Made by a program: the position numbers and the translations under genes. Positions 1 to 64,000 of a stretch of DNA of 64,000 nt are shown piece by piece. The number at the start of each line of letters is the position of its first letter. Position 1 is the stretch's first letter. Under the pieces are notes generated by a model. That model ran no database searches. It saw nothing but the letters and a program-made list of their open reading frames with translations, and had not been told where the DNA came from. Source of the DNA: Candidatus Obscuribacterales bacterium (lineage in GTDB: Bacteria; Cyanobacteriota; Vampirovibrionia; Obscuribacterales; Obscuribacteraceae); assembly GCA_965228855.1 (NCBI GenBank), contig CBDDIJ010000003.1, positions 1,728,001 to 1,792,000 of the forward strand. Reading direction: 5' to 3'.

Positions 1-1375
1 TATCACCGCTGGCCAAAATCGCAATCGCTTCATCGAACTGCAGGTTCCCTGTAATCGTAATGTCGCCCGCGTTGTTGAAGAACGTTGGATCGCCGGATAT
101 CACGCTTTGCCCAATTATCAGGTTATCGGTTGAGGCCCCAATATGAGCAACCCCCGCGGAAACTTTCAGCTCGCCTGTCAGATCGCCGACGATACCGTCA
201 GCACTTCCGGCTCCAGCATTGACTATAAGTTTGTTAGAGTAGTAGTCACCGCCGCTGAGAAGAACTCCCTCGGATTCACCAAAATTGTTGTTACCGATCG
301 TGATATCGCCATTGGTGGCAGAGAACGTCCCACCTTGACCATTTATAGCAACAAGTCTTGCAGCGCTTGACGCTTGCAATTGGTCAGCGATGTTTATGTT
401 ACCTGCCGTTGCACTCATCAAACCGTTATTGATGATGGTGGCACTCTGTAAACTCAGGTTGTTTCCAGCGGTGATTGCCGGCGCGCTACCGTTTTCACTG
501 ACGTTGAAAATCGTGCCGCCGGCGGTCAGGTTTACATTGCCGGCGCCGGTAATTATCCCGCTGTTTACAATATCCGTGACAGAGTTCAAGTTTAAGTCGA
601 GCGGATTTGTGCCTGTAGCTATCGAACCCGTAGCGGAGTTGCGGATGTGATTTGCGTTGATCGTTGCAGCAAGAACTGCAGGATCGCTTGCATTCACTAT
701 CAGATTCCCAGCGTTTCTGAGATTACCGCTGACATTAAGGGTCTGCGCGGAAGTAAAATCTCCCGTCACGGTAACATTTTTAGGGATGTAGAGGCTGCTC
801 AGGTCTTGAACCGACCCAGCATCCAGGCTCAAACTGCCACCACTAGCGCTACCATTTCTCGCTAGCTTTAGAGTTTGTCCACCCTCCTGCATGACTTGAT
901 ACACAGCGGCCAGTTCTGCCGCAGTGAGAGTAGAACCGTTCTCAATCTTGACGTTCTGACCACCACGACTAATTGTGACGTTACCTGTCAGATTCGAAAT
1001 AGAGTACGTGTCACGACGTGACCTCAAATTTAAATCAGTTGGAAACTTGGATAAATCGACGGACATTATGCGTCGAGAAGCGCGGTCTGCGGCTTGATTG
1101 GCTTGTAATGCGTTGATTGTACGTGCGGTATCAAACTGCATTCGGTTTTCCATGCGGAGAATCCGGGCTTCGTGCCGAGAAGCCTTATCGCTCATTTGCA
1201 AAACGCGGTCGCTCCGGTCGCGAACTTGTCTATCGCTGTTGAATGCTCTGCGAGTTGCGCCTTGTATAGCGCTCTCGAAGGACTGATTATGGGGAGACGC
1301 AAGAGATGCCTGGGCGGAAAGCGCCAGAGCAGCCAGAATTGCCAAGGCGCCAGCACCCTTCTTGTACTTTTTCAT
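1..1375 (-). CDS. Large secreted haemagglutinin-like protein, N-terminal part only (runs off the left edge); paralog of 1659..6671
   Basis: Not in the ORF track because it has no stop in the window. ATG at 1375 follows a GAGG RBS and reads MKKYKKGAGALAILAALALSAQASLASPHNQS (signal peptide). Spot-translated blocks match the neighbour (DLNLRSRRD, LTAAELAAVYQV, GGDYYS, GDPTFFNNAGD). Confidence 0.85.
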   Translation of the reverse strand, partial: MKKYKKGAGALAILAALALSAQASLASPHNQSFESAIQGATRRAFNSDRQVRDRSDRVLQMSDKASRHEARILRMENRMQFDTARTINALQANQAADRASRRIMSVDLSKFPTDLNLRSRRDTYSISNLTGNVTISRGGQNVKIENGSTLTAAELAAVYQVMQEGGQTLKLARNGSASGGSLSLDAGSVQDLSSLYIPKNVTVTGDFTSAQTLNVSGNLRNAGNLIVNASDPAVLAATINANHIRNSATGSIATGTNPLDLNLNSVTDIVNSGIITGAGNVNLTAGGTIFNVSENGSAPAITAGNNLSLQSATIINNGLMSATAGNINIADQLQASSAARLVAINGQGGTFSATNGDITIGNNNFGESEGVLLSGGDYYSNKLIVNAGAGSADGIVGDLTGELKVSAGVAHIGASTDNLIIGQSVISGDPTFFNNAGDITITGNLQFDEAIAILASGD

Positions 1376-1483
1376 TTCAATTTCCTCGATAGAAAAGTTC
1401 GCTTGGCTCAAAGTACCTCCGCAGTCAGCCCTACGGAGGAGCGACAAAGTCGTGGTTCGAACCAAGAAGTCGATTCGCCTGGT

Positions 1484-1542
1484 AGCTTACTACATAAAAC
1501 ATTTGACTGATCGCAGAGACAATAGGTTGGCTAGGTTTTATC
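1484..1542 (-). promoter_or_regulatory. Three-block upstream motif, copy 1 (sense GATAAAACCTAGCCA-N14-CGATCAG-N16-GTAAGCT)
   Basis: The same three blocks with the same N14 and N16 spacers recur at 6745..6804 upstream of the paralog. TAAGCT resembles a -10 box. Confidence 0.6.
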
Positions 1543-1658
1543 CTAGGACGAAGGTTTCACGAACCCTTAACAACCGGAAATCTTCGAGCCCGGATTTCAA
1601 GGGAGACGCAGACGGAGAGTCCTCTGGCTCCGTTTCCTTATCCCAAGGTCATCTCGGG

Positions 1659-4600
1659 CTAAGGGGTCACGGTTCCATTGGCGCCATCACTACCGACCGT
1701 TCCGTCCAGTCCATCCGGGTTTCCGATCCCGCCTACACCAAGTGCCCCACCAAGACCACCGCTGGCTTCAACCAAACCGCCGAGCGAATTAGTAGAGGTA
1801 ATGTTGCCGCCGTTTCCGCCGTTGCCACCGTTACCACCATCGCCCGCCGCCGCTGAACCGGATGCGACACCGCCATCACCACCTGTGCCGCCGGTGCCGC
1901 CATCGCCACCCGAAGCCGTCGCGGATCCGCTCACAGTTACGACTGTTTTGCTTCCGAGTTTTAGAGAGCCAGCATTTCCTCCCAGCCCTCCGGTAGCTCC
2001 AGCCGTGCCTTCTGATGGTGCACCACCGGCGTTGCCGCCGTTGCCTCCTGCACCTCCGGCGCCACCAGCGCCGCCGTCAGTTACGATGTTGAAAATCGTG
2101 ATATCACCCTTAAACTTGTCCGCGGTTATTGTCCCGCCGGCTCCACCAGTGCCTCCCTGTGCAGAAGCTCCCGCCTGACCAGCATTGTGATTATTGGAAG
2201 AACCCGCAGCTCCACCAGCGCCGCCGCTTCCGCCAAGACCGCCAATAGCAATCAGGCCTCCCGCGCTTAAACTAGCAGCGGTTACCTTGATAGAACCCGC
2301 GGTACCGCCATTTCCACCAGCACTAGCGTTAGATCCGTTGCCGCCGGTGGCGGAGTCAAACGATGAGCCTCCGGCGCCACCATTGGCGCCGTCACCGCCA
2401 GAACCGCCATTGACATTTGAAGCGTTGATGTTTGCGGTGCCCTTCTTCGCGGAGATCGCCACAGTGCCACCGTCCCCTCCATCGCCGGAAGTTCCAGCGA
2501 GTCCGCCGCTTCCACCAATTGCCGGGAATGCACCAGCGTTGCCACCGTCGCCAGCGCGGCCGGCAGAACCGCCGTATCCACCGTTAGCTCTCGCCACGCC
2601 GGAAACTGTAATACTTCCTGATTTAGAGCTCACCTCGATGACGCCCCCCGCGCCGCCCTGGAGACCGGCAAAACCGTTTCCACCAGCTCCGCCGCTTCCC
2701 AAGCTTGCAGTTCCACCGGCGCCACCACTACCGGTGCCTGAAGCAGCGCTGCCGTCTGCTGCCAGAACCGAGACCGTAACATCGCCTGCGCTTTTTAATT
2801 TGACGGTTCCTCCCTTGGCGGAAGCGCCCACAGTACCGGCATCTCCGCCTCGTCCGCCGGTACCACCGACAGCGTCACCGCCTGTCCCTCCCGTCCCCGC
2901 AGAAGGAATCGAGGTTCCACCGCTTGCCGAAGCAGCAGCTAAAATTGTGATGTCGGGAGCAGTTTTGCCTTTGGTGGAGATGAAGATGAACCCACCGTCG
3001 GCGTTGTTGCCGCTATTGCCACCATTTCCTCCATTGCCTCCATCGATTGATATACCAGCTAGAGCGGAAGAACCATTGCCGCCAGCTCCGCCTGAACCTC
3101 CATTACCACCATCTGCGATGACATTTATCGCTTGAAAGGAGGAAGCGGAAATCTTGATTGTTCCAGCCATTTGAGCATTGCCACCGTTACCCCCCGCGCC
3201 ACCATTACCGGAGCTCGTTGGGTCACCGGAACTATCCGCAGCCGCACCACCCGCACCGCCACTTCCGGCAGATGAACTGGAGGCTAGCACGCTCCCAATG
3301 TTGATTGCGCCACCCGTAATTGTCACCGTGCCGCTAGCGCTAGACGCTCCAGCATTACCGCCGTCACCGCCATTGCCGCTCACGGCACTGTCGCTCACGC
3401 CGCCAGCACCACCGGCGCCACCATTTCCAGACTGTACACCACTGCGCCCCGCGTATAGGACGCCAGGAAGATTTATAGTAGGGCTGGAAAGAATTATAGA
3501 ACCGTTCTGACCACCTTGCAGAGAGTCGCCACCTCTGCCGCCATTCCCGGCGTTACCACTGCCGGCGTCCCCACCTGCGCCACCATCGCCGCCACGTCCG
3601 GAACTGCCGCCGCTCGCGGAAATGGTGCCAACACCAGTTATTGCACCACCCTTCTTGGAGGTCGTTATAGTCACGACGCCGCTTTCAGCACCGGCTCCAC
3701 CGACGCCTCCGGAACCTCCATCACCACCGTCGCCGGAAGGAGAGTTGACTCCGCCCCCTCCGCCAGTGCCGCCCGCACCGCCATCGCCAGCGCTCGAAAG
3801 TAATGCGGTTGCAACATTAATCGTTCCGGTGCCCGCACGCAAATTCAGATCACTAGAAGCTCCACCAGTGCCTCCTGCTCCGCCCTCTCCACCGCCGCGT
3901 CCAGTTCCATTCGCAGAGTCTCCTGAAGTGCCACCGTCACCACCGAGACCTCCGGTGCCTCCTTGTGAGACTACAAGTCCTGAGGAAATATTTCCGGAGC
4001 TGGATGTTTCCAACAGTATGGTGCCGCCTGCACCACCATTCCCACCGTCACCACCAGCGCCACCAGCTCCGCCTGTACTACTTAGACCGACACCACCATT
4101 TCCTCCATGCCCCCCGGCACCGCCAATTGCTCCTTGAGAGATCAAAGTAGAGGTACTGATCGTCCCTCCGCTGGATATAACAGATACCTCAGCGCCTGAA
4201 CCCCCAGCACCACCTGTTCCACCGTTGCCACCATCTGTGCCGGGCACATTGTCTACTCCCGGGCTGCCATTGCCGCCATTCCCACCCTCACCAGCTATAC
4301 TGATTGCGGCTCCGACGGATATGTCGCCAGTGGCGTTCAATATGATGCTACCTGAAGCCCCACCAATCCCACCGTTACCGCCATTTTGAGGACTTGCTCC
4401 GGCTCCGTTGGCGCCATCACCACCTGAACCTCCAATGGCTATGAGTGAACTTGCAGCGGCGTTTATCCCCCCTGAAGTTGCCGTAATAGTGATAGTTCCG
4501 GCATCTTGAGCATCTCCACCTGCGGCACCAGGAATGCTACCAGTCGCTCCGTCGGCGCCATTAGTAACGACAATTCCCGAAATTGAAACGTCGCTTGCGG

Positions 4601-6671
4601 TGATAACAAGATCTCCGCCCTTTTTACCTTCATTTACAGCATTGAGGGATGCCCCACCCCCAGAAATAGCTGCAGATCCGTCGGTCAGCATCGTCAAATC
4701 GCCGCCCAGCGTCACGGTTGTTCCCGTGCTAATACCTCCAGATGCCAGTTTTTTGGATACCTTGATAGCTGAACCGGAGTAGTTACCCGTGCTGTCGAAG
4801 GTGAGCTTGAGTTGCGCCTGGGCATTGATCAGGCTAACAGAGCCTACGGCTCCGGTGCCAGTTCCCTCTATAATGGTGCCCGTTGAGATCGCAACTGCAT
4901 TTTGTCCGCCAGCGATAACGGAAACCGAACCATTGCTTCCGCTGCCAAACCCGAAAGCGTTGATTGTTCCAACATCTACAACACCCTTGTCACCGCTTTT
5001 GTTGGCGAGCGCAATAAGGGTGACGTTGGCGCCAGAACCATTGGCGTTGTTGAAAAGTCCATCATCGCCGCTAGAGTCAATCGTTGAACTCGACAATAGA
5101 ATGCTTCCTCCGGTGGAGGAGACCTTGCCTACCTGGACGAAAGTGCCGCCTGCGATGGGGTTACCAATCGGGACTTGTGAAACAGGGACTGCGCCGTTGA
5201 TTGGTTTCAACGTCGCGCCGGCGATCATCGTTATCGTCTGCCCATCTCCTTCTACAGTTCTAGCAGTAATAGTCTTTGCGGTGCCACCGTCTGTGATATC
5301 ACCACTAGCGAGGATAGCAATCGCTTCTATAAAGGTAAGTGGACCTGTGATCGTGACATCACCACTATCGTTGAAAAATGTCGGGTCGCCAGTAATTACG
5401 CTCTGGCCAAGTTGCAAATTATCAGTAGATGCCCCAATGTGTGCGGTGCCGGCTGAGACTTTGAGCTCACCGGTGAGTTCACCGACAACACCATCAACGC
5501 TACCACTACCGGCGTTGACGATTAACTTCTTCGAAAAGTAATCACCGCCGGAAAGCAAGATGGCGTCGGTAGCACCGAAGCTGTTACTGCCGATTGTAAT
5601 GTCGCCATTGTTGGCCAAGAAAGCTCCGCCCGCTGCATCGATTGTCACCATATGAGGTGCTCCGGCCTGGAGTTGATCGGCAATGTTGATGTTGCCAGTG
5701 GATGCAACAATGGAGCCCGCATTCAAAATAGAGTTAGCTTGCAAGCTCACATTTGAACCCGATATGGAAGCAACAGTCGCTCCAGCCTTTTCAGGCGCAT
5801 TGATTATCGCGCCGCCGGCGATAAGAGTCACAGTGCCACCGCCGGTTATGTTACCGCTGTTAACTATATCTGTCTGAGCTATCAGATTCAAATCTAACGG
5901 ATTGGCTTCGGATGCCGAAGTTGCGATGCTACCTGTCGCCGAATTGCGAATGTGATTCGCACTAACCGTCGCCGCGGCGACCTGAGGGTCATGGGACAGA
6001 ATTACGAGGTTGCCTGCATTACGAAGATTGCCCGAGATGTCGAGTTGGTTCACCGAAGTGAAGTCACCGGTGACAGTGACATTCTTCGGGATATTCAGAC
6101 TACTGAGAGTTCCTACCGTGCCAGCGTCCAGGTTCAATGCGCCACCATTGGCGCTACCATTGTTCTGCAAACTGAGAGTCTGTCCGCCCTGCTGTAAAAC
6201 CTGATAAACAGCAGCCAACTCGGCTGCTGTCAGTTTAGTTCCGTTATCAACCAGGACGTCCTGACCTGCTCTGCTGATCGTGACATTACCGCTTAGATTC
6301 GAAATCGTGTATGAATCGCGCCTCGATCTCAAGTTTAAGTCAGACGGTAAGCGACTGAGATCGACCGATGTAATTCGCCGACTCGCACGCTCCGCGCTCT
6401 GGAAGTTCTGAATTGCTTGAATGGAACGGGCAGTGTCAAACTGCTTGTGGTTCTCCATCCGTATAAGCTTGTTTTCCCGGCGCGACGCTGTTGCACCCAT
6501 GTCCAGAATATTCTGAGCGCGTCCATGTCCACGTTCATTAGAAACTACCTTTCGGCTAGCATTCAGAATTGCGCTGTCAAAGGACTGCGGATGAGCAGAA
6601 GATGATTGAGCGAACAACGCTATGGATGCCAGAACCGCAAAAGTGTACGCACCCTTTTTAAACTTTCTCAT
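1659..6671 (-). CDS. Giant secreted glycine-rich protein (~1670 aa): haemagglutinin-like N-terminal module plus PGRS-like GGxGGxGG repeats
   Basis: ORF track gives 1659..6698. ATG 6671 (MRKFKKGAYTFAVLASIALFAQSSSA) is preferred because it matches the paralog start. The C-terminal ~1000 aa consist of about 17-18 units of Gly-rich segment plus short beta-strands. Confidence 0.85.
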   Translation of the reverse strand: MRKFKKGAYTFAVLASIALFAQSSSAHPQSFDSAILNASRKVVSNERGHGRAQNILDMGATASRRENKLIRMENHKQFDTARSIQAIQNFQSAERASRRITSVDLSRLPSDLNLRSRRDSYTISNLSGNVTISRAGQDVLVDNGTKLTAAELAAVYQVLQQGGQTLSLQNNGSANGGALNLDAGTVGTLSSLNIPKNVTVTGDFTSVNQLDISGNLRNAGNLVILSHDPQVAAATVSANHIRNSATGSIATSASEANPLDLNLIAQTDIVNSGNITGGGTVTLIAGGAIINAPEKAGATVASISGSNVSLQANSILNAGSIVASTGNINIADQLQAGAPHMVTIDAAGGAFLANNGDITIGSNSFGATDAILLSGGDYFSKKLIVNAGSGSVDGVVGELTGELKVSAGTAHIGASTDNLQLGQSVITGDPTFFNDSGDVTITGPLTFIEAIAILASGDITDGGTAKTITARTVEGDGQTITMIAGATLKPINGAVPVSQVPIGNPIAGGTFVQVGKVSSTGGSILLSSSTIDSSGDDGLFNNANGSGANVTLIALANKSGDKGVVDVGTINAFGFGSGSNGSVSVIAGGQNAVAISTGTIIEGTGTGAVGSVSLINAQAQLKLTFDSTGNYSGSAIKVSKKLASGGISTGTTVTLGGDLTMLTDGSAAISGGGASLNAVNEGKKGGDLVITASDVSISGIVVTNGADGATGSIPGAAGGDAQDAGTITITATSGGINAAASSLIAIGGSGGDGANGAGASPQNGGNGGIGGASGSIILNATGDISVGAAISIAGEGGNGGNGSPGVDNVPGTDGGNGGTGGAGGSGAEVSVISSGGTISTSTLISQGAIGGAGGHGGNGGVGLSSTGGAGGAGGDGGNGGAGGTILLETSSSGNISSGLVVSQGGTGGLGGDGGTSGDSANGTGRGGGEGGAGGTGGASSDLNLRAGTGTINVATALLSSAGDGGAGGTGGGGGVNSPSGDGGDGGSGGVGGAGAESGVVTITTSKKGGAITGVGTISASGGSSGRGGDGGAGGDAGSGNAGNGGRGGDSLQGGQNGSIILSSPTINLPGVLYAGRSGVQSGNGGAGGAGGVSDSAVSGNGGDGGNAGASSASGTVTITGGAINIGSVLASSSSAGSGGAGGAAADSSGDPTSSGNGGAGGNGGNAQMAGTIKISASSFQAINVIADGGNGGSGGAGGNGSSALAGISIDGGNGGNGGNSGNNADGGFIFISTKGKTAPDITILAAASASGGTSIPSAGTGGTGGDAVGGTGGRGGDAGTVGASAKGGTVKLKSAGDVTVSVLAADGSAASGTGSGGAGGTASLGSGGAGGNGFAGLQGGAGGVIEVSSKSGSITVSGVARANGGYGGSAGRAGDGGNAGAFPAIGGSGGLAGTSGDGGDGGTVAISAKKGTANINASNVNGGSGGDGANGGAGGSSFDSATGGNGSNASAGGNGGTAGSIKVTAASLSAGGLIAIGGLGGSGGAGGAAGSSNNHNAGQAGASAQGGTGGAGGTITADKFKGDITIFNIVTDGGAGGAGGAGGNGGNAGGAPSEGTAGATGGLGGNAGSLKLGSKTVVTVSGSATASGGDGGTGGTGGDGGVASGSAAAGDGGNGGNGGNGGNITSTNSLGGLVEASGGLGGALGVGGIGNPDGLDGTVGSDGANGTVTP

Positions 6672-6744
6672 CAATGCTCTCCAGCGTGACAGTCCCAAAT
6701 TTGACGACCGAGCGGACCCGACGCCAACATAAACAAGAATCAGA

Positions 6745-6804
6745 AGCTTACACTAATTTCCGCATGTCTGATCGACTCGCGTCACAAGTGGCTCAGGTTT
6801 TATC
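6745..6804 (-). promoter_or_regulatory. Three-block upstream motif, copy 2
   Basis: Plus strand AGCTTAC(6745)-N16-CTGATCG(6768)-N14-TGGCTcAGGTTTTATC(6789), matching 1484..1542. Confidence 0.6.
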
Positions 6805-6824
6805 AACTTACGACCGGTCAATGC

Positions 6825-8351
6825 CTAGATCTTGGAACCGGGATCGCGCAGATACTTAGCGCGATCAGAAATTTCCTTCTTCCAACTCTCAGGTTTGCCA
6901 GCCAAGCCTTTCATGATTAGTGCCATTCGATGATTTTGAGAGAAAGCTTCTTCATTGCGGAGGAGGAAATGCCAATATAAGGTGTTGAATGGACAGGCAT
7001 TGTCGCCGGTACTTTCCTTTTGATTGTATTCGCACTTTTTGCAGAAATCCGACATTTTGTTGATGTAATTTGCCGACGCAGCGTAGGGCTTGGTGCCGAT
7101 GTATCCACCATCAGCATGAAGTGCCATTCCTATCACGTTCGGTACCATCACCCAATCGTATCCGTCCACAAACATTTCTTCGAACCACAAGTCTGTTTCC
7201 TGCGGATCGTAACCGGCAATCATCGCAAAATTCCCAAGCAACATCAATCGAACGATATGATGAGCGTATCCATGTTTGAGTACAGTCTCAATCGCGTCCC
7301 GCATGCACCTCATTTTGGTATCACCTGTAGTGAAGAAATCAGGCAGCTTCAACTGCGCATCCTTGAGGTGATTGCGCTGTTTGTATTCAGGCATGAGGCG
7401 CCAGTAGACACGCCACACGAACTCGCGCCAACCAATCAACTGCCGAATAAAACCCTCGACTGAAGCCAATCGCGCCGCATTACCAATATATCTGCGTTCA
7501 GCCTCTTTGCACAGTTCTAGCGGGTGCAGCAAACACGTGTTGACGTATGGAGATAAAACTGAATGGTTGAGAAACGGCTCGCCATGCAACATCGAGTCCT
7601 GGTGCGGTCCGAATTCGTCAAGCCGTTTGTCGAAGAAGTCTTTTGCGGCTTTCAATGCGTCGCCTCGAGTCACCGCATAGATCCAATCACGACTTTCGCC
7701 TGGATGATCGGGGAAATTTTCGTCAACCATTTTTATAACAGCTTGAGTAATTTCGTCCGGAGGAAACGTCCTTAGCGCTTCGAATTTGAAATCTTTCCCT
7801 GGCGGTTGTCGGTTTTCTTTATCGAAATTCCAGTCACCGCCAGTGGGGTTATCGCCGTCCATAAGCAAATTCGTCTTCTTACGCATCAGGCGATAAAACC
7901 GCTCCATAGTGACGCGCGAGTCCTTCGTTTTGTGAAGGTCTTCAAACTCCTTAGCGGTTGAAATGAAATTGCAGTGCGGCGTGATTGTGACTTTACGATC
8001 CGGAAGCAAGCGTTTTAGTTTTTCATTCGCGCCAAATTCGGATTGCTCCATGAAAATGACTTCCGTCGGCTTGTTTTTCTCCAGATGATCTTGAACGGCC
8101 GATTCGAAATCCGGATGCTCTTTGTAGTAATCGACCTGCCATCCTGCATCTCGAAGTTCGTCGGCGAAGTGACGCATGACGGAATAAATCAAAATGAGTT
8201 TCTTCTTGTGATATTTGATTTTGCCACCACGTTTGATTGACTCAATCATCAAAACTCGTGGTTTCGTCTGCGACTCAGCGGCGGCAAGCAATGCAGTGTT
8301 GTTCATGGAACACTGGTCGCCGGTTATCCAGACGGTAACGCTTTCACTCAT
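6825..8351 (-). CDS. Cryptochrome/photolyase family protein, Fe-S bacterial type (COG3046; PhrB/CryB-like (6-4) photolyase)
   Basis: Motifs WITGDQ, HKKKL..IYSVMRHFA, GGDWNFDKENR, EGFIRQLIGWREF, YAHHIVRLM, KPYAASANYINKMSDFCKKC..CPFN. Four Cys are available for a [4Fe-4S] cluster. Confidence 0.92.
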   Translation of the reverse strand: MSESVTVWITGDQCSMNNTALLAAAESQTKPRVLMIESIKRGGKIKYHKKKLILIYSVMRHFADELRDAGWQVDYYKEHPDFESAVQDHLEKNKPTEVIFMEQSEFGANEKLKRLLPDRKVTITPHCNFISTAKEFEDLHKTKDSRVTMERFYRLMRKKTNLLMDGDNPTGGDWNFDKENRQPPGKDFKFEALRTFPPDEITQAVIKMVDENFPDHPGESRDWIYAVTRGDALKAAKDFFDKRLDEFGPHQDSMLHGEPFLNHSVLSPYVNTCLLHPLELCKEAERRYIGNAARLASVEGFIRQLIGWREFVWRVYWRLMPEYKQRNHLKDAQLKLPDFFTTGDTKMRCMRDAIETVLKHGYAHHIVRLMLLGNFAMIAGYDPQETDLWFEEMFVDGYDWVMVPNVIGMALHADGGYIGTKPYAASANYINKMSDFCKKCEYNQKESTGDNACPFNTLYWHFLLRNEEAFSQNHRMALIMKGLAGKPESWKKEISDRAKYLRDPGSKI

Positions 8352-8393
8352 ATTCCGTATATTGGCAGCCTACCGTGAATTCAAGGTGAACAG

Positions 8394-10268
8394 TTACTGA
8401 GCATCATATTTTCTCTGAAACTCGGCGAGCTTCGCTGGCATGTGAGTTTTAAGAAATTTTGTCGTTTTCTGAACGTCGTTCTTTGTTGCGGAATTATCCG
8501 GACCAAGCACCATCTTCGATACCAGCGTGGCCCTAATGTAGTGTTCGGCAGCCTCCTCGAACTTTCCTTCATGATGCAGGGCGCTACCTAGTTGCCATTC
8601 TGCCGAAGGAACAAACTCCGAGTCAGCATTCGGATAGAGCTTGTTCACGATCTCTAGCGTTTCCCTGCCGACTTTCTCAGCTTCCGAATACTGACCTAAG
8701 CCCTCCAGTGCCTGCGCCAGACGAAAGAGAGAAGTAACGGTGTAATCATGATACTTCCCAAGTACACGCTTCTTTATTGCCACAGCCTCGCGAGCATGTT
8801 CCAGACCCTGTTTAAACTGGTTTCGTTGATTGTAGATATCGCTCAACCACTCGTGAATAGAACCTCTATCAAAATCCTCGCGGTGTTGAAGATTTGCCTC
8901 CAATGCCTTGTTGAAGAATTTTATTGCAGTATCAAAATTTCCGCTTGTGCTGGAGTGTCTGGCAAAGTCCAGATATATCGCTTCTCTTTGAGCGATCGGC
9001 GCATTGTTTTTCTCTGCGGACCTGACCGCTTTCCAATAGAATGATGTAGCACTTGCAAAATTGTTGGGACCAAGAGACTTCTCGGTAGCGGCTTTGCGCG
9101 AAAGCGCTTCCCACTCATTCGGTAGGAATATGGGCCGAGCAATCGGATAGATGACAACGACGACAGCGGCAACAATTGCAAATACGATAGCAACGACTGA
9201 AATTAAAGCGAGTCTGAATACGCCGATCGATTTTTTCTGACGCCGTAAAACGGGCTTGGCCGAGGGATCTTCGATGCACTGCTTAAAGTCCTCAATTTTT
9301 TGCCAGCGGTCTTCCGGTTTCTTTTCCAAACAGCCTTGAACGGCTCGATGCAGGTTAGGAGGCCATTTGAAAGTAGAAAAATCAGGTGCGTCATTGACGT
9401 GAGACATCAAGGTCTGAAGCGCACTTTCAGACACAAAGGGCGGAAGTCCGGTTAAACATTCGAACGTCACACACCCCATTGAATAGATGTCGGAGCGTTT
9501 GTCAGCCCGCTTACCCAGGCATTGTTCAGGGCTCATGTAATTGGGAGTTCCGAAAACCTCACCGGTTTGCGTCAGATTAGCTTCCTTCTCCTCGTCGACT
9601 AATTTAGCAATACCGAAATCGACTATCTTGGCGGTTTCTTCACCGGCAGAATTTCGAGTAATGATGATATTAGCCGGCTTCAAATCGCGATGTATCACAC
9701 CGTTATCATGAGCGTGCTTCAAGCCATCACACACTTGAGTGATCAGCTTCTGCACACGTTCAACCGGAAGTTTTCCTCCAGCATTATCTATTGCATCCTG
9801 CAGCGAAATACCTTCAACGAAATCCATAACCAGGTACGGACGGTTTTGTTCGTCTTGCCCGAATTCGCGAACCGCAGCTATATTCGGATGGTTCAGGGCG
9901 GTAGCGGTTTTCGCTTCTTGCTGAAACCGCTGAATTCCTTTTGCATGAAGTTGACCACCGTGGATAAATTTGACAGCCACCACTCGGTCAAGGAGAACGT
10001 GGCGAGCCTTGTACACGGTGCTCATGCCACCACTGCCTAGTACGGATAAAATTTCGAAACGCCCCGCGATGGTGGTACCAACTAGTGCCTCTGCATCTCC
10101 AGTATCATCGGGTTCAGGGAATGAGAAGTTATCATTAGTCGCGAATGGATCAACAAAAGGGCTGACAGCAGGCGCCGGTTTTTGAACAGGACCATCGTCA
10201 ACATGATGGGGTGAGCCTTCGACGACAAACTTCAGATGTTCCTGCTGCTTAAGATCTTCGTCACTCAC
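8394..10268 (-). CDS. Hanks-type Ser/Thr protein kinase with transmembrane helix and C-terminal TPR repeats
   Basis: GSGGMS, VAVK, HRDLKPAN, DFG, GTPNYMSPEQ; hydrophobic LALISVVAIVFAIVAAVVVVIY; helical TPR-like repeats after it. Confidence 0.93.
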   Translation of the reverse strand: MSDEDLKQQEHLKFVVEGSPHHVDDGPVQKPAPAVSPFVDPFATNDNFSFPEPDDTGDAEALVGTTIAGRFEILSVLGSGGMSTVYKARHVLLDRVVAVKFIHGGQLHAKGIQRFQQEAKTATALNHPNIAAVREFGQDEQNRPYLVMDFVEGISLQDAIDNAGGKLPVERVQKLITQVCDGLKHAHDNGVIHRDLKPANIIITRNSAGEETAKIVDFGIAKLVDEEKEANLTQTGEVFGTPNYMSPEQCLGKRADKRSDIYSMGCVTFECLTGLPPFVSESALQTLMSHVNDAPDFSTFKWPPNLHRAVQGCLEKKPEDRWQKIEDFKQCIEDPSAKPVLRRQKKSIGVFRLALISVVAIVFAIVAAVVVVIYPIARPIFLPNEWEALSRKAATEKSLGPNNFASATSFYWKAVRSAEKNNAPIAQREAIYLDFARHSSTSGNFDTAIKFFNKALEANLQHREDFDRGSIHEWLSDIYNQRNQFKQGLEHAREAVAIKKRVLGKYHDYTVTSLFRLAQALEGLGQYSEAEKVGRETLEIVNKLYPNADSEFVPSAEWQLGSALHHEGKFEEAAEHYIRATLVSKMVLGPDNSATKNDVQKTTKFLKTHMPAKLAEFQRKYDAQ

Positions 10269-10353
10269 GATTTGGTCCTGCTCAAAAGAACTTGGTGATT
10301 CCGTGATTCCGTTCGAACTCGTGCAATCTATCTATTCTAGCGCGCGGAGAAAA

Positions 10354-12120
10354 CTAGTTGCCGCGAGACTCCAATTCTCTTAAGTGTTCGCGAGCCTTCT
10401 CTGCGCGCGGATCACTGCTCGCACAAGCGTTCAAGAACTCATGCAGATTGGAAATTGCGCCGTTTCGATCGCCGTTCTGTTCCATCGCACGGCTCAAATA
10501 GAAGCGGGCATTAGCATCCTTAGGATCTATTTTTACCGCTTCTTTATAGGACTCGACAGCCGGTCCGACATAACCCTGGACAAGTAGAATAGAACCAAGC
10601 GTGGTGCGCGCTGTCACAGATTTATTATCTAAGCGCACCGCTTCCTTAGCCTGCGCGACAGCCTGATTGGTATCACCGGCACGCAGAAGTGCTGCGCTCA
10701 ACCGTTCTCGAAACTCCGATTTTTTCGGATAAAGGTCGACCGCTTCCTGCATGTAACGAACAGCCTCGTCAATTTTTCCAGCAGCAAGCGATTTGCTCGA
10801 CAACGTTTTCAATAAAGAAACGTCCTTTGGATTGATTCTATATGCATTTAGCAATTCATCCAAGCTGGCTTGCTTGTCACCGAGTTTATCTAAAATGCGT
10901 GCATGGTTGATGCGAAACAGCTCATCAGTAGGGCGAATAGCAATGGCTTTCTTATACTGTTCCGCAGCTCCTTGCCAATCGTCCTTCATGGTCAGCGCAG
11001 CACCATAGTCCGCAAGTGCATCCGCGTATTTCGAGTCGGCGGCGATGGCGAGTTTATACTGTTCCAGCGCCTCATCCACTTTTCCATCAGCGACCAGGTT
11101 ACTCGCCTTCAGGTAAGCACCTTCTGCAGAGAGAAACGACGTGACAGAACTTGGCAGATTCGCAACGCGCTCCACCGGCGGTGTTCCGAGCACGAGCGGA
11201 GTTCCCGTCCAGTTTGATTTCATTGCAGGAACTTGCTTCTTCTTCCAGCCGGCAGCGGATGTCTCAGCTTCGGTTTTCTGACGTGCAACGGCGAACGCTT
11301 TATCCAGCGAAATCAAACCGCCCTCCTGTCGAAGCGCGCTCGTCAGATTCTTCGAAAATGCACTGCTCCATGTTATTTCGTTGGGCTGGCTCGAAGACAT
11401 GATTATAAATCCATTGCCCAATGCAACTTTGCTTATATCAAGGTTGTAGGTCTGCGTGAGTGATTTTGCTCCAGACTCGAGTTCAGCCGCACCACTATAA
11501 GCAGATTGCAAAACCAATACGATTCTATCGCTCTTAACGTTCTGCTTAAGCGTCGTCATTAAGGTCTGCATCGAAATGCAAGTTCCATAAATATTGTCCA
11601 GCGCACAGTCATAAGCGCAAAGATATGTATTTCCGTCTGTAGTGGGAAACGCGCTTGTCGCCACATAAACGACAACGAGATCGTCCGGACCAACTCCGTT
11701 TCCCAGAAAGTTCGGACCAATCGCACTCATGATGTTCTGCTTGGAAGCATTTCCATCAAGCAACAATTTCACGTGCGATTTGTCGAATCTACCACCATTG
11801 GGGTCGACCAGGTAATCACAAAACTCTTTGGCCGACTGCGCCATGTCGCTGGCTTCAGCACCGCCGGGAGATAATCGACCTTCTTTGAACTTGGAGGCGC
11901 CAATCACGACCGCCCACTTCTGCTTGACGGGTCTGTTTGTACCTTTCGCGTTGGGATTGAGATCTTGGATCTTGGTAAACTCTACACCGCGCACCGTCTT
12001 TGGTGTCTGAATTTTCTCACCCGTAATTTCATCCTCATCGGCTTGCGCGAACGCGTAACTGCCCTGAAGTGCAAACACTGCCGTCAGCATCAATCTAGAC
12101 AGCCACTGAATACGGTGCAT
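10354..12120 (-). CDS. Exported caspase-fold (peptidase C14-like) protein with degenerate catalytic dyad and C-terminal TPRs
   Basis: Signal peptide ending AFA. KWAVVIGASKF, LLLDGNASKQNI, DLVVVYVATSA (normal His site), IVLVLQSAYSG (normal Cys site), QVP motif, then TPRs. ATG 12120 has a GAGG RBS; the ORF track starts at 12144. Confidence 0.85.
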   Translation of the reverse strand: MHRIQWLSRLMLTAVFALQGSYAFAQADEDEITGEKIQTPKTVRGVEFTKIQDLNPNAKGTNRPVKQKWAVVIGASKFKEGRLSPGGAEASDMAQSAKEFCDYLVDPNGGRFDKSHVKLLLDGNASKQNIMSAIGPNFLGNGVGPDDLVVVYVATSAFPTTDGNTYLCAYDCALDNIYGTCISMQTLMTTLKQNVKSDRIVLVLQSAYSGAAELESGAKSLTQTYNLDISKVALGNGFIIMSSSQPNEITWSSAFSKNLTSALRQEGGLISLDKAFAVARQKTEAETSAAGWKKKQVPAMKSNWTGTPLVLGTPPVERVANLPSSVTSFLSAEGAYLKASNLVADGKVDEALEQYKLAIAADSKYADALADYGAALTMKDDWQGAAEQYKKAIAIRPTDELFRINHARILDKLGDKQASLDELLNAYRINPKDVSLLKTLSSKSLAAGKIDEAVRYMQEAVDLYPKKSEFRERLSAALLRAGDTNQAVAQAKEAVRLDNKSVTARTTLGSILLVQGYVGPAVESYKEAVKIDPKDANARFYLSRAMEQNGDRNGAISNLHEFLNACASSDPRAEKAREHLRELESRGN

Positions 12121-12133
12121 TCTTAATCCTCGA

Positions 12134-13858
12134 TTACTTGCCATGGAAAAGTTCGATAGCAGCTGAAACCATTCCGCCTGCGCTTGTCGACGTCAGCCTC
12201 ACGAGGCTGCTATCGGTCGCTTTGTGGACTTGTGCCACCGCAGAAAAATCATCTGGTATCAAAGCTGGTTCGGGATCGTCCCACGACAGTTTCATACGCG
12301 TGGGGCAAAGGTCCTTGGCACCCGATTCATCTGGCGAGACGAACGCGGTGAGCGTACGATCTCTCAGAGAGTCCGGTGTCACGTCCACTTTTTCAGTGGC
12401 GAACACGAGACCAAGCTGTTCCGTCCCCGGATGTTCATCAAACTGCATCCAGCCGACGGCAGGTATCGGGTAGTCCTGCCCTTTTTTTAAATGATTCTGC
12501 GTTCCGTAGTCATTATTAGGAAACAAAACATCGCTTTTTCCGGTGGTTCCCGCCTTCATCACAAGATAGGCATAACCGTCATTTCCTGGGATGAGATGAA
12601 ACCTGATCGAATCTCCGGACTTAAATTGGGTTTTGTTATTGCAGCGATAGGTTTTTCCATCGCGATAAAGCTCAATCCAGAAGTTGATGCCTTGCGGTCC
12701 ATCAGTCGATGCGATCTTGTTTCTAAAGTCTGACGGTGCAGGCACCGCCGGCAGCGCCGCTATTTGCGCTTTGCGTCGGGACTCTTCCAGCTCCGCATCC
12801 GTAGGGAGTTTCGCTGTAGCATACTCCTCTCTGGATGCCACTACAGGCAGTTTCCCACCTGCTATGACTTTCGTATCGAGGGGGGCGACATTTCGGTCGA
12901 TCCAGGTCGTGACGAATTTCAAGTCATCCGGCTTGAATTGCCCCTTCTCAAAAATCAAGTGTTCGGAATTTTTGCTCAAAACCAGCTGCCGATTGGAGGT
13001 GTTCAAGCGCTCGAACAATTTCCATGTACCGGCGGGGCGAATAAGTTTATCGTTTGTTCCCTGCAAGAAAAGAACAGGAGTGTCTTTGACCATGGCTGCG
13101 GCGTTTAAGTTTTTCGACATGAATTCGTCAAACTGTACGAATTCTTTCGGCGCGAAGTCTGTCCTCATCAACGGATCGTTTTTCCACTCGCTGCGAAGTT
13201 CTTCGTTCAAAGAAATCTTTTGCACCGCAGACAGTGCCACATTGTCCATCTTTTTCCCGTAGCCACCAAAGATGGTGCTCAAGCCAGCCTTGAGTGCAAC
13301 CTTGGCTTCATCACCACTCATGCCGAATCTGTCGCGGGCGGGCACCGCCGCGACAAGTCCATTGATCAAGTCTGGGTAAAATGCACAAGCTCTCAATGCA
13401 ATTGCACCACCCATCGATTCGCCTAGAATAACTACCGGCACGCCTGGATGCTGCTTGCGAATGTACTCCAGTGCAGCTTTGATGTCGACAAGGCATCCGT
13501 CGAAATCCATGCTCGAGGTTTCCGCATTCGTCTTCAACTCACCGAAGCCGCGCAAGTCGATGGCATATGTGGCAATTCCGTCCTTCGCCATCTCTTTGCC
13601 AAACTCGGCATAGCAGCCTTTGTGCAAGCTGAAACCGTGAATGCACAGCAGCGCCACTTTCGGCTTATCATTGGGAAGCCACGAAACGCATTTGATGTCT
13701 TGCGGTTTCGCCGCGGGTGGACGCAAGGTTAGCGACTTTGCACCACTGTTTGCTCCGTCTGAAGACTCAGGAGCGTCTGCTTGTGCAAGAATCGGCTGAT
13801 TAAGACTAAAAACTGAAATAGCTGCAAGCGCGAGTTGTGTAGAAATTTGGATTTTCAT
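12134..13858 (-). CDS. Exported alpha/beta hydrolase (lysophospholipase/Hydrolase_4-like) fused to a C-terminal DUF4384-like domain
   Basis: Signal peptide; LLCIHGFSLH, DLRGFG, nucleophile GESMGG, LQGTNDKLI, SEHLIF; C-terminal FKSGDSIRFHL..DGYAYLV..VLFPN..GTEQLGLVFA. ATG 13858 is preferred to the TTG at 13897. Confidence 0.85.
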   Translation of the reverse strand: MKIQISTQLALAAISVFSLNQPILAQADAPESSDGANSGAKSLTLRPPAAKPQDIKCVSWLPNDKPKVALLCIHGFSLHKGCYAEFGKEMAKDGIATYAIDLRGFGELKTNAETSSMDFDGCLVDIKAALEYIRKQHPGVPVVILGESMGGAIALRACAFYPDLINGLVAAVPARDRFGMSGDEAKVALKAGLSTIFGGYGKKMDNVALSAVQKISLNEELRSEWKNDPLMRTDFAPKEFVQFDEFMSKNLNAAAMVKDTPVLFLQGTNDKLIRPAGTWKLFERLNTSNRQLVLSKNSEHLIFEKGQFKPDDLKFVTTWIDRNVAPLDTKVIAGGKLPVVASREEYATAKLPTDAELEESRRKAQIAALPAVPAPSDFRNKIASTDGPQGINFWIELYRDGKTYRCNNKTQFKSGDSIRFHLIPGNDGYAYLVMKAGTTGKSDVLFPNNDYGTQNHLKKGQDYPIPAVGWMQFDEHPGTEQLGLVFATEKVDVTPDSLRDRTLTAFVSPDESGAKDLCPTRMKLSWDDPEPALIPDDFSAVAQVHKATDSSLVRLTSTSAGGMVSAAIELFHGK

Positions 13859-14032
13859 GTCGCCCCAACTCCTGAGACCGTCGCCCAGAGCCTCCAAGCA
13901 GTCTCAAGTATACATTATAAGCGGCCTCGCTCCCGCATGTGACGAACTCGTGATTTCGCCGATAAAGTTCGTTGCCGCTTGGAAGCCTTATTGGGTATAA
14001 ACTTATAGATATTTTCTGTGGACCTTGACTAG

Positions 14033-15976
14033 ATGGCAAATTCGACGCACTCGATTGGTTTTCGCCGCTTAATGGACGCGGTCTTGAAGAACGTCAGCGA
14101 GCCTTTGCAGGCAAGGCTTTTCGATACCTGGATAGCTGGAGAGGAGACGCCCGACGCCGGACGGCAGATCGCGACAGACCTCCTCCTCATTGCCACTTCG
14201 CTGCATGTCAAGAAGCAAGGTTTGACTCACGGTCAATATGCATTCCTGGGAGATCTATACGACCATTGCCTGCACAAGGAGCCCGGAGGAACGGTCGATC
14301 AACATAAGAAACGCCTGATCGAACTGGTCACAGAAAACGAATTTTACTGGGAACCACCCATATCTTCGCTTAACTTACTGCGTGGTTATGATGCTGTTTC
14401 AAAAACAACCGTCGCGCCGATGTACAAAGACCTGTTGTTGAAGATCGTGACTGTCACATTGACTCACGTGGAAAAACCGACTGCGACAGACAATCAGATT
14501 CTGTCTGACTACGACCAACTTTGGACAGAAATAGTTACAGCCACGAGAACCCCAGCCAAAAGAGTGCATCCGGACAGTAGTCCGTTGATCGCGGATATCA
14601 ATAGAGCGGTTCTTGAACTGGTGGTTCCCGCTCGAGAAGTTATCAAGGCGGTTGATGAACTTCAGCGCATGCCGGGTTTGAAGGACACGGAAGGTTTTAT
14701 TCGTAAGAGCTTCACCAACTACTGTGCACAAGCGATTCTTGCTGACTCGCATGTAGACCAGAAAGAGCTTGAGCTGTTTTACGATCTCGCGCCGACCCTC
14801 ATGTTCTTTGGCAATCAGGGAAGTATTCAGAATTTGCAAGAGGCTTTTCAACGAGCATCGAAAAATATCGAACCTAACGAAACTCCGCTGCTCGTCAGTA
14901 TTCTCGACATGTACGACAGGTCGATGCACACCGAACTTGGTGCGCGCGCTCGCTCGTTGTATTTCAGACTTGCGAACACTGCATTCAAAGCAGACCACAC
15001 CGTCAGTGCAGACGAGCTGGTATGGCTGGAGAAATTCAAAGAAACGCTTTATCCGCACGAAACTTTAGAGCGTGTTGAAAAACTGGTTTCGGAAGACGGG
15101 ATCGAGAAACTACCTGAAAGACCGATCTTCGGCAACATATCGGTCGAACAGAGTCTTGCGGAACTAAATGCCAGTGTTGGAATGGAACGTGTTAAACAGG
15201 ATATGGCTCAGCTCGTGAATTTCATTAAAGTTCAACAGATGCGTGAGCAGAAAGGACTGCCCGGCTCGGGCGTGCCGAAACATTTTGTCTTTTGCGGTAA
15301 TCCTGGAACTGGAAAAACGTCCGTCGCTAGAATTTTGTCGAACATCTACAAAGCCCTCGGCATATTTAAAAAAGGTCAAATCGTCCAAGCCAGTCGCGCA
15401 GATTTGGTCGTAGAAGGGCATCCGGGTAAGAGTGCAGTGAAAGTCAAAGACTCTTCGTTCGCCGCAATCGGCGGCGTACTGTTCATCGACGAGGCAAATG
15501 AATTGCTGCTGGAGGGTGTTCAAGATCCACAAGGCAAAGAGGCTGTCGAGACACTAGTGAAGGCAATAGAAGATCGACCGGAAACGATTGTTGTAATTCT
15601 GGCTGGGCAGCAGGATAAGATGGAGCGATTTTTAAATTCGAATACCGCACTGAAAACCCGCTTCAACAAAGCGTTCTATTTTGACGACTACTCTCCCGAT
15701 CAGATGATCGAAATCTTTCGGTCGTTCTGCGATCGAGCCGCATTTCAGACCAGTCCCGAAGTCATGCGGCTAGTCAAATCTCTATTCGAACGGCTCCATG
15801 CCGAACGAAGCGGTGGATTCGGTAACGCCAAAGAGGTCAGGCGCATCTTCGAAAACATCATTGGCAACCAGGCAAACCGAGTTATTGCGCTTCTGCCGGT
15901 CAATGAAGAAATACTTTCGACAATTACCGAAGACGACGTACAGCCACTTCTAGCGGGTCTGAGCGTCAGGCAGTAA
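14033..15976 (+). CDS. AAA+ ATPase of CbbX/SpoVK type with N-terminal TerB-like helical domains
   Basis: Walker A GNPGTGKTS, Walker B VLFIDEA, GFGNAKEVR; N-terminal ADSHVDQKELE and ADHTVSADEL motifs. Confidence 0.85.
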   Translation: MANSTHSIGFRRLMDAVLKNVSEPLQARLFDTWIAGEETPDAGRQIATDLLLIATSLHVKKQGLTHGQYAFLGDLYDHCLHKEPGGTVDQHKKRLIELVTENEFYWEPPISSLNLLRGYDAVSKTTVAPMYKDLLLKIVTVTLTHVEKPTATDNQILSDYDQLWTEIVTATRTPAKRVHPDSSPLIADINRAVLELVVPAREVIKAVDELQRMPGLKDTEGFIRKSFTNYCAQAILADSHVDQKELELFYDLAPTLMFFGNQGSIQNLQEAFQRASKNIEPNETPLLVSILDMYDRSMHTELGARARSLYFRLANTAFKADHTVSADELVWLEKFKETLYPHETLERVEKLVSEDGIEKLPERPIFGNISVEQSLAELNASVGMERVKQDMAQLVNFIKVQQMREQKGLPGSGVPKHFVFCGNPGTGKTSVARILSNIYKALGIFKKGQIVQASRADLVVEGHPGKSAVKVKDSSFAAIGGVLFIDEANELLLEGVQDPQGKEAVETLVKAIEDRPETIVVILAGQQDKMERFLNSNTALKTRFNKAFYFDDYSPDQMIEIFRSFCDRAAFQTSPEVMRLVKSLFERLHAERSGGFGNAKEVRRIFENIIGNQANRVIALLPVNEEILSTITEDDVQPLLAGLSVRQ

Positions 15977-16110
15977 AACTTGGTTTGTAGTCTGAACGCC
16001 GCCTCTCTCGAAATTTAATTGAGCAGAGATATGGGACTGCATATATGTCGCGGTCTGATCGACTATATCTGTAAGAGACGAAGCGAAAGAGAGGCGGTAC
16101 AATCGGTGCC

Positions 16111-16947
16111 ATGAGTTACAGCGCGGCACTGACCGAGACACAAATATTCAGATCGCCCCTCAGGTATCCTGGTGGGAAACAGAAAGCGATGCATCAGATC
16201 GCTCCGATGTTACCTGCCAATGCGAATGAATATCGTGAACCAATGGTCGGAGGAGGCAGCGTTTATTTTCACGCAAGAAGTGTTGGCCTTGCGAACTCTT
16301 ATTGGATCAATGACCTCTTCTCTGAACTTGTCGCGTTCTGGCGATCCACCCAGGACCAGGAAACTTGCTTGCGACTCACGCAGGAACTCGAAGCCCTGCG
16401 AGCGTCGTTCAAATCAGTAAAGGACATAAAGCGCTTTTTTCTCAAGGCTCGAAATGAGAAGGTTAGCGATGACTATCGCGCGGCTTTGCTGTTTTTCTTT
16501 TTCAACCGGGTCACTTTCTCCGGCACTACGCGCGCCGGTGGCTTCTCAGCGGCGGCAAGTCTGCAGCGATTCACGCCTTCATCCATTGAGCGTTTGCATC
16601 CGTTGCCTGCCGCATTGAAAGATACGAAAATTACTTCGCTCGATTTTGAAAGCGTTATAGACGCTCCAGGGAAGGACGTATTCATTTTCTTGGACCCACC
16701 TTATTTCACGGCGACAAGACTCTACGGTCGAAGCGGTGAGTTGCACGAATTCGATCATGCGCGCTTAGCGCAAATTTTGCGCGCAAGCAATCATCGCTTT
16801 CTTGTCACTTACGATGACTGCGAAAAGATCCGCGAGCTTTATTCTTGGGCAAATATCAAACCCTGGGCGCTGCAGTATGGAATGAATAATTGCAATCTGG
16901 CAAACACCAGCAAGATTGGTTCCGAGATTTTTATTTCAAACTACTAG
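16111..16947 (+). CDS. DNA adenine methyltransferase, Dam/D12 class, apparently orphan
   Basis: SPLRYPGGK, EPMVGGGSV (motif I), IND, FLDPPY (motif IV), EIFISNY. Confidence 0.92.
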   Translation: MSYSAALTETQIFRSPLRYPGGKQKAMHQIAPMLPANANEYREPMVGGGSVYFHARSVGLANSYWINDLFSELVAFWRSTQDQETCLRLTQELEALRASFKSVKDIKRFFLKARNEKVSDDYRAALLFFFFNRVTFSGTTRAGGFSAAASLQRFTPSSIERLHPLPAALKDTKITSLDFESVIDAPGKDVFIFLDPPYFTATRLYGRSGELHEFDHARLAQILRASNHRFLVTYDDCEKIRELYSWANIKPWALQYGMNNCNLANTSKIGSEIFISNY

Positions 16948-16957
16948 GCTACACCGC

Positions 16958-17908
16958 CTAATGTTTGCTGATGCTCTTAATCTGCGCCATGATTGCCTGG
17001 GCTTCGTCAGTTCGTCCTTGAAAACGAAGCAAGCGCTCGTAATTAGTTAAGGTGATTAGGCAGCTGCTCGCCGTGACACCGCCTTTTTTCTGGAATGCGA
17101 TTGCTTCCTTCATTAGGGCCTCCGCGTGCTTCACATCCTCCTTGTGTATGCAGTCCGCCGCGTAGTTGTTCAAATAGATGACAAAACTCTCTTTGACCTG
17201 ATCGGAATCAGGTGCGATGGTTAGCGCGTCTCGACAATCCTGCAAACCTTCTTCGTACTTTTTCTGCGCAAATAGATCCGTCGCATTGTTACAGAGCTTG
17301 AAAGCGCGATTGAGTTTCATGTTCGCATTATTTTCAGCGTTTACCGTTTCAACTTCGGCAGCATTTTCAGCAGCATCAGCTACAGGAGGATTTTGAAGCT
17401 CTTGCAGATTTTCCCGCACGATGTCCGCATTCTCACCGGTAGGTTGAAGTTCCAGCGCTTTCATATAGGAGGTGATCGCCAGATCGTTCTGTTTTAGATT
17501 AGCCGACGATTCGCCGAGCAGCGCCCAGCCCCCGAAGAACGTGGGGGCAAGGCCTGTACAAGTTTTCGCTTCTGCTTGAGCTTCGGCATCTTTGCTCAAT
17601 TGGAGCAGAACGAAACCGTATTTGTAATGAGCGGAAGCTAGATTCGGTTCCTTATCGAGAAGTGACTTGAGAACGGTTGCAGCTTCTGAATAATTTCTCG
17701 CATCGATCAACTTCTGCGCGCTGGAGAACGCCTGACCGGCTTCGACACTAACGATATCGTCACCGATCTTGAACATCTGCTTCATTTGCACTTGCTGTTT
17801 AGCTCCACAAGGCTGAACCAGCACAGAGCCTGATAACGCAAGGAGCGCCACCATGAGCGATACCATCTTAGTGCGTCGAAGGACGACGGATTCAATTTGT
17901 TTTTTCAT
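16958..17908 (-). CDS. Exported TPR-repeat protein
   Basis: Signal-like N-terminus; TPR patterns such as AHYKYGFVLLQL, GWALLGES, YMKALELQP. Confidence 0.8.
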   Translation of the reverse strand: MKKQIESVVLRRTKMVSLMVALLALSGSVLVQPCGAKQQVQMKQMFKIGDDIVSVEAGQAFSSAQKLIDARNYSEAATVLKSLLDKEPNLASAHYKYGFVLLQLSKDAEAQAEAKTCTGLAPTFFGGWALLGESSANLKQNDLAITSYMKALELQPTGENADIVRENLQELQNPPVADAAENAAEVETVNAENNANMKLNRAFKLCNNATDLFAQKKYEEGLQDCRDALTIAPDSDQVKESFVIYLNNYAADCIHKEDVKHAEALMKEAIAFQKKGGVTASSCLITLTNYERLLRFQGRTDEAQAIMAQIKSISKH

Positions 17909-18076
17909 AGCGACTGCTTTGCAACTATTTAGGGCCGAGGAAATTCTATCTCAACATAAGCTAGATTCGGGATTGAATAGGTTTTATAATCCGACAACGC
18001 CCAGATAAAGCGCTGGGCGTGCTTCGAACTACCTGCACAATGACTATTGAGAACGCGAAACGCGGAAAGGGTTCAA

Positions 18077-18835
18077 ATGAACAGGGAATATCACAAATGG
18101 CACAGTCCAAACCTGAACAGGGACATGGAACTGCTGGTCTTTGGTCATGCGGGGGCGCGCGTCATTGTATTCCCCACCTCATGCGGTAGATTCTATGACT
18201 GGGAAAACCGCGAGATGATCAAAGCGCTCGAATACCATATCGAGCAGGGCTGGATTCAAGTCTTTTGCGTGGACAGCGTCGACCGCGAGAGCTGGTGGAA
18301 TATGGAAGCGCATCCCAAGGATCGTGCCATCCGCCACCTCACGTATCAGAAATATGTCGTCGATGAGGTACTCCCCTGGACGAAAAAATTGAACCAGAAT
18401 GATTTTGTCATTGCTCTAGGAGCAAGCATGGGAGCTTACCATGCGATCAACATCGCGTTGAACTATCCAGACAATTTCAACCGCACCATCGGCATGAGTG
18501 GACCTTACGATTTCGCGCAAATGAGCGGACCATACAGCGTATTCAACTGGGTTTTCGACTATTACGACGACAATGTCCACAAGTGTAATCCGGCGGCCTC
18601 AGTCCGAAGCGCTTCAGAGGAGCAGCTTGCGAAACTCAGAAAACTCGACATCATTTTCGCAATGGGACAAACAGATCCGCTCTTTGGCAGCAACGAGATT
18701 TTCCATCAAGTGCTCGATGAAAAGGAAGTTCCACACGCTTATCGCGTTTGGGATGGTTTCGCACACGACTGGCCGATCTGGCACGAGATGGTGCTTCACT
18801 ACATCGGCGGCGACGGCACTCGTTTAGCTGTTTAG
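18077..18835 (+). CDS. Esterase, alpha/beta hydrolase (COG4947-like)
   Basis: MNREYHKWHSPNLNRDMELLVFGHAG, FPTS.GRFYDWE, GASMGAYHA, AHDWPIW. ATG 18077 preferred. Confidence 0.88.
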   Translation: MNREYHKWHSPNLNRDMELLVFGHAGARVIVFPTSCGRFYDWENREMIKALEYHIEQGWIQVFCVDSVDRESWWNMEAHPKDRAIRHLTYQKYVVDEVLPWTKKLNQNDFVIALGASMGAYHAINIALNYPDNFNRTIGMSGPYDFAQMSGPYSVFNWVFDYYDDNVHKCNPAASVRSASEEQLAKLRKLDIIFAMGQTDPLFGSNEIFHQVLDEKEVPHAYRVWDGFAHDWPIWHEMVLHYIGGDGTRLAV

Positions 18836-18901
18836 TAGCGGCTAGCGGTTTGACTGCTGAGCTATTGAGCAGTATAGCAATGAAGGAGCCTTAAGGCGTT
18901 G

Positions 18902-19522
18902 TTAGCTGGTCGATACCGCAGCTTGACTCTTGAGAGCTTCCAAACGTTGCTGGGCAGCGTCCGCTTCTGCATGCAGACCGGCACCACGCATGACACCATC
19001 ATAGGTGTTATAGATCATTTTGCGTGTGACGGGCTCTTGCACATTCGCCCACTCAAGCACTTCTTCAAAAATTTGCTGGCTCTTCTCGAGATCCTTGATG
19101 GTCGTTCCATACGCTTTCGCCAGAGCCATCAAACTCATTTTGCATTCAAACGAATCTCGACCGAACATCTCCATCATTTTTTTAGCGTCCATGTAATGCA
19201 AGGCTTCGACTTCCTGCATGCGGTTTTGCTTCGCAAGAATGCGTTCGAGATCGGTGATTGGAGACACCGGTTCCTTTGCAAGATTTGCATGCACGTAACG
19301 CATATCCGTCGCCTCTTTCAGAAGGCGCTCCGCAGGCGCGTAATCGTCAAGTAGACGCAGTAGTCCAGCGAGACTACAGCGACTGTAGTACGAATTGTTC
19401 GCATCTTTTCTTGCATCGGCGTCTTCCATCGCTCGCTTGTAGCAATCTTTCGCCTCGTCATATTTTCCGCCCCGTGCGGCGGATTCAGCCATGTTTGTGA
19501 GATTCGACCAGGACTCGCTCAT
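18902..19522 (-). CDS. TPR-like helical repeat protein
   Basis: GKYDEAKDCYKRAM and YAPAERLLKEA helical repeats; GGAG RBS. Confidence 0.75.
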   Translation of the reverse strand: MSESWSNLTNMAESAARGGKYDEAKDCYKRAMEDADARKDANNSYYSRCSLAGLLRLLDDYAPAERLLKEATDMRYVHANLAKEPVSPITDLERILAKQNRMQEVEALHYMDAKKMMEMFGRDSFECKMSLMALAKAYGTTIKDLEKSQQIFEEVLEWANVQEPVTRKMIYNTYDGVMRGAGLHAEADAAQQRLEALKSQAAVSTS

Positions 19523-19623
19523 TATGGTTCTCCCTGATTTTAGCGACTAGACGGGTTCAGCGTTTTGCGTTTCTCGGTCCCGAGTTCACCCGTTTCTTAT
19601 GCCCGGTCATCAGAGAAACGATA

Positions 19624-21090
19624 TTAATTTCGCGCCGATTTAACTTGAGCCTCAAACGTATCCAGGTTGCGAAGCCGCTGCTCCAAAATTTGCGTCGGCA
19701 GCAGACCTTGCCTGGCTAGTCGACGCTTGCGAATCAAGCCTTTAGCCACCGTGTACGGCGTATTTAGCAGAGCATATGCTTGACCGGAGCAGTTAGAGAT
19801 CCTTCCGGAAATCGCCAGTTTATTCGCGGTAACAGGTTCACCACGGTAATCGTAAAATGCCACCGCAGATAGTGTTGAGCCTGCAACGCCGGTCAATCCA
19901 ATTAATGGACCTGAAATCGACTGCTGCTGAGCAATCTGTCGATACCGATCAATCTCCCTGGTTTCCCGAACAAGGTGCGAATCTATTCTTTCAGATCTGT
20001 CGTGCAGCATTAGTGCTGTAGCCAGCAGCTGATCGTCGTCGTTGTCGCCTCCGGGATGCTGATGTCTCAGTTCATTCAGTTGGTCTATCAACGGTCCCTG
20101 GAGGGGCGCAGGGCGCTCAATGTTGAATTCCTTCGCAAGCTTTCGCTCCTGATGTTTAGCAACCACTCTGCCCACGACGTTTTTAAAAATCGGGTTTATC
20201 GTAGCCGCGGAGTTCGACACCAGGGCACAAATGATGCCACCGCCTGCAAGGTCAGGCTCCTCAAGCGCCTTACGAGCCAATATCGCAGCTGTCATCCGGG
20301 TAAAACTCTGTAACGCGTCGATTGTGTAGAACGTATTCTCGCGCCAAGCCTGATCGCGAGAGTGACAGCTCCACGTTGCAAATTCGCAAATCAATTGTTG
20401 TCTGATCTGTTTCATCAAAGCTGTCTCGAGTTTACGAATCTTTCTTTGGACCTCGTCTGACATGGACTCGGTCATGCCATCTCGTTCTTCCAACAGCTTA
20501 TCGATGTTATTATTCCTCGCCCTGATGTACTCAATAGAATCCTCCGGTGAATAGCCTTTCTTCTTTGCGTGCCACATTACCCAGGCATTCTGTGCGAGTT
20601 CCAGACTTGATGCAGTTCCGCTCAATGCACTGCCTGTGATACCACAAGCAATGCTGTCCTTGACGGCATTTCGAGAGATCCCGCGTGGATGATTTAAATT
20701 CTTGCCCTGCTGGTAGATATCGGTTACGGTGCCTCCGAATGAGACCGCCGTTCCAGCCTCCCGTCCAAGTGCGTAAGTGAGCACTCGCCATCTCTGGTGA
20801 TAGTTAGCCTCAAGGTGAAACTTGACGTTAAAACGTGACAGTTTTATCAACTCAATGTAGATATCGCGGTCGACGTCATCCAGCTCTCGTTGAATCTTGC
20901 TATTGAGGACGGAGTTAGTAGTTTCTGCGTCTGCTGCTTGACCCTCGGTGTTCAGAAACAGAAAAACGAGACAGCTAAGTACAATCAGCAGCGGCGAAGC
21001 GAAGAAATGAAACCGGTTTGTCTTTTCGATGATATTTCTCACAGTGTCGATATTATCGTACAACTTGAGAATAAGAACCAGGATCTTCAC
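19624..21090 (-). CDS. Hypothetical alpha-helical membrane or exported protein
   Basis: 488-aa ORF with an N-terminal hydrophobic segment, Gly/Ala/Ser-rich helices and coiled-coil stretches. Start codon uncertain. Confidence 0.7.
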   Translation of the reverse strand: MKILVLILKLYDNIDTVRNIIEKTNRFHFFASPLLIVLSCLVFLFLNTEGQAADAETTNSVLNSKIQRELDDVDRDIYIELIKLSRFNVKFHLEANYHQRWRVLTYALGREAGTAVSFGGTVTDIYQQGKNLNHPRGISRNAVKDSIACGITGSALSGTASSLELAQNAWVMWHAKKKGYSPEDSIEYIRARNNNIDKLLEERDGMTESMSDEVQRKIRKLETALMKQIRQQLICEFATWSCHSRDQAWRENTFYTIDALQSFTRMTAAILARKALEEPDLAGGGIICALVSNSAATINPIFKNVVGRVVAKHQERKLAKEFNIERPAPLQGPLIDQLNELRHQHPGGDNDDDQLLATALMLHDRSERIDSHLVRETREIDRYRQIAQQQSISGPLIGLTGVAGSTLSAVAFYDYRGEPVTANKLAISGRISNCSGQAYALLNTPYTVAKGLIRKRRLARQGLLPTQILEQRLRNLDTFEAQVKSARN

Positions 21091-21160
21091 GCAAAGCTAA
21101 GCTCTGACCTGCAAGAGCAAGCCTCTTATCAACCGTTTTCACACAAAGTCTATGACCTGC

Positions 21161-24100
21161 TCAGTTTTTTGCGAACGCCGTGGTGCTCGGGCGCACTAGC
21201 TGTTTGTACTCGCTGCCACTCGGGTCAAGATGCATGTGAATTGCGACCGTCTTCATCAGGTGATTCGCAAGTTGCTTAGTGTGATGATGCTTCGATGCAA
21301 ACAACTGTTTGACCGGCATCACCGCACTGATTGCGTTCGGAATCGAGAATTCACTGGTGAACATCTTGGCATTACTGAAAGAATGTTCCTTCAGATTGCG
21401 GTGACCTATGAATTGAGCAGGATTGATATCGTCCATGGTGCGCACAGAATTGTGTGTAAGTAAAACGTGGTTACCTGGCGCCAACTTCACTTCGCGGTCT
21501 GCCACCGTTACTGATACCGCATTCTTATGAGCGTCGTCGATATCAAAGATAGCAACTCCATCTTTAAATGAAACCACGAAAACTACCGAATTGGCATCGA
21601 TGCGAATGTTACCGTGGGGCGTTTCAACTCTCGTGCTTACCGTTGGTGCAAACAATACTGCGCCCTTGTCTAGCCGGTGTGTGGAAGTCTCTGACTTCGT
21701 AAAATCCACGATTGTCGAAACATCCGACTTGATCTCCAGATCCTGATCGCAATAGACGATGCCTGGAATGTGTCCGCTCGAAAGTTCCGTCTCCGACATC
21801 CATCCGTCCCTCGGCTGTGTGCCGAAGTGAACCTGGCTTTCAGCCATACTGGAAAGAAGCTGACGTTCTAAGCCATTATCTTCTACAACAAGCTCAGCAG
21901 AACTAGTCGGGAACAAGTTCATCGAAGCACTCAAGTTCGCACTGTTCTGATTCGAGAGAATTGCAGCTTGCGGTGCGTCATGCGCAAACAATCCGCTGGA
22001 CAGTTGTGCTTGATTGCTCGTCAGTGCATCAAGGCGAGGGACGAAAGCTTCAAGCACAGTCGCGCCTGCTGTTCCCCGTCCTTCCGGTGTCGTCACCTGG
22101 GCGCTCCTCGAAGATGTCGCGGGTGAAGTCGGAAGTGATTGAATGGTTGAGGAAAAGGATTCGCTTGTCGAAGCAGACTGCGTCGAAGGGGAACTCGTTA
22201 TAGGCGGGTCCGCTGTAATGGAAGTACCACCACCTTCTACAGTGATTGCCTTCGCTGACTGCGTACCGGTGTTGAAGATCACACTCTTACCACCCAATAC
22301 GTTCATATCGATTGTCGGCGTTGATGCGCTGGTATCAGTGACGGTGATTCCGTTGGCACCAAAGAAGAAGGTGTTTGCCGGTAGCGGTGTTGTCACCGGA
22401 ACTCCGTCAACAGTAAACGTAACCCCTGTAGGCGCGGTTCCAGCTGTCGATGTCGTGCCACCTATCAAAATACTCACATCACCGCCTCCGAAACCGCTTG
22501 TGGCGATGTAAGAGCCGGCACCAATAGTGATAGTTCCTTTGGAAGCATTGTTGTTCTGCAGCGTAATGTGACCGTTGTTCGCGGTAATCAAGGCACCAGG
22601 GGCAGTCTCCAGGCTCTTAGCCGAAGTCCCTGTCGTGATGTCGACATCTCCATTGGCGGCACTGACGCTGTTGAGCGTGATCGAAGAAGCAACATCATTG
22701 ATTCGAACCAGAGTCTGTGAATCAGCAGACAGATTCGCTGCGCTCACTTGCAACGCAGCAGTCGTACCGATTCCACCCTGTGCCACCATTTGTAGAGTGG
22801 CGCCGCTAATCAGGCCACTGCCAGCGGTGTTGATATCTCCAAGTGAGTTCAGCGATATAAACGTCTTCTTCCCGCCGATGGCACTGGTGACATTGATGTC
22901 ATCCTGCGCGACAATCGAGATGACCTTGGATTTCGTCGAGGTGCTCGTAACGTTAATCGGCGATAAACCATCGCTGGAGATAACCGCTGTCCCGGCGTCA
23001 ATGGTCAGATTATCGGCATCAATCGAAAGCGGACTATCGCCGTTAAGGTTCTGCGCGACGACTCCCTTAGCAGTTAACACCATATTCGGTGCTGTAATCG
23101 TCCCCGTTGAAATAATATTTCCACCAGTTGCGCTAAACCGATTGGTAGCGCTCGAAAGAAGCGAAAGATTCAAATCTTTCTTCGCCGTGATGTCGACGTT
23201 TACGCCGCGCGCACCGACATTCGTCGCGTTGACGACAATTGGTGCATTCGATGCACCAACATCGCCGTTTATAGCTTGGAATTCAACATTTCGTCCGGTT
23301 ACAGTAGCCTTACTGGTTTGTCCAATCACGTCTCCAGTGCCAAATGTTCTGAATGTGAGATCAAGGGAACTATTACCGAATTTCTTCGGGACAATGACGT
23401 TTCCAATCCCCCCGGCTGCCAGCGTTATGAATCGAATGCCGGTCTTCGGCGTACTGAGCGCCGTCACATCACCACCGAAGTTTGTGATCGTGACACCACC
23501 GTTCACCGCACCAGTCACTATCGGGAAGCCTGCGATACCGTTGACCGGTTGAGTCTTACCTCCGATAGTCATAGTGTTTACCGGATCATTAGAGCCGAGG
23601 AGAATCTGACCACCGATGCCGTTCCCCTTGGCCGCAGCGCTGAGGGTGCCGATAATAGTCAAGTTACCCTGACCGTATGGTCCGCCGGCTACGAACTCAA
23701 GCGCGCCGCCGTTTCCATCGGCTCCAAAAATTTGATTAGAATATCCACTCGTGTCGACTGTGAGGTCGCCACCGTTGACGAATGAAAGAAATCCGGGACT
23801 ACCGGCAGTCGGTCCGCCTGAAATGTTGAAACTGAAGTGTCCGGCACTATTGGTGGTGTCAATGAAAGCGGGCGCGCTTCCTGTCTGCACAACGAATATG
23901 TTGCCACCGTCACCAGACCCCTTTCCACTTACATCGATCGCCAGAGCAGTTCCTGGAGTGGTACTCACCACTGAGCTACCTTGAAGCGCGATACTTGGTC
24001 CTTCGCCATCGGTACCCAGAGGTCCGAGGTTCAACTGAGCCTGATCAACAGCGAGAATGCCTCCCGTGCTGATATTCGTCGTACCACCCACGAGGTTGCC

Positions 24101-27100
24101 CACAGCGGAAACGTTCAACTGCCCCGCGCCCGTACCTGTTTGGAGCTGCGTTGTGTTGCCTTGCCGGAACTGTACGAAACCGCCGGCACCGACCGTTGCT
24201 AGATTCGCGTCTGCATTTAGTGTCAGCGCAGTCGTGCCCTGATTTAGCCACGAGAGATTTTGTGCGCCTACATATATGTTGCCGCCTGCTCCCGTTAGAT
24301 CTGCCGATACCGTGAGTGTACTCACAGGAAGCGCGAAAGTTCCGTTAGCTGCATCAAACTCAGCAGTTATCGCATTCAAACCTTCATTTGTAAAATCGAC
24401 TGTCAGATTATCGTTGGCATAAACAAAAACTAGCCCTTTGTTAGTTCTCAACTCTCCAGTCACGACCGAACCGTTCCCAATCGAGTCGTCGATAATCGGT
24501 TGAGTTGTAATCGGACCAGTGATCGTGATCGGGACATCATTGTTCAAAGCGCCAACTTCAATGTCAATCACGCCCAGGTTTGCGATGTTTTCACCGATGC
24601 TGATATCGCCAACTTGAATGGCGTTACCGGTCCCGCTGGACGGTCCAATCGCATACATTATGACGTTTCCGTTCTCCGACAAGCCGCCGGTTTTGACGTA
24701 ACCGCCGAGCGGTAGAAGAACCCGATTGTTAGCAGTTGTGGGTCCCTGAGCGATCAGGGTTAACTGTCCACCAGAGCCTGACACGCTGGACAGATCGATC
24801 TCGTCGGCAATGTAACCACTGTTTGATCCATCAAGAATTATGCTGCCCCCTGTTGCGCTGGACGGATTTCCAGCCGGCAATGTAATTGCATACGTGGTGT
24901 CATCAATTGAATAAAGCACGCCTGCCGCGGCAATAAAGGAACCGGCATCGCCGGCGGTGCCAGAGGTCGCAATTTTAAAGTTTGTATTGCCACCAGTTGC
25001 GGTGATATTACCACCGGCAACCATGATCAAGGATTGACCAGGGGAGAGAGTCAGCAAACCACCCTGAATCAGTCCACCGAAGTTAATATTGCCCGTGGTG
25101 GAGAGGCTAACGGTCGTCGGAGCGACAAGGCGCCCTGTGCCGGTCAAGCTCAAGTTAGCAGGATAGCCCACTGTGCTGTTATCTACGACCGCTGAGGTTC
25201 GAGTAGCCTCAATGACACCATTGTTGGCTAAACCAGCTGTTTCGATAAACATTGAAGCTGCTCTAACCAGTCCAGCGTTGCCAACTTGGACAGACGCAGC
25301 TCTCAGTTCAACTGTGGAGAATCTCGAATGCGCGCTGATTCCGCCGTCAATAACTATCGATGAAGCGGTTCCGCTCGTAATCAGTTCAATATTGGAACCC
25401 AGCAATGAGGCGTTTTCTGCCAGATTAAATGAGGTCGTGTTACCACCGGTTATCGAAAGAGTCGAGCCTATCGAACCCGTCACACCACTGAATCCGTCCA
25501 GAGTGACCGTTCCATTCCTGGTCGATTGGATGTAGACGTTTCTAGTCGCGGGTACTGTGCCAACATAGAACGCCCTTGCCGTAAGTGTAGGGACATCCGT
25601 TCTTATCGGATTTGACGCCGTGATGTTAGAACCGCCCAAGCTGGTCAAGGTAAGGCTATTTCCGGAAATGGTTCCAGAGGTTTGCCCCATGCCAAGGAAC
25701 GTAAAGATTTCGACATCACCTGCGGTACCAGTCAAAACAGGATTCGCGGTTATATTTCCGGTAATTTTGTTTCCAGGCTGCGTCATTGAGCCAGGCGCCA
25801 AACCATAACCAATCAGATGGACGTCGTAGCCATTGTTTTCGTATGCGAAAGTGCCTCCGACCGTGGCATTATTGGCATTCACACCGCTCACGAAAATGCC
25901 TTCACCGGTAGTTGCGGTGTAGGTCATAAGCGGAACGAGCAGCCTACTGTCGCCTCCAAAGTCTAGCGTGAGGTTAACTGGTGTCGCGAGGGTTCCAATC
26001 GTCTGATACGGTCCAGCGACAATGTTTATGTTTCCTGGCTTCACACTGATGGTAGCAGTCGGACCAGAGACCGTGGCTGCGCTATTGAAGAAGAAGTTTG
26101 CTGCAGGTGTCGTTCCTATCAGTGAGAAGGAACCATATGAGCCGGTGTTCCCATTGCGAGCCCCCAGGAAGATGTTTCCATCTTTCGTGTTACCTACGTC
26201 GCCTGTGGCGGAAGTATTGAAGAACCCGATGTCAGAACTTCCACTTGCCGAAGTTGAGGAAAACACATCGCCGGCAACTGCTTTACCGGCTCCGCTTGTC
26301 GTAGCCGATGCATCAATGCCGCCGTTGAGTACTGTTATACGTCCGGTCGAAACCATCCCGATTGAACCACCCGTAGCGTCGCCGCCGACGGAGGTGGCAG
26401 ATGTGATGATGTCATCTACGATGAAAATGATTTCGTTTGCCGATGCAATCTCGACTGAGCCGCCCTCTGCGGAAAGAGCCGATAGACTGGCTGCGGACGT
26501 ATTGATATCAAAAGTGGTGACAAAGTTGAATCCAATGAGCTTTACGTCTCCGCCTTTTCGAGCGGAGTTGGTATAGATATCCTGTGCTACGATCCAGTAG
26601 CCGCTATATTCTGAGACGGCACCGCCTTCGGTGAAACCGCTCGTGTTGATGTGCCTGGTGTTCAATGAAATCGAAGAATCGTTGCCACCGGCTATCGTTA
26701 CGTCACCGCCCGTGCCACCAATAGCAGTGACTCCAAAGGCGCTGGTATTGATGTCTTTCATAAAGAGGTAATTGCTGGCGCTGATAGTCACGCTGCCACC
26801 ATCACCAGCACCATTGTTATTAGAAGCGCCAGTAAGAATATCGTAACCGGTTATGAAACCGGCTGCTAGATCGACACGTCCGCCGCTTCCATTGCTCGCG
26901 CCAGTGTATCGCGCTGCAGTATCTATGTCTCCTGAGCCCCAACTGATCGAACGCTGAATATCGGTCACAACCTCTACAGTACCACCCTGACCATTTTGAT
27001 TGGTACCACTTGTGGAGGCATCGATAGATGCGAATCGAACATCGCCTGTTGAGCTTATGAACACGTTCCCGGCAGTAAGTCCGTTTGAACTCGTATCAAT

Positions 27101-30100
27101 GTCGCCGGTCAACACACCGGTGCTACCTGATACGATTGAAACACCGCCGCTTGACCCGGTCGCGGATGCCGTTGTGATGTTACCTGTGACAGTCGCGCCA
27201 CCGTTGCCACCAGACCTCAAGCTGACGGTGCTTTCGCTGACAGATCCGGTTGCCGTGTATAAGGAAACGATGTTACCGGTTCTCAACGTCGAGCCACTGT
27301 TGCTCGGATCGTTGTCACTGTTGAGCGAGATTCTGCCGTTACCGGTATCGGTCAAATCTCCAGTCAGGATGACGCCGGAACTTTCCATCAAGATGTTGCC
27401 ACCACCGCTGGCGTTGAAGGTCGTTCCCGTCAGGTAGCTCGAGGCGTTTATGTCGCCGCTTGTCACATGCTTCAACGCTTGCAACGTGACACCACCGCCA
27501 AGCGCACCGACACCGGTGCCGAATGTTGATATATCATTTGTGTAAACAGTCGCAAGCTCGGAAACAAACGCGACGGCACTGCCTGACCCGGCCGCATTCG
27601 AAGCATCGATCTTGCCTGCCACTACAATATCGTCGCCAGCCTTAGCGTTGAACAAAGAAACATCGAAGCCTTGCTGTACAGAAGCAAGCACTATAGCGTT
27701 GCGCGATCCTAAACCTATCTGAACACCACTGTTTGCAATCAGCCCACCGCGAGCATTAATAGCAATTGGTCCGCTGTCTCCACCGCTTATCAGATTCTCA
27801 GTGACGTTGAGCGTTCCCGATGTGACCAAACTGAAACCATTGTTGCCCGTAGCCTGCGTGAGCGCTCCAAGGAACATTGAGTCGCCAGTAGCGCCAACAT
27901 TTATAGGAACTATAAATCTGAAGTCCGGGCTGTTGATCGTGAAATCAATCGGCGTTCCAAGTGTCCCTTGCTGCGCCTGATACCCACCCGGTCTTATATT
28001 GATTGCGCTCGGGCCGGTGAGTGTTGTCGTGATATAGACGGTGGACGGAATAGTCGCCGAAGCACCATTCAAGCTCGCGGAGAGGTTGCTTCCGCTCAGC
28101 GCACCAGTTTGAGTGAAGGCACCATGTGTAATGTTCGTAGGATTAGCAACAGTAGAAGCGCCTGAACTCAAAAGAATAATATTGCCTGGCGCGGTCAGAG
28201 CACTGGTATTGATCGTGCCAACAGTAATCGCGTTTGCTCCGGTGCCACCGCTCGATATAAATACACTTCCTCCTCTTGCTTGCGGACCAATCTGACCGAC
28301 GAGTGAAGTGGCAGAAATGGCTCCCAGACTTATACCGCCGGAACTAACGACGGAAACGGAACCGGCTTGACCATTTTGAGCAATCGTATTAGTAGTCAAA
28401 GCCCCGACGGTTACGTTCGTAGAAGCCGTGGTGGCCGCATTATTTACAATCTCGATGAAACCAGCCGTTACACCGGAGGTGTCGATTCCACCGCTAATAG
28501 AGATGGTGGCTGCATTACCACTATTTCCCGTCACAAGGAAAACGTTTCCAATCGCATCTATCGAAGTAGAACCAAGTGATGTTATTGAAATGCCGTTCGA
28601 GGATCCGAGGACGACGTTGTTCGCCAGGATCGAGTTTGTACTTGCACTATTGATAGTCAGTGTAGTGGCAGCGTCCATCACGACGTCGCCGTTGCTATAA
28701 GAATTATTTGACGTATTTCCTTGCGCATTTACCAGACCAGTTGATATCGCGCCTGTCGTTGCTCTCGCGGTGATTGCACCAGCAGTGGTGGTCGAGTTTC
28801 CGCCTGTGACGAGTTCGTCCACCGTCACAGTGGAACCGCTCAGATAGATACTTCCGCTTGATTGGCCAAGTCCTCCGGACTGTCCGGAGACGGATGTTCG
28901 CACATCACGCCCCGTCAGGTTCAAAGCACCAGCCACCTCAATTCTGACGTTTCCGCCGACTTGACGGGCAGTAGTATTGATGTCACCAGTCGTGTTGGTA
29001 TAAGTCCCGCCGCGTATGAGCACGTTGCCGGCTACGTCAGTGTTCAAACTCTGATTACCGGTGTTGATGCTACCACTAGTGATACCAGCTGTCGCTGAAA
29101 CACTACCGACAGGAACAATATGTCCATCGGAAGCCACGGAGCCATCAGGGTTGAAGGTTATAGAGGTGCCAAAATCCATTCCAGCCTGGGATGCGACAAG
29201 GGAAACATCGCCACTTCCGGAGAAGGAAGACGACGCTGAGCCACCGCCGGAGGTGCTGATATTTCCTACCGTGATCGTACTTGCCAGGTTAGCACCGGCG
29301 ATGACCGACACGTTACCGCCCTTGCCGAAACTACTTGTTGTGATGATATCACCTGTGGTGACAACACCACCGGTAGCACCATTGGCGTACGCGACTATAG
29401 TGACATTGCCACCGTTTTCCTGGTTGAAGTCATTGTTATTGGGAGCAAACGGAAGCGTTGAGCTGGAGTTGATCGTGACATTGCTGAGTGTCACGCTTCC
29501 TCCCGCACCGCCAGTGAAATCCACAGTTGCCGTTCCTGTCGTAATTGAAGTACCGGGAATCGTAGTCGTAGTGGTGCCGGAAGTGCTCACATTTGCGCCG
29601 GCAATGATTGTAATGTTTGTGGAAGGCTTGAATACGCCTCCCTCGGGGGTGACAGAGTTCGCGGTGCTAATCGTGACTCCGGTTCCGGTGATATTTCCGC
29701 CCGCGAGAATTGTTATATCTTCATTGGCAGTGACGTTTCCAGTGATCGAAATATTGCCGGTACTAGCCCACGTCGGGTCCCCGTCCTGGATATTGTCTCC
29801 CATAATCAAGTTTTCAGTGTCGGCCGTGAAGTGAGCTGCATAGCCGCTTGTGTTTAGCGTTCCCGTCACTTGACCAACACTTCCGGTGAGGGCACCACTC
29901 CCGGTGCGTATGTTTAGAGCGCTGGACAGGTAGTCGCCGCCCAGCATGTCAACGTCGCCTGCAAGATCGCAGCTGCGCACATTTATGTTTCCTGCCGCCT
30001 GAATTGTGCCACCGACACCATTGATATCGAGACCGGTTCCAGCAGGCGCATTAATGTTAACGTCCCCACCGGAGGAAACAAGACCAGCGTTGTTCAGTTG

Positions 30101-31153
30101 TCCTGAACCAGTTGAGATGTACAAATTCCCCACAGCGGAAACACGAGCGCCTTGACTATTGGTTACCGCTCCATGGAGCGATGTAAGCGTGAGCGCATCG
30201 GAACTACTTATGGTTCCTGAGTTGTTTATGTCGTTTCCAGCCGTCAATGCCAGGCTAGTTTTAGATTCGACGTCTCCACGCACCATCGTTTCAGGAAGAA
30301 TTGTGGATATCGTTCCAGTACCAGTATTTACTATTTCATCGGCAAGGATAGAAATTTCCCCGCGATTGTTTCTAGTTGAAAAACCATATATGGTGCCATG
30401 GTTAACAAGGTCGCCGTTAATCTCGAAAGTCTTTTTGTCAAATTGACCGATCGCTGAAACTTGTTCCGGTATGACCAGAGAGGAAACCTTTCGAGACACC
30501 GCTTCGTTGAGTGAAAAGTTGCCACCATCTGCGACACCGGAGCTAGTTAACGATATGCTCTGCGAGGAGCCTCCTAAAACCTCTTGAATCGCGACATATT
30601 CCCCAGCAGTTGCTGTCATTCCAGCGGTAAATGTTTTACTCTCACCACCCACGTTGATTGTCACGCTCTCAGCACGTCCAAATAGACGCGAGCCAAGCAC
30701 GACAGTCTGTTTATCCGAAGATAGATCCAGTTCAAATCCGCGGCGATTGAGGCTTGGCTCCCCAAGTTCGCTAGTCGATATTCCAAGGCTTTGACCGCGA
30801 ACATGACTGTTTGAAACAGTCGAGTCTAAAACAGGAAGAGTAGAAGTCTGACTCAGCCGGTGAAGATCACGCGCCTGCCGGGCATTGATCCGGTCAGCAA
30901 TGCGCTCGGCAATTCTATCGTCGACACCTCGAGCGTTGTGCCGAATATCTGAATTACGGGCTTGTTCAACGACGGACCGTCTCTCCGCCATTCGTTCGGC
31001 CCGATTCGCTCTCTGGAGATCGGGCGTGAAACCTGTAATCGCCCGACCGTGCGCACCGTTCGCCAATGCTGGTGTCGCAGAAACGAGCATAGACATGCTT
31101 GTAAGAACCAGCGTGTTGAAGGAAGGTACGCCGACTTTAGCTTGCTTCTTCAT
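21161..31153 (-). CDS. Giant secreted haemagglutinin-like beta-strand repeat protein (3330 aa) with Ser/Thr linker and C-terminal FecR-like domain
   Basis: GGAGG RBS and signal peptide. N-terminal module homologous to the 1659 gene (ATAGEYVAIQEVL, GGDYLS, GDPT). Repeated GGxVxIxA..I.TGDI.T units, then ADPP, an S/T-rich linker and LDKGAVLFAP..VETPHG..VKLAPG. Confidence 0.88.
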   Translation of the reverse strand: MKKQAKVGVPSFNTLVLTSMSMLVSATPALANGAHGRAITGFTPDLQRANRAERMAERRSVVEQARNSDIRHNARGVDDRIAERIADRINARQARDLHRLSQTSTLPVLDSTVSNSHVRGQSLGISTSELGEPSLNRRGFELDLSSDKQTVVLGSRLFGRAESVTINVGGESKTFTAGMTATAGEYVAIQEVLGGSSQSISLTSSGVADGGNFSLNEAVSRKVSSLVIPEQVSAIGQFDKKTFEINGDLVNHGTIYGFSTRNNRGEISILADEIVNTGTGTISTILPETMVRGDVESKTSLALTAGNDINNSGTISSSDALTLTSLHGAVTNSQGARVSAVGNLYISTGSGQLNNAGLVSSGGDVNINAPAGTGLDINGVGGTIQAAGNINVRSCDLAGDVDMLGGDYLSSALNIRTGSGALTGSVGQVTGTLNTSGYAAHFTADTENLIMGDNIQDGDPTWASTGNISITGNVTANEDITILAGGNITGTGVTISTANSVTPEGGVFKPSTNITIIAGANVSTSGTTTTTIPGTSITTGTATVDFTGGAGGSVTLSNVTINSSSTLPFAPNNNDFNQENGGNVTIVAYANGATGGVVTTGDIITTSSFGKGGNVSVIAGANLASTITVGNISTSGGGSASSSFSGSGDVSLVASQAGMDFGTSITFNPDGSVASDGHIVPVGSVSATAGITSGSINTGNQSLNTDVAGNVLIRGGTYTNTTGDINTTARQVGGNVRIEVAGALNLTGRDVRTSVSGQSGGLGQSSGSIYLSGSTVTVDELVTGGNSTTTAGAITARATTGAISTGLVNAQGNTSNNSYSNGDVVMDAATTLTINSASTNSILANNVVLGSSNGISITSLGSTSIDAIGNVFLVTGNSGNAATISISGGIDTSGVTAGFIEIVNNAATTASTNVTVGALTTNTIAQNGQAGSVSVVSSGGISLGAISATSLVGQIGPQARGGSVFISSGGTGANAITVGTINTSALTAPGNIILLSSGASTVANPTNITHGAFTQTGALSGSNLSASLNGASATIPSTVYITTTLTGPSAINIRPGGYQAQQGTLGTPIDFTINSPDFRFIVPINVGATGDSMFLGALTQATGNNGFSLVTSGTLNVTENLISGGDSGPIAINARGGLIANSGVQIGLGSRNAIVLASVQQGFDVSLFNAKAGDDIVVAGKIDASNAAGSGSAVAFVSELATVYTNDISTFGTGVGALGGGVTLQALKHVTSGDINASSYLTGTTFNASGGGNILMESSGVILTGDLTDTGNGRISLNSDNDPSNSGSTLRTGNIVSLYTATGSVSESTVSLRSGGNGGATVTGNITTASATGSSGGVSIVSGSTGVLTGDIDTSSNGLTAGNVFISSTGDVRFASIDASTSGTNQNGQGGTVEVVTDIQRSISWGSGDIDTAARYTGASNGSGGRVDLAAGFITGYDILTGASNNNGAGDGGSVTISASNYLFMKDINTSAFGVTAIGGTGGDVTIAGGNDSSISLNTRHINTSGFTEGGAVSEYSGYWIVAQDIYTNSARKGGDVKLIGFNFVTTFDINTSAASLSALSAEGGSVEIASANEIIFIVDDIITSATSVGGDATGGSIGMVSTGRITVLNGGIDASATTSGAGKAVAGDVFSSTSASGSSDIGFFNTSATGDVGNTKDGNIFLGARNGNTGSYGSFSLIGTTPAANFFFNSAATVSGPTATISVKPGNINIVAGPYQTIGTLATPVNLTLDFGGDSRLLVPLMTYTATTGEGIFVSGVNANNATVGGTFAYENNGYDVHLIGYGLAPGSMTQPGNKITGNITANPVLTGTAGDVEIFTFLGMGQTSGTISGNSLTLTSLGGSNITASNPIRTDVPTLTARAFYVGTVPATRNVYIQSTRNGTVTLDGFSGVTGSIGSTLSITGGNTTSFNLAENASLLGSNIELITSGTASSIVIDGGISAHSRFSTVELRAASVQVGNAGLVRAASMFIETAGLANNGVIEATRTSAVVDNSTVGYPANLSLTGTGRLVAPTTVSLSTTGNINFGGLIQGGLLTLSPGQSLIMVAGGNITATGGNTNFKIATSGTAGDAGSFIAAAGVLYSIDDTTYAITLPAGNPSSATGGSIILDGSNSGYIADEIDLSSVSGSGGQLTLIAQGPTTANNRVLLPLGGYVKTGGLSENGNVIMYAIGPSSGTGNAIQVGDISIGENIANLGVIDIEVGALNNDVPITITGPITTQPIIDDSIGNGSVVTGELRTNKGLVFVYANDNLTVDFTNEGLNAITAEFDAANGTFALPVSTLTVSADLTGAGGNIYVGAQNLSWLNQGTTALTLNADANLATVGAGGFVQFRQGNTTQLQTGTGAGQLNVSAVGNLVGGTTNISTGGILAVDQAQLNLGPLGTDGEGPSIALQGSSVVSTTPGTALAIDVSGKGSGDGGNIFVVQTGSAPAFIDTTNSAGHFSFNISGGPTAGSPGFLSFVNGGDLTVDTSGYSNQIFGADGNGGALEFVAGGPYGQGNLTIIGTLSAAAKGNGIGGQILLGSNDPVNTMTIGGKTQPVNGIAGFPIVTGAVNGGVTITNFGGDVTALSTPKTGIRFITLAAGGIGNVIVPKKFGNSSLDLTFRTFGTGDVIGQTSKATVTGRNVEFQAINGDVGASNAPIVVNATNVGARGVNVDITAKKDLNLSLLSSATNRFSATGGNIISTGTITAPNMVLTAKGVVAQNLNGDSPLSIDADNLTIDAGTAVISSDGLSPINVTSTSTKSKVISIVAQDDINVTSAIGGKKTFISLNSLGDINTAGSGLISGATLQMVAQGGIGTTAALQVSAANLSADSQTLVRINDVASSITLNSVSAANGDVDITTGTSAKSLETAPGALITANNGHITLQNNNASKGTITIGAGSYIATSGFGGGDVSILIGGTTSTAGTAPTGVTFTVDGVPVTTPLPANTFFFGANGITVTDTSASTPTIDMNVLGGKSVIFNTGTQSAKAITVEGGGTSITADPPITSSPSTQSASTSESFSSTIQSLPTSPATSSRSAQVTTPEGRGTAGATVLEAFVPRLDALTSNQAQLSSGLFAHDAPQAAILSNQNSANLSASMNLFPTSSAELVVEDNGLERQLLSSMAESQVHFGTQPRDGWMSETELSSGHIPGIVYCDQDLEIKSDVSTIVDFTKSETSTHRLDKGAVLFAPTVSTRVETPHGNIRIDANSVVFVVSFKDGVAIFDIDDAHKNAVSVTVADREVKLAPGNHVLLTHNSVRTMDDINPAQFIGHRNLKEHSFSNAKMFTSEFSIPNAISAVMPVKQLFASKHHHTKQLANHLMKTVAIHMHLDPSGSEYKQLVRPSTTAFAKN

Positions 31154-31572
31154 GGGAAGGAGCCTCCTTAAAATGTGCCCGACAGTGCGCCTGGTTCGCC
31201 AGGTATCGAACCAAACAGTGCTTCCATATTGAACGCAGCGCTTAGAGATGTTTGAGCGTGCGTGCTTTTTAAAAGGTTTCCCGTCCGCGGGCAGGTGTCA
31301 TTGAACACAACCGGCGGCAATCCGAAAAAAGCGTGGACCCCCGACACTTTTTTCGACAAGCACAATGATCGCACAAAGCGACAATTCACTCCTTAGAGTC
31401 CTAAAAACGGTAAACTCCGACCGTTTTTGAAACATGACAGCCTGTCAGGAGTTTGAAACTCTGCTGAAATACTTGCCTCTAAAAAGAACAAACATTAATG
31501 CGAAAATCACCCGTTCGGCGAATAGTCATTATTGATCTTTTTGAGGATGATATGTACTGCGAAGCTTATGTC

Positions 31573-34500
31573 TCAGCTACCTGTGCCTGAGGCTAACTGT
31601 CTTTCGGCCTCGACGGCGTAGACGATATTCTCGTCTGCGAATTTTGAGCAGCGCGTTATCACAGTTTTAGTTACATCAAATTTATCGTGACGGACGAGCG
31701 CGCGCACCAGCCAGGTCAGCTCGGCAGGCAGATATTCGCCCGGCTGTAGTGGCTCAAACTCGTCTAGCTTCTTCGAGACGATTCGGCTTAAGACCTCAGC
31801 GGAATCTTTGCCGGGATTAGCCCAGCACCAGCCGGCTGCAGCGGAAAGAGCGACGGCATCCGGACGCTGCATAAGTTGAGATACTACCTGATTGGCAGAG
31901 TCCGCATCCTGACCCTCGAGGGTTTTCCAAATCACAGGCCAGTAAAGCGGGAATTCATCGGGAGGAGTGATACCACGGGCAGTGTACGCAGTTCTTGCTG
32001 CATCTCGAAGACTTACGTTCGCTGAAGCTAGATAAGGAGCAATTGTCTCAATTTCCAGTTCCGGAAAGCGCTCGACGGTTTCGCACTCTAAAATTCTCCA
32101 ATTCAACCAGCGATCGCCTCCGTAGTTCGATAATTCGCGTGCCAATTCGATTGCATCCGAAATTGAATCGGCGTCAACCAGATCTGGAAAACACTGCTGC
32201 AGTGTTAGCGCGGCGCGGTGAAACATTAAAGTCACGGCGTTATCATCATCAGATGGATTTCTGAAGCAGAGCGCGAGAAACGTTCTTATATGCTGTTCAG
32301 AAGGTAGCTCTTTTCGCGGAATAGAATTTGCAGGTTTTGAAAACAGAATCTCTAACGTTCTGAAAGCTGCTATCTGCGCCTCATCATCGTTAAATCGAAG
32401 AAGTCTCTCGATGGGCTCAAGCAGGTCTGTCTCACCCCAAACGCTCAATGCAACAATTGCGGATGACGCGATTTTTGCGTTGTGATTAGTTAAACCAAAT
32501 TTGAGCAACTTCCAGAGGGCACCACAAACGGTCTCAGGCGAAACGATCGCCGTGACATTGGAGGAGTCTGCAAATCGAACGAATGTGTTTGAGATCGTGC
32601 AAAGGAAGTCATCCCATGGAATCGCAGCAAGCCCGATGTCATAACCCTCTTTAGTCGAAATCTCCGCCTCGAATTCGCCAATGATCTCAATAAGTCGAGG
32701 AAGCACCGCATCGCACCCCATCAAACTGAGCAGTTGAACAGCCGCTTCTCGTTTGTGGTGATATTCCTCGACATGACTCAACTCATCCAGGCACCATCGC
32801 TCTAGGCGAAGGTCAAGGGAGCCTTGCGTTCTACCGATAATCGGCATAAGCCCGAGCATTCGAGGACCATCTTGATATATCGATGACCAGATGAACGGCT
32901 GCAAGATCTCACTCTTGTTCTGTCCCAACCAATGACCCACACCTGTGGCTTCATCTTCGATAAGACAGTCGTCGCGCACGAACCCGCGGTCGCGGATAAA
33001 ATCGAAGGACTTCCACTGCAATTCATAACCGGGCAATTGGCGAGCAGCCTTTTCAAGCTGCGCCATGGTGACGTCGTCCTTGACACTGTCCCAGGCTCGG
33101 TCGAGAATTAGTGCTAACTTCTCCTCTTCATCAACTGTCTCAAGTTCTGCAGCGATTGCAGAAGCAATTGACTGCGCGCGCTCAGCATCAGCAACAGCAC
33201 GCTCCGTTTTCTCCTTCTCACGCTTACCTGCGCGCTCAGGAGCCAGATCCAGAGAAAGAAACTTCTCACGAACTTCATGGATGTTACTTATCGCTTTTCC
33301 AATCTGAGTGCGACCGTTTTCAATCTCTTCAATTAGTGATACCAAATCCCGTACCACTCTTGCAGAATGATTTCCGTAGGCGGAACAGCATTTTCTCAGC
33401 CGCTCAGTTTGTTTAAACCAAAAGAAGCGCCACAAAAGATAAACGGCTGTAGTGGCAAGACGCTCTCCGGTAGCAAGAAGAACCTCGAACTGCTCCTCAT
33501 CGAGGACTTTGTTCCAATTAGGATAAAAGCAACTTTTAACATCCTCCCAGTTACGTCGGTCGTCCTCCTTCAGAAGCTCGACTATCCATTGAGCTCTCCA
33601 GAACAGTCCGCGAATTGAGTTTTTCGGATCTAAATCCTCACCAAACTCTTCTTCACCAACAGTGTCCATTCCATCTGTACAAGCCCAGTGGGTCTGGCAC
33701 CGACCAATCAATTTCTGCCACGCGGCTCTGGTTGCGGCAGGAGACAAACGCTCGCGCTCGACTGCATCGGAAATCGCGATCCGGAATGCGAAGTCGTCGA
33801 GAGTAAGAGCCAGCACGTCGTCTATATGATAGGTATCATGACTCCAGTAGTAAACGGCGTTGGGCTGGGGAACCTCCTTTAAAGGTCGCAAAATTGTTGA
33901 GTAGATGTAATCGCTGTCGCCAAATCCACCGATTTTGACGGCACCCATAAACATGGATCCAATTTCTTCCGATTCGTTTTGCCAGCAGTGGCAAATCAGG
34001 CTCTCCCACAAATTAGTCTCATCGAACATTCGCCGGTCCGTAGTCAAATTGAACGTGCACGCTTCCCTACTGGCCGTTTTGATAAATTTGTCGATTTCCG
34101 GAGCGGTTACACCCCAGAGTTCTTTCAATTGAAGCAAATCCTCTCCATGGACTTGCTGGCGATCAGGATCGATTGCGTCAGCAACATTCGCTGCATATTT
34201 CTCAAGGTATCCATCCGGCTCAGCCGCACCGATTATGGTATCAAGGTCATAAGCACTGTCGAGGGGGCGCCCATCGGAAGTACATTCAGTTCCATCCTTC
34301 AAAAACCAGCGCATGTTTTTCTCTTCCCAGTTTGCCTGGCTATCGAACTCATATCGCCATGTTTCATCATTGGACGGATAGTTTTCATCGCTCGGGTTTT
34401 CGCTTCGGACAAAAACAAAGTGCCCGAATCGACTTCCCTTTTTCCAGACGCCACTGCTCGCCAACGTGCCGTCATTGTGAAAGCGTTCAAGCACTCCATC

Positions 34501-34695
34501 CTGAAATCCTTCGTTGTCGAAATTAGCTACGCAGCAGAGACTTCCGTCGGCCCTCCAATACCGCCATTCTCCGACCGGACACTCTTGCTTGCGTTTCTTT
34601 CCCCTAGTAATGGATTTCCCAAGTTGCCATTCGCGTTCCTGGCTCGACCATACAGCCTCTTGCGGCACACAACTTGGACGTTTGGGCTCGTTCAT
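31573..34695 (-). CDS. Multidomain protein: MORN-variant (YwqK-like) repeats, SMI1/KNR4(SUKH)-like segment and HEAT-like repeats
   Basis: GEWRYWRADGSL..DGVLERFHNDGTL; KIGGFGDSDY..VYYWSHD..LALTLDDF; helical C-terminal half. ATG 34695 has a GAGG RBS; ORF track start 34722. Confidence 0.7.
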   Translation of the reverse strand: MNEPKRPSCVPQEAVWSSQEREWQLGKSITRGKKRKQECPVGEWRYWRADGSLCCVANFDNEGFQDGVLERFHNDGTLASSGVWKKGSRFGHFVFVRSENPSDENYPSNDETWRYEFDSQANWEEKNMRWFLKDGTECTSDGRPLDSAYDLDTIIGAAEPDGYLEKYAANVADAIDPDRQQVHGEDLLQLKELWGVTAPEIDKFIKTASREACTFNLTTDRRMFDETNLWESLICHCWQNESEEIGSMFMGAVKIGGFGDSDYIYSTILRPLKEVPQPNAVYYWSHDTYHIDDVLALTLDDFAFRIAISDAVERERLSPAATRAAWQKLIGRCQTHWACTDGMDTVGEEEFGEDLDPKNSIRGLFWRAQWIVELLKEDDRRNWEDVKSCFYPNWNKVLDEEQFEVLLATGERLATTAVYLLWRFFWFKQTERLRKCCSAYGNHSARVVRDLVSLIEEIENGRTQIGKAISNIHEVREKFLSLDLAPERAGKREKEKTERAVADAERAQSIASAIAAELETVDEEEKLALILDRAWDSVKDDVTMAQLEKAARQLPGYELQWKSFDFIRDRGFVRDDCLIEDEATGVGHWLGQNKSEILQPFIWSSIYQDGPRMLGLMPIIGRTQGSLDLRLERWCLDELSHVEEYHHKREAAVQLLSLMGCDAVLPRLIEIIGEFEAEISTKEGYDIGLAAIPWDDFLCTISNTFVRFADSSNVTAIVSPETVCGALWKLLKFGLTNHNAKIASSAIVALSVWGETDLLEPIERLLRFNDDEAQIAAFRTLEILFSKPANSIPRKELPSEQHIRTFLALCFRNPSDDDNAVTLMFHRAALTLQQCFPDLVDADSISDAIELARELSNYGGDRWLNWRILECETVERFPELEIETIAPYLASANVSLRDAARTAYTARGITPPDEFPLYWPVIWKTLEGQDADSANQVVSQLMQRPDAVALSAAAGWCWANPGKDSAEVLSRIVSKKLDEFEPLQPGEYLPAELTWLVRALVRHDKFDVTKTVITRCSKFADENIVYAVEAERQLASGTGS

Positions 34696-34904
34696 ACTGA
34701 CCTCGCTACACGCGAACAACAATCATACGTTCCTATAACTGTATCCAGCGAGACTTTAGGGGGCTGAAACAGAAGTGCTACAAAAGCCCACCTGTTCTAC
34801 TCCGAAGCCGGCTGTCAAGAATATAAAGTTTTGACAACTTTTCACCGTTTTCCGTCACCAGGGTGAGAATATGTCAGAAGCCCGGCAAACTGTCAGGAGT
34901 TTTT

Positions 34905-35300
34905 ATGAAACAAAAACTGCAAGAGCTCGTTCTGGTAAGCTGCATGTGCACACTAGGACTATCCTGGGCTGGTTTAAGTTGCGAGCCGGCGGCTGCTCAG
35001 TCTCTATCATTAGGCGATGACTTCTTGTCGCTAGACGTCGAAAATGGCGAAGTAAACGGGTCTACCATTTTCGGACATCATTTAAATAATACGCAAAGCA
35101 TCGCCCTTGGTGGCACGATCGTAGCGCTGATTTGTTCCGCCTTTCTGTTCCAACGTGTCGTTCTCCGCACATGCAATTGCTGCTGCGGTCCCGGAAAGTG
35201 CGAATGCGGGTGCGGCTGCAAAAACGACTGCCCTTGCTTCTATCGCGATAAAAGTGAGCACAACGATCAGGCGCGAAGGCGCCACTACGATTGGTACTAG
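34905..35300 (+). CDS. Small exported/membrane protein with C-terminal Cys-rich metallothionein-like motif
   Basis: AGGAG RBS before ATG 34905; signal peptide, one TM helix, then CNCCCGPGKCECGCGCKNDCPC. Confidence 0.7.
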   Translation: MKQKLQELVLVSCMCTLGLSWAGLSCEPAAAQSLSLGDDFLSLDVENGEVNGSTIFGHHLNNTQSIALGGTIVALICSAFLFQRVVLRTCNCCCGPGKCECGCGCKNDCPCFYRDKSEHNDQARRRHYDWY

Positions 35301-35383
35301 AATCGAGCAGCTAAGTGGTTCTGGAACTCACGAGGTTACGGCTTAAGCTCAAGCGGGTTCTCTGTTTGCATAAGAGCCACCGT

Positions 35384-35779
35384 TTAAAAGGCGGCGGCGC
35401 CTGCTTCGGCAACGGCGTGATCTTGGTCGCCGGAACCGCCACTAACACCAATACTTCCGACGACTTTTCCATCTTTCTTCAACGGAATACCACCGGCGAA
35501 AATCATTATCTTGCCATCGTTGGAAGCATGAATTCCATAAAACTGTTTGCCAGGCGCAGCGTGTTCAGCCAGATCTTTGGTCGAGATATCGAATGCGCGC
35601 GAAGTAAATGCTTTCTTCATCGAGATATCAATGCTTCCTAACCATGCGCCGTCCATGCGAACATGCGCCACCAAGTTCGCACCTGAATCAGCAACAGCGA
35701 TGTTCATCGGTTGACCGATTTCAGCCGCTTTCTTCTCGGCTGCTGCGATGATTCTTCTTGCATCTTCCAACGTGACCAT
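35384..35779 (-). CDS. GlcG/HbpS family heme-binding protein
   Basis: MNIAVADSGANLVAHVRMDGA, IDISMKKAFT, FAGGIPL, GSIGVSGG..QDH.VA. Confidence 0.92.
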   Translation of the reverse strand: MVTLEDARRIIAAAEKKAAEIGQPMNIAVADSGANLVAHVRMDGAWLGSIDISMKKAFTSRAFDISTKDLAEHAAPGKQFYGIHASNDGKIMIFAGGIPLKKDGKVVGSIGVSGGSGDQDHAVAEAGAAAF

Positions 35780-35911
35780 TCTCGTCTCCTTAATCGTGAC
35801 AACCTGGCGGCAACAAAAACCGCACTCCAGAGGAATGCGGTAATTGTACTTCAGTACGACATGTCAGCAGTTAAGCTGAAAGGTCCTCTAATATCGGCGC
35901 AAGTGAAAACC

Positions 35912-37207
35912 CTAAGCAGCCTTAGATTTTCGGGTTGATGCTTTTTTACTTTTTGCGCTGGCCACCGGCTTCTTGACAGTTGTCTTTTTAGCCGTAGCCT
36001 TTTTCTTGGTCGACGCAGCCGCTACCTTTTTAGGTTTGGCTGCCGTTTTTCTCGCGCTGGGCTTGACGGTCGTTTTCGTAGCTCCCGTTTTCTTAGCTAC
36101 AGTTTTTTTAGCTGTAGATTTCTTGACAGGGCTCTTTTTCGCCGCAGTTTTCTTGACCGCAGCTTTTCCGGACGAAGTTTTCCTAGCTACCGCTTTTTTC
36201 GAAGCGGGCTTAGCCGCCGAAGTTTTCTTCGCCGCGCTCTTCGTGGCGGTCGATTTCACCGCAGATTTTCTTGTAGATACCTTTTTAGTGGTCTTGGAGG
36301 TCGTCTTCTTAGCCGGCGTCTTTTTGCCCACGGACTTTCCACCAGTGGCAGCCGATCCTCTTTTCGTTGATGCTTTCTTCGTTGAACTCGACTTAGCTGG
36401 GGTCTTTCTCGAGGCGGCTTTAGATGCTGGTTTCTTCCCTGAAGATTTCTTAGGTGACGATTTGCTTCCTCCAGTTTTCTTAGCCGTAGTTTTCTTAGGC
36501 GCAGTTTTCTTCGCCGCGCCTTTAGCTGTAGACTTTGACGACTTCGCAGGTGCAGCTTTTTTCGCAGGCGCACGTTTTGCTGCTCGAGTTACTGTCCGTC
36601 TCGGTTTATGCATTACAGGCTCCGGAGCCTCGGCTTCCGGTTCAAATGTCGCATTTTGCTCCTTCAACTCCTCTTTCTCATCTTGAAACTCGCGACCAAG
36701 TTCTTCCAATTCTTCCTTCGACTCATGCAATTTTGGAAGCAAGTCGAGTTCCTCTTCGGTGACGTGATGTTTAATCATTTCTTGAAGAACTTTCACCTTT
36801 GCTTCAAAGTTCTCTTCGTCACCGGAAAACTTAGACAACTGCGAAATGAGCGTCTGGGCTGCTTCGTGCTCCTCGAACGCCTCATGGACTTTCTCCTTCT
36901 CATCTTCATCATTCGCTTCGCCAAGCTTAGAGTAGACGAGCTTTTCCTCGGCAATTGTATGAAGAGTCAACTCCTCGAGGATTAAACGAAGGATTGCGAC
37001 TTTCTCCCTTTTGCCGTCTGCATTTTCAAAATCTTTAAATAGTCTTTCTACTTTGCGGTGATCGGCTTTAAGCAAATCGATCACATTTTCGGAGGGAGGC
37101 GCTTCACCGAATTGCAGTACTGTTTTAATCGTTTCGTTAATTGGCGCGATCAGTTTTTCCTGGATCGTCTCAGTAATCGTTTCTGCCAGTGGCTTTTCGT
37201 TGTCCAT
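35912..37207 (-). CDS. Hemerythrin (HHE) domain protein with long histone-H1-like Lys/Ala-rich tail
   Basis: ADHRKV, LHTIAEE, EEHEAA, HHVTEEE iron-ligand motifs, followed by ~230 aa of KKTAAKK/PAKK-type sequence. Confidence 0.88.
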   Translation of the reverse strand: MDNEKPLAETITETIQEKLIAPINETIKTVLQFGEAPPSENVIDLLKADHRKVERLFKDFENADGKREKVAILRLILEELTLHTIAEEKLVYSKLGEANDEDEKEKVHEAFEEHEAAQTLISQLSKFSGDEENFEAKVKVLQEMIKHHVTEEELDLLPKLHESKEELEELGREFQDEKEELKEQNATFEPEAEAPEPVMHKPRRTVTRAAKRAPAKKAAPAKSSKSTAKGAAKKTAPKKTTAKKTGGSKSSPKKSSGKKPASKAASRKTPAKSSSTKKASTKRGSAATGGKSVGKKTPAKKTTSKTTKKVSTRKSAVKSTATKSAAKKTSAAKPASKKAVARKTSSGKAAVKKTAAKKSPVKKSTAKKTVAKKTGATKTTVKPSARKTAAKPKKVAAASTKKKATAKKTTVKKPVASAKSKKASTRKSKAA

Positions 37208-37300
37208 CGTGTTACCTCCATACGATGCTCAGAATTGTTGTTAAATTCTGGTCAGTTACGAGACAGGTAATCGACTAATTAGTTCCCATAAATAATCAGT

Positions 37301-38281
37301 TTATGAAAAACCGAGCACCGGATGGGGCACATAGTCGGCCTCCAGCACTCTCAATTCATCACCGTTTAATTTCAGAGAAACAGATGCGACTGCATCCTTC
37401 AAATGTTCCATTTTGGTGGCACCAATTATCGGCGCGGTGATACCATCCTGTTGCAGCAGCCAGGCTAGCGCAACTTGAGCCCGTGAAACTTTACGCTTCT
37501 CTGCTATTTTCGCTACTGCCTCGACAACCTTTCTATCGGCATCAGCTGTGGTGGCATAGAGACGCTTTCCAAATTCATCTGTCTCCGAGCGCTCAGTTTT
37601 CTCGTCCCAATCTCTTGTTAAACGACCGCGCGCCAGAGGACTCCACGGAATGATGCCCACACCCTCTTCACGACAAAGCGGAATCATTTCACGTTCTTCT
37701 TCCCTGTAAAGAAGATTGACGTAGTTCTGCATGCTTACGAATTTTGCCCAGCCATTTTTCTCCGATAGATGAAGAGATTTAGCGAATTGCCATGCGTACA
37801 TCGAAGAGGCTCCTATGTAGCGAGCCTTACCTGCACGGACGACATCATTTAAAGCATCCAGAGTTTCCTCAATCGGAGTCGAGTAATCCCACCTGTGAAT
37901 CTGGTAAAGGTCTACGTAATCCGTTTCAAGTCTTTTCAAACTGTGATCTATTTCGGTGAGAATTGCCTTGCGCGATAATCCTGCGCCATTGGCTCCTTTC
38001 CGCATACGACCATTAACCTTTGTGGCAACAACTACATCGTCGCGTTTTGCAAAGTCCTTGAGTGCTCGACCAACAAATTCTTCGCTTGTACCATCCGAAT
38101 ATACGTTCGCCGTATCAAAAAAGTTTATACCGAGGTTCAAAGCCTCTTTGATGAAACCGCGACTGGATTCCTCATCCAAAGTCCACGAGTGCGCCCCACG
38201 GTCCGACACTCCATAACTCATACAGCCCAGGCAAATGCGCGAGACATCGAGTCCAGTCTTCCCCAGTTTTACATATTCCAT
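37301..38281 (-). CDS. Aldo/keto reductase (YajO-like)
   Basis: LGCMSYG, FFDTANVYSDG, ATK, DLYQIHRWD, PWSPLARG, APIIGATK. Confidence 0.95.
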   Translation of the reverse strand: MEYVKLGKTGLDVSRICLGCMSYGVSDRGAHSWTLDEESSRGFIKEALNLGINFFDTANVYSDGTSEEFVGRALKDFAKRDDVVVATKVNGRMRKGANGAGLSRKAILTEIDHSLKRLETDYVDLYQIHRWDYSTPIEETLDALNDVVRAGKARYIGASSMYAWQFAKSLHLSEKNGWAKFVSMQNYVNLLYREEEREMIPLCREEGVGIIPWSPLARGRLTRDWDEKTERSETDEFGKRLYATTADADRKVVEAVAKIAEKRKVSRAQVALAWLLQQDGITAPIIGATKMEHLKDAVASVSLKLNGDELRVLEADYVPHPVLGFS

Positions 38282-38307
38282 ATAATAGATGACTCCGGAT
38301 TCGAATT

Positions 38308-38973
38308 TCAGCGACCGTTTCTAATCGGCGAAGCACCGAAATTCTTCAGCAAATCAGAGGGACCATCATAGATCTTGATCGCACCCGATTCAACAAGAAG
38401 ATCTTCCTCGAAGCCACCACTCAAAAATCCTATCGTGGACAAACCGATTTTAGATGCAGCAATCACGTCGTAGGGGGTATCGCCGACTACGATTGTGTTT
38501 TCAAAAGTCGTGCCAAGCTTTTTCAAAGCAACCTGAAAAATATCAGGATCAGGCTTGCTTTCATCTACGTCATCAGCACTAGTCGTGACATCAAACAAAT
38601 CGGTGGCGCCCAGCAGTTTCAAATAATGGTCCAGTTCATCTTGCTTCGCGGAAGAGCCCGCTGCCAGAAGTTTTTCACTCTGCTTTGTTGTTGCAAGCAA
38701 CGCATGTGAGTCGTGGAAAGCCCTTACTTTGTGAATATAGTTCTTCTTATAGTGCTCGCCGCGCCATTCTTCCAGTTCCGGTCCGAAATCATCGATTTGA
38801 GCCTTTGTTAGAAAGGTCGGCATGAGTTTGTCACCGCCCTTCCCGATCTGATTTCTAACATCAACGAACTTAGTTTCGATCTTAAAGTGGGCAAATGCCT
38901 CTTGCCAGGCTTTCGCATGCAAATCCACTGAATCTATCAAGGTACCATCGACATCAAAAATTACTGCTCTCAT
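38308..38973 (-). CDS. HAD-superfamily hydrolase
   Basis: FDVDGTLIDS, SKPDPDIF, VGDTPYD. Confidence 0.93.
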   Translation of the reverse strand: MRAVIFDVDGTLIDSVDLHAKAWQEAFAHFKIETKFVDVRNQIGKGGDKLMPTFLTKAQIDDFGPELEEWRGEHYKKNYIHKVRAFHDSHALLATTKQSEKLLAAGSSAKQDELDHYLKLLGATDLFDVTTSADDVDESKPDPDIFQVALKKLGTTFENTIVVGDTPYDVIAASKIGLSTIGFLSGGFEEDLLVESGAIKIYDGPSDLLKNFGASPIRNGR

Positions 38974-39312
38974 ACGCCTCCGCTTTCAGGCTCAAATACT
39001 TCGCGAGAATGACCGCGGCTCTCGCTATGGTTGATAGGCAGCTCTATAGCAAAAGAACAGAATTTAGATGAATTAAGTTCTTTAGCATAACTTGGCAACA
39101 TTTTTGCTATAGGCCCGTCTAACTTGCAATGAACTGTTGATGCTTAATCCGATCCTCGGAAAAACTGACAATTTAGGGTTGGCAAGCGCGAATGTGATCG
39201 CCAATAAGCTACCATAACCGTTTATTGCAACTAACCGCTTGGATTTACAAGCGTCGGAGAGAGACTCGCGCAGCGGCGCACACGCATTTAGCTCAACTAA
39301 GGAGTATTCACC

Positions 39313-40995
39313 ATGCGAAAACAAGTTGCCAGAACACTTTTAGCTTTGGCAGCCACGATACCACTGACGGTTCTCGCCGTTTCAGCGCAGAGTAATAACG
39401 ACGAAGATATTTCTTTTTATGCTCAAGAGCTGAATCAGCGTATCGAGGCTGGACGCAATTCGATTTCATCGGATAACTACAATAATTTGCGTAATCTGTA
39501 CAATCAGATCGACATGATCCGCAGACAGTACGGAAACAAGAAAATGGGCGATGCCGAACGCAACAACATGATGGCGTCGTTAATGAATCTCGACAGAGAA
39601 CTTACGAAAAATCTGCACGACGATCAAAATGCACGCTGGCAGAACTGGGACCCGAACACGAGAAAGTGGCGTAACAACTGGTGGAGTAATAAGTTAAACG
39701 GAAATGTATCCAGCAACACCTACAATTTCAACGACGAAATCGACGCCTATCAACGTGATCTTAAAACTCGTATTGACAGAGGGCGTCAATCAGGACGTCT
39801 GAGTTCTTCTGAATACAACCGCTTGTGGAATCAGTGGGGAGTGATCGATCGCTCTCAGCAAGATTACAGGCGCGGCGGTTTCGATATGAGAGAGCGCAAC
39901 AATCTTATGGGAATGTTGACGCAACTCGACCGCGATATCACAGCACAACTACGTGATGATAACGATTCACGATTCCGCTTCTGGGACCCGAACAAGAATG
40001 CGTGGAATCAAAACTGGTGGAAGCCGGGTTGGACAGCAAGCAACGCACCCGGATGGAACAACAATAACAACTCCGGATGGAGCGGCGCCAGTCAATTCAA
40101 TGATGAAATCGACTCTTATCAGCGCGATTTGAAAGCACGAATCGACAAAGCCCGTCGCATGGGCAAGTTGAGTCCAAGTGAACTGAATAGCCTGACCAAT
40201 CAATACACTGAAATTGACAGATTGCAGCAGGATTACAGACGTGGTGGCTTCAATCTAACTGAGCGTAATTCTTTGATGACAAAGCTCACCAGACTCGATC
40301 GTGATATCACCGCTCAAGCGAGAGATGATGAAAATTCCCGGTACCGTTACTGGGATACCAGCAAAAATGCCTGGAATCAAAACTGGTGGAAACCTGGTTG
40401 GACAGCGCAAACCAATCCGAGCACCAACGTGAATCCAAACGACACGATGCGAAACTCGATGCAATTTAACGAGGAAGTCAATTCCTACCAGGCAAGACTT
40501 CGTCAGGAAATCAATCGCGGCGAGCGTTCCGGCAAGCTGACAGCAGCTGAAGTTACTGATCTCAACCGCCAGTATGAACAAATCGAAAGTGCACAAAAAT
40601 CTAGCAGAGGTCGAGGTTTCACACGCGGCGAACGCGATAGTCTGATGAATCAGCTCAGGTCTCTCGAAACCAACATCAACAATGCACAGCGCAATGCGAT
40701 CACGCAGAACTCAGCGACCGAGCAACGCCGAGATTGGAAACAAGACCAGCTCGATGCACGCAACGAACGACGTGACGATCGCAGAGGTTGGAGCAAAAAC
40801 GATAGCAACAACCCGACGGGACGGACGACAACACCACCTGTAGGCCCACCTACGGTATCACCTGCTCAGCCATCATCCTCGGTACCAGCTACAACGGCAC
40901 CGGCTCCCAATGCCAGTAACAGCAATAGCAACGACGACGATCGCGAACGCGGTCGCGGTCGCGGTCGAGGCGGACGAGGTCGCAACAACGACTAA
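39313..40995 (+). CDS. Secreted protein with four tandem helical repeats, Trp/Asn-rich linkers and an RG-rich C-terminus
   Basis: AAGGAG RBS, signal peptide, four copies of FNDEIDxYQxxLxxRIxxGxxxGxL..ERNxLMxxLxxLDxxI. Confidence 0.85.
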   Translation: MRKQVARTLLALAATIPLTVLAVSAQSNNDEDISFYAQELNQRIEAGRNSISSDNYNNLRNLYNQIDMIRRQYGNKKMGDAERNNMMASLMNLDRELTKNLHDDQNARWQNWDPNTRKWRNNWWSNKLNGNVSSNTYNFNDEIDAYQRDLKTRIDRGRQSGRLSSSEYNRLWNQWGVIDRSQQDYRRGGFDMRERNNLMGMLTQLDRDITAQLRDDNDSRFRFWDPNKNAWNQNWWKPGWTASNAPGWNNNNNSGWSGASQFNDEIDSYQRDLKARIDKARRMGKLSPSELNSLTNQYTEIDRLQQDYRRGGFNLTERNSLMTKLTRLDRDITAQARDDENSRYRYWDTSKNAWNQNWWKPGWTAQTNPSTNVNPNDTMRNSMQFNEEVNSYQARLRQEINRGERSGKLTAAEVTDLNRQYEQIESAQKSSRGRGFTRGERDSLMNQLRSLETNINNAQRNAITQNSATEQRRDWKQDQLDARNERRDDRRGWSKNDSNNPTGRTTTPPVGPPTVSPAQPSSSVPATTAPAPNASNSNSNDDDRERGRGRGRGGRGRNND

Positions 40996-41027
40996 TCGGC
41001 ATCATAACGAGTTTGATTAATTGATTG

Positions 41028-41065
41028 AACGGCTGCGTTGGTTACCTACCTAACGCAGCCGTTTT
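41028..41065 (+). terminator. Rho-independent terminator
   Basis: AACGGCTGCGTT..AACGCAGCCGTT stem followed by a T run, ~30 nt after the stop of the 39313 gene. Confidence 0.8.
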
Positions 41066-41117
41066 ACAGAAAGCGAACAAAGAAGAAAAAGAAAGTAAAA
41101 GAGAAAGAATACGACTA

Positions 41118-41157
41118 GAAAGAAGGATCGGTAGTTCAGCCGATCCTCTTTCTTCTC
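41118..41157 (-). terminator. Probable terminator for the 41211..42053 gene
   Basis: AGGATCGG..CCGATCCT stem followed on the minus strand by a long T/C-rich tract. Confidence 0.55.
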
Positions 41158-41210
41158 TCTCTTCTTCAAAATAAGCTTTTCTGCGTGCGTGGCGGCTGCT
41201 AACGAGAATG

Positions 41211-42053
41211 CTATGTCACCGACGATTCATGAGCCTTCTCTTCAACCTTCTGCGTATCGCGTTGCATCGCTTTGATTTCTCCCCGCGAACTGCCCATCAT
41301 CTTCAGAATCTTCGAGCGATTTCTCCAGACCAGGAGCGCCGCGATAGGCGTTCCTATCACAACCAGCAAGCCAGCACCAATCACGGCTATGAGAATCGCT
41401 GTGCTGGTGACTCCAACGACTTCCTTTAGACCCTTCATATCGGATTTTAGAGTCTGAAGGTTGCCCCGTACATTGTTGACCGGTCCCGCCATGGCTACAA
41501 CCGGCTCCTTGAGTTTCACAACCGGCTCATAGATGCGATTTAGATTATGCTCGACTTTGCCTAGCGTTTTGTCCACGTTTGTAGTTTGCTGTTGAACACC
41601 GGATATGTCCTGGTGAATCTCACCCATCTGCCCGTGCACGTTCACCATATCCTGCCTGAGACCAACCATCGGCTTCTGCAAGTCTGTAATCGGGGTTTCA
41701 ATGTGCGTAATGCGCTTGCCCAGCCTGCGAACCTCTTTTTGAGTATCCGTAACAGGCTTGAAAATCCACTTAAACGGATTCAAGTCACCGATAGTAAAGC
41801 CTTTCTTCTCTTCGTCCACATCGAGGTTAACGCCATCGACCTCGCTCACCGCGTCACTCTTTACTTCCTTGAGCTGCTCCTTTTGAGCCTTGTCCTGAGC
41901 TTTCTTGGGTGTCTCGCTTTTCTCGACGCGGCTATCCTCGGTTGATTTCGCAGGGGCGCTTGCTGTGTCCGCGGCCAATGCCACCGGACTTATTGACAGC
42001 CACATAGCAGTTGCAAGAGCTACGTTCCTCAAGGATTCCGATTTGCAGTTCAT
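41211..42053 (-). CDS. Exported Pro-punctuated coiled-coil protein with C-terminal membrane anchor
   Basis: Signal peptide; heptads such as PITDLQK PMVGLRQ, PVVKLKE PVVAMAG; long C-terminal hydrophobic stretch; similar to 50210..51256. Confidence 0.75.
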   Translation of the reverse strand: MNCKSESLRNVALATAMWLSISPVALAADTASAPAKSTEDSRVEKSETPKKAQDKAQKEQLKEVKSDAVSEVDGVNLDVDEEKKGFTIGDLNPFKWIFKPVTDTQKEVRRLGKRITHIETPITDLQKPMVGLRQDMVNVHGQMGEIHQDISGVQQQTTNVDKTLGKVEHNLNRIYEPVVKLKEPVVAMAGPVNNVRGNLQTLKSDMKGLKEVVGVTSTAILIAVIGAGLLVVIGTPIAALLVWRNRSKILKMMGSSRGEIKAMQRDTQKVEEKAHESSVT

Positions 42054-42137
42054 ATGTTATCTCCGATTCTCAACCTCTCTCCTAGCAAATTAGCGGAGCG
42101 GCGATGAACGGCACACAACAACGGCTTGGTGAAAACA

Positions 42138-42719
42138 TCACAGAGGTCTTCGGAAATACTCGCCTTTCTCCTCCAGCGATTCAAGCTGTGGAAGGATCTG
42201 GAGCGCCAGATTTGCTATGTTACGGGCGTCATCGATGCCACGGTGGTGAGTTCCCTCCAGATTCAGTCCAGCCAGTTCAAGAGCCTTTTCCATCCCCATG
42301 GGTTTTGTGTTATGGAGACGCGAAAATTCCTTTTTGAGATTGATGTGGTTGTCGAGCCTCGACGGAAACCTTAGATTAAACCGACTGCAATCGCTCTTCA
42401 GTTGACGGAGGTCGTAAGCACCCCAAGAGCAAAAAATGAACGGTTCATCACCTATCCACTGCATAAACTGGGTAAACACAGGTTTGAATGACTCAGCAGC
42501 ATCGACATCCTCTTGCCGAATGGTGGTCAGGGCCGTGCAAAAAGCGCTCAGGATCGGAGAGAAGGTCGGCCTGATAAATCTAGAGAATTCACCGCCTACA
42601 GGACCAGTCGCGGAAAGAAGGCACACTGCGCCAATTTCGATAGTTTCCATCACGTCATCAGGCAGCCGCCGCTCACGGTCCCAACAAGTCGCTTCCAAGT
42701 CTGTGACGATGTATCGCAT
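42138..42719 (-). CDS. DEDDh 3'-5' exonuclease (ERI-1/KapD-like)
   Basis: YIVTDLEATC, ETIEIGAV, FCTALTTI, SWGAYD, HHRGIDDARN. ATG 42719 preferred. Confidence 0.92.
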   Translation of the reverse strand: MRYIVTDLEATCWDRERRLPDDVMETIEIGAVCLLSATGPVGGEFSRFIRPTFSPILSAFCTALTTIRQEDVDAAESFKPVFTQFMQWIGDEPFIFCSWGAYDLRQLKSDCSRFNLRFPSRLDNHINLKKEFSRLHNTKPMGMEKALELAGLNLEGTHHRGIDDARNIANLALQILPQLESLEEKGEYFRRPL

Positions 42720-42863
42720 AGCATTACGCAAAAACGGGTCTCCGAGTGATGCATCCGCAGCCACCGGGCACGTCGAATTATGGCACAATCACTCGCTCTT
42801 TGTCGCAAAGTCTGAGAGAATGTCGCGATAAGCCAAGTTAAAATCAGCAGAGCACCTGAATCT

Positions 42864-44450
42864 ATGAAACTACTCGGTCGGCGAATACTGATCTCCGTGG
42901 CGATTGCGGCGAGCATTTGTTTGTTCGAACAAGCAGGTAAAGCGTTCGCTCAAAACGTGGACACTTCAAATTGGCAGGATTACGGAGCAGCGGACAACGC
43001 TTTTACTATGCGAGTGCCACGTGGATGGAGCGTGAATCTCGATGAGCCGACGGGCCGAATTGACGTTACCAACGAGAGCGGGGCCGTTTTATCGGTACTA
43101 CCGTTCGCAGTGTCGAACATTACTCTTGAAAAGCTCAACCCGAAACTATTTTTCGAGATGATAATCAAGTCGTTCGCACCGAACGAAACCTGGTCCTCAC
43201 CGCAATCAGTGGGCAAGAACGCATTCCGAGCGACCTACACGAATGCGACCGAAAATGCCTCATCGGCAATTGTGGTGTCACAAAATGGTCCCAGTGTCCT
43301 TGGTCAAATCTGCATCGTCAAGCTACCTGTCGAAGGCAGGACAACAGATGCTAAAGAATTTGCTGCCATTCTGGGAACCTTAAAATATAATGCCTCCGCG
43401 GCTGGTGCTAATCACGGTGGCAGTGGTGGCTCTAGTAGTGGCACAGAGTCCGGTGGCCCATATGGTGGCACGCTGAACAATGGCACCCCTTCAGGCCAAA
43501 GCTGGACAAAATTCACCGATCCCAGCGAGCAGTCTTTCTTTGTCGATGTGCCGGTGGGTTGGAAAGTCGAGGGCGGTTTAACCAGATATGGTGCACTCGA
43601 CGTGCGCCCCTGGGTCAAAGTTGTTTCTCCGGATAGTCTCATCACGGCCTTCATCGGCGACGGCAAAATTTCGCCTTGCACAATGCCGACCGCACAAGGC
43701 ACCGCGCTCGGCTTCGGCATTGGTTCTCGTTATAACGGAACAATTGTGCAACCTTACGTACCAGCTCGTCAATTCGCAGAGCGCTATGCAAAGACGCTGT
43801 TGAAGACCTTCTTGACCGATGTCCAGGTCACGGAAGAACACAATCATCCGGACGTAGCAGCAGCGGTCAATGGCACTGTAGGCACAACCAAGTCTGAAGC
43901 CGCTTCTATAAAACTTACCGGCATGTACGGAAGCACTCCAGCGGTCGCGTACTTCCTGGCGGTAACCAAAGCAACCGTAGCTTACGGAACCGGAATGTGG
44001 TGGGTGACGAAGATAGCAGGAGTCGTAGGTCCAGCAGAACGAGATGCTGAGGGTCTGGCAGTAATTTTACATATGCTGCAGACTTTTGAGGTTAACCCGG
44101 CATGGGAGAGCAATTCCTTGCGAAACACCGCAGCAGTATCGCAACACTACCGCCAGGTTAGCCAACAAGTTTCCCGCTCGATTTCCGAAAGATATTGGAG
44201 CCAGCAAGCCCACAACGACAAAATGAATCAGGCTTATTGGAACCGCCAGGCGACACAAGATCGCGCGGCAAACAATTTCAGCAACTACGTACGTGGAGTT
44301 GAGAATGTTCGTGACGCAAGCACCGGTGAAAACTTCCAGGTTCAATATGGCCCGGCAAGCCACTACATCGATTCCGGAAGCAACTATATAGTCGGTAGCG
44401 ACCAGGGAGCGCCGGCTCCTGACTGGAGAGAACTGATTCGCCTTCCCTAA
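42864..44450 (+). CDS. Secreted hypothetical protein with two related domains (PsbP-like openings)
   Basis: Signal peptide; WQDY..AFTMRVPRGW and WTKF..SFFVDVPVGW, separated by a Gly/Ser linker. Confidence 0.75.
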   Translation: MKLLGRRILISVAIAASICLFEQAGKAFAQNVDTSNWQDYGAADNAFTMRVPRGWSVNLDEPTGRIDVTNESGAVLSVLPFAVSNITLEKLNPKLFFEMIIKSFAPNETWSSPQSVGKNAFRATYTNATENASSAIVVSQNGPSVLGQICIVKLPVEGRTTDAKEFAAILGTLKYNASAAGANHGGSGGSSSGTESGGPYGGTLNNGTPSGQSWTKFTDPSEQSFFVDVPVGWKVEGGLTRYGALDVRPWVKVVSPDSLITAFIGDGKISPCTMPTAQGTALGFGIGSRYNGTIVQPYVPARQFAERYAKTLLKTFLTDVQVTEEHNHPDVAAAVNGTVGTTKSEAASIKLTGMYGSTPAVAYFLAVTKATVAYGTGMWWVTKIAGVVGPAERDAEGLAVILHMLQTFEVNPAWESNSLRNTAAVSQHYRQVSQQVSRSISERYWSQQAHNDKMNQAYWNRQATQDRAANNFSNYVRGVENVRDASTGENFQVQYGPASHYIDSGSNYIVGSDQGAPAPDWRELIRLP

Positions 44451-44503
44451 AACTGTAAGCATCTCGATAGCGTCGGAATCGACAGGTTGCCGCCTGAGCG
44501 GCG

Positions 44504-45235
44504 TCATCCGCCGGAGCGCTTAGGTTTGTACCCGAGCTTTTGAAGTTCCGCTAAAATTTTTGCTACATGGTCACCCTGAATTTCTATGTCACCATCTTTA
44601 ACAGTGCCACCACTTCCGCAAAGTTGTTTTAACTGCGCTCCAAGCTTCTCCAGTTCGTCATCATCAAGTGGCAGACCAGTCACCACCGAAACCTTCTTGC
44701 CCTTTCGACCTTTCGCATCTAGCGCGACTCTAACTTTGCTGTTTGCTTTTTCTGATTTGGATAATTCAGCTTTCTCTACTTTAGCCGCTGCCACAATCGG
44801 CGCTCGCTTGCCGCCTTTCAGGATCAGTCGAACAATCAAACTGGACACGCTTTGCCTCAAAGCGCCGGCATTCTCAAAACAATTGGTGGTTTTCCAGACC
44901 TCGCTGTTTCCCGAATAACCAGGAAATAGCTTTCGCAAATCAGCCTCACCAACGCCCTGCAGGTGTACGACCAGATCAGCCTTTTTTAAATCTTCGATGT
45001 TCGCCTGTGTCATAGTTCTTGTGACTGCAATCGCATCTGCGATGCCAAACTCGCTCAACACAGCAAGCTCATTCTCGGTCAATTGCTGTTCGCTAAATTC
45101 ACCCGTCGATGTTCTCGACAGCGATGTCCAGAAGACATCATTTTTCAGAGCTTCCGATTCGAAAACTAACTCAGCCAATTTGCTATCGCGGTTAGACTTG
45201 GCAATAAATAAGAGTACTTTCGGCTTATCATTCAT
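44504..45235 (-). CDS. yciH: Fusion of degenerate LMW phosphatase/ArsC-like domain with SUI1 (eIF1-like) translation initiation factor
   Basis: C-terminal KGRKGKKVSVVTGL..LKQLCGSGGTVKDGDIEIQGDH..GY..KRSGG is SUI1. N-terminal KVLLFIAKSNRDSKLAELVF and DLKKADLVV resemble LMW-PTP. Confidence 0.8.
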   Translation of the reverse strand: MNDKPKVLLFIAKSNRDSKLAELVFESEALKNDVFWTSLSRTSTGEFSEQQLTENELAVLSEFGIADAIAVTRTMTQANIEDLKKADLVVHLQGVGEADLRKLFPGYSGNSEVWKTTNCFENAGALRQSVSSLIVRLILKGGKRAPIVAAAKVEKAELSKSEKANSKVRVALDAKGRKGKKVSVVTGLPLDDDELEKLGAQLKQLCGSGGTVKDGDIEIQGDHVAKILAELQKLGYKPKRSGG

Positions 45236-45332
45236 TTGAGCATTCCAGATCGATTCGGGTATTATTTTTGCACACGACGCGATATTAGTAGCGCCATTTC
45301 AGGACTGAAGCTAAACAAAGGTTAGAAACGGC

Positions 45333-45821
45333 ATGGAACAAATTGACGAGCAAAACTCGAGCGGTGCGGTTTATGCCATCGCGCTGTCACTTCTAACGGT
45401 CGCGTCCTTGACCTTTGGATACTTCGGTATGCAACAGCGAGTTGCAAACGGTTGGCCAAGTACTCAAGCGAAAATCGAGTCGGTAGTAGAAGAGGATGAA
45501 CCTCAACCGACCGAGTCGAATAAGTTTCGGCATCACATTAAGGTCGTTTACGATTACACGGTAAACGGAAACTCATATCGCACTGAAGAAATCGCGGTTC
45601 CGCTTGTTAAGGAGCCGGAAGCCGATGAATACTTGAAAAAGTATGCTCCCGGCTCGACCCACGAAGTGAAATATAATCCGGAGTCGCCTCAACAGTCACA
45701 ACTGGCAGCTGTTTCTAAGAATGCCCGCCACTTTCTGATGATTGCGGTAGGTTTAGCGATTTTAGTTGTGTTCGGAATTGTGTTTCGCAAACGCATCCTC
45801 AAACAGACCGGTCGCTCTTAA
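45333..45821 (+). CDS. DUF3592-like membrane protein
   Basis: TM, WPSTQAKI, VVYDYTVNG..Y, VKYNPESPQQSQL, second TM. Confidence 0.8.
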   Translation: MEQIDEQNSSGAVYAIALSLLTVASLTFGYFGMQQRVANGWPSTQAKIESVVEEDEPQPTESNKFRHHIKVVYDYTVNGNSYRTEEIAVPLVKEPEADEYLKKYAPGSTHEVKYNPESPQQSQLAAVSKNARHFLMIAVGLAILVVFGIVFRKRILKQTGRS

Positions 45822-45950
45822 GTTTCCCGCCAGAGCGACACCACATTCAGTGCGGTTGTTTCAATTGAACGAGCCAGCTCGAGACTCAGACTGATGCTGC
45901 ATGTGGTATCAGGAATTGGAACCACTGAAGCGTGATTCTCCTGCATCACC

Positions 45951-45982
45951 AAAAGCAAATCCCGCAGACAGAATCTGCGGGA
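45951..45982 (-). terminator. Rho-independent terminator for the 46035..46463 gene
   Basis: TCCCGCAGA..TCTGCGGGA stem followed on the minus strand by TTTGCTTTT. Confidence 0.7.
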
Positions 45983-46034
45983 CAGCCTCTTATGACTGGA
46001 GAATTAGGCTCCAGTCAAATCTGAACAGTACTGA

Positions 46035-46463
46035 TTACTCAGTTTTAGTTTTCTCAGTCTTAACCGAGGTAGACGAGCCATCAGCGCCAACGGTTTGGGC
46101 TGCTTCAGTTTTCTTATGAGTTGAACCTGCCGCATCGACTTCGTGCTTCTCTTCTGTTTTAGCGGAGCTAACGCTTCCATCGAGGTTCTGGCGGACAGCT
46201 TTCTTTTCTTTACTTACGCTAGCACCATTCGGACCAGCTTTAGCTTTGAACGTCGTCGAGTTAGCACCATCCAGGGTGGCATTTTCCTTTTTCACGCTGG
46301 TAGACGAGCCGGTAGCGTCTGTCTTTGTTTTAACGCTGGTCGAGCGTTTCGCCAAAGGTGTAGACGACTCAACGGTGGTCGATTGGATTTCATCAGCGAG
46401 TGCGGCACCAGCATTCAACAGAAATGCAGCAGCGAGCGTCGCACGTGTTAGAAAATTCGACAT
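46035..46463 (-). CDS. Small secreted Ser/Thr/Lys-rich repeat protein
   Basis: AAGGAG RBS, signal peptide (AGAALA), repeated DGSSTSVK-like units. Confidence 0.75.
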   Translation of the reverse strand: MSNFLTRATLAAAFLLNAGAALADEIQSTTVESSTPLAKRSTSVKTKTDATGSSTSVKKENATLDGANSTTFKAKAGPNGASVSKEKKAVRQNLDGSVSSAKTEEKHEVDAAGSTHKKTEAAQTVGADGSSTSVKTEKTKTE

Positions 46464-46768
46464 AAATCACTCCTTTAAAGTGTTGGTTTGTTTCGCGGTT
46501 TCCAGCCGCACTTCAAGAGAACAGCTCCTGCAAGTGCCGCAACCGGGTCACAAGGGAGGCTCTTCCGAGCAGCCGGTTGTGTGATGGAATCAAGAAGGTT
46601 TAAGTTCCCACTGAGTCGATTAAACTTTCAACAGTTTCTGGAACGAAATGATGAAAGCCAGACAAAAGGTCCATAAACCGCACGAGTGGACACTATAAAG
46701 GGTTCGGCATTCAATTCTCTTGCGTCTGCTATACACCCCGAGGTACATGAAACATTCGTGGAGGATGT

Positions 46769-47329
46769 ATGAAACATACGAAAATTGGTGCAGGCGTAGC
46801 ACTGTCGACGCTCGCGATCTTATCGGTTTGCTCGCTCAGCGGATTCGCTAGAGACACCACGGTGTCGGGCAAGATGTCGACTTCAGAAACTCAAGACATC
46901 GTCAATACTCTTAGAAGTAGAGGCGCCTTCCACAAGACTCTCGAAGGTATGAGCACAGCTTATGATCTCGATAACGAATTGAAGGGCAAAGGTCCATTCA
47001 CTGTATTCGCAGCTGATGACAAAGCTTGGGCGAAGATAAATCAAGCTGACCAGGACACTTTGTTCAACAACAAGAAGAAGCTTTCTCAAGTTCTCTCATA
47101 CCAAGTATTGAAGGACCAGAAGCTGGATTCGAAGGCATTAGAAGGCATGTCTTCGGTGAAATCAATGGAAGGTCACGATATTAAATTGTCGGTAAAGGCC
47201 GGCAATGAGGATAAAAAAGATGACGGTCTTTACGTTGATAAAGCTCACGTAAAAGAAGCGGACATCCAGTGCTCGAATGGAATTATCCATATCGTAGACC
47301 AGCCTATCATGCCACCTTTGGCTCAATAG
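46769..47329 (+). CDS. Fasciclin (FAS1) domain protein
   Basis: GGAGG RBS, signal peptide, GPFTVFAADDKAW, ADIQCSNGIIHIVD. Confidence 0.92.
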   Translation: MKHTKIGAGVALSTLAILSVCSLSGFARDTTVSGKMSTSETQDIVNTLRSRGAFHKTLEGMSTAYDLDNELKGKGPFTVFAADDKAWAKINQADQDTLFNNKKKLSQVLSYQVLKDQKLDSKALEGMSSVKSMEGHDIKLSVKAGNEDKKDDGLYVDKAHVKEADIQCSNGIIHIVDQPIMPPLAQ

Positions 47330-47348
47330 AGTTTGACCACAAACCGCT

Positions 47349-47384
47349 AACGACTCGATGCAGTTCACTGTGTCGAGTCGTTTT
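47349..47384. terminator. Terminator hairpin between convergent genes
   Basis: AACGACTCGATGCAG-ttca-CTGTGTCGAGTCGTT followed by T's. Confidence 0.75.
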
Positions 47385-47401
47385 CATGTAGCCGAACGAG
47401 C

Positions 47402-50080
47402 TTATCCACGCATTTTCAGAACTGCCACTGCACACGGTGCATGCCTGAGGATGTAGTTTATAGTATGCCCGAAAAATAGCGTCTTGCCGAGCTTCGGTTC
47501 TGCGCCAAGAACAATCAGATCAATGTCATGCTGCTGGGCGGTGAGTATGGCGGCCTGTGCCGGGTGTGAACTTGTTTGAACAAGCATTGATTCAAACTCT
47601 ACGTTTAGCGCGGAAGAGAGTTCCTTCAACGTTGTTTCAATCTCTTCGCTCACATTATGTTGGATCTTTTGCCCGCTCTGAGTCGCCTCGCCGTAAAGAT
47701 CAACGGCGTCGGTTTCTGTAACAAATAGACAAGAGACATTCGCGTTTAACGCCTTAGCCAGTTCGATACCAAACTCTGCGGCGCTGATGCTGAGCTCACT
47801 GCCACTGACCGGAACTAGAACCTTTTTAATATCTCGCCGTTTTTCCGGCGCCGGATCATAAGCGACTAGAACACGAACATCAGTGTTCATGATCACTCCA
47901 TCGACCAGCGGACTGAAAACATAATTCGCGTCGCCCGGCGGTTCATCAGCAGCCAGCACGAGCAGGTCGTAACCGCGCTCGGCTTCCTCCGCAATTTCTT
48001 CAATCAAGTTTTTCCCGACAAGAGTTTTCTCAAGAACACCGACGTGTTTTCTGTCTATGTGCTCCGTTACGCTTGCAAACGGTTTTTGCTCCTTCGAACC
48101 CGGCGTTTTAACCCACAGTGCCGTAGTCTCCATTATTTGAGTCTGCCCGAGACTGTTCAACAGTTTGATTAAAAACAGATTGCGCCCTCTTCCGGAAGTC
48201 GGACAAAGCACTCGCCTGATTGAACTGAGAATTGTCCGAGATTTGCGCTCTTCCTTTTTAATTCGCTCGCGCTCTTCGTCGGAAACTTGAACTTTCGCCA
48301 TCATCATTTTCATCAAAGGCGCTGCAATGCCGGTTGAGAACAGAGATATAAAGATGACGACTGCAAACATATCCTGCGAGATGATACCTAGTGAAAAACC
48401 TAACATCGCAAGAATTAAACCAAGAGAGCCTTTCGCATTAGCGCCGACTCCGATTGAAAGCGACTCCCAGGTCCCCAATCCGACGACCTTACCAGCGCCA
48501 TAGCAGGTGACCAGTTTTAAACCCAGCGCAGCTATTGCCAGCGCAATTGTAATTGACCCCAGTCCCGGTTCCAAGAGCGTACTCAGATTTACGTTCAGAC
48601 CGCTGGAGGCAAAAAATATTGGAGCAAAGAATCCCATCGTCACGATCTCCAGTGGACGAACCACTTTATGGTTGATTACCGGAGCCTGGGACAAAATCAG
48701 CCCAGCAGCAAACGCACCGAGCACGATGTGAACACCAAGGGCTTGTGTGACAGCGGCGCTAGCCAGTAGCAGTACAACCATGGAAGTGATCAATCCTTCC
48801 CGACTCGAGACGTGATCGTTGACCCAGCGTAGTCCCGTGAAGAAGATCGAACGACCGAAGTAAACAACGCTAACGAAACAAATGGTGCCGATGATCGCGA
48901 TCACGACCGGATTCGTGCCACCGCCCTCGGTGCCGGAGAGCACGACAATTATCGCGAGTAGAAGACAACAGAGCAGATCATGAGCCAGAGATGTCGCAAT
49001 GATCAGTTGTCCGATGTCCAACTTCAGCATCTTCATGTCCATCAAAACTTTTGCAACGACGGGTACAGAGGAAGCCGCGAAGACGGTTCCGATGAAAACA
49101 GCAAATGCAAGTCGGTTAGGTGGGTTTCCCATCAAGCTCTCCGGAAGTACAAGAGAGATAATTCCACCTGCTATAAGCGGACCTAGCAACCCTAGAAAAC
49201 CAAAGGACATTAGCGGCTTGCCTAGCCTTTTCAGCATAGCAGTGTCGGTTTCCATCCCGGTCAACATAAGAATCAGCGATACGCCAATCCATGAGATAAC
49301 CTCGATAAGTCTGGATTGAGAACCGTCCCGAGGAAACAGGTTTGAAGATAGATCGGGGAAGAATGCACCGAAGAACGTCGGACCAAGAACAAGCCCGGCA
49401 AGTATCTGTCCGATGATAGCTGGCTGTCCGAGTCGAACCATCAACTCGCCGAACACGAGAGATGCGAATAACAACAGCGAGATTTCTATAAATAGTAGGA
49501 GCACTGCGTGCTCGCTCAGACTGGAGTTGTTTTTCTCAGGCTTTGCCTTGGCGGCGGTACCCTCCCTGGTTCCAGCCTTAGTGGCCGCGATTCTATCTTC
49601 TTCATCCTCCTGCTCACGCACTTCAGTTATGCGCGAGATCAAGCGAGCTCGCCACTCTTCAGCGAGCATTGTCGCTGGCTTTTGAGCCTCAGCGGCGTCC
49701 CATTGCGTGACGGCGACAATCACTTTATCGCCCACGCAGATCACCGGTACACCATCCATACCGGTCTTTATCGTGAGGTCCTCAGGTTTCACCGTGCGAT
49801 CGGTAACTACGTCGTTGATAAACTCATTGACCCGCTCACCTCGTTCCAGCGCCGACATGAAGTGGGTATTGGTGACTGAAAATATCTTCTCCTGCCCAAC
49901 ATAAACGTCGCAAAATTCGAGCAAACACCAGGCCGGCAGAGAGCAAAGGAATTGAACAAGAATTAGAATAGCTGATAAAGAAGCGCTCCAAAGAAGACGA
50001 CGAGGGGCTTTCCGATGAACGCATCGCTCGCCTCGATCCCCTAATCCGTCCACCACTGCGCGTTTTCGAGCCAGACTCAT
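47402..50080 (-). CDS. Cation:proton antiporter (CPA2/Kef-like) with N-terminal extracytoplasmic domain and C-terminal universal stress (USP) domains
   Basis: RLGQPAIIGQILAGLVLGP, SSVPVVAK, HIVLGAF.AG, FFAPIFFASSGL; KKVLVPVSGS, DLIVLG, FFGHTINYILRHAPCAVAV. Start uncertain. Confidence 0.9.
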   Translation of the reverse strand: MSLARKRAVVDGLGDRGERCVHRKAPRRLLWSASLSAILILVQFLCSLPAWCLLEFCDVYVGQEKIFSVTNTHFMSALERGERVNEFINDVVTDRTVKPEDLTIKTGMDGVPVICVGDKVIVAVTQWDAAEAQKPATMLAEEWRARLISRITEVREQEDEEDRIAATKAGTREGTAAKAKPEKNNSSLSEHAVLLLFIEISLLLFASLVFGELMVRLGQPAIIGQILAGLVLGPTFFGAFFPDLSSNLFPRDGSQSRLIEVISWIGVSLILMLTGMETDTAMLKRLGKPLMSFGFLGLLGPLIAGGIISLVLPESLMGNPPNRLAFAVFIGTVFAASSVPVVAKVLMDMKMLKLDIGQLIIATSLAHDLLCCLLLAIIVVLSGTEGGGTNPVVIAIIGTICFVSVVYFGRSIFFTGLRWVNDHVSSREGLITSMVVLLLASAAVTQALGVHIVLGAFAAGLILSQAPVINHKVVRPLEIVTMGFFAPIFFASSGLNVNLSTLLEPGLGSITIALAIAALGLKLVTCYGAGKVVGLGTWESLSIGVGANAKGSLGLILAMLGFSLGIISQDMFAVVIFISLFSTGIAAPLMKMMMAKVQVSDEERERIKKEERKSRTILSSIRRVLCPTSGRGRNLFLIKLLNSLGQTQIMETTALWVKTPGSKEQKPFASVTEHIDRKHVGVLEKTLVGKNLIEEIAEEAERGYDLLVLAADEPPGDANYVFSPLVDGVIMNTDVRVLVAYDPAPEKRRDIKKVLVPVSGSELSISAAEFGIELAKALNANVSCLFVTETDAVDLYGEATQSGQKIQHNVSEEIETTLKELSSALNVEFESMLVQTSSHPAQAAILTAQQHDIDLIVLGAEPKLGKTLFFGHTINYILRHAPCAVAVLKMRG

Positions 50081-50209
50081 TAATACTGTTTCCCTTCGGA
50101 GGCAAACTCCAGACCGTTACACTGATTATATACTTCTACAAAATATGGACTTTGCCCCCTAAAATCGCTGAACTCGGCGTCAGGTCCTAAGCACACTATC
50201 GAGGTCCAG

Positions 50210-51256
50210 ATGAATATTGTTCGCGCTCTGAGTTTTTTCAGTCTGACTCTGCTGATAACTACATCGTCGGTGACGGCACAGACCGTCGACGCCGGCAAGG
50301 AGAAAACGGTTGGCTCTTCGACACAAGCGCAGCCGGCAAAACAAATCAAGGGAAAGGTTGCAACGATTCGATTCACCTCAGATGGAAAACCGACACCAGA
50401 ACAGTTGAAGGAGTGGAACAAACCCATATCAGGATTTCACCCTATTCGAAAGATGATTCGCCCGGTCTGGAAACTGCGCCAGGAGGCGCAAGAATTACAG
50501 GACGAATTGATAGAACTGAAGAAGCCTATGCAAGGCTTACAGCCCGCCTTTTCCAGCATGGAAAGCCGAATGGGCGGCGTAGAATCTCGCATTGATTCTA
50601 TGTCTGTTCAACTTTCCGGTCTTAGCAACAATCTTACTAAACTGTCTTCAGATCTAAACCGAATCAGCGACATCTCGCCTGCAGTAAATAACGTCCACGG
50701 TGATCTCAAAGAAATCGTCAAGCTTCGACAGGACATTCAGGAAGTTTCAAAAGTGACTGCTGAGGTTCGCTCCATCGGCAAGCAAATGAAACAAATTCAA
50801 ACGCCGATCGAAAATCTGCAGAAGCCTATTCGCGAAGTCACAAAACCGCTCAACAACGTTCAATCCCAAGTCACCGCGGTTGGCGAGAAGCTCGACAACG
50901 TAGAATCGCAGGTGGTGGCAATGCAAGGTCGCCTCGACAATCTGGGCAAGCAGATTGAAGACTTACACGCACCGATCAAAAGCGTGTCGGATCCTTTGAA
51001 CTCGGTAAGGATAGAGCTGACCGAATTGAATAACCTATTAGTAGCAGTGGTCGTAGTGACAATCATGTCCGTTATCGCAGCAGCTGTTGGTATCACCGTC
51101 GCGCTCGCTTTAGCCTATCGGTTCAGACATGCCGCTATAGACTTTTTGAGCCGCATTGGTACCGCCCAGCGCACGCGTGGGGTCGACATTATAGACCAGT
51201 TTCAGTCGGAAGAACGCTCAGCAAATCAAGACAATAAAGTATCGAGTCGTAGATAA
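50210..51256 (+). CDS. Exported Pro-punctuated coiled-coil protein with C-terminal membrane anchor
   Basis: GAGG RBS, signal peptide, heptads PIENLQK PIREVTK PLNNVQS, C-terminal TM. Confidence 0.75.
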   Translation: MNIVRALSFFSLTLLITTSSVTAQTVDAGKEKTVGSSTQAQPAKQIKGKVATIRFTSDGKPTPEQLKEWNKPISGFHPIRKMIRPVWKLRQEAQELQDELIELKKPMQGLQPAFSSMESRMGGVESRIDSMSVQLSGLSNNLTKLSSDLNRISDISPAVNNVHGDLKEIVKLRQDIQEVSKVTAEVRSIGKQMKQIQTPIENLQKPIREVTKPLNNVQSQVTAVGEKLDNVESQVVAMQGRLDNLGKQIEDLHAPIKSVSDPLNSVRIELTELNNLLVAVVVVTIMSVIAAAVGITVALALAYRFRHAAIDFLSRIGTAQRTRGVDIIDQFQSEERSANQDNKVSSRR

Positions 51257-51286
51257 ACTGGAGCTTCCGCGCGGTTGACTACCGCA

Positions 51287-53158
51287 TTACTCATCTTTCC
51301 GATAGAGCTCAAACATATCATTCTCTAGTTCTGGGACAGGTCCAGAGTCTAGCTTTTCGAGCTTCTCTCCAATACTTCTTTTGCCCTTCTCCGAAAGGAA
51401 CTTGCAACTGCTCACGTTCAACGAACGCAAAGTTTTCATCTGCCCTAGATATTCAAGAGCTTTATCCGTGATGGGAGTAAATCGGATATCCAGGTCACGA
51501 AGATTCAGCTTCGCCAGCTCCCTGACGTCTGAATCGTTCAACTCAACACCTGAAATTCGAAGCACTCTTAATCGTTTAAGCTTATGCAAATTCTTCACGG
51601 TCTGGCTGGAAATCCGGGTTTGACAGATGCTTAAGAATTCAAGATTTGGAAATAGCTCGAACAAGTGTTTCGCTACGTTGTCGTCGATTTCAACTAAATT
51701 CTTGACGTCGAGATGTTTCAATCTGGGACTTGCGGCAAATTGCATGATCCCCTGGCCCGTCACTTTGCTGTTTTGAAGATCAAGCCATTCAAGTTCTTTA
51801 AGTTGGTTGAGCAGAGGAATAACGTCATCGCCAACGCTCGTCCCCCTGAGTTCCAGCCGTGTCAAAGGCATTCCAGCAGAAACAAGCGCCTCCACGCCCT
51901 TCCGAGTAACATTATGGTTATCGTAGAACCGCAAACAGACAATTGGTTCTCCGGCGATCAGAACAAGATCGTCGTCAGTTACTTGTTCTGAGGCGATATA
52001 CGCACTAGGCGCTTGGTCCGGCATGAACCTCTTGGAGAGCACTTCCCTCACGGCAGTCTCTTTGTTTATGCCATGCGTTTTTTCATGAACTTCTTTAGCC
52101 GCTTCAACAATCGCTTTTGCCTCAAGTTTTGCTTGCCTCTTTGTCTCACGCTTGTCGACATTGATGAGATAAACCGCTGATGCACCAACGCCGAACACAA
52201 CCAACAAGATCACGATTGGGAGAGTAAAATTCCTTCTTTGAGGCTCGATTGTTCTCTGCGGAAGCGGCGTTCGCTCTTTGATTTGCTCAGCAACAGAAGA
52301 TAGTGCGATTCGAAAGTCGACGGCGCTTTCGTATCTGTCGGATTGATTGAAAGCTAGAGCTTTCTGTAATACTTCGTTTACGACGTCATTTGTAGTTTGA
52401 TCCGGTACAACAGACAGAGGGATGTTTAGCGGCGCTCCGTTTAATCGCTCGCCGATGATTTTCATAATATTGAGGTCTTCAAACGGCAATTTACCCAGCA
52501 CCATTTTCAGTATCACTAGCCCGAGCGCGAAGATGTCAGAGCGCTCGCCGGACTCCTCGCCGCGTAGCTGCTCGGGGCTCATGTATAAGATCGTTCCAAC
52601 CGGCTGTCCAGGTCTGGTTAAGCGCCAATCGGTTTCATCCATGTCCACGATACGAGCGACACCAAAGTCGAGAATCTTAGCGGTGCCATCATTGCAAATC
52701 ATGATGTTCCCAGGTTTTAAATCTCGATGAATGACGTCGTTTGCATGAGCGTGCTCAATCGCTATACAAAGTTGCACCCCTATGCTGATTGCCTCTTCAA
52801 CTGATACTCGGCCACGTTCTTCCAATAAGGAGTCCAGGGTTCGACCAGATACTTTCTCCATCACGAGGTAGGGTTCACCGGCTTCGGTGTAACCAAAATC
52901 AAGAACCTGAACTATGTGCGGATTATTGAGCTTGCTAACCGCTTTGGCTTCCTGATGAAACCGCATTACGAGAATTGCATTTTCAAAATTCGGCGGCAAC
53001 AGTTTAATAGCCACCGGTCGGTTAAGATGCCCATCTTGCGCACCAATAACGCGCCCCATACCTCCGCGCCCGAGGAGTTCGAACGCAGAGTAGCGCACGC
53101 ACAAATCTGGTGGCGCGAGATTATCAAGATTTTCGTTTGAGTTCATCTTGTCGGACAC
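51287..53158 (-). CDS. Hanks-type Ser/Thr kinase with TM helix and C-terminal leucine-rich repeats
   Basis: GRGGMG, VAIK, HRDLKPGN, DFG, YMSPEQ; TM LPIVILLVVFGVGASAVYLI; LxxLxLxxTxVxD repeats. Confidence 0.93.
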   Translation of the reverse strand: MSDKMNSNENLDNLAPPDLCVRYSAFELLGRGGMGRVIGAQDGHLNRPVAIKLLPPNFENAILVMRFHQEAKAVSKLNNPHIVQVLDFGYTEAGEPYLVMEKVSGRTLDSLLEERGRVSVEEAISIGVQLCIAIEHAHANDVIHRDLKPGNIMICNDGTAKILDFGVARIVDMDETDWRLTRPGQPVGTILYMSPEQLRGEESGERSDIFALGLVILKMVLGKLPFEDLNIMKIIGERLNGAPLNIPLSVVPDQTTNDVVNEVLQKALAFNQSDRYESAVDFRIALSSVAEQIKERTPLPQRTIEPQRRNFTLPIVILLVVFGVGASAVYLINVDKRETKRQAKLEAKAIVEAAKEVHEKTHGINKETAVREVLSKRFMPDQAPSAYIASEQVTDDDLVLIAGEPIVCLRFYDNHNVTRKGVEALVSAGMPLTRLELRGTSVGDDVIPLLNQLKELEWLDLQNSKVTGQGIMQFAASPRLKHLDVKNLVEIDDNVAKHLFELFPNLEFLSICQTRISSQTVKNLHKLKRLRVLRISGVELNDSDVRELAKLNLRDLDIRFTPITDKALEYLGQMKTLRSLNVSSCKFLSEKGKRSIGEKLEKLDSGPVPELENDMFELYRKDE

Positions 53159-53336
53159 GGAGCTAAACGAATATTGTGAGCGGTTGGACGCAGGCGTTGA
53201 GTTAAACCGTTAATAGTTTATATCAAGTGTTGAACTGATATGGTTTTTCAAGCACAATTTGGACAGTCCGGTCAAATGTCCTGTTTCAACCCACCCCGGC
53301 AATTGTTAGAAACAACTCTGAACCCTGGTAATTGAA

Positions 53337-54578
53337 ATGCACTTCATTGTCACCGCCATTGGTAGCGCCGGCGATATCAACCCGCTGCTGATGATTGCAT
53401 CAGAGATCCGCAGGCGAGGTCACGATGTGGATTTTATAGCCAACGCCTACTTCGAACAAAAAATACTTGCTGCAGAATTGAATTTTCTCGCACTGGGAAC
53501 GCTTGAAGACTACCAACGCGCCGTCGCAGATCCTGAGATGTGGAACCCTAAGAAAGGGTTTCAAGCGGTCTGGCGAACACTGAGAGAAGCTCTTCCCATT
53601 AACACGGATCTTATCGAGAGCCGCCTCAGAAAAGAGACTGTTTTAATCGGCTCCACCCTTGCGTTTGCTAGCCGTATTATTCAGGAGAAGCACGGCAATA
53701 AAGGCTCAACAATACATCTTGCGCCCAGCTGCATAATTTCAGGGCATGAGCCGATGGCGATGCCGGGAATTTACTGGCTGCCCAAAATGCCCCTGGCGTT
53801 CCGCCACTGGATGATGAGCACGATTGATTCCTTCTGGCTGGACGGCGCATGCCGAGAAGATCTGAATAAATTCCGCGCCACACACGGTCTCTCTCCAGTT
53901 AAAAGCATAATGAAAAACTGGATGCATTCGCCCGATCAAGTTATATGCGCATTTCCTGAATGGTATGGAAAACCGCAATCGGATTGGCCACCAAATACGG
54001 TGACGACTGGATTTCCAATCTATGACCGACCGGAAGATCAATCGTTAACACCAGAGCTGGAGAACTTTCTACTCAGCGGAGAAGCGCCTCTGGTCTTCAC
54101 CGCCGGCTCAGCCATGGCACATGCCAGAGAGCATTTTGAAACTGCTGTTGCGGCTACCGAATTGGCAGGCATGCGAGCAGTTCTCGTTTCAGCATATCCG
54201 GAACAGATTCCTACTTCATTACCAGCTAATATCATTCACGTACCCTACGCACCATTCGCGGTGCTCTTCCCACGGGCGGCCGCAGTTCAGCATCACGGCG
54301 GAATTGGAACCAGCGCCCAATGTTTAGCCGCAGGAGTTGCACAGTTAGTTTCTCCTTTTGCTCACGATCAGTTCGACAACGCGTTTCGACTGCGGCGTCT
54401 GGGCGTTGCTAAAGAAGTGAACAGTTTAAACCCGCGAGCATGGTCGAAGGTTTTAAAGGAATTGGCATACGATGAGCAAATAAAGAATGCATGCAGTTAT
54501 GTGAAATCACTCATGAATAGCGGTCCGCGGGCAACTGAGCTGATTGCAGAAGCAGTGGAAAAATTGGGACAAAAATAG
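53337..54578 (+). CDS. GT1/GT-B glycosyltransferase (RhlB rhamnosyltransferase-like)
   Basis: GSAGDINP, LVFTAGS, HHGGIGT, PFAHDQFDNA. Confidence 0.9.
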   Translation: MHFIVTAIGSAGDINPLLMIASEIRRRGHDVDFIANAYFEQKILAAELNFLALGTLEDYQRAVADPEMWNPKKGFQAVWRTLREALPINTDLIESRLRKETVLIGSTLAFASRIIQEKHGNKGSTIHLAPSCIISGHEPMAMPGIYWLPKMPLAFRHWMMSTIDSFWLDGACREDLNKFRATHGLSPVKSIMKNWMHSPDQVICAFPEWYGKPQSDWPPNTVTTGFPIYDRPEDQSLTPELENFLLSGEAPLVFTAGSAMAHAREHFETAVAATELAGMRAVLVSAYPEQIPTSLPANIIHVPYAPFAVLFPRAAAVQHHGGIGTSAQCLAAGVAQLVSPFAHDQFDNAFRLRRLGVAKEVNSLNPRAWSKVLKELAYDEQIKNACSYVKSLMNSGPRATELIAEAVEKLGQK

Positions 54579-54581
54579 TAA

Positions 54582-54608
54582 CCCCGCAGAGCTAACTTGC
54601 CTGCGGGG
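54582..54608. terminator. GC-rich hairpin directly after the glycosyltransferase stop
   Basis: CCCCGCAG..CTGCGGGG; no clear U tract. Confidence 0.45.
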
Positions 54609-54730
54609 AAGAGACCTGAGTCCCTTTTTAAATAATGTGATTCCACAGCCATTCAATACTTTGTTGCAGATACAACTCTGCAGAGTTTGGAGTGGAATCA
54701 CGTTATGCATACTAGAGGGGATGAGTCTTC
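54608..54730 (+). other. Long imperfect hairpin (~120 nt), candidate small RNA or repeat element
   Basis: 54632-54646 pairs with 54692-54706 (15 bp, one G-U), with flanking helices 54621-28/54714-21 and an apical TTGCAGA/TCTGCAG stem. Confidence 0.4.
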
Positions 54731-54807
54731 GAAAAGTTCCAACTCTTGAAAAACTTTTTGAGGAAATCCTTCACGAACCGTTCTCATCACAGGAGCTGAT
54801 GCGAGTT

Positions 54808-55224
54808 CTACAGAGCCGACTCCGCACGCTGTTTGATGTACTGCAGTCTCTTGTCCATGTCCTTCTCTGCTTGCGAATTCAAAATCTGATCTTTGAAGGG
54901 AAACTGCAGTTCAATATCGAGGTTCGCTGTCAAATCGACATCAGTGGTACCACCGTTAGGACGAATAACCCACGCGCCTTCGAACACGGAAAGTTTGTCT
55001 CCCCGCACCAATTTGAAATCGATCCGGCTGAAAGGCGTTTCGGTTTCCTCATAAACAACCTTCGAACTTCCCACCATTGGAAGCCCGCCAAATTCTTCTT
55101 CGACTACGGTCTTCGGTCCTTCCTGGAAGATCACTGATCTGGCCGATGGTTCAGAGGTGCGGTAGCTTATGATTGCGTCCCATACGGCTTGAGGACTGGC
55201 GTTGACTGTGATCGACTTTTTCAT
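54808..55224 (-). CDS. SRPBCC (polyketide cyclase/START-like) protein
   Basis: SITVNASPQAVWDAI, LVRGDKLSVFEGAW, RLQYIKQRAE. Confidence 0.8.
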   Translation of the reverse strand: MKKSITVNASPQAVWDAIISYRTSEPSARSVIFQEGPKTVVEEEFGGLPMVGSSKVVYEETETPFSRIDFKLVRGDKLSVFEGAWVIRPNGGTTDVDLTANLDIELQFPFKDQILNSQAEKDMDKRLQYIKQRAESAL

Positions 55225-55406
55225 GACTTCCCTTAAAGTGCCAAACTGCCATTTTAACCGACTTTCGTAGATCAGTAATCCTCATGAAAGCCCCCAGATT
55301 GGCGGTTTTTACAGAATGCTGCGCAGGAAGCTTAAGAGAGCCTTTCTTTTAGTCAATTCTCACAATCTTGACCTTATATATAAGGAATAAACCAACGAAG
55401 TGCACA

Positions 55407-55872
55407 GTCCGTCAGAGAACTTGGAACGTGGAACGTGGATTTCGATTAAACCCGTAAAAGCTGACCCGGGAGGGTCTCCATCCGAAACACTGCGACAGAT
55501 TCAGCGTCATTAGTTTCAGGTGGATATGCCATAAAAGGCGTAGCCGGCAAGGAGGCCAGGCAGATGGTAGCAAGATTACAGCATTTAAGCCCCAGTATTT
55601 GGGTCTTTCGCCACGATGGCATGAACATGGAGTTCAACTCCCTGGAAGCTGCAATTGCTTATGTGCGCGGGTTTAAGTCCGTTTCGGACTCTTCAAAACT
55701 TCGCTCCCTCTACGGAGAGCGGCTGATAATAAATCCGGCACAAATAAGTGAAACGGCGAATTGCTGCGTCGAACTCCTAGCTAACTGATCCTTTTATTCG
55801 GCTTTCAAAAGAGTAGTAGCAGTCGTTTAAACAGTGAATCCGTCCGGCTTCGCCGGAAATTCCCTGACGGAC
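55407..55872 (+). ncRNA. Candidate highly structured RNA (~465 nt) with paired ends, enclosing a small ORF
   Basis: GTCCGTCAG (55407) pairs with CTGACGGAC (55864); TTAAACCCGT (55446) pairs with GCGGGTTTAA (55667); several abutting local hairpins. Found by eye, no family match recognised. Confidence 0.35.
55564..55788 (+). CDS. Small hypothetical protein (74 aa)
   Basis: AAGGAGG Shine-Dalgarno at 55549-55555, 8 nt before the ATG. Confidence 0.6.
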   Translation: MVARLQHLSPSIWVFRHDGMNMEFNSLEAAIAYVRGFKSVSDSSKLRSLYGERLIINPAQISETANCCVELLAN

Positions 55873-56042
55873 CTCCATATCTTGGCATTTTCATAATTTA
55901 TTTAGATTTCACGCACAATGCCACCATATGCGCTACCATTCGGGCACATTATATGGGTACATCCCATGTAAACTAATCCGAAATTGCAGAGCGCGAAAGT
56001 CTAGATTGGAGCAGCATTAAACGAAATAAACTTCTTCAACTC

Positions 56043-56071
56043 TTGACACCCCACCCACTTGTAAACATGAT
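56043..56071 (+). promoter_or_regulatory. Sigma70-type promoter
   Basis: TTGACA-N17-CATGAT, ~40 nt upstream of ATG 56111. Confidence 0.55.
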
Positions 56072-56110
56072 GGATAAGGGACCCCACGCGAAGCAAAGGT
56101 ATTCCACTCA

Positions 56111-57319
56111 ATGAATCAACGAACCGCAGCCATAATCATCGATACAGGTTTTTCGGAAGAGTCCATGAAGACCGCGAAAAACATCCTGGCGATACTCGAC
56201 GTGCGCACAGGCAGTGTGATTAGCGGCTTCCCCTACCTCTCCTGGGAGTACAACAAGGAAGCGTTGACCTCTTTTGCCGGTGACCCTTACAACCACGGCA
56301 GTTCGGTCTTGTCAGCTTTGATGCAGCAGTCTCCGGAACTCCCGGTGATTCTTGTGCGCGCGTTCAACGATGGAAAGTTTATTCGGACAACGTTTGTCGA
56401 TGGTCAAATAGTTAAGCCTGGCTGGACCGAGGCGTATAAGACCGCAGTAGCCATCTGCAAAAATCTCGGAATCAGCTCCGTAGCTAACCTCTCATTCGGC
56501 GGCTACACCCACGCAGCCGATGGAAGCGGATGGGAATCATTCTGCCTGGGCTCCGCAACGGGACCCGGCAAGCCCGGACACATTGTCGTTGCCGGCGCAG
56601 GCGCCGGTGGCGGCGACCCTATCCACTCATCGTGGAGAACCGAGCCGGGACAGAGCACCGAAGTCACCGCCTACCAGCACGACACGACAACCTACAATTT
56701 CTGGTGTTCAGCCGAAGCTGACTCACATCAATTCAATGACTGGTTGCTTGAGGTTTTCCTAGACGGCAATAAGCTCGGCGAAGAATTCGGCGGCGATTTG
56801 ATACCCAACTTCTGGAACAATCGAAAGCAAGTAACATTCCAAGTCGATGGACCGGGAACAGTTACAATTCGCACGACCCGCTTCTGGGGTGCCGATCGTC
56901 GGTTCAAAGGCTTGCAGGTTGCTCACAACTTCGCTCAGAACCACGATCAATTCCATTGCGCAAAACCGCGTCCAATCAATCTTCATCGCAGAGATCCGCT
57001 CAGATTCGATTGCTGGATCAATCAGGCGACTGCGCATTTTGCAGATCACCATGATGCGATGACGATTGCAGAACCGGCAATTTTCCCTCACGTGATTGCA
57101 GTAGGTTTAAACCAAGGGAAGTATTCGGCTGATCAATTCGAGCGTGGCGCGAAACCGGATCTCTTGATCGACGGCGACGGTCCTGTGAGTTTCAGACTAC
57201 CGGAGGTCGTTGCAGAAATCGCAAGATATCTCGACGAAGATCCGTCACTGGATATGGTGGCAGTAAGAAACCGCCTCCTAGGTATCGACGTCGCGGTTGC
57301 AGACGAGCAAACAGCTTAG
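56111..57319 (+). CDS. Divergent subtilisin-like (S8) peptidase
   Basis: AIIIDTG (Asp), DPYNHGSSV (His), VANLSFG, VVAGAG, VIAVG, KPDL, GPVSFRLPEV (putative Ser). No signal peptide. Confidence 0.7.
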   Translation: MNQRTAAIIIDTGFSEESMKTAKNILAILDVRTGSVISGFPYLSWEYNKEALTSFAGDPYNHGSSVLSALMQQSPELPVILVRAFNDGKFIRTTFVDGQIVKPGWTEAYKTAVAICKNLGISSVANLSFGGYTHAADGSGWESFCLGSATGPGKPGHIVVAGAGAGGGDPIHSSWRTEPGQSTEVTAYQHDTTTYNFWCSAEADSHQFNDWLLEVFLDGNKLGEEFGGDLIPNFWNNRKQVTFQVDGPGTVTIRTTRFWGADRRFKGLQVAHNFAQNHDQFHCAKPRPINLHRRDPLRFDCWINQATAHFADHHDAMTIAEPAIFPHVIAVGLNQGKYSADQFERGAKPDLLIDGDGPVSFRLPEVVAEIARYLDEDPSLDMVAVRNRLLGIDVAVADEQTA

Positions 57320-57344
57320 TCTTCGAATCAAATTAACGAAGTTT

Positions 57345-57373
57345 CAAAAGCCGTGTTAGTCACACGGCTTTTG
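57345..57373. terminator. Bidirectional rho-independent terminator
   Basis: CAAAAGCCGTGT..ACACGGCTTTTG between convergent genes. Confidence 0.8.
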
Positions 57374-57403
57374 CTTTCTGACAGGATTCAAAAGTTTCAC
57401 CAG

Positions 57404-57739
57404 CTAGTCTTCAACGAATGCCTTCAAGCGCGACAACGCGTCATCCCATTGCGAAGAAACCAGATCAAGGTAATCTCGCAACTCATTCAGAGGATGGGCG
57501 TTAAGCTCGAATAAATTCTCGCGGCCAGACGGCCTGCTATTCACGATTCCGACGCCCTCAAGAACGCGCAAGTGCTTCGTCACTGCTTGCCGGGTCAACT
57601 CTGTACCTTCAGTGAGTTGTGAAATTGACTGCGGCTCACCGTTCGAGAGTCTTCGCACAAGCGTGAGCCGCGTCTCGTCTCCGAGCGCGGCAAACACCGG
57701 TGCATGATTTTTCTGCTTTGCTCTTCGACTAGCTGACAT
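57404..57739 (-). CDS. ArsR/SmtB family transcriptional regulator
   Basis: VFAALGDETRL, LTRQAVTKHLRVLE..GIV, GRE, WDDALSRL. ATG 57739 overlaps the end of the upstream SRPBCC gene. Confidence 0.92.
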   Translation of the reverse strand: MSASRRAKQKNHAPVFAALGDETRLTLVRRLSNGEPQSISQLTEGTELTRQAVTKHLRVLEGVGIVNSRPSGRENLFELNAHPLNELRDYLDLVSSQWDDALSRLKAFVED

Positions 57740-58184
57740 ATTTTTGAATGTTGAGCATCTGCTCCTCCCAGCCACCTTCATTCATACGGAAAGCCTCATC
57801 ACGACGGTCTGCCGGTAGCTTCTCGAATCCGGATTCAACGACTGTGAGCAACGTGCCACCATCGATTGGCTTGAGAGTGAACTCAACAAGGGTAGTAGGC
57901 TCGTCCGAATAATCCTTCTCTGTGTCACACGCATATGGATGCCACGACAAAGTAAAAGTATGCTCCGGTTCTATCTTTTCGATTGTTGCCATCCACCTCA
58001 GGTGCTCGTAACCAGGGTAAGTGATGTGACCAGTCGACTTCTGCCCAACCTCAAACGGTGCATCGATCTTCACTCTAAACCATTCGCCGAACTTCTCGTG
58101 ATCGACGAGCGCCTGCCAAACTTTTGACTGCGGAGCCTTGAGCTCGATGTGTTTTTCAATTTTTGATTTCATTTTCGTATCCAT
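57729..58184 (-). CDS. SRPBCC/AHSA1-like protein
   Basis: IEKHIELKAPQSKVWQAL..FGEWF, TLVEFTL, LTVVESGF, NEGGW. Confidence 0.9.
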   Translation of the reverse strand: MDTKMKSKIEKHIELKAPQSKVWQALVDHEKFGEWFRVKIDAPFEVGQKSTGHITYPGYEHLRWMATIEKIEPEHTFTLSWHPYACDTEKDYSDEPTTLVEFTLKPIDGGTLLTVVESGFEKLPADRRDEAFRMNEGGWEEQMLNIQKYVS

Positions 58185-58190
58185 AAATTA

Positions 58191-58243
58191 GCAACCTCCA
58201 GGTTGCGTATTATTATAAACCAAAAACGCAACCTTTTTGTTGC
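58191..58243. promoter_or_regulatory. Two palindromic operators, likely ArsR autoregulation
   Basis: GCAACC-tcca-GGTTGC (58191-58206, overlapping the GGAGG RBS) and GCAACC-tttt-TGTTGC (58228-58243), flanking a TATAAT. Confidence 0.7.
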
Positions 58244-58302
58244 ACATTGGATTAACTTTCGCCTGACGAAGGTGAAGAGTAACTATAAGCACTGACTGGT
58301 TC

Positions 58303-59262
58303 TCACTTGATCCGTTTAAAAACACGGACATAATCAACCACAAATTTTGCCGGAAACGGCGTCGTCACGTCAGGCGCGCCAGGCAGGTCACCACCCACAG
58401 CCAGGTTCAAAATCATATACATCTTTTCATGAGGTACGCCATCTTGAGAGACCGAAATACGCTTCCCATCGATGTAGCAAACGATTTCGCGCTCATTCCA
58501 AACTCCGGTAAGCGTGTGAAATTCTTCGGAAAAATCAGGGTGAAGCTCATAGCGTTTAGGCCCGTGCCAGGGATGAAAACCGTTGACGTGCGTACCATAA
58601 TGATTAGTCACTTCAATTATTTGGGGACGATGACCTAAAATCTCCATCCAATCAATTTCCGGCGGCCAGTTGCCGGAGGACGGCAACATCCAGAACGCAG
58701 GCCAATAGCCTTTGCCGGAAGGGACTTTGAAACGACAATCAAACCGTCCATACCGGACTGCAAACTTTTTTCTCGTGTCTAATTTTCCAGAAGTGAAGTG
58801 CTTTTTCTTGTCACCATCTTCGGTATCTTCTTTGCGTGCCTCGATGAAGAGGTAGCCATCATGTACGGTGCATGCTTTCGACCGATATGCTTGCAGTTCG
58901 TTATTGGCATTGTCCCAGTTGTTCACGACATTCCATTTCTTCAAATCGCTCGGACTGTCAAACTCGCAGTTCCAAATCAGCCTCCAGTGTTTACTTGAGT
59001 TCAACTCATCATGATTACTTTCGAGTGCATCGCCGGACTGAAGGACATTCAACTTGTACAGGTCAACCGGAACAACATGAGCGTCAGGAGCGTGTAAAAC
59101 TTCCTCAGCGTGCGCCGCCATTGCAGGCGATGCACTCGCGAATGCGAAAGCTACAATTGAAGTACTCGCGAGCGAAGTTATGGGAAACGCTTGCGCACAC
59201 AGTCCCGCCTTCGCAAACATGAGCGAGGCGAGTATCTCGATAGACGAGTTTAAGCGAAACAT
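58303..59262 (-). CDS. Glycoside hydrolase family 16 (laminarinase-like), exported
   Basis: NNELQAY, FTSGKL, GYWPAFWML, catalytic EIDWME, ILNLAVGG, VDYVRV. Confidence 0.93.
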   Translation of the reverse strand: MFRLNSSIEILASLMFAKAGLCAQAFPITSLASTSIVAFAFASASPAMAAHAEEVLHAPDAHVVPVDLYKLNVLQSGDALESNHDELNSSKHWRLIWNCEFDSPSDLKKWNVVNNWDNANNELQAYRSKACTVHDGYLFIEARKEDTEDGDKKKHFTSGKLDTRKKFAVRYGRFDCRFKVPSGKGYWPAFWMLPSSGNWPPEIDWMEILGHRPQIIEVTNHYGTHVNGFHPWHGPKRYELHPDFSEEFHTLTGVWNEREIVCYIDGKRISVSQDGVPHEKMYMILNLAVGGDLPGAPDVTTPFPAKFVVDYVRVFKRIK

Positions 59263-59407
59263 GATTAGCCTCAGGAAATCGAATCTAGCTTAACTGATTG
59301 CGACAAGAGGTTAATTGCCTGACGATTGTTGATTAATCCGGAAGGAAATCAAGAGGAGGGATTTACTCTGGTACCTTAGAAAAGACAAGCGATTTTCTCA
59401 AGAAGCT

Positions 59408-60013
59408 ATGAAAAGCCCAGTACACCACATTTTTAGCCCGGCAGGCAGGTTTGAGACTTATGCGGAGTTCCGCAGACAAATCACTGCAGTCGCACGCGAG
59501 CAACTCTTCGAGAAGTATGCTCCGGTAGACAGTGCCGGCGATAAACTCGAGCAGTACACGAAATTAGGAACATTCCAAGACCCGAATGTAATCGAATTTG
59601 CATTCGTAGCCAGTAATAATAAGCTATCAGCTGTAATGCGAGCTGAACTGGTAGAGCCACCTCTTGGCGGAACCGAAATTTTGTACAGCATGGTCAACTC
59701 ACGTTTCAACTTCGTCCTGGTTTTCGCGCTCTCTATATACGTCATGTTCATGTTCATGTACATGCTGCTTGCTTGCACAGAAACCGTACCTCGGCTGGGA
59801 CACGATGCTACATACTGGGCTGTAGTCACGACTCTCACTGCAGCTATGTTAATCTGGTTCGAAATCGTTGGCGTAATTTCAACCAGGCGCAGACTGCAGG
59901 CAGTCATTAAAAGAGTCGTTGCCGAACTCCAGGTCGCGAAACGGCGCGAACCTTTCCCCTCAAAACGGCGAACACGTTGGCGCGAACTCAAAGCCCGCTT
60001 CAAATCATGCTAA
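59408..60013 (+). CDS. Hypothetical membrane protein with two TM helices
   Basis: 201-aa ORF with two hydrophobic segments and a basic tail. Confidence 0.6.
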   Translation: MKSPVHHIFSPAGRFETYAEFRRQITAVAREQLFEKYAPVDSAGDKLEQYTKLGTFQDPNVIEFAFVASNNKLSAVMRAELVEPPLGGTEILYSMVNSRFNFVLVFALSIYVMFMFMYMLLACTETVPRLGHDATYWAVVTTLTAAMLIWFEIVGVISTRRRLQAVIKRVVAELQVAKRREPFPSKRRTRWRELKARFKSC

Positions 60014-60104
60014 GTTCACTCTTCGTCGGCAGGAACCGAGACGCAGGGAAGCGATAACTCCGGAGAAATGAGATAAACTCATCACATATCTTGGAGAAAA
60101 CATA

Positions 60105-60704
60105 ATGTCAACCGCCTCAACCTTGCTCGACATGCTTCACGCTCCTGCAAAACCAGCGACGCTGTCGAAAAGCGCCGTCATAATTGTCGACGCTCAAAGG
60201 GAGTATCTCGACGGCAACGTCAAACTCAGCGGTATCGAAGACGCATTGGTAGAGATTAAGAAGTTGCTCGCCAGAGCGCGCGCAGAAAAACGGCCGATTT
60301 TTCACATTGTTCATCACACCGCCCCTGGTGCGCCGATTTTTGCACCTGATAGTCCTACTTCAGCGATTATAGACTCGGTGAAACCTGAAGGCTCGGAGCC
60401 TGTAATTGCCAAGCCCCTGCCGAGCTCATTCGTGAATACGGACCTCGACAAATTCGTCAAGGAAACCGGCTGCGAAGAACTTGTGATTGCCGGCTTCATG
60501 ACTCATATGTGCATCAATGCCACCACGCGTAGTGCCGTAGACCTGGGCTATAGACCTACGGTTATTGGTTCGGCATGTGCAACTCGTGATTTACCTTCAC
60601 CTGATGGCAAAGTGATTTCGGCTGCAGTCCTACATGAAAGCAATCTCGCATCTCTTGCCGATTTACTTGCATGTGTTTGCAAAACGACCGACGATCTTAG
60701 CTAG
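60105..60704 (+). CDS. Isochorismatase-family cysteine hydrolase
   Basis: IIVDAQREY, IAKPLPSSF, AGFMTHMCINATTR. Confidence 0.93.
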   Translation: MSTASTLLDMLHAPAKPATLSKSAVIIVDAQREYLDGNVKLSGIEDALVEIKKLLARARAEKRPIFHIVHHTAPGAPIFAPDSPTSAIIDSVKPEGSEPVIAKPLPSSFVNTDLDKFVKETGCEELVIAGFMTHMCINATTRSAVDLGYRPTVIGSACATRDLPSPDGKVISAAVLHESNLASLADLLACVCKTTDDLS

Positions 60705-60746
60705 AGCGCCGGTCCTTTTCGTTTTCGTTAGAACTTAAATGCCAGT

Positions 60747-61232
60747 TTAAAGCGTATTCGCAACTTCGACGAGTTGATCGAAGCACTGCCCCCAGCCCTG
60801 CTCAAAACCCATCTCCTTGTGCTTCTTCTGTGTCTCTTCGTTGCCGTGGATTGCATAAGCAGTATATTTTGTGCCACCACTTCCGTTCGATTCGATGGTG
60901 ACAATTGCGGAGAAAAATGGTTGCGCTGCTGGACGATAACCCTTCGTCAGGCAGTCGCTCCAGACAAACTTCTGGCCTTCAACAACTTCGAGAACGCAGC
61001 CGCTGCAGGGCATATCCTCACCATCAGGAGAGCGCATAGTTGTAGTGAATTCACCGCCCGGAAAAAGTTCGAGCTTGCAATCAACCACTGTCCATGGCTT
61101 CGGCGCAAACCACTGTTTTATGATTTCCGGAGTCGTCCAGGCTTTCCAGACTTTCTCCGGCGACACGTCCGTCGTGCGCTCGAGAACAAGATCGAACTTC
61201 GGATCGATTTTTTGTGGTGCAGTAACTGTCAT
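60747..61232 (-). CDS. SRPBCC/AHSA1-like protein
   Basis: DLVLER..PEKVWKAWT..WFAPKPW, PGG, HKEMGFEQGWGQC.DQL. Confidence 0.92.
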   Translation of the reverse strand: MTVTAPQKIDPKFDLVLERTTDVSPEKVWKAWTTPEIIKQWFAPKPWTVVDCKLELFPGGEFTTTMRSPDGEDMPCSGCVLEVVEGQKFVWSDCLTKGYRPAAQPFFSAIVTIESNGSGGTKYTAYAIHGNEETQKKHKEMGFEQGWGQCFDQLVEVANTL

Positions 61233-61564
61233 TGATCACTCTCCGTTTCTTTTAAATAGGCTTCAAGCTGGTCGAGCCTTCGTTCCCACATCGAGCGTTG
61301 CTTCGCCATCCAATCCTCAGCGGCTTGTAGCGTAGCCGGCGCAAGCTCGTAAGTTCGCACACGCCCGGTCTTCTGGGAGCGAACCAATCCGCAGCTTTCC
61401 AACATCTTCATATGCTGCAGGAAAGATGGCAAAGCCATGTCAAACGGCTCGGCGAGAGAACTCACGGGAGCAGGTCCCGAACCCAGTTTTTCAAGAACCG
61501 CGCGCCGTGTAGGGTCCGCAAGTGCTTGAAAAACCGAGTCGAGTGCTACAGATTGGTTAGGCAT
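61229..61564 (-). CDS. ArsR/SmtB family transcriptional regulator
   Basis: VFQALADPTRR, LAEPFDMALPSFLQH, KTGRVRT, WERRLDQL; ATGA overlap with the downstream gene. Confidence 0.93.
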   Translation of the reverse strand: MPNQSVALDSVFQALADPTRRAVLEKLGSGPAPVSSLAEPFDMALPSFLQHMKMLESCGLVRSQKTGRVRTYELAPATLQAAEDWMAKQRSMWERRLDQLEAYLKETESDQ

Positions 61565-61610
61565 TTACCTAACTATACCGAGTCTTAATAGTTAGGTCAA
61601 TACCTTAGTA
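61554..61610 (-). promoter_or_regulatory. Sigma70 promoter for a probably leaderless mRNA, with two palindromic operators
   Basis: Minus strand TTGACC-N17-TATAGT-N7-ATG with no SD; dyads TACTAAGGTATTGACCTAACTA and TAGTTAGGTAAATGCCTAACCA. Confidence 0.7.
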
Positions 61611-61901
61611 TTCTTAATTCACTTTTCATGCCAACTACTGAAGTTCCATAAACTGTTTCGCTCTTTCGAGACCTGGCAACAGTTTCGGACCTTGAAGACA
61701 GACCGTACCACAGAGTGTGCAGCAGATTTAAAACATATATACTGTACTTCTCGTTGAACAGTCGAATTATCGAATTTTCGGAAAGTCTATTGTTTCCATA
61801 TTCGATCGTCTAAACTGGCTCAGGAAGCTGATTCTAGCAATCAACTTTTCGAGACGAATATCATACGCGAATCGATCACGCCGCACAACAGATATCTAAT
61901 T

Positions 61902-62921
61902 ATGAGCACTTTAGGAAAACTACCTGTTTCTTTACTCGGGAAATGTGGAGATCTAGGAATCGATCTGCACAGCGTCATTCCGCTAGCCGAAAAGGATGAA
62001 GCCTTCTGGCTCAAACTCACAACTTCGACAGGCTCAGTTGAAGGTAAATTACTCATACCTCGCGTTGAGCCCACCAGGCTTTTGATTTACATGCCCGGCT
62101 TTCCTGGCGGCGGATCAACTGATTTCGAAGCAAATCATCTGGCGAAGTTCCTTGAGTCAAATTACACAGTCTTCACCATTCGCCATAATGGCTCGCTGCT
62201 GACCGGTGAACACTCTGACTATTACATAAACTGCCAACCCAGACAGAAGAAAGCAAAAGTCGAGCATCAAGACTGCATCGGAGCACCGGCAAAATACAAT
62301 ATAGGAGACTGGCTGCTAGAACCGTTTATCGCAGTTGAGGCGCTTGGCGAAGTGTTCGAGGAAATAGTGATCGCCGGACACTCATTCGGCGGACTGTCGC
62401 TCTTTTATTCAATGCGCGAGCTTGTTCGCACACGATCAAAACAGCTGAGTAAAATAAAGCGAGTGGTGTCACTAGCGGGTGCAACGGGTCGGGTTCGCAT
62501 GGAAGAAGAAGACCCCATTCTCGTTCAATGGGCTGAGTACCTGGAAACGGACTGGGCGAGAGAGCGAGTAGCCATCGGTGACACTTCAAACAACGTCGAA
62601 AGATTGAAAGAAGCCTATCACGCTATCCACGACGGACAATATAAACCGCCATCAAACATCAGCTTCGTCCTGGTCGTCCCATGGGGAGACACCGCCGATA
62701 GTACCGATGAGTACATCAACCCCGTCGAAGCACTAGATATGGTTGTGACCCTTGGACGCGGCACTCTTATTATTGATAAAACCAGTCGAAGTGATTCGGA
62801 AACTGGCGAACTCGCTCACGATATGTCGCGGTTTACGACAGATATGTTTTTAAAAATCGCTGATTCCAACTGGAATCCGGCCAAGCAAATTTTGTGTATC
62901 GACGATAAAGGACTACACTGA
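61902..62921 (+). CDS. Alpha/beta hydrolase fold protein
   Basis: LIYMPGFPG, nucleophile GHSFGG, TDEY, AHD. Confidence 0.8.
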   Translation: MSTLGKLPVSLLGKCGDLGIDLHSVIPLAEKDEAFWLKLTTSTGSVEGKLLIPRVEPTRLLIYMPGFPGGGSTDFEANHLAKFLESNYTVFTIRHNGSLLTGEHSDYYINCQPRQKKAKVEHQDCIGAPAKYNIGDWLLEPFIAVEALGEVFEEIVIAGHSFGGLSLFYSMRELVRTRSKQLSKIKRVVSLAGATGRVRMEEEDPILVQWAEYLETDWARERVAIGDTSNNVERLKEAYHAIHDGQYKPPSNISFVLVVPWGDTADSTDEYINPVEALDMVVTLGRGTLIIDKTSRSDSETGELAHDMSRFTTDMFLKIADSNWNPAKQILCIDDKGLH

Positions 62922-64000
62922 TGAAATTGGTATCCCGTTGCGCATTTGCTGTTACGCTCGCGGTGTCCTTGACGCTTATAGCGCCAACGCAGGCTTTCGC
63001 AAGACTTGAAGGTCTAGAGCGCACCGAGAATAGTGCGCAAGACGCGAACTGCAAGAGCAAAAATGAATCCGCAGATGATACCAAATATGATGCCAACGGC
63101 AGCTCGAAGGAAATCGTTTCAAATCCAGACTCAAAGCCTTCAAATAAGAAGATGACTGATGAGGCTAGAAGAGACCTTGCAATTTCGCTTATCGACAGAG
63201 GCAACTTCAGCGAAGCTGAAGAAATTCTCAAAGACCTGGCGAAGAAGGGCGACTCCGACAGCCTGATGGACCATGCTGCCGGACACTTCCGGAGCGACAA
63301 ATACGACGAAGCGCTCAAACTCTGCCAGGAAGCTTTTAAAAAGAACAATGGAAAGCATTACGACAAGGCGATGATCAAACTAGGCATTGCAGAATGCTTG
63401 TACAAGCGAAAATCTTACGCAGAGGCAGAGAAGGAATTTCAAGAGAGCCTTTCGCTGTTAACCAAAAACGACTCACCTTTGATCGCTATCTTCGCGCTCG
63501 AAGGATTGGGCGGTTGTTATTTACAGCATAAAGAATTCGATAAAGCAGCCGACACCTTGGAGGAACTCGCGAAACTCAACCGAGATGTTTACGGCAACAA
63601 AGATATTGGCTACGGCTGGGCCTTATTCCAACTGAGCGAGGCGTACAAAAAGGCCGGGCGCCATAAGGCTTACCAGCCGATTTACGAGAAGTCTATTTGG
63701 ATTTTTCGTGAGACAAACCGTAAGCGCCTTGCTACCGAATTCAGTGACCCTAAGCTTCAGGCGCAACTCTCGAAGATGGTTTTTGGTAGCGGCAATCGAG
63801 TCGGGGACGACTCCAAGCTCTCAGGAAGAAGCAAATACTTCGACTTAATCGATCCTGAAGTAGAACTGCCACGTTGCGCATGGCGCCGGCAGTTTCGTCA
63901 GGTGGACGCGCCCGGCTATGTATGGTGCGATCCGAATGTAGAAGCGAAGGCGGTTTTAATCTGCGTGCATGGGCTAGGCTTGCACCATAAATCTTTTAAT
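62921..64000 (+). CDS. Exported TPR plus alpha/beta hydrolase protein (runs off the right edge)
   Basis: Not in the ORF track. ATG overlaps the upstream TGA. MKLVSRCAFAVTLAVSLTLIAPTQAFA signal peptide, TPR-like helices, ending KAVLICVHGLGLHHKSFN, similar to the 12134 hydrolase. Confidence 0.85.
   Translation, partial: MKLVSRCAFAVTLAVSLTLIAPTQAFARLEGLERTENSAQDANCKSKNESADDTKYDANGSSKEIVSNPDSKPSNKKMTDEARRDLAISLIDRGNFSEAEEILKDLAKKGDSDSLMDHAAGHFRSDKYDEALKLCQEAFKKNNGKHYDKAMIKLGIAECLYKRKSYAEAEKEFQESLSLLTKNDSPLIAIFALEGLGGCYLQHKEFDKAADTLEELAKLNRDVYGNKDIGYGWALFQLSEAYKKAGRHKAYQPIYEKSIWIFRETNRKRLATEFSDPKLQAQLSKMVFGSGNRVGDDSKLSGRSKYFDLIDPEVELPRCAWRRQFRQVDAPGYVWCDPNVEAKAVLICVHGLGLHHKSFN

Follow-up and report, generated by a model that had tools for sequence, protein, structure and literature searches.

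The closest described relatives of the pseudo-caspase considered here are the pseudo-orthocaspases, i.e. prokaryotic p20-type C14 proteins in which the His-Cys dyad is substituted (Klemencic et al., 2019, PMC6426788). That study reports TPR repeats on one substitution class and DUF4384 on another. Among the active enzymes, Arabidopsis metacaspase 4 (AtMC4) is a close counterpart. Its Lys225 occupies the S1 pocket (D137/S84) and represents the first self-cleavage site (bioRxiv 10.1101/2020.03.09.983940). The domain DUF4384 is known from fusions with orthocaspases, kinases and other proteases, and its joining to protease domains has been described repeatedly (Kato 2022; PMC6426788). Among cyanobacterial orthocaspases, 23 bear DUF4384 (PMC8283722).

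In the present study, a window of 64,000 nucleotides of a Candidatus Obscuribacterales bacterium (contig CBDDIJ010000003.1, positions 1,728,001 to 1,792,000) was analyzed, in which two neighbouring genes combine these elements. All features mentioned below are located on the minus strand. The first gene (12134..13858) encodes a predicted exported, monoglyceride lipase (MGL)-like alpha/beta hydrolase with DUF4384, which comprises 574 aa from the ATG at 13858, while the mechanically called ORF starts with a TTG at 13897. The second gene (10354..12144) encodes a predicted exported pseudo-caspase of 596 aa with C14 and TPR domains; the overlap from its ATG to the stop of the hydrolase gene is 11 nt. 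Both genes are neighbours in all 16 genomes with aligned loci, the pair exists in three paralogous copies within the same genome, and 233 hydrolase homologs were found. Judged from the source names of the homologs, the hosts are non-photosynthetic Obscuribacterales, in contrast to the lineage treated in the pseudo-orthocaspase paper. The cassette likely provides an exported lipase or esterase that is partnered with a non-catalytic C14-TPR adaptor.

The preliminary description had pointed to a peptide, SGAK[S/D]L, which occurs three times in this pair, and its positions and differing codons could be verified. SGAKSLT is found at residues 224-230 of the C14-TPR protein (11475->11455, tct gga gca aaa tca ctc acg) and at residues 38-44 of the hydrolase (13747->13727, agt ggt gca aag tcg cta acc), and SGAKDL at residues 512-517 of the hydrolase (12325->12308, tcg ggt gcc aag gac ctt). 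Chance was evaluated with a crude proteome of 6056 non-overlapping ORFs (2,421,062 residues), which contains SGAKSLT twice and SGAK[SD]L three times, every one of them in the hydrolase/C14-TPR pair. However, some shared 7-mer exists in 5-12 (about 8) of 6055 randomly paired proteins, and 19 adjacent protein pairs share exactly one 7-mer. The looser pattern G[AS]K.[LIV] has 296 matches proteome-wide, 0.14 are expected in the pair (Poisson P(>=3) = 4e-4), and a count of three is reached by 3 of 6050 adjacent pairs. Therefore, the exact repeat alone is not beyond genome-scale chance. One could thus assume that the repeat is meaningless at every level, since a neighbouring pair with a single common 7-mer and three loose matches lies within genome-wide expectation. 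This assumption is extremely improbable, because it is contradicted by conservation: each site is near-invariant across 53-120 homologs. The preliminary description had made its proposal dependent on conservation in orthologs, and the motif is indeed conserved at all three sites. Hence, the repeat is real because it is conserved in relatives and, as judged from these alignments, the core G-[AS]-K-x-[LI] is not due to chance at any of the three sites.

The full peptide behaves differently from its core. The N-terminal site reads GSKQL, GAKTL or GSKEL in orthologs and GAKSL in only 5 of 16 family orthologs, while the caspase site reads GAK[SA]L. An enrichment of GAK-type motifs in exported C14/DUF4384 proteins, which had been anticipated, was not found; of the 15 GAK[SDA]L matches in the 6056 ORFs, three are located in the pair and one in the hydrolase of a paralogous cassette. 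Six of 1667 proteins show an acidic stretch and G[AS]K behind a crudely called signal peptide, and two of the six are the two hydrolase-DUF4384 paralogs. Moreover, the motif is not private to the hydrolase/C14 pair, since each site characterizes its own family and occurs without the partner as well. We therefore favour, with roughly balanced confidence, the reading that the three peptides represent separate, independently inherited and anciently conserved Lys-centred elements, the exact seven-residue identity likely being coincidental. These elements would be the flexible loop past the Cys position in a C14 clade linked to the hydrolase, the flank on the C-terminal side of the DUF4384 module, and the boundary at the N-terminus of the MGL-like hydrolase, an exported protein.

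Regarding the first element, the assignment as pseudo-caspase holds. The Peptidase_C14 domain (residues 76-311, 11212..11919) matches PF00656 with E 2.5e-10 and 40.9 bits (cut-off 21.4) over residues 76-311, and is followed by a TPR superhelix (residues 340-596, 10357..11127, supported by profile and model). The AF2 model, with a mean pLDDT of 85.9, shows the caspase fold: VIA-align of residues ~70-325 gave AtMC4 (6w8r) with Z 22.3, rmsd 2.4 and 209 aligned residues, MALT1 (Z 22.2), GSU0716 (Z 21.3), caspase-8 (Z 20.6) and the c-FLIP protease-like domain (Z 17.7). The catalytic His is replaced by S164 (11653-11655), opposite the His that the paralogs have in S[ST]HG; of 61 sequences, 41 carry S here, 11 N, 5 L and 2 H. 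The Cys is replaced by A215 (11500-11502), which occupies the column of the Cys in DxCHSG (A 37, C 12, G 8 of 61). Thus, the C14-TPR protein fits the definition of a pseudo-orthocaspase, sharing the C14/p20-type domain and the substituted dyad. It differs in that the dyad is S/N plus A/G/C and not the FS class reported with TPR in PMC6426788, and in that the protein is predicted to be exported and forms a fixed pair with a DUF4384-bearing MGL-like hydrolase. Another caspase-fold pseudo-enzyme is c-FLIP(L) (protease-like domain, 3h13), which acts through protein contacts; its kinship with the C14-TPR protein is restricted to the fold, and c-FLIP is cytosolic, of animal origin and without TPR.

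The acidic S1 pocket for Arg/Lys, i.e. an Asp two residues before the Cys and a Ser two residues before the His, is likewise absent from the pseudo-caspase. The equivalent of the Asp is Q213 (11506-11508; Q 56, E 4, D 1 of 61), and that of the Ser is A162 (A 47, S 12 of 61). This loss argues against the docking of Lys in the pseudo-caspase groove, one of the earlier suggestions. In a broader form, both proteins would be assembled through the hydrolase's Lys peptides, which would stay uncut and attach to the groove or to the TPR of the pseudo-caspase, with the pseudo-caspase loop as competing pseudosubstrate. TPR domains are peptide binders, the model contains a long TPR superhelix, the gene adjacency with its 11-nt overlap is strictly kept, and the conserved residues 500-574 of the hydrolase are not folded alone by AF2. 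Nevertheless, we regard docking as very unlikely, given that AtMC4 holds its Lys225 with an Asp and a Ser whose equivalents here are Q213 and A162, and that the motifs are also found in proteins without such a partner.

The motif of the pseudo-caspase is located where it had been placed, 9-15 residues past the Cys-equivalent A215 (LQSAYSG), and lies in a flexible post-Cys loop, the place where AtMC4 keeps its self-processing Lys225. The loop (residues 219-230, AAELESGAKSLT, 11455..11490) holds SGAKSLT (11455-11475) with K227 (11464-11466) and has a pLDDT <50, unlike any other segment of the C14 domain (76-311). Its length is variable, and one homolog carries three tandem copies of [ST]GAK[AE][LI]; these copies are counted against the reading of separate elements. 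G225 and K227 are each conserved in all but one of 61 sequences, L229 is present in 56 of them, and G[AS]K.[LIV] occurs in the loop of 117 of 120 database homologs and 18 of 19 family orthologs. AtMC4 shares a conserved Lys in the segment past the catalytic-Cys strand, but there it is situated 86 residues past the Cys in a large linker domain, whereas here it is 12 residues past the Cys position A215 in a short loop. Furthermore, the catalytic residues and the pocket Asp/Ser of AtMC4 are missing from the C14-TPR protein.

A search for His/Cys-intact C14 paralogs was successful, since 9 of 13 in the genome keep both residues, and all 12 inspected by eye have signal-peptide-like N-termini. In the alignment, K227 shares its column with the Lys that intact paralogs have in K-G-[LMI]-x-R. 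Ten of the 13 C14 paralogs, among them seven of the nine with His and Cys intact, carry Lys in this column, in the form [SA]-K-G-[LMI]-x-R. DUF4384-C14 fusions with intact dyad show EPGAK[SA]L at the loop position. Hence, the loop motif was inherited from active ancestors, and it persists whether the His, the Cys or both are lost, as seen in the homolog comparison and tree. K227 is accordingly best seen as a predicted retained counterpart of the linker Lys that is self-inhibiting and cut first in active metacaspases (AtMC4 Lys225), and its role in the dead enzyme would be regulatory or lie in contacts with a partner. The loops of intact paralogs read GAKGM or SAKGI, and stand-alone DUF4384 proteins have GAKG[LM]F in their N-flanks, a similarity that is also counted against the reading of separate elements.

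The second Lys-centred element lies at the N-terminus of the hydrolase, where the peptide was found between signal peptide and hydrolase fold, as had been suggested. The predicted signal peptide (residues 1-27, MKIQ...ILAQA, 13778..13858; modelled by AF2 as helical over residues 4-19) is followed by an acidic, variable leader of low model confidence (residues 28-40, 13739..13777), which ends with G39-A40, and by SGAKSLT (residues 38-44, 13727..13747) with K41 (codon 13736-13738). In 53 aligned orthologs K41 is invariant, and G39 and P48 are found in 92% and 98%, respectively; among 108 anchored homologs, 97 have G[AS]K, 10 other x-x-K forms and in one the N-terminus is missing. Within the 12 residues before G[AS]K in the hydrolase homologs, 311 of 1156 are D/E and 24 are K/R, while within the 12 residues after it 36 of 1164 are D/E and 226 are K/R/H. 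The pLDDT stays <50 through residue 42. K41 is the point of switch from an acidic disordered leader to a folded domain. The resemblance of an acidic leader ending in Lys to an activation peptide is counted against separate elements.

The catalytic domain (residues 65-303, 12950..13666, from profile and structure alignment) matches Hydrolase_4 (PF12146) with E 1.9e-40 and monoglyceride lipases with E 3e-17. Its triad of S148 (GESMGG), D270 and H300 is invariant in 53 sequences, and in the alignment to MGL 3pe6 its GESMGG, GTNDKL and SEHL fall on the corresponding motifs for Ser, Asp and His. The domain thus shares the alpha/beta fold with its GxSxG Ser, Asp and His with monoglyceride lipases (PF12146; 3pe6), but the present hydrolase differs by its predicted export, the acidic leader ending in an invariant Lys and the C-terminal DUF4384. 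Distant MGL-like paralogs without C14 neighbour and without DUF4384 have GKELRLPIYYW, SKELNIPTYEW or TKALGFPTYEW at the place of K41, and the hydrolase of the third cassette, which is devoid of DUF4384, shows [VI][VI][RK][GAP]KG in 7 of 7 loci.

The third element belongs to DUF4384, a domain for which we know of no function. The core (Pfam envelope, residues 412-489, 12392..12625) matches PF14326 with E 5.1e-09 and 36.5 bits, above the curated cut-off of 27, and its beta-strands are modelled with pLDDT of about 60-80. SGAKDL had been assigned to the DUF4384-like domain. The link to DUF4384 was confirmed, but the peptide is not inside the modelled domain; it is situated ~24 residues past the envelope in a conserved flank. 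Neither is it part of a variable linker, as had been supposed, but of a block of ~30 conserved residues. This C-flank block (residues 504-535, TAFVSPDESGAKDLCPTRMKLSWDDPEPALIP, 12254..12349) holds SGAKDL (12308-12325) with K515 (12314-12316); G513, K515, C518, T520, L524, W526 and D527 are invariant in 53 sequences, although the pLDDT is 27-39. G[AS]KD[LI] is found at the C-flank in 16 of 16 family orthologs. Similarly, G[SA]KDL[IV]P occurs behind the core of stand-alone DUF4384 proteins, 34 of which have invariant G170, K172, D173 and L174, and the C-flank match is present in 94 of 130 DUF4384 representatives. A C14 gene is located within 6 kb in 17 of 79 stand-alone DUF4384 loci and is absent from this range in 61. 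The C-terminal module of the hydrolase (residues 550-574, SSLVRL...AAIELFHGK, 12137..12211) resembles the end VTVV..DP..VLA.D..L.H of stand-alone DUF4384 proteins. Hence, the Pfam DUF4384 model stops ~24 residues short of the G[SA]KDL flank, and also leaves out the N-flank and the C-terminal module.

The stand-alone proteins give rise to another explanation, in which the N-terminal GAK of the hydrolase is a displaced N-flank of DUF4384 with the hydrolase inserted behind it, pairing with the C-flank as edge strands that close the domain. Indeed, in stand-alone DUF4384 proteins the signal peptide is directly followed by an acidic stretch and GAKG[LM]F, and the core by GSKDL[IV]P; both flanks are found in 64 of 130 representatives, and they are nearly alike in distant members ([AS][KR]D[LM]F[FY]). 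This explanation is unlikely, however, because the hydrolase retains EEGAK where hydrolase and DUF4384 exist as separate genes while the DUF4384 protein has its own basic N-flank, the hydrolase of cassette 3 possesses the Lys motif but no DUF4384, and AF2 did not pair the N- and C-flank segments. Our preferred reading of separate elements predicts that K41 and K515 act at the domain boundaries of the hydrolase and DUF4384 folds. The low model confidence around K41 and K515 is counted against such structural roles.

All three lysines are located in or beside segments of low AF2 confidence (up to 42, 219-230 and 500-574), and each is a conserved basic residue in a flexible segment, as expected for P1-Lys sites. 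Near-invariant Lys in such segments is the usual sign of a functional linear motif, and speaks against a packed structural element. Possibly, the conserved Lys motifs are cut sites for the intact caspase-like proteases of the genome. Taken further, exported His/Cys-intact C14 paralogs would recognise G-[AS]-K as their P3-P1 site. They would mature the hydrolase by a cut after K41 that removes the acidic propeptide, detach the tail of DUF4384 from its core by a cut after K515, and cleave the loop of the pseudo-caspase after K227, and the active relatives would have the same site as a self-inhibiting and self-processing Lys. The invariant Lys preceded by G-[AS] in flexible segments is consistent with such a processing code, as are the charge switch from acidic to basic at K41, AtMC4 as the best caspase-fold match, GAKG[LM] common to intact paralogs and DUF4384 N-flanks, the 9 intact among 13 C14 paralogs with all 12 inspected looking exported, and the tandem motif copies in one homolog. 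The position of K227 in the post-Cys loop fits as well, since the first self-cleavage Lys of AtMC4 is situated in the linker after p20. The same applies to the repeated joining of DUF4384 to protease domains (Kato 2022; PMC6426788; PMC8283722).

We consider this one code possible but rather doubtful. Exchanges of Lys to Arg are rare, with one among 61 sequences in the loop and none among 53 at either of the hydrolase sites, while C14 enzymes generally take both Arg and Lys. The C-flank Lys is absent from DUF4384-C14 fusions, and the wider DUF4384 family is best conserved on the prime side ([KR]D[LI][FY]), as a strand would be. Moreover, the Lys-rich linkers of stand-alone DUF4384 proteins would require protection, most of these loci (61/79) have no C14 neighbour, and hydrolase paralogs not linked to C14 show a similar N-terminal K-x-L-x-x-P. 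The recurrence of G-[AS]-K in two families that are often fused or adjacent, C14 and DUF4384, is counted against the reading of separate elements.

To our knowledge, very few substrates of bacterial caspase homologs are known, and the cassette brings together three defined invariant lysines and nine intact, predicted exported paralogs in one genome. Tentatively, an exported network of C14 proteases in Obscuribacterales may use G-[AS]-K as its code for recognition and cleavage. The post-Cys Lys would be self-inhibiting and self-processing in the intact enzymes, DUF4384, bracketed by the code, would be a dedicated C14 substrate or adaptor module, the acidic propeptide of the hydrolase would end in the code, and the dead C14-TPR protein would act as trans-cut regulator of a periplasmic zymogen cascade. 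Even without C14 processing, the definitions of two families are refined: DUF4384 extends to conserved flanks and a C-terminal module omitted by the Pfam model, and the C14 clade is marked by a conserved post-Cys Lys loop that outlasts the loss of catalysis.

The repeated peptide is shared by two neighbouring genes on the minus strand, which lie in a genome of 8.2 Mb in six contigs. The hydrolase-DUF4384 gene (12134..13858) encodes a protein of 574 aa, in which a signal-peptide-like N-terminus is followed by a Hydrolase_4 domain (Pfam profile, E 1.9e-40) and a DUF4384 core (36.5 bits, cut-off 27). The solved structures nearest to its hydrolase domain are monoglyceride lipases (E 3e-17), with the Ser, Asp and His motifs aligned. 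The C14-TPR gene (10354..12144) encodes the pseudo-caspase of 596 aa, whose N-terminus likewise resembles a signal peptide and precedes a Peptidase_C14 domain (E 2.5e-10, a match visible only on scanning the N-terminal 340 residues by themselves) and a TPR region. Its ATG and the hydrolase stop codon overlap by 11 nt (12134-12144, ATGGCAAGTAA), which suggests translational coupling of the two genes.

Other genes of the window were noted as well. An AAA+ ATPase gene (AAA, AAA_lid_6; 14033-15976, plus strand), whose approximately 400-aa N-terminal region has no Pfam match, adjoins the cassette in the nearest relative only. One of two Ser/Thr kinase genes (8394-10268 and 51287-53158, both minus; one with a TM segment and TPR, the other with LRR), that at 8394-10268, is directly downstream of the pseudo-caspase gene, with a strong match in the nearest relative only and weak ones at two further loci; hence, neither this kinase gene nor the AAA+ gene was accepted as a conserved partner of the pair. 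Furthermore, there are a D12-class (Dam-type) adenine methyltransferase gene (16111-16947, plus) and three very long minus-strand ORFs (21161-31153, 1659-6698 and 31573-34722; 3330, 1679 and 1049 aa) that gave no Pfam matches at the thresholds used. TPR is also fused to another MGL-like hydrolase domain at 62921-64000 (plus), which runs past the window end to 610 aa in the genome and represents a different joining of TPR with this hydrolase family.

The peptide SGAKSLT occurs in the C14 loop (11455-11475, K227) and at the hydrolase N-terminus (13727-13747, K41), and SGAKDL in the C-flank of DUF4384 (12308-12325, K515). Peptides, coordinates and codons all agree with the preliminary description; only one of its placements has to be amended, as SGAKDL lies approximately 24 residues beyond the Pfam DUF4384 envelope and so outside the modelled domain. 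To estimate chance, a crude proteome was used that comprises 2.42 million residues in 6056 ORFs without overlap, and in it SGAKSLT is confined to the hydrolase and the pseudo-caspase. When proteins were paired at random, 5-12 of 6055 pairs had some 7-mer in common; 19 neighbouring pairs have exactly one. The relaxed motif G[AS]K.[LIV] has 296 matches, which gives an expectation of 0.14 for the pair and P = 4e-4 for at least three matches; this number is nevertheless attained by 3/6050 neighbouring pairs. Taken alone, the SGAKSLT repeat is within genome-scale chance, and therefore conservation must decide. It holds in orthologs at all three Lys sites, which makes pure chance a negligible explanation.

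The pseudo-caspase site shows G[AS]K[SA]L in 18/19 orthologs from related genomes and G[AS]K.[LIV] in 117/120 database homologs; of 61 aligned sequences, 60 keep G225, 60 keep K227 and 56 keep L229. In the homolog P0226 the post-Cys loop reads SGAKAL-SGAKEL-TGAKAI, i.e. the motif three times in tandem. The genome encodes 13 C14-domain proteins, and nine of them, including one at G000:C2:2127326-2129182, keep both His and Cys, as the preliminary description had supposed for an active protease encoded elsewhere; all 12 C14 paralogs inspected by eye have signal-peptide-like N-termini. The K227 column corresponds to the Lys of [SA]-K-G-[LMI]-x-R and is occupied in 10/13 of these proteins, and DUF4384-C14 fusions with an intact dyad carry EPGAK[SA]L at the equivalent place. 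A FastTree phylogeny of the domains groups the hydrolase-linked C14s in a single clade, with Q or E replacing the Asp of DxCHSG and with Cys-keeping members at its base. His or Cys were lost in differing combinations among the 120 homologs; the Lys loop was retained throughout. One member of this clade (locus L134, 6584-8458) combines a GAKSL loop with both catalytic residues, His (GTHG) and Cys (QACYSG), and at this locus hydrolase and DUF4384 are encoded as separate genes.

The structure model of the pseudo-caspase (mean pLDDT 85.9) shows a TPR superhelix behind a caspase fold, and residues 219-230 (AAELESGAKSLT) are the sole part of the C14 domain (76-311) under pLDDT 50. VIA-align superimposed it on Arabidopsis metacaspase AtMC4 C139A (Z 22.3, rmsd 2.4, 209 residues), MALT1 (Z 22.2), GSU0716 (Z 21.3), caspase-8 (Z 20.6), Yca1 (Z 19.0) and the c-FLIP protease-like domain (Z 17.7). 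Only VIA-align detected this fold; Foldseek against the PDB with the full-length model found TPR proteins only, among the matches listed. Sequence searches of solved structures returned no match for the pseudo-caspase domain, one at E 0.27 for the DUF4384 region and DARPin noise only for an intact C14 relative. The preliminary description had named docking as one possible role of the motif. However, AtMC4 lines its pocket with Asp137 and Ser84, whereas the pseudo-caspase has Q213 and A162 at these places, so canonical docking of a Lys in the pseudo-caspase is unlikely. We consider a role of the motifs in docking without cleavage to be improbable as well.

At the hydrolase N-terminus the exact GAKSL is present in just 5/16 family orthologs, but K41 is invariant in 53 sequences, with G39 (92%) and P48 (98%) also conserved. 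Among 108 hydrolase homologs bearing the catalytic-domain anchor, 97 have an N-terminal G[AS]K, 10 other x-x-K forms, and in one the N-terminus is absent. The 12 residues upstream are acidic (311 D/E versus 24 K/R, of 1156), whereas the 12 downstream are basic (226 K/R/H versus 36 D/E, of 1164). Distant MGL-like paralogs with neither a C14 neighbour nor DUF4384 show GKELRLPIYYW, SKELNIPTYEW and TKALGFPTYEW at the equivalent place. Moreover, the genome has two more hydrolase plus pseudo-caspase cassettes on contig C3 (loci L049 and L054), each carrying its own Lys motif both in the C14 loop and N-terminally in the hydrolase. The first (G000:C3:528575-532182) has an N-terminal GAK[TM]M in 8/8 genus members, and the second (G000:C3:2284086-2287941), in which the hydrolase lacks DUF4384, [VI][VI][RK][GAP]KG in 7/7 loci. 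The AF2 model of the hydrolase protein (53-sequence alignment, mean pLDDT 62.4) includes the alpha/beta fold and the DUF4384 core, with 356-389 left unmodelled. Residues 1-42 and 500-574 are under pLDDT 50, which in this model places K41 at a disorder-to-order boundary and leaves the C-flank unplaced.

The C-terminal site has G[AS]KD[LI] in 16/16 family orthologs, with G513 and K515 invariant in 53 sequences. In the C14 loop, sequence and residue number downstream of the motif vary among homologs; SGAKDL is part of a conserved block of roughly 30 residues rather than of a variable linker. With hydrolase residues 395-574 as query, 907 proteins were found among 1.84 billion representatives (E <= 1e-3), many of them stand-alone DUF4384 proteins of 250-350 aa. 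In a 34-sequence alignment these have a signal peptide, a short acidic stretch, G-A-K-G-[LM]-F, the core, G170-S-K172-D173-L174, a long low-complexity linker and a conserved C-terminal module that is also present in the window's hydrolase protein. The N-flank Lys and, Ser excepted, all C-flank positions are invariant. In the passages of published work on DUF4384 that were covered, these flank motifs are not described. The core could be recognised in 130 representatives; 64 of these have both flanks, 24 the N-flank only, 30 the C-flank only and 12 neither, and in kinase-DUF4384 and tandem DUF4384 proteins each core is bracketed by [KR]D[LIW] motifs. That the two flanks together close the module like a clasp appears unlikely to us. 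An insertion of the hydrolase into the N-flank was down-weighted on evidence from the further cassettes and split forms. C406 (core, RCNNK) and C518 (KDLCPT; block 12254-12349) are invariant in the orthogroup, but a disulfide stapling the C-flank to the core was set aside because the second Cys is missing from the paralogous cassette and from the split forms. Among the loci of stand-alone DUF4384 genes, a few that are titled as other phyla were not counted as evidence of cross-phylum spread, since metagenome-bin labels can be unreliable.

These data bear on the idea of an extracytoplasmic caspase cascade, in which G-[AS]-K would be common to the cuts of exported C14 paralogs and K41 would close a putative acidic propeptide. 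The conserved motif, Lys residues in flexible segments and the exported-looking intact paralogs are in favour of it. AtMC4 Lys225 offers a precedent: located in the linker behind p20, this residue fills the S1 pocket and is cut first during self-cleavage (bioRxiv 10.1101/2020.03.09.983940). In the literature, DUF4384 is also repeatedly joined to proteases (PMC6426788, PMC8283722, Kato 2022), and at 17/79 loci with a stand-alone DUF4384 gene a C14 gene lies no more than 6 kb away, in many cases immediately downstream; this count is not independent evidence because the genomes are kin. However, 61/79 of these loci have none nearby, Lys to Arg exchange is almost never seen, DUF4384-C14 fusions lack the C-flank Lys, and distant DUF4384 proteins are most conserved on the prime side. 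Furthermore, the crude-proteome scans revealed no enrichment, neither of the motif, which the preliminary description had considered, nor of an acidic stretch plus G[AS]K after a crude signal peptide. We regard such a processing code as the main alternative, though less likely than not. At seven loci of several relatives (L084, L109, L111, L113, L116, L121 and L122) a stand-alone DUF4384 gene is divergent beside the hydrolase-DUF4384 plus pseudo-caspase cassette; six of them have an approximately 840-aa His/Cys-intact C14 (DTCYSG...HKG[LMI]xR) downstream, directly (as at L084 and L111) or approximately 2.4 kb off, and the sequence of L121 stops before the place where one could show.

Our preferred reading, to which we give an even chance, is that the three sites are Lys-centred elements inherited independently of one another; that they match exactly in this genome would be coincidental. 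Probably, the cassette encodes an exported lipase/esterase that would work together with a non-catalytic C14-TPR adaptor, in which K227 may be the leftover counterpart of a regulatory linker Lys in active relatives.
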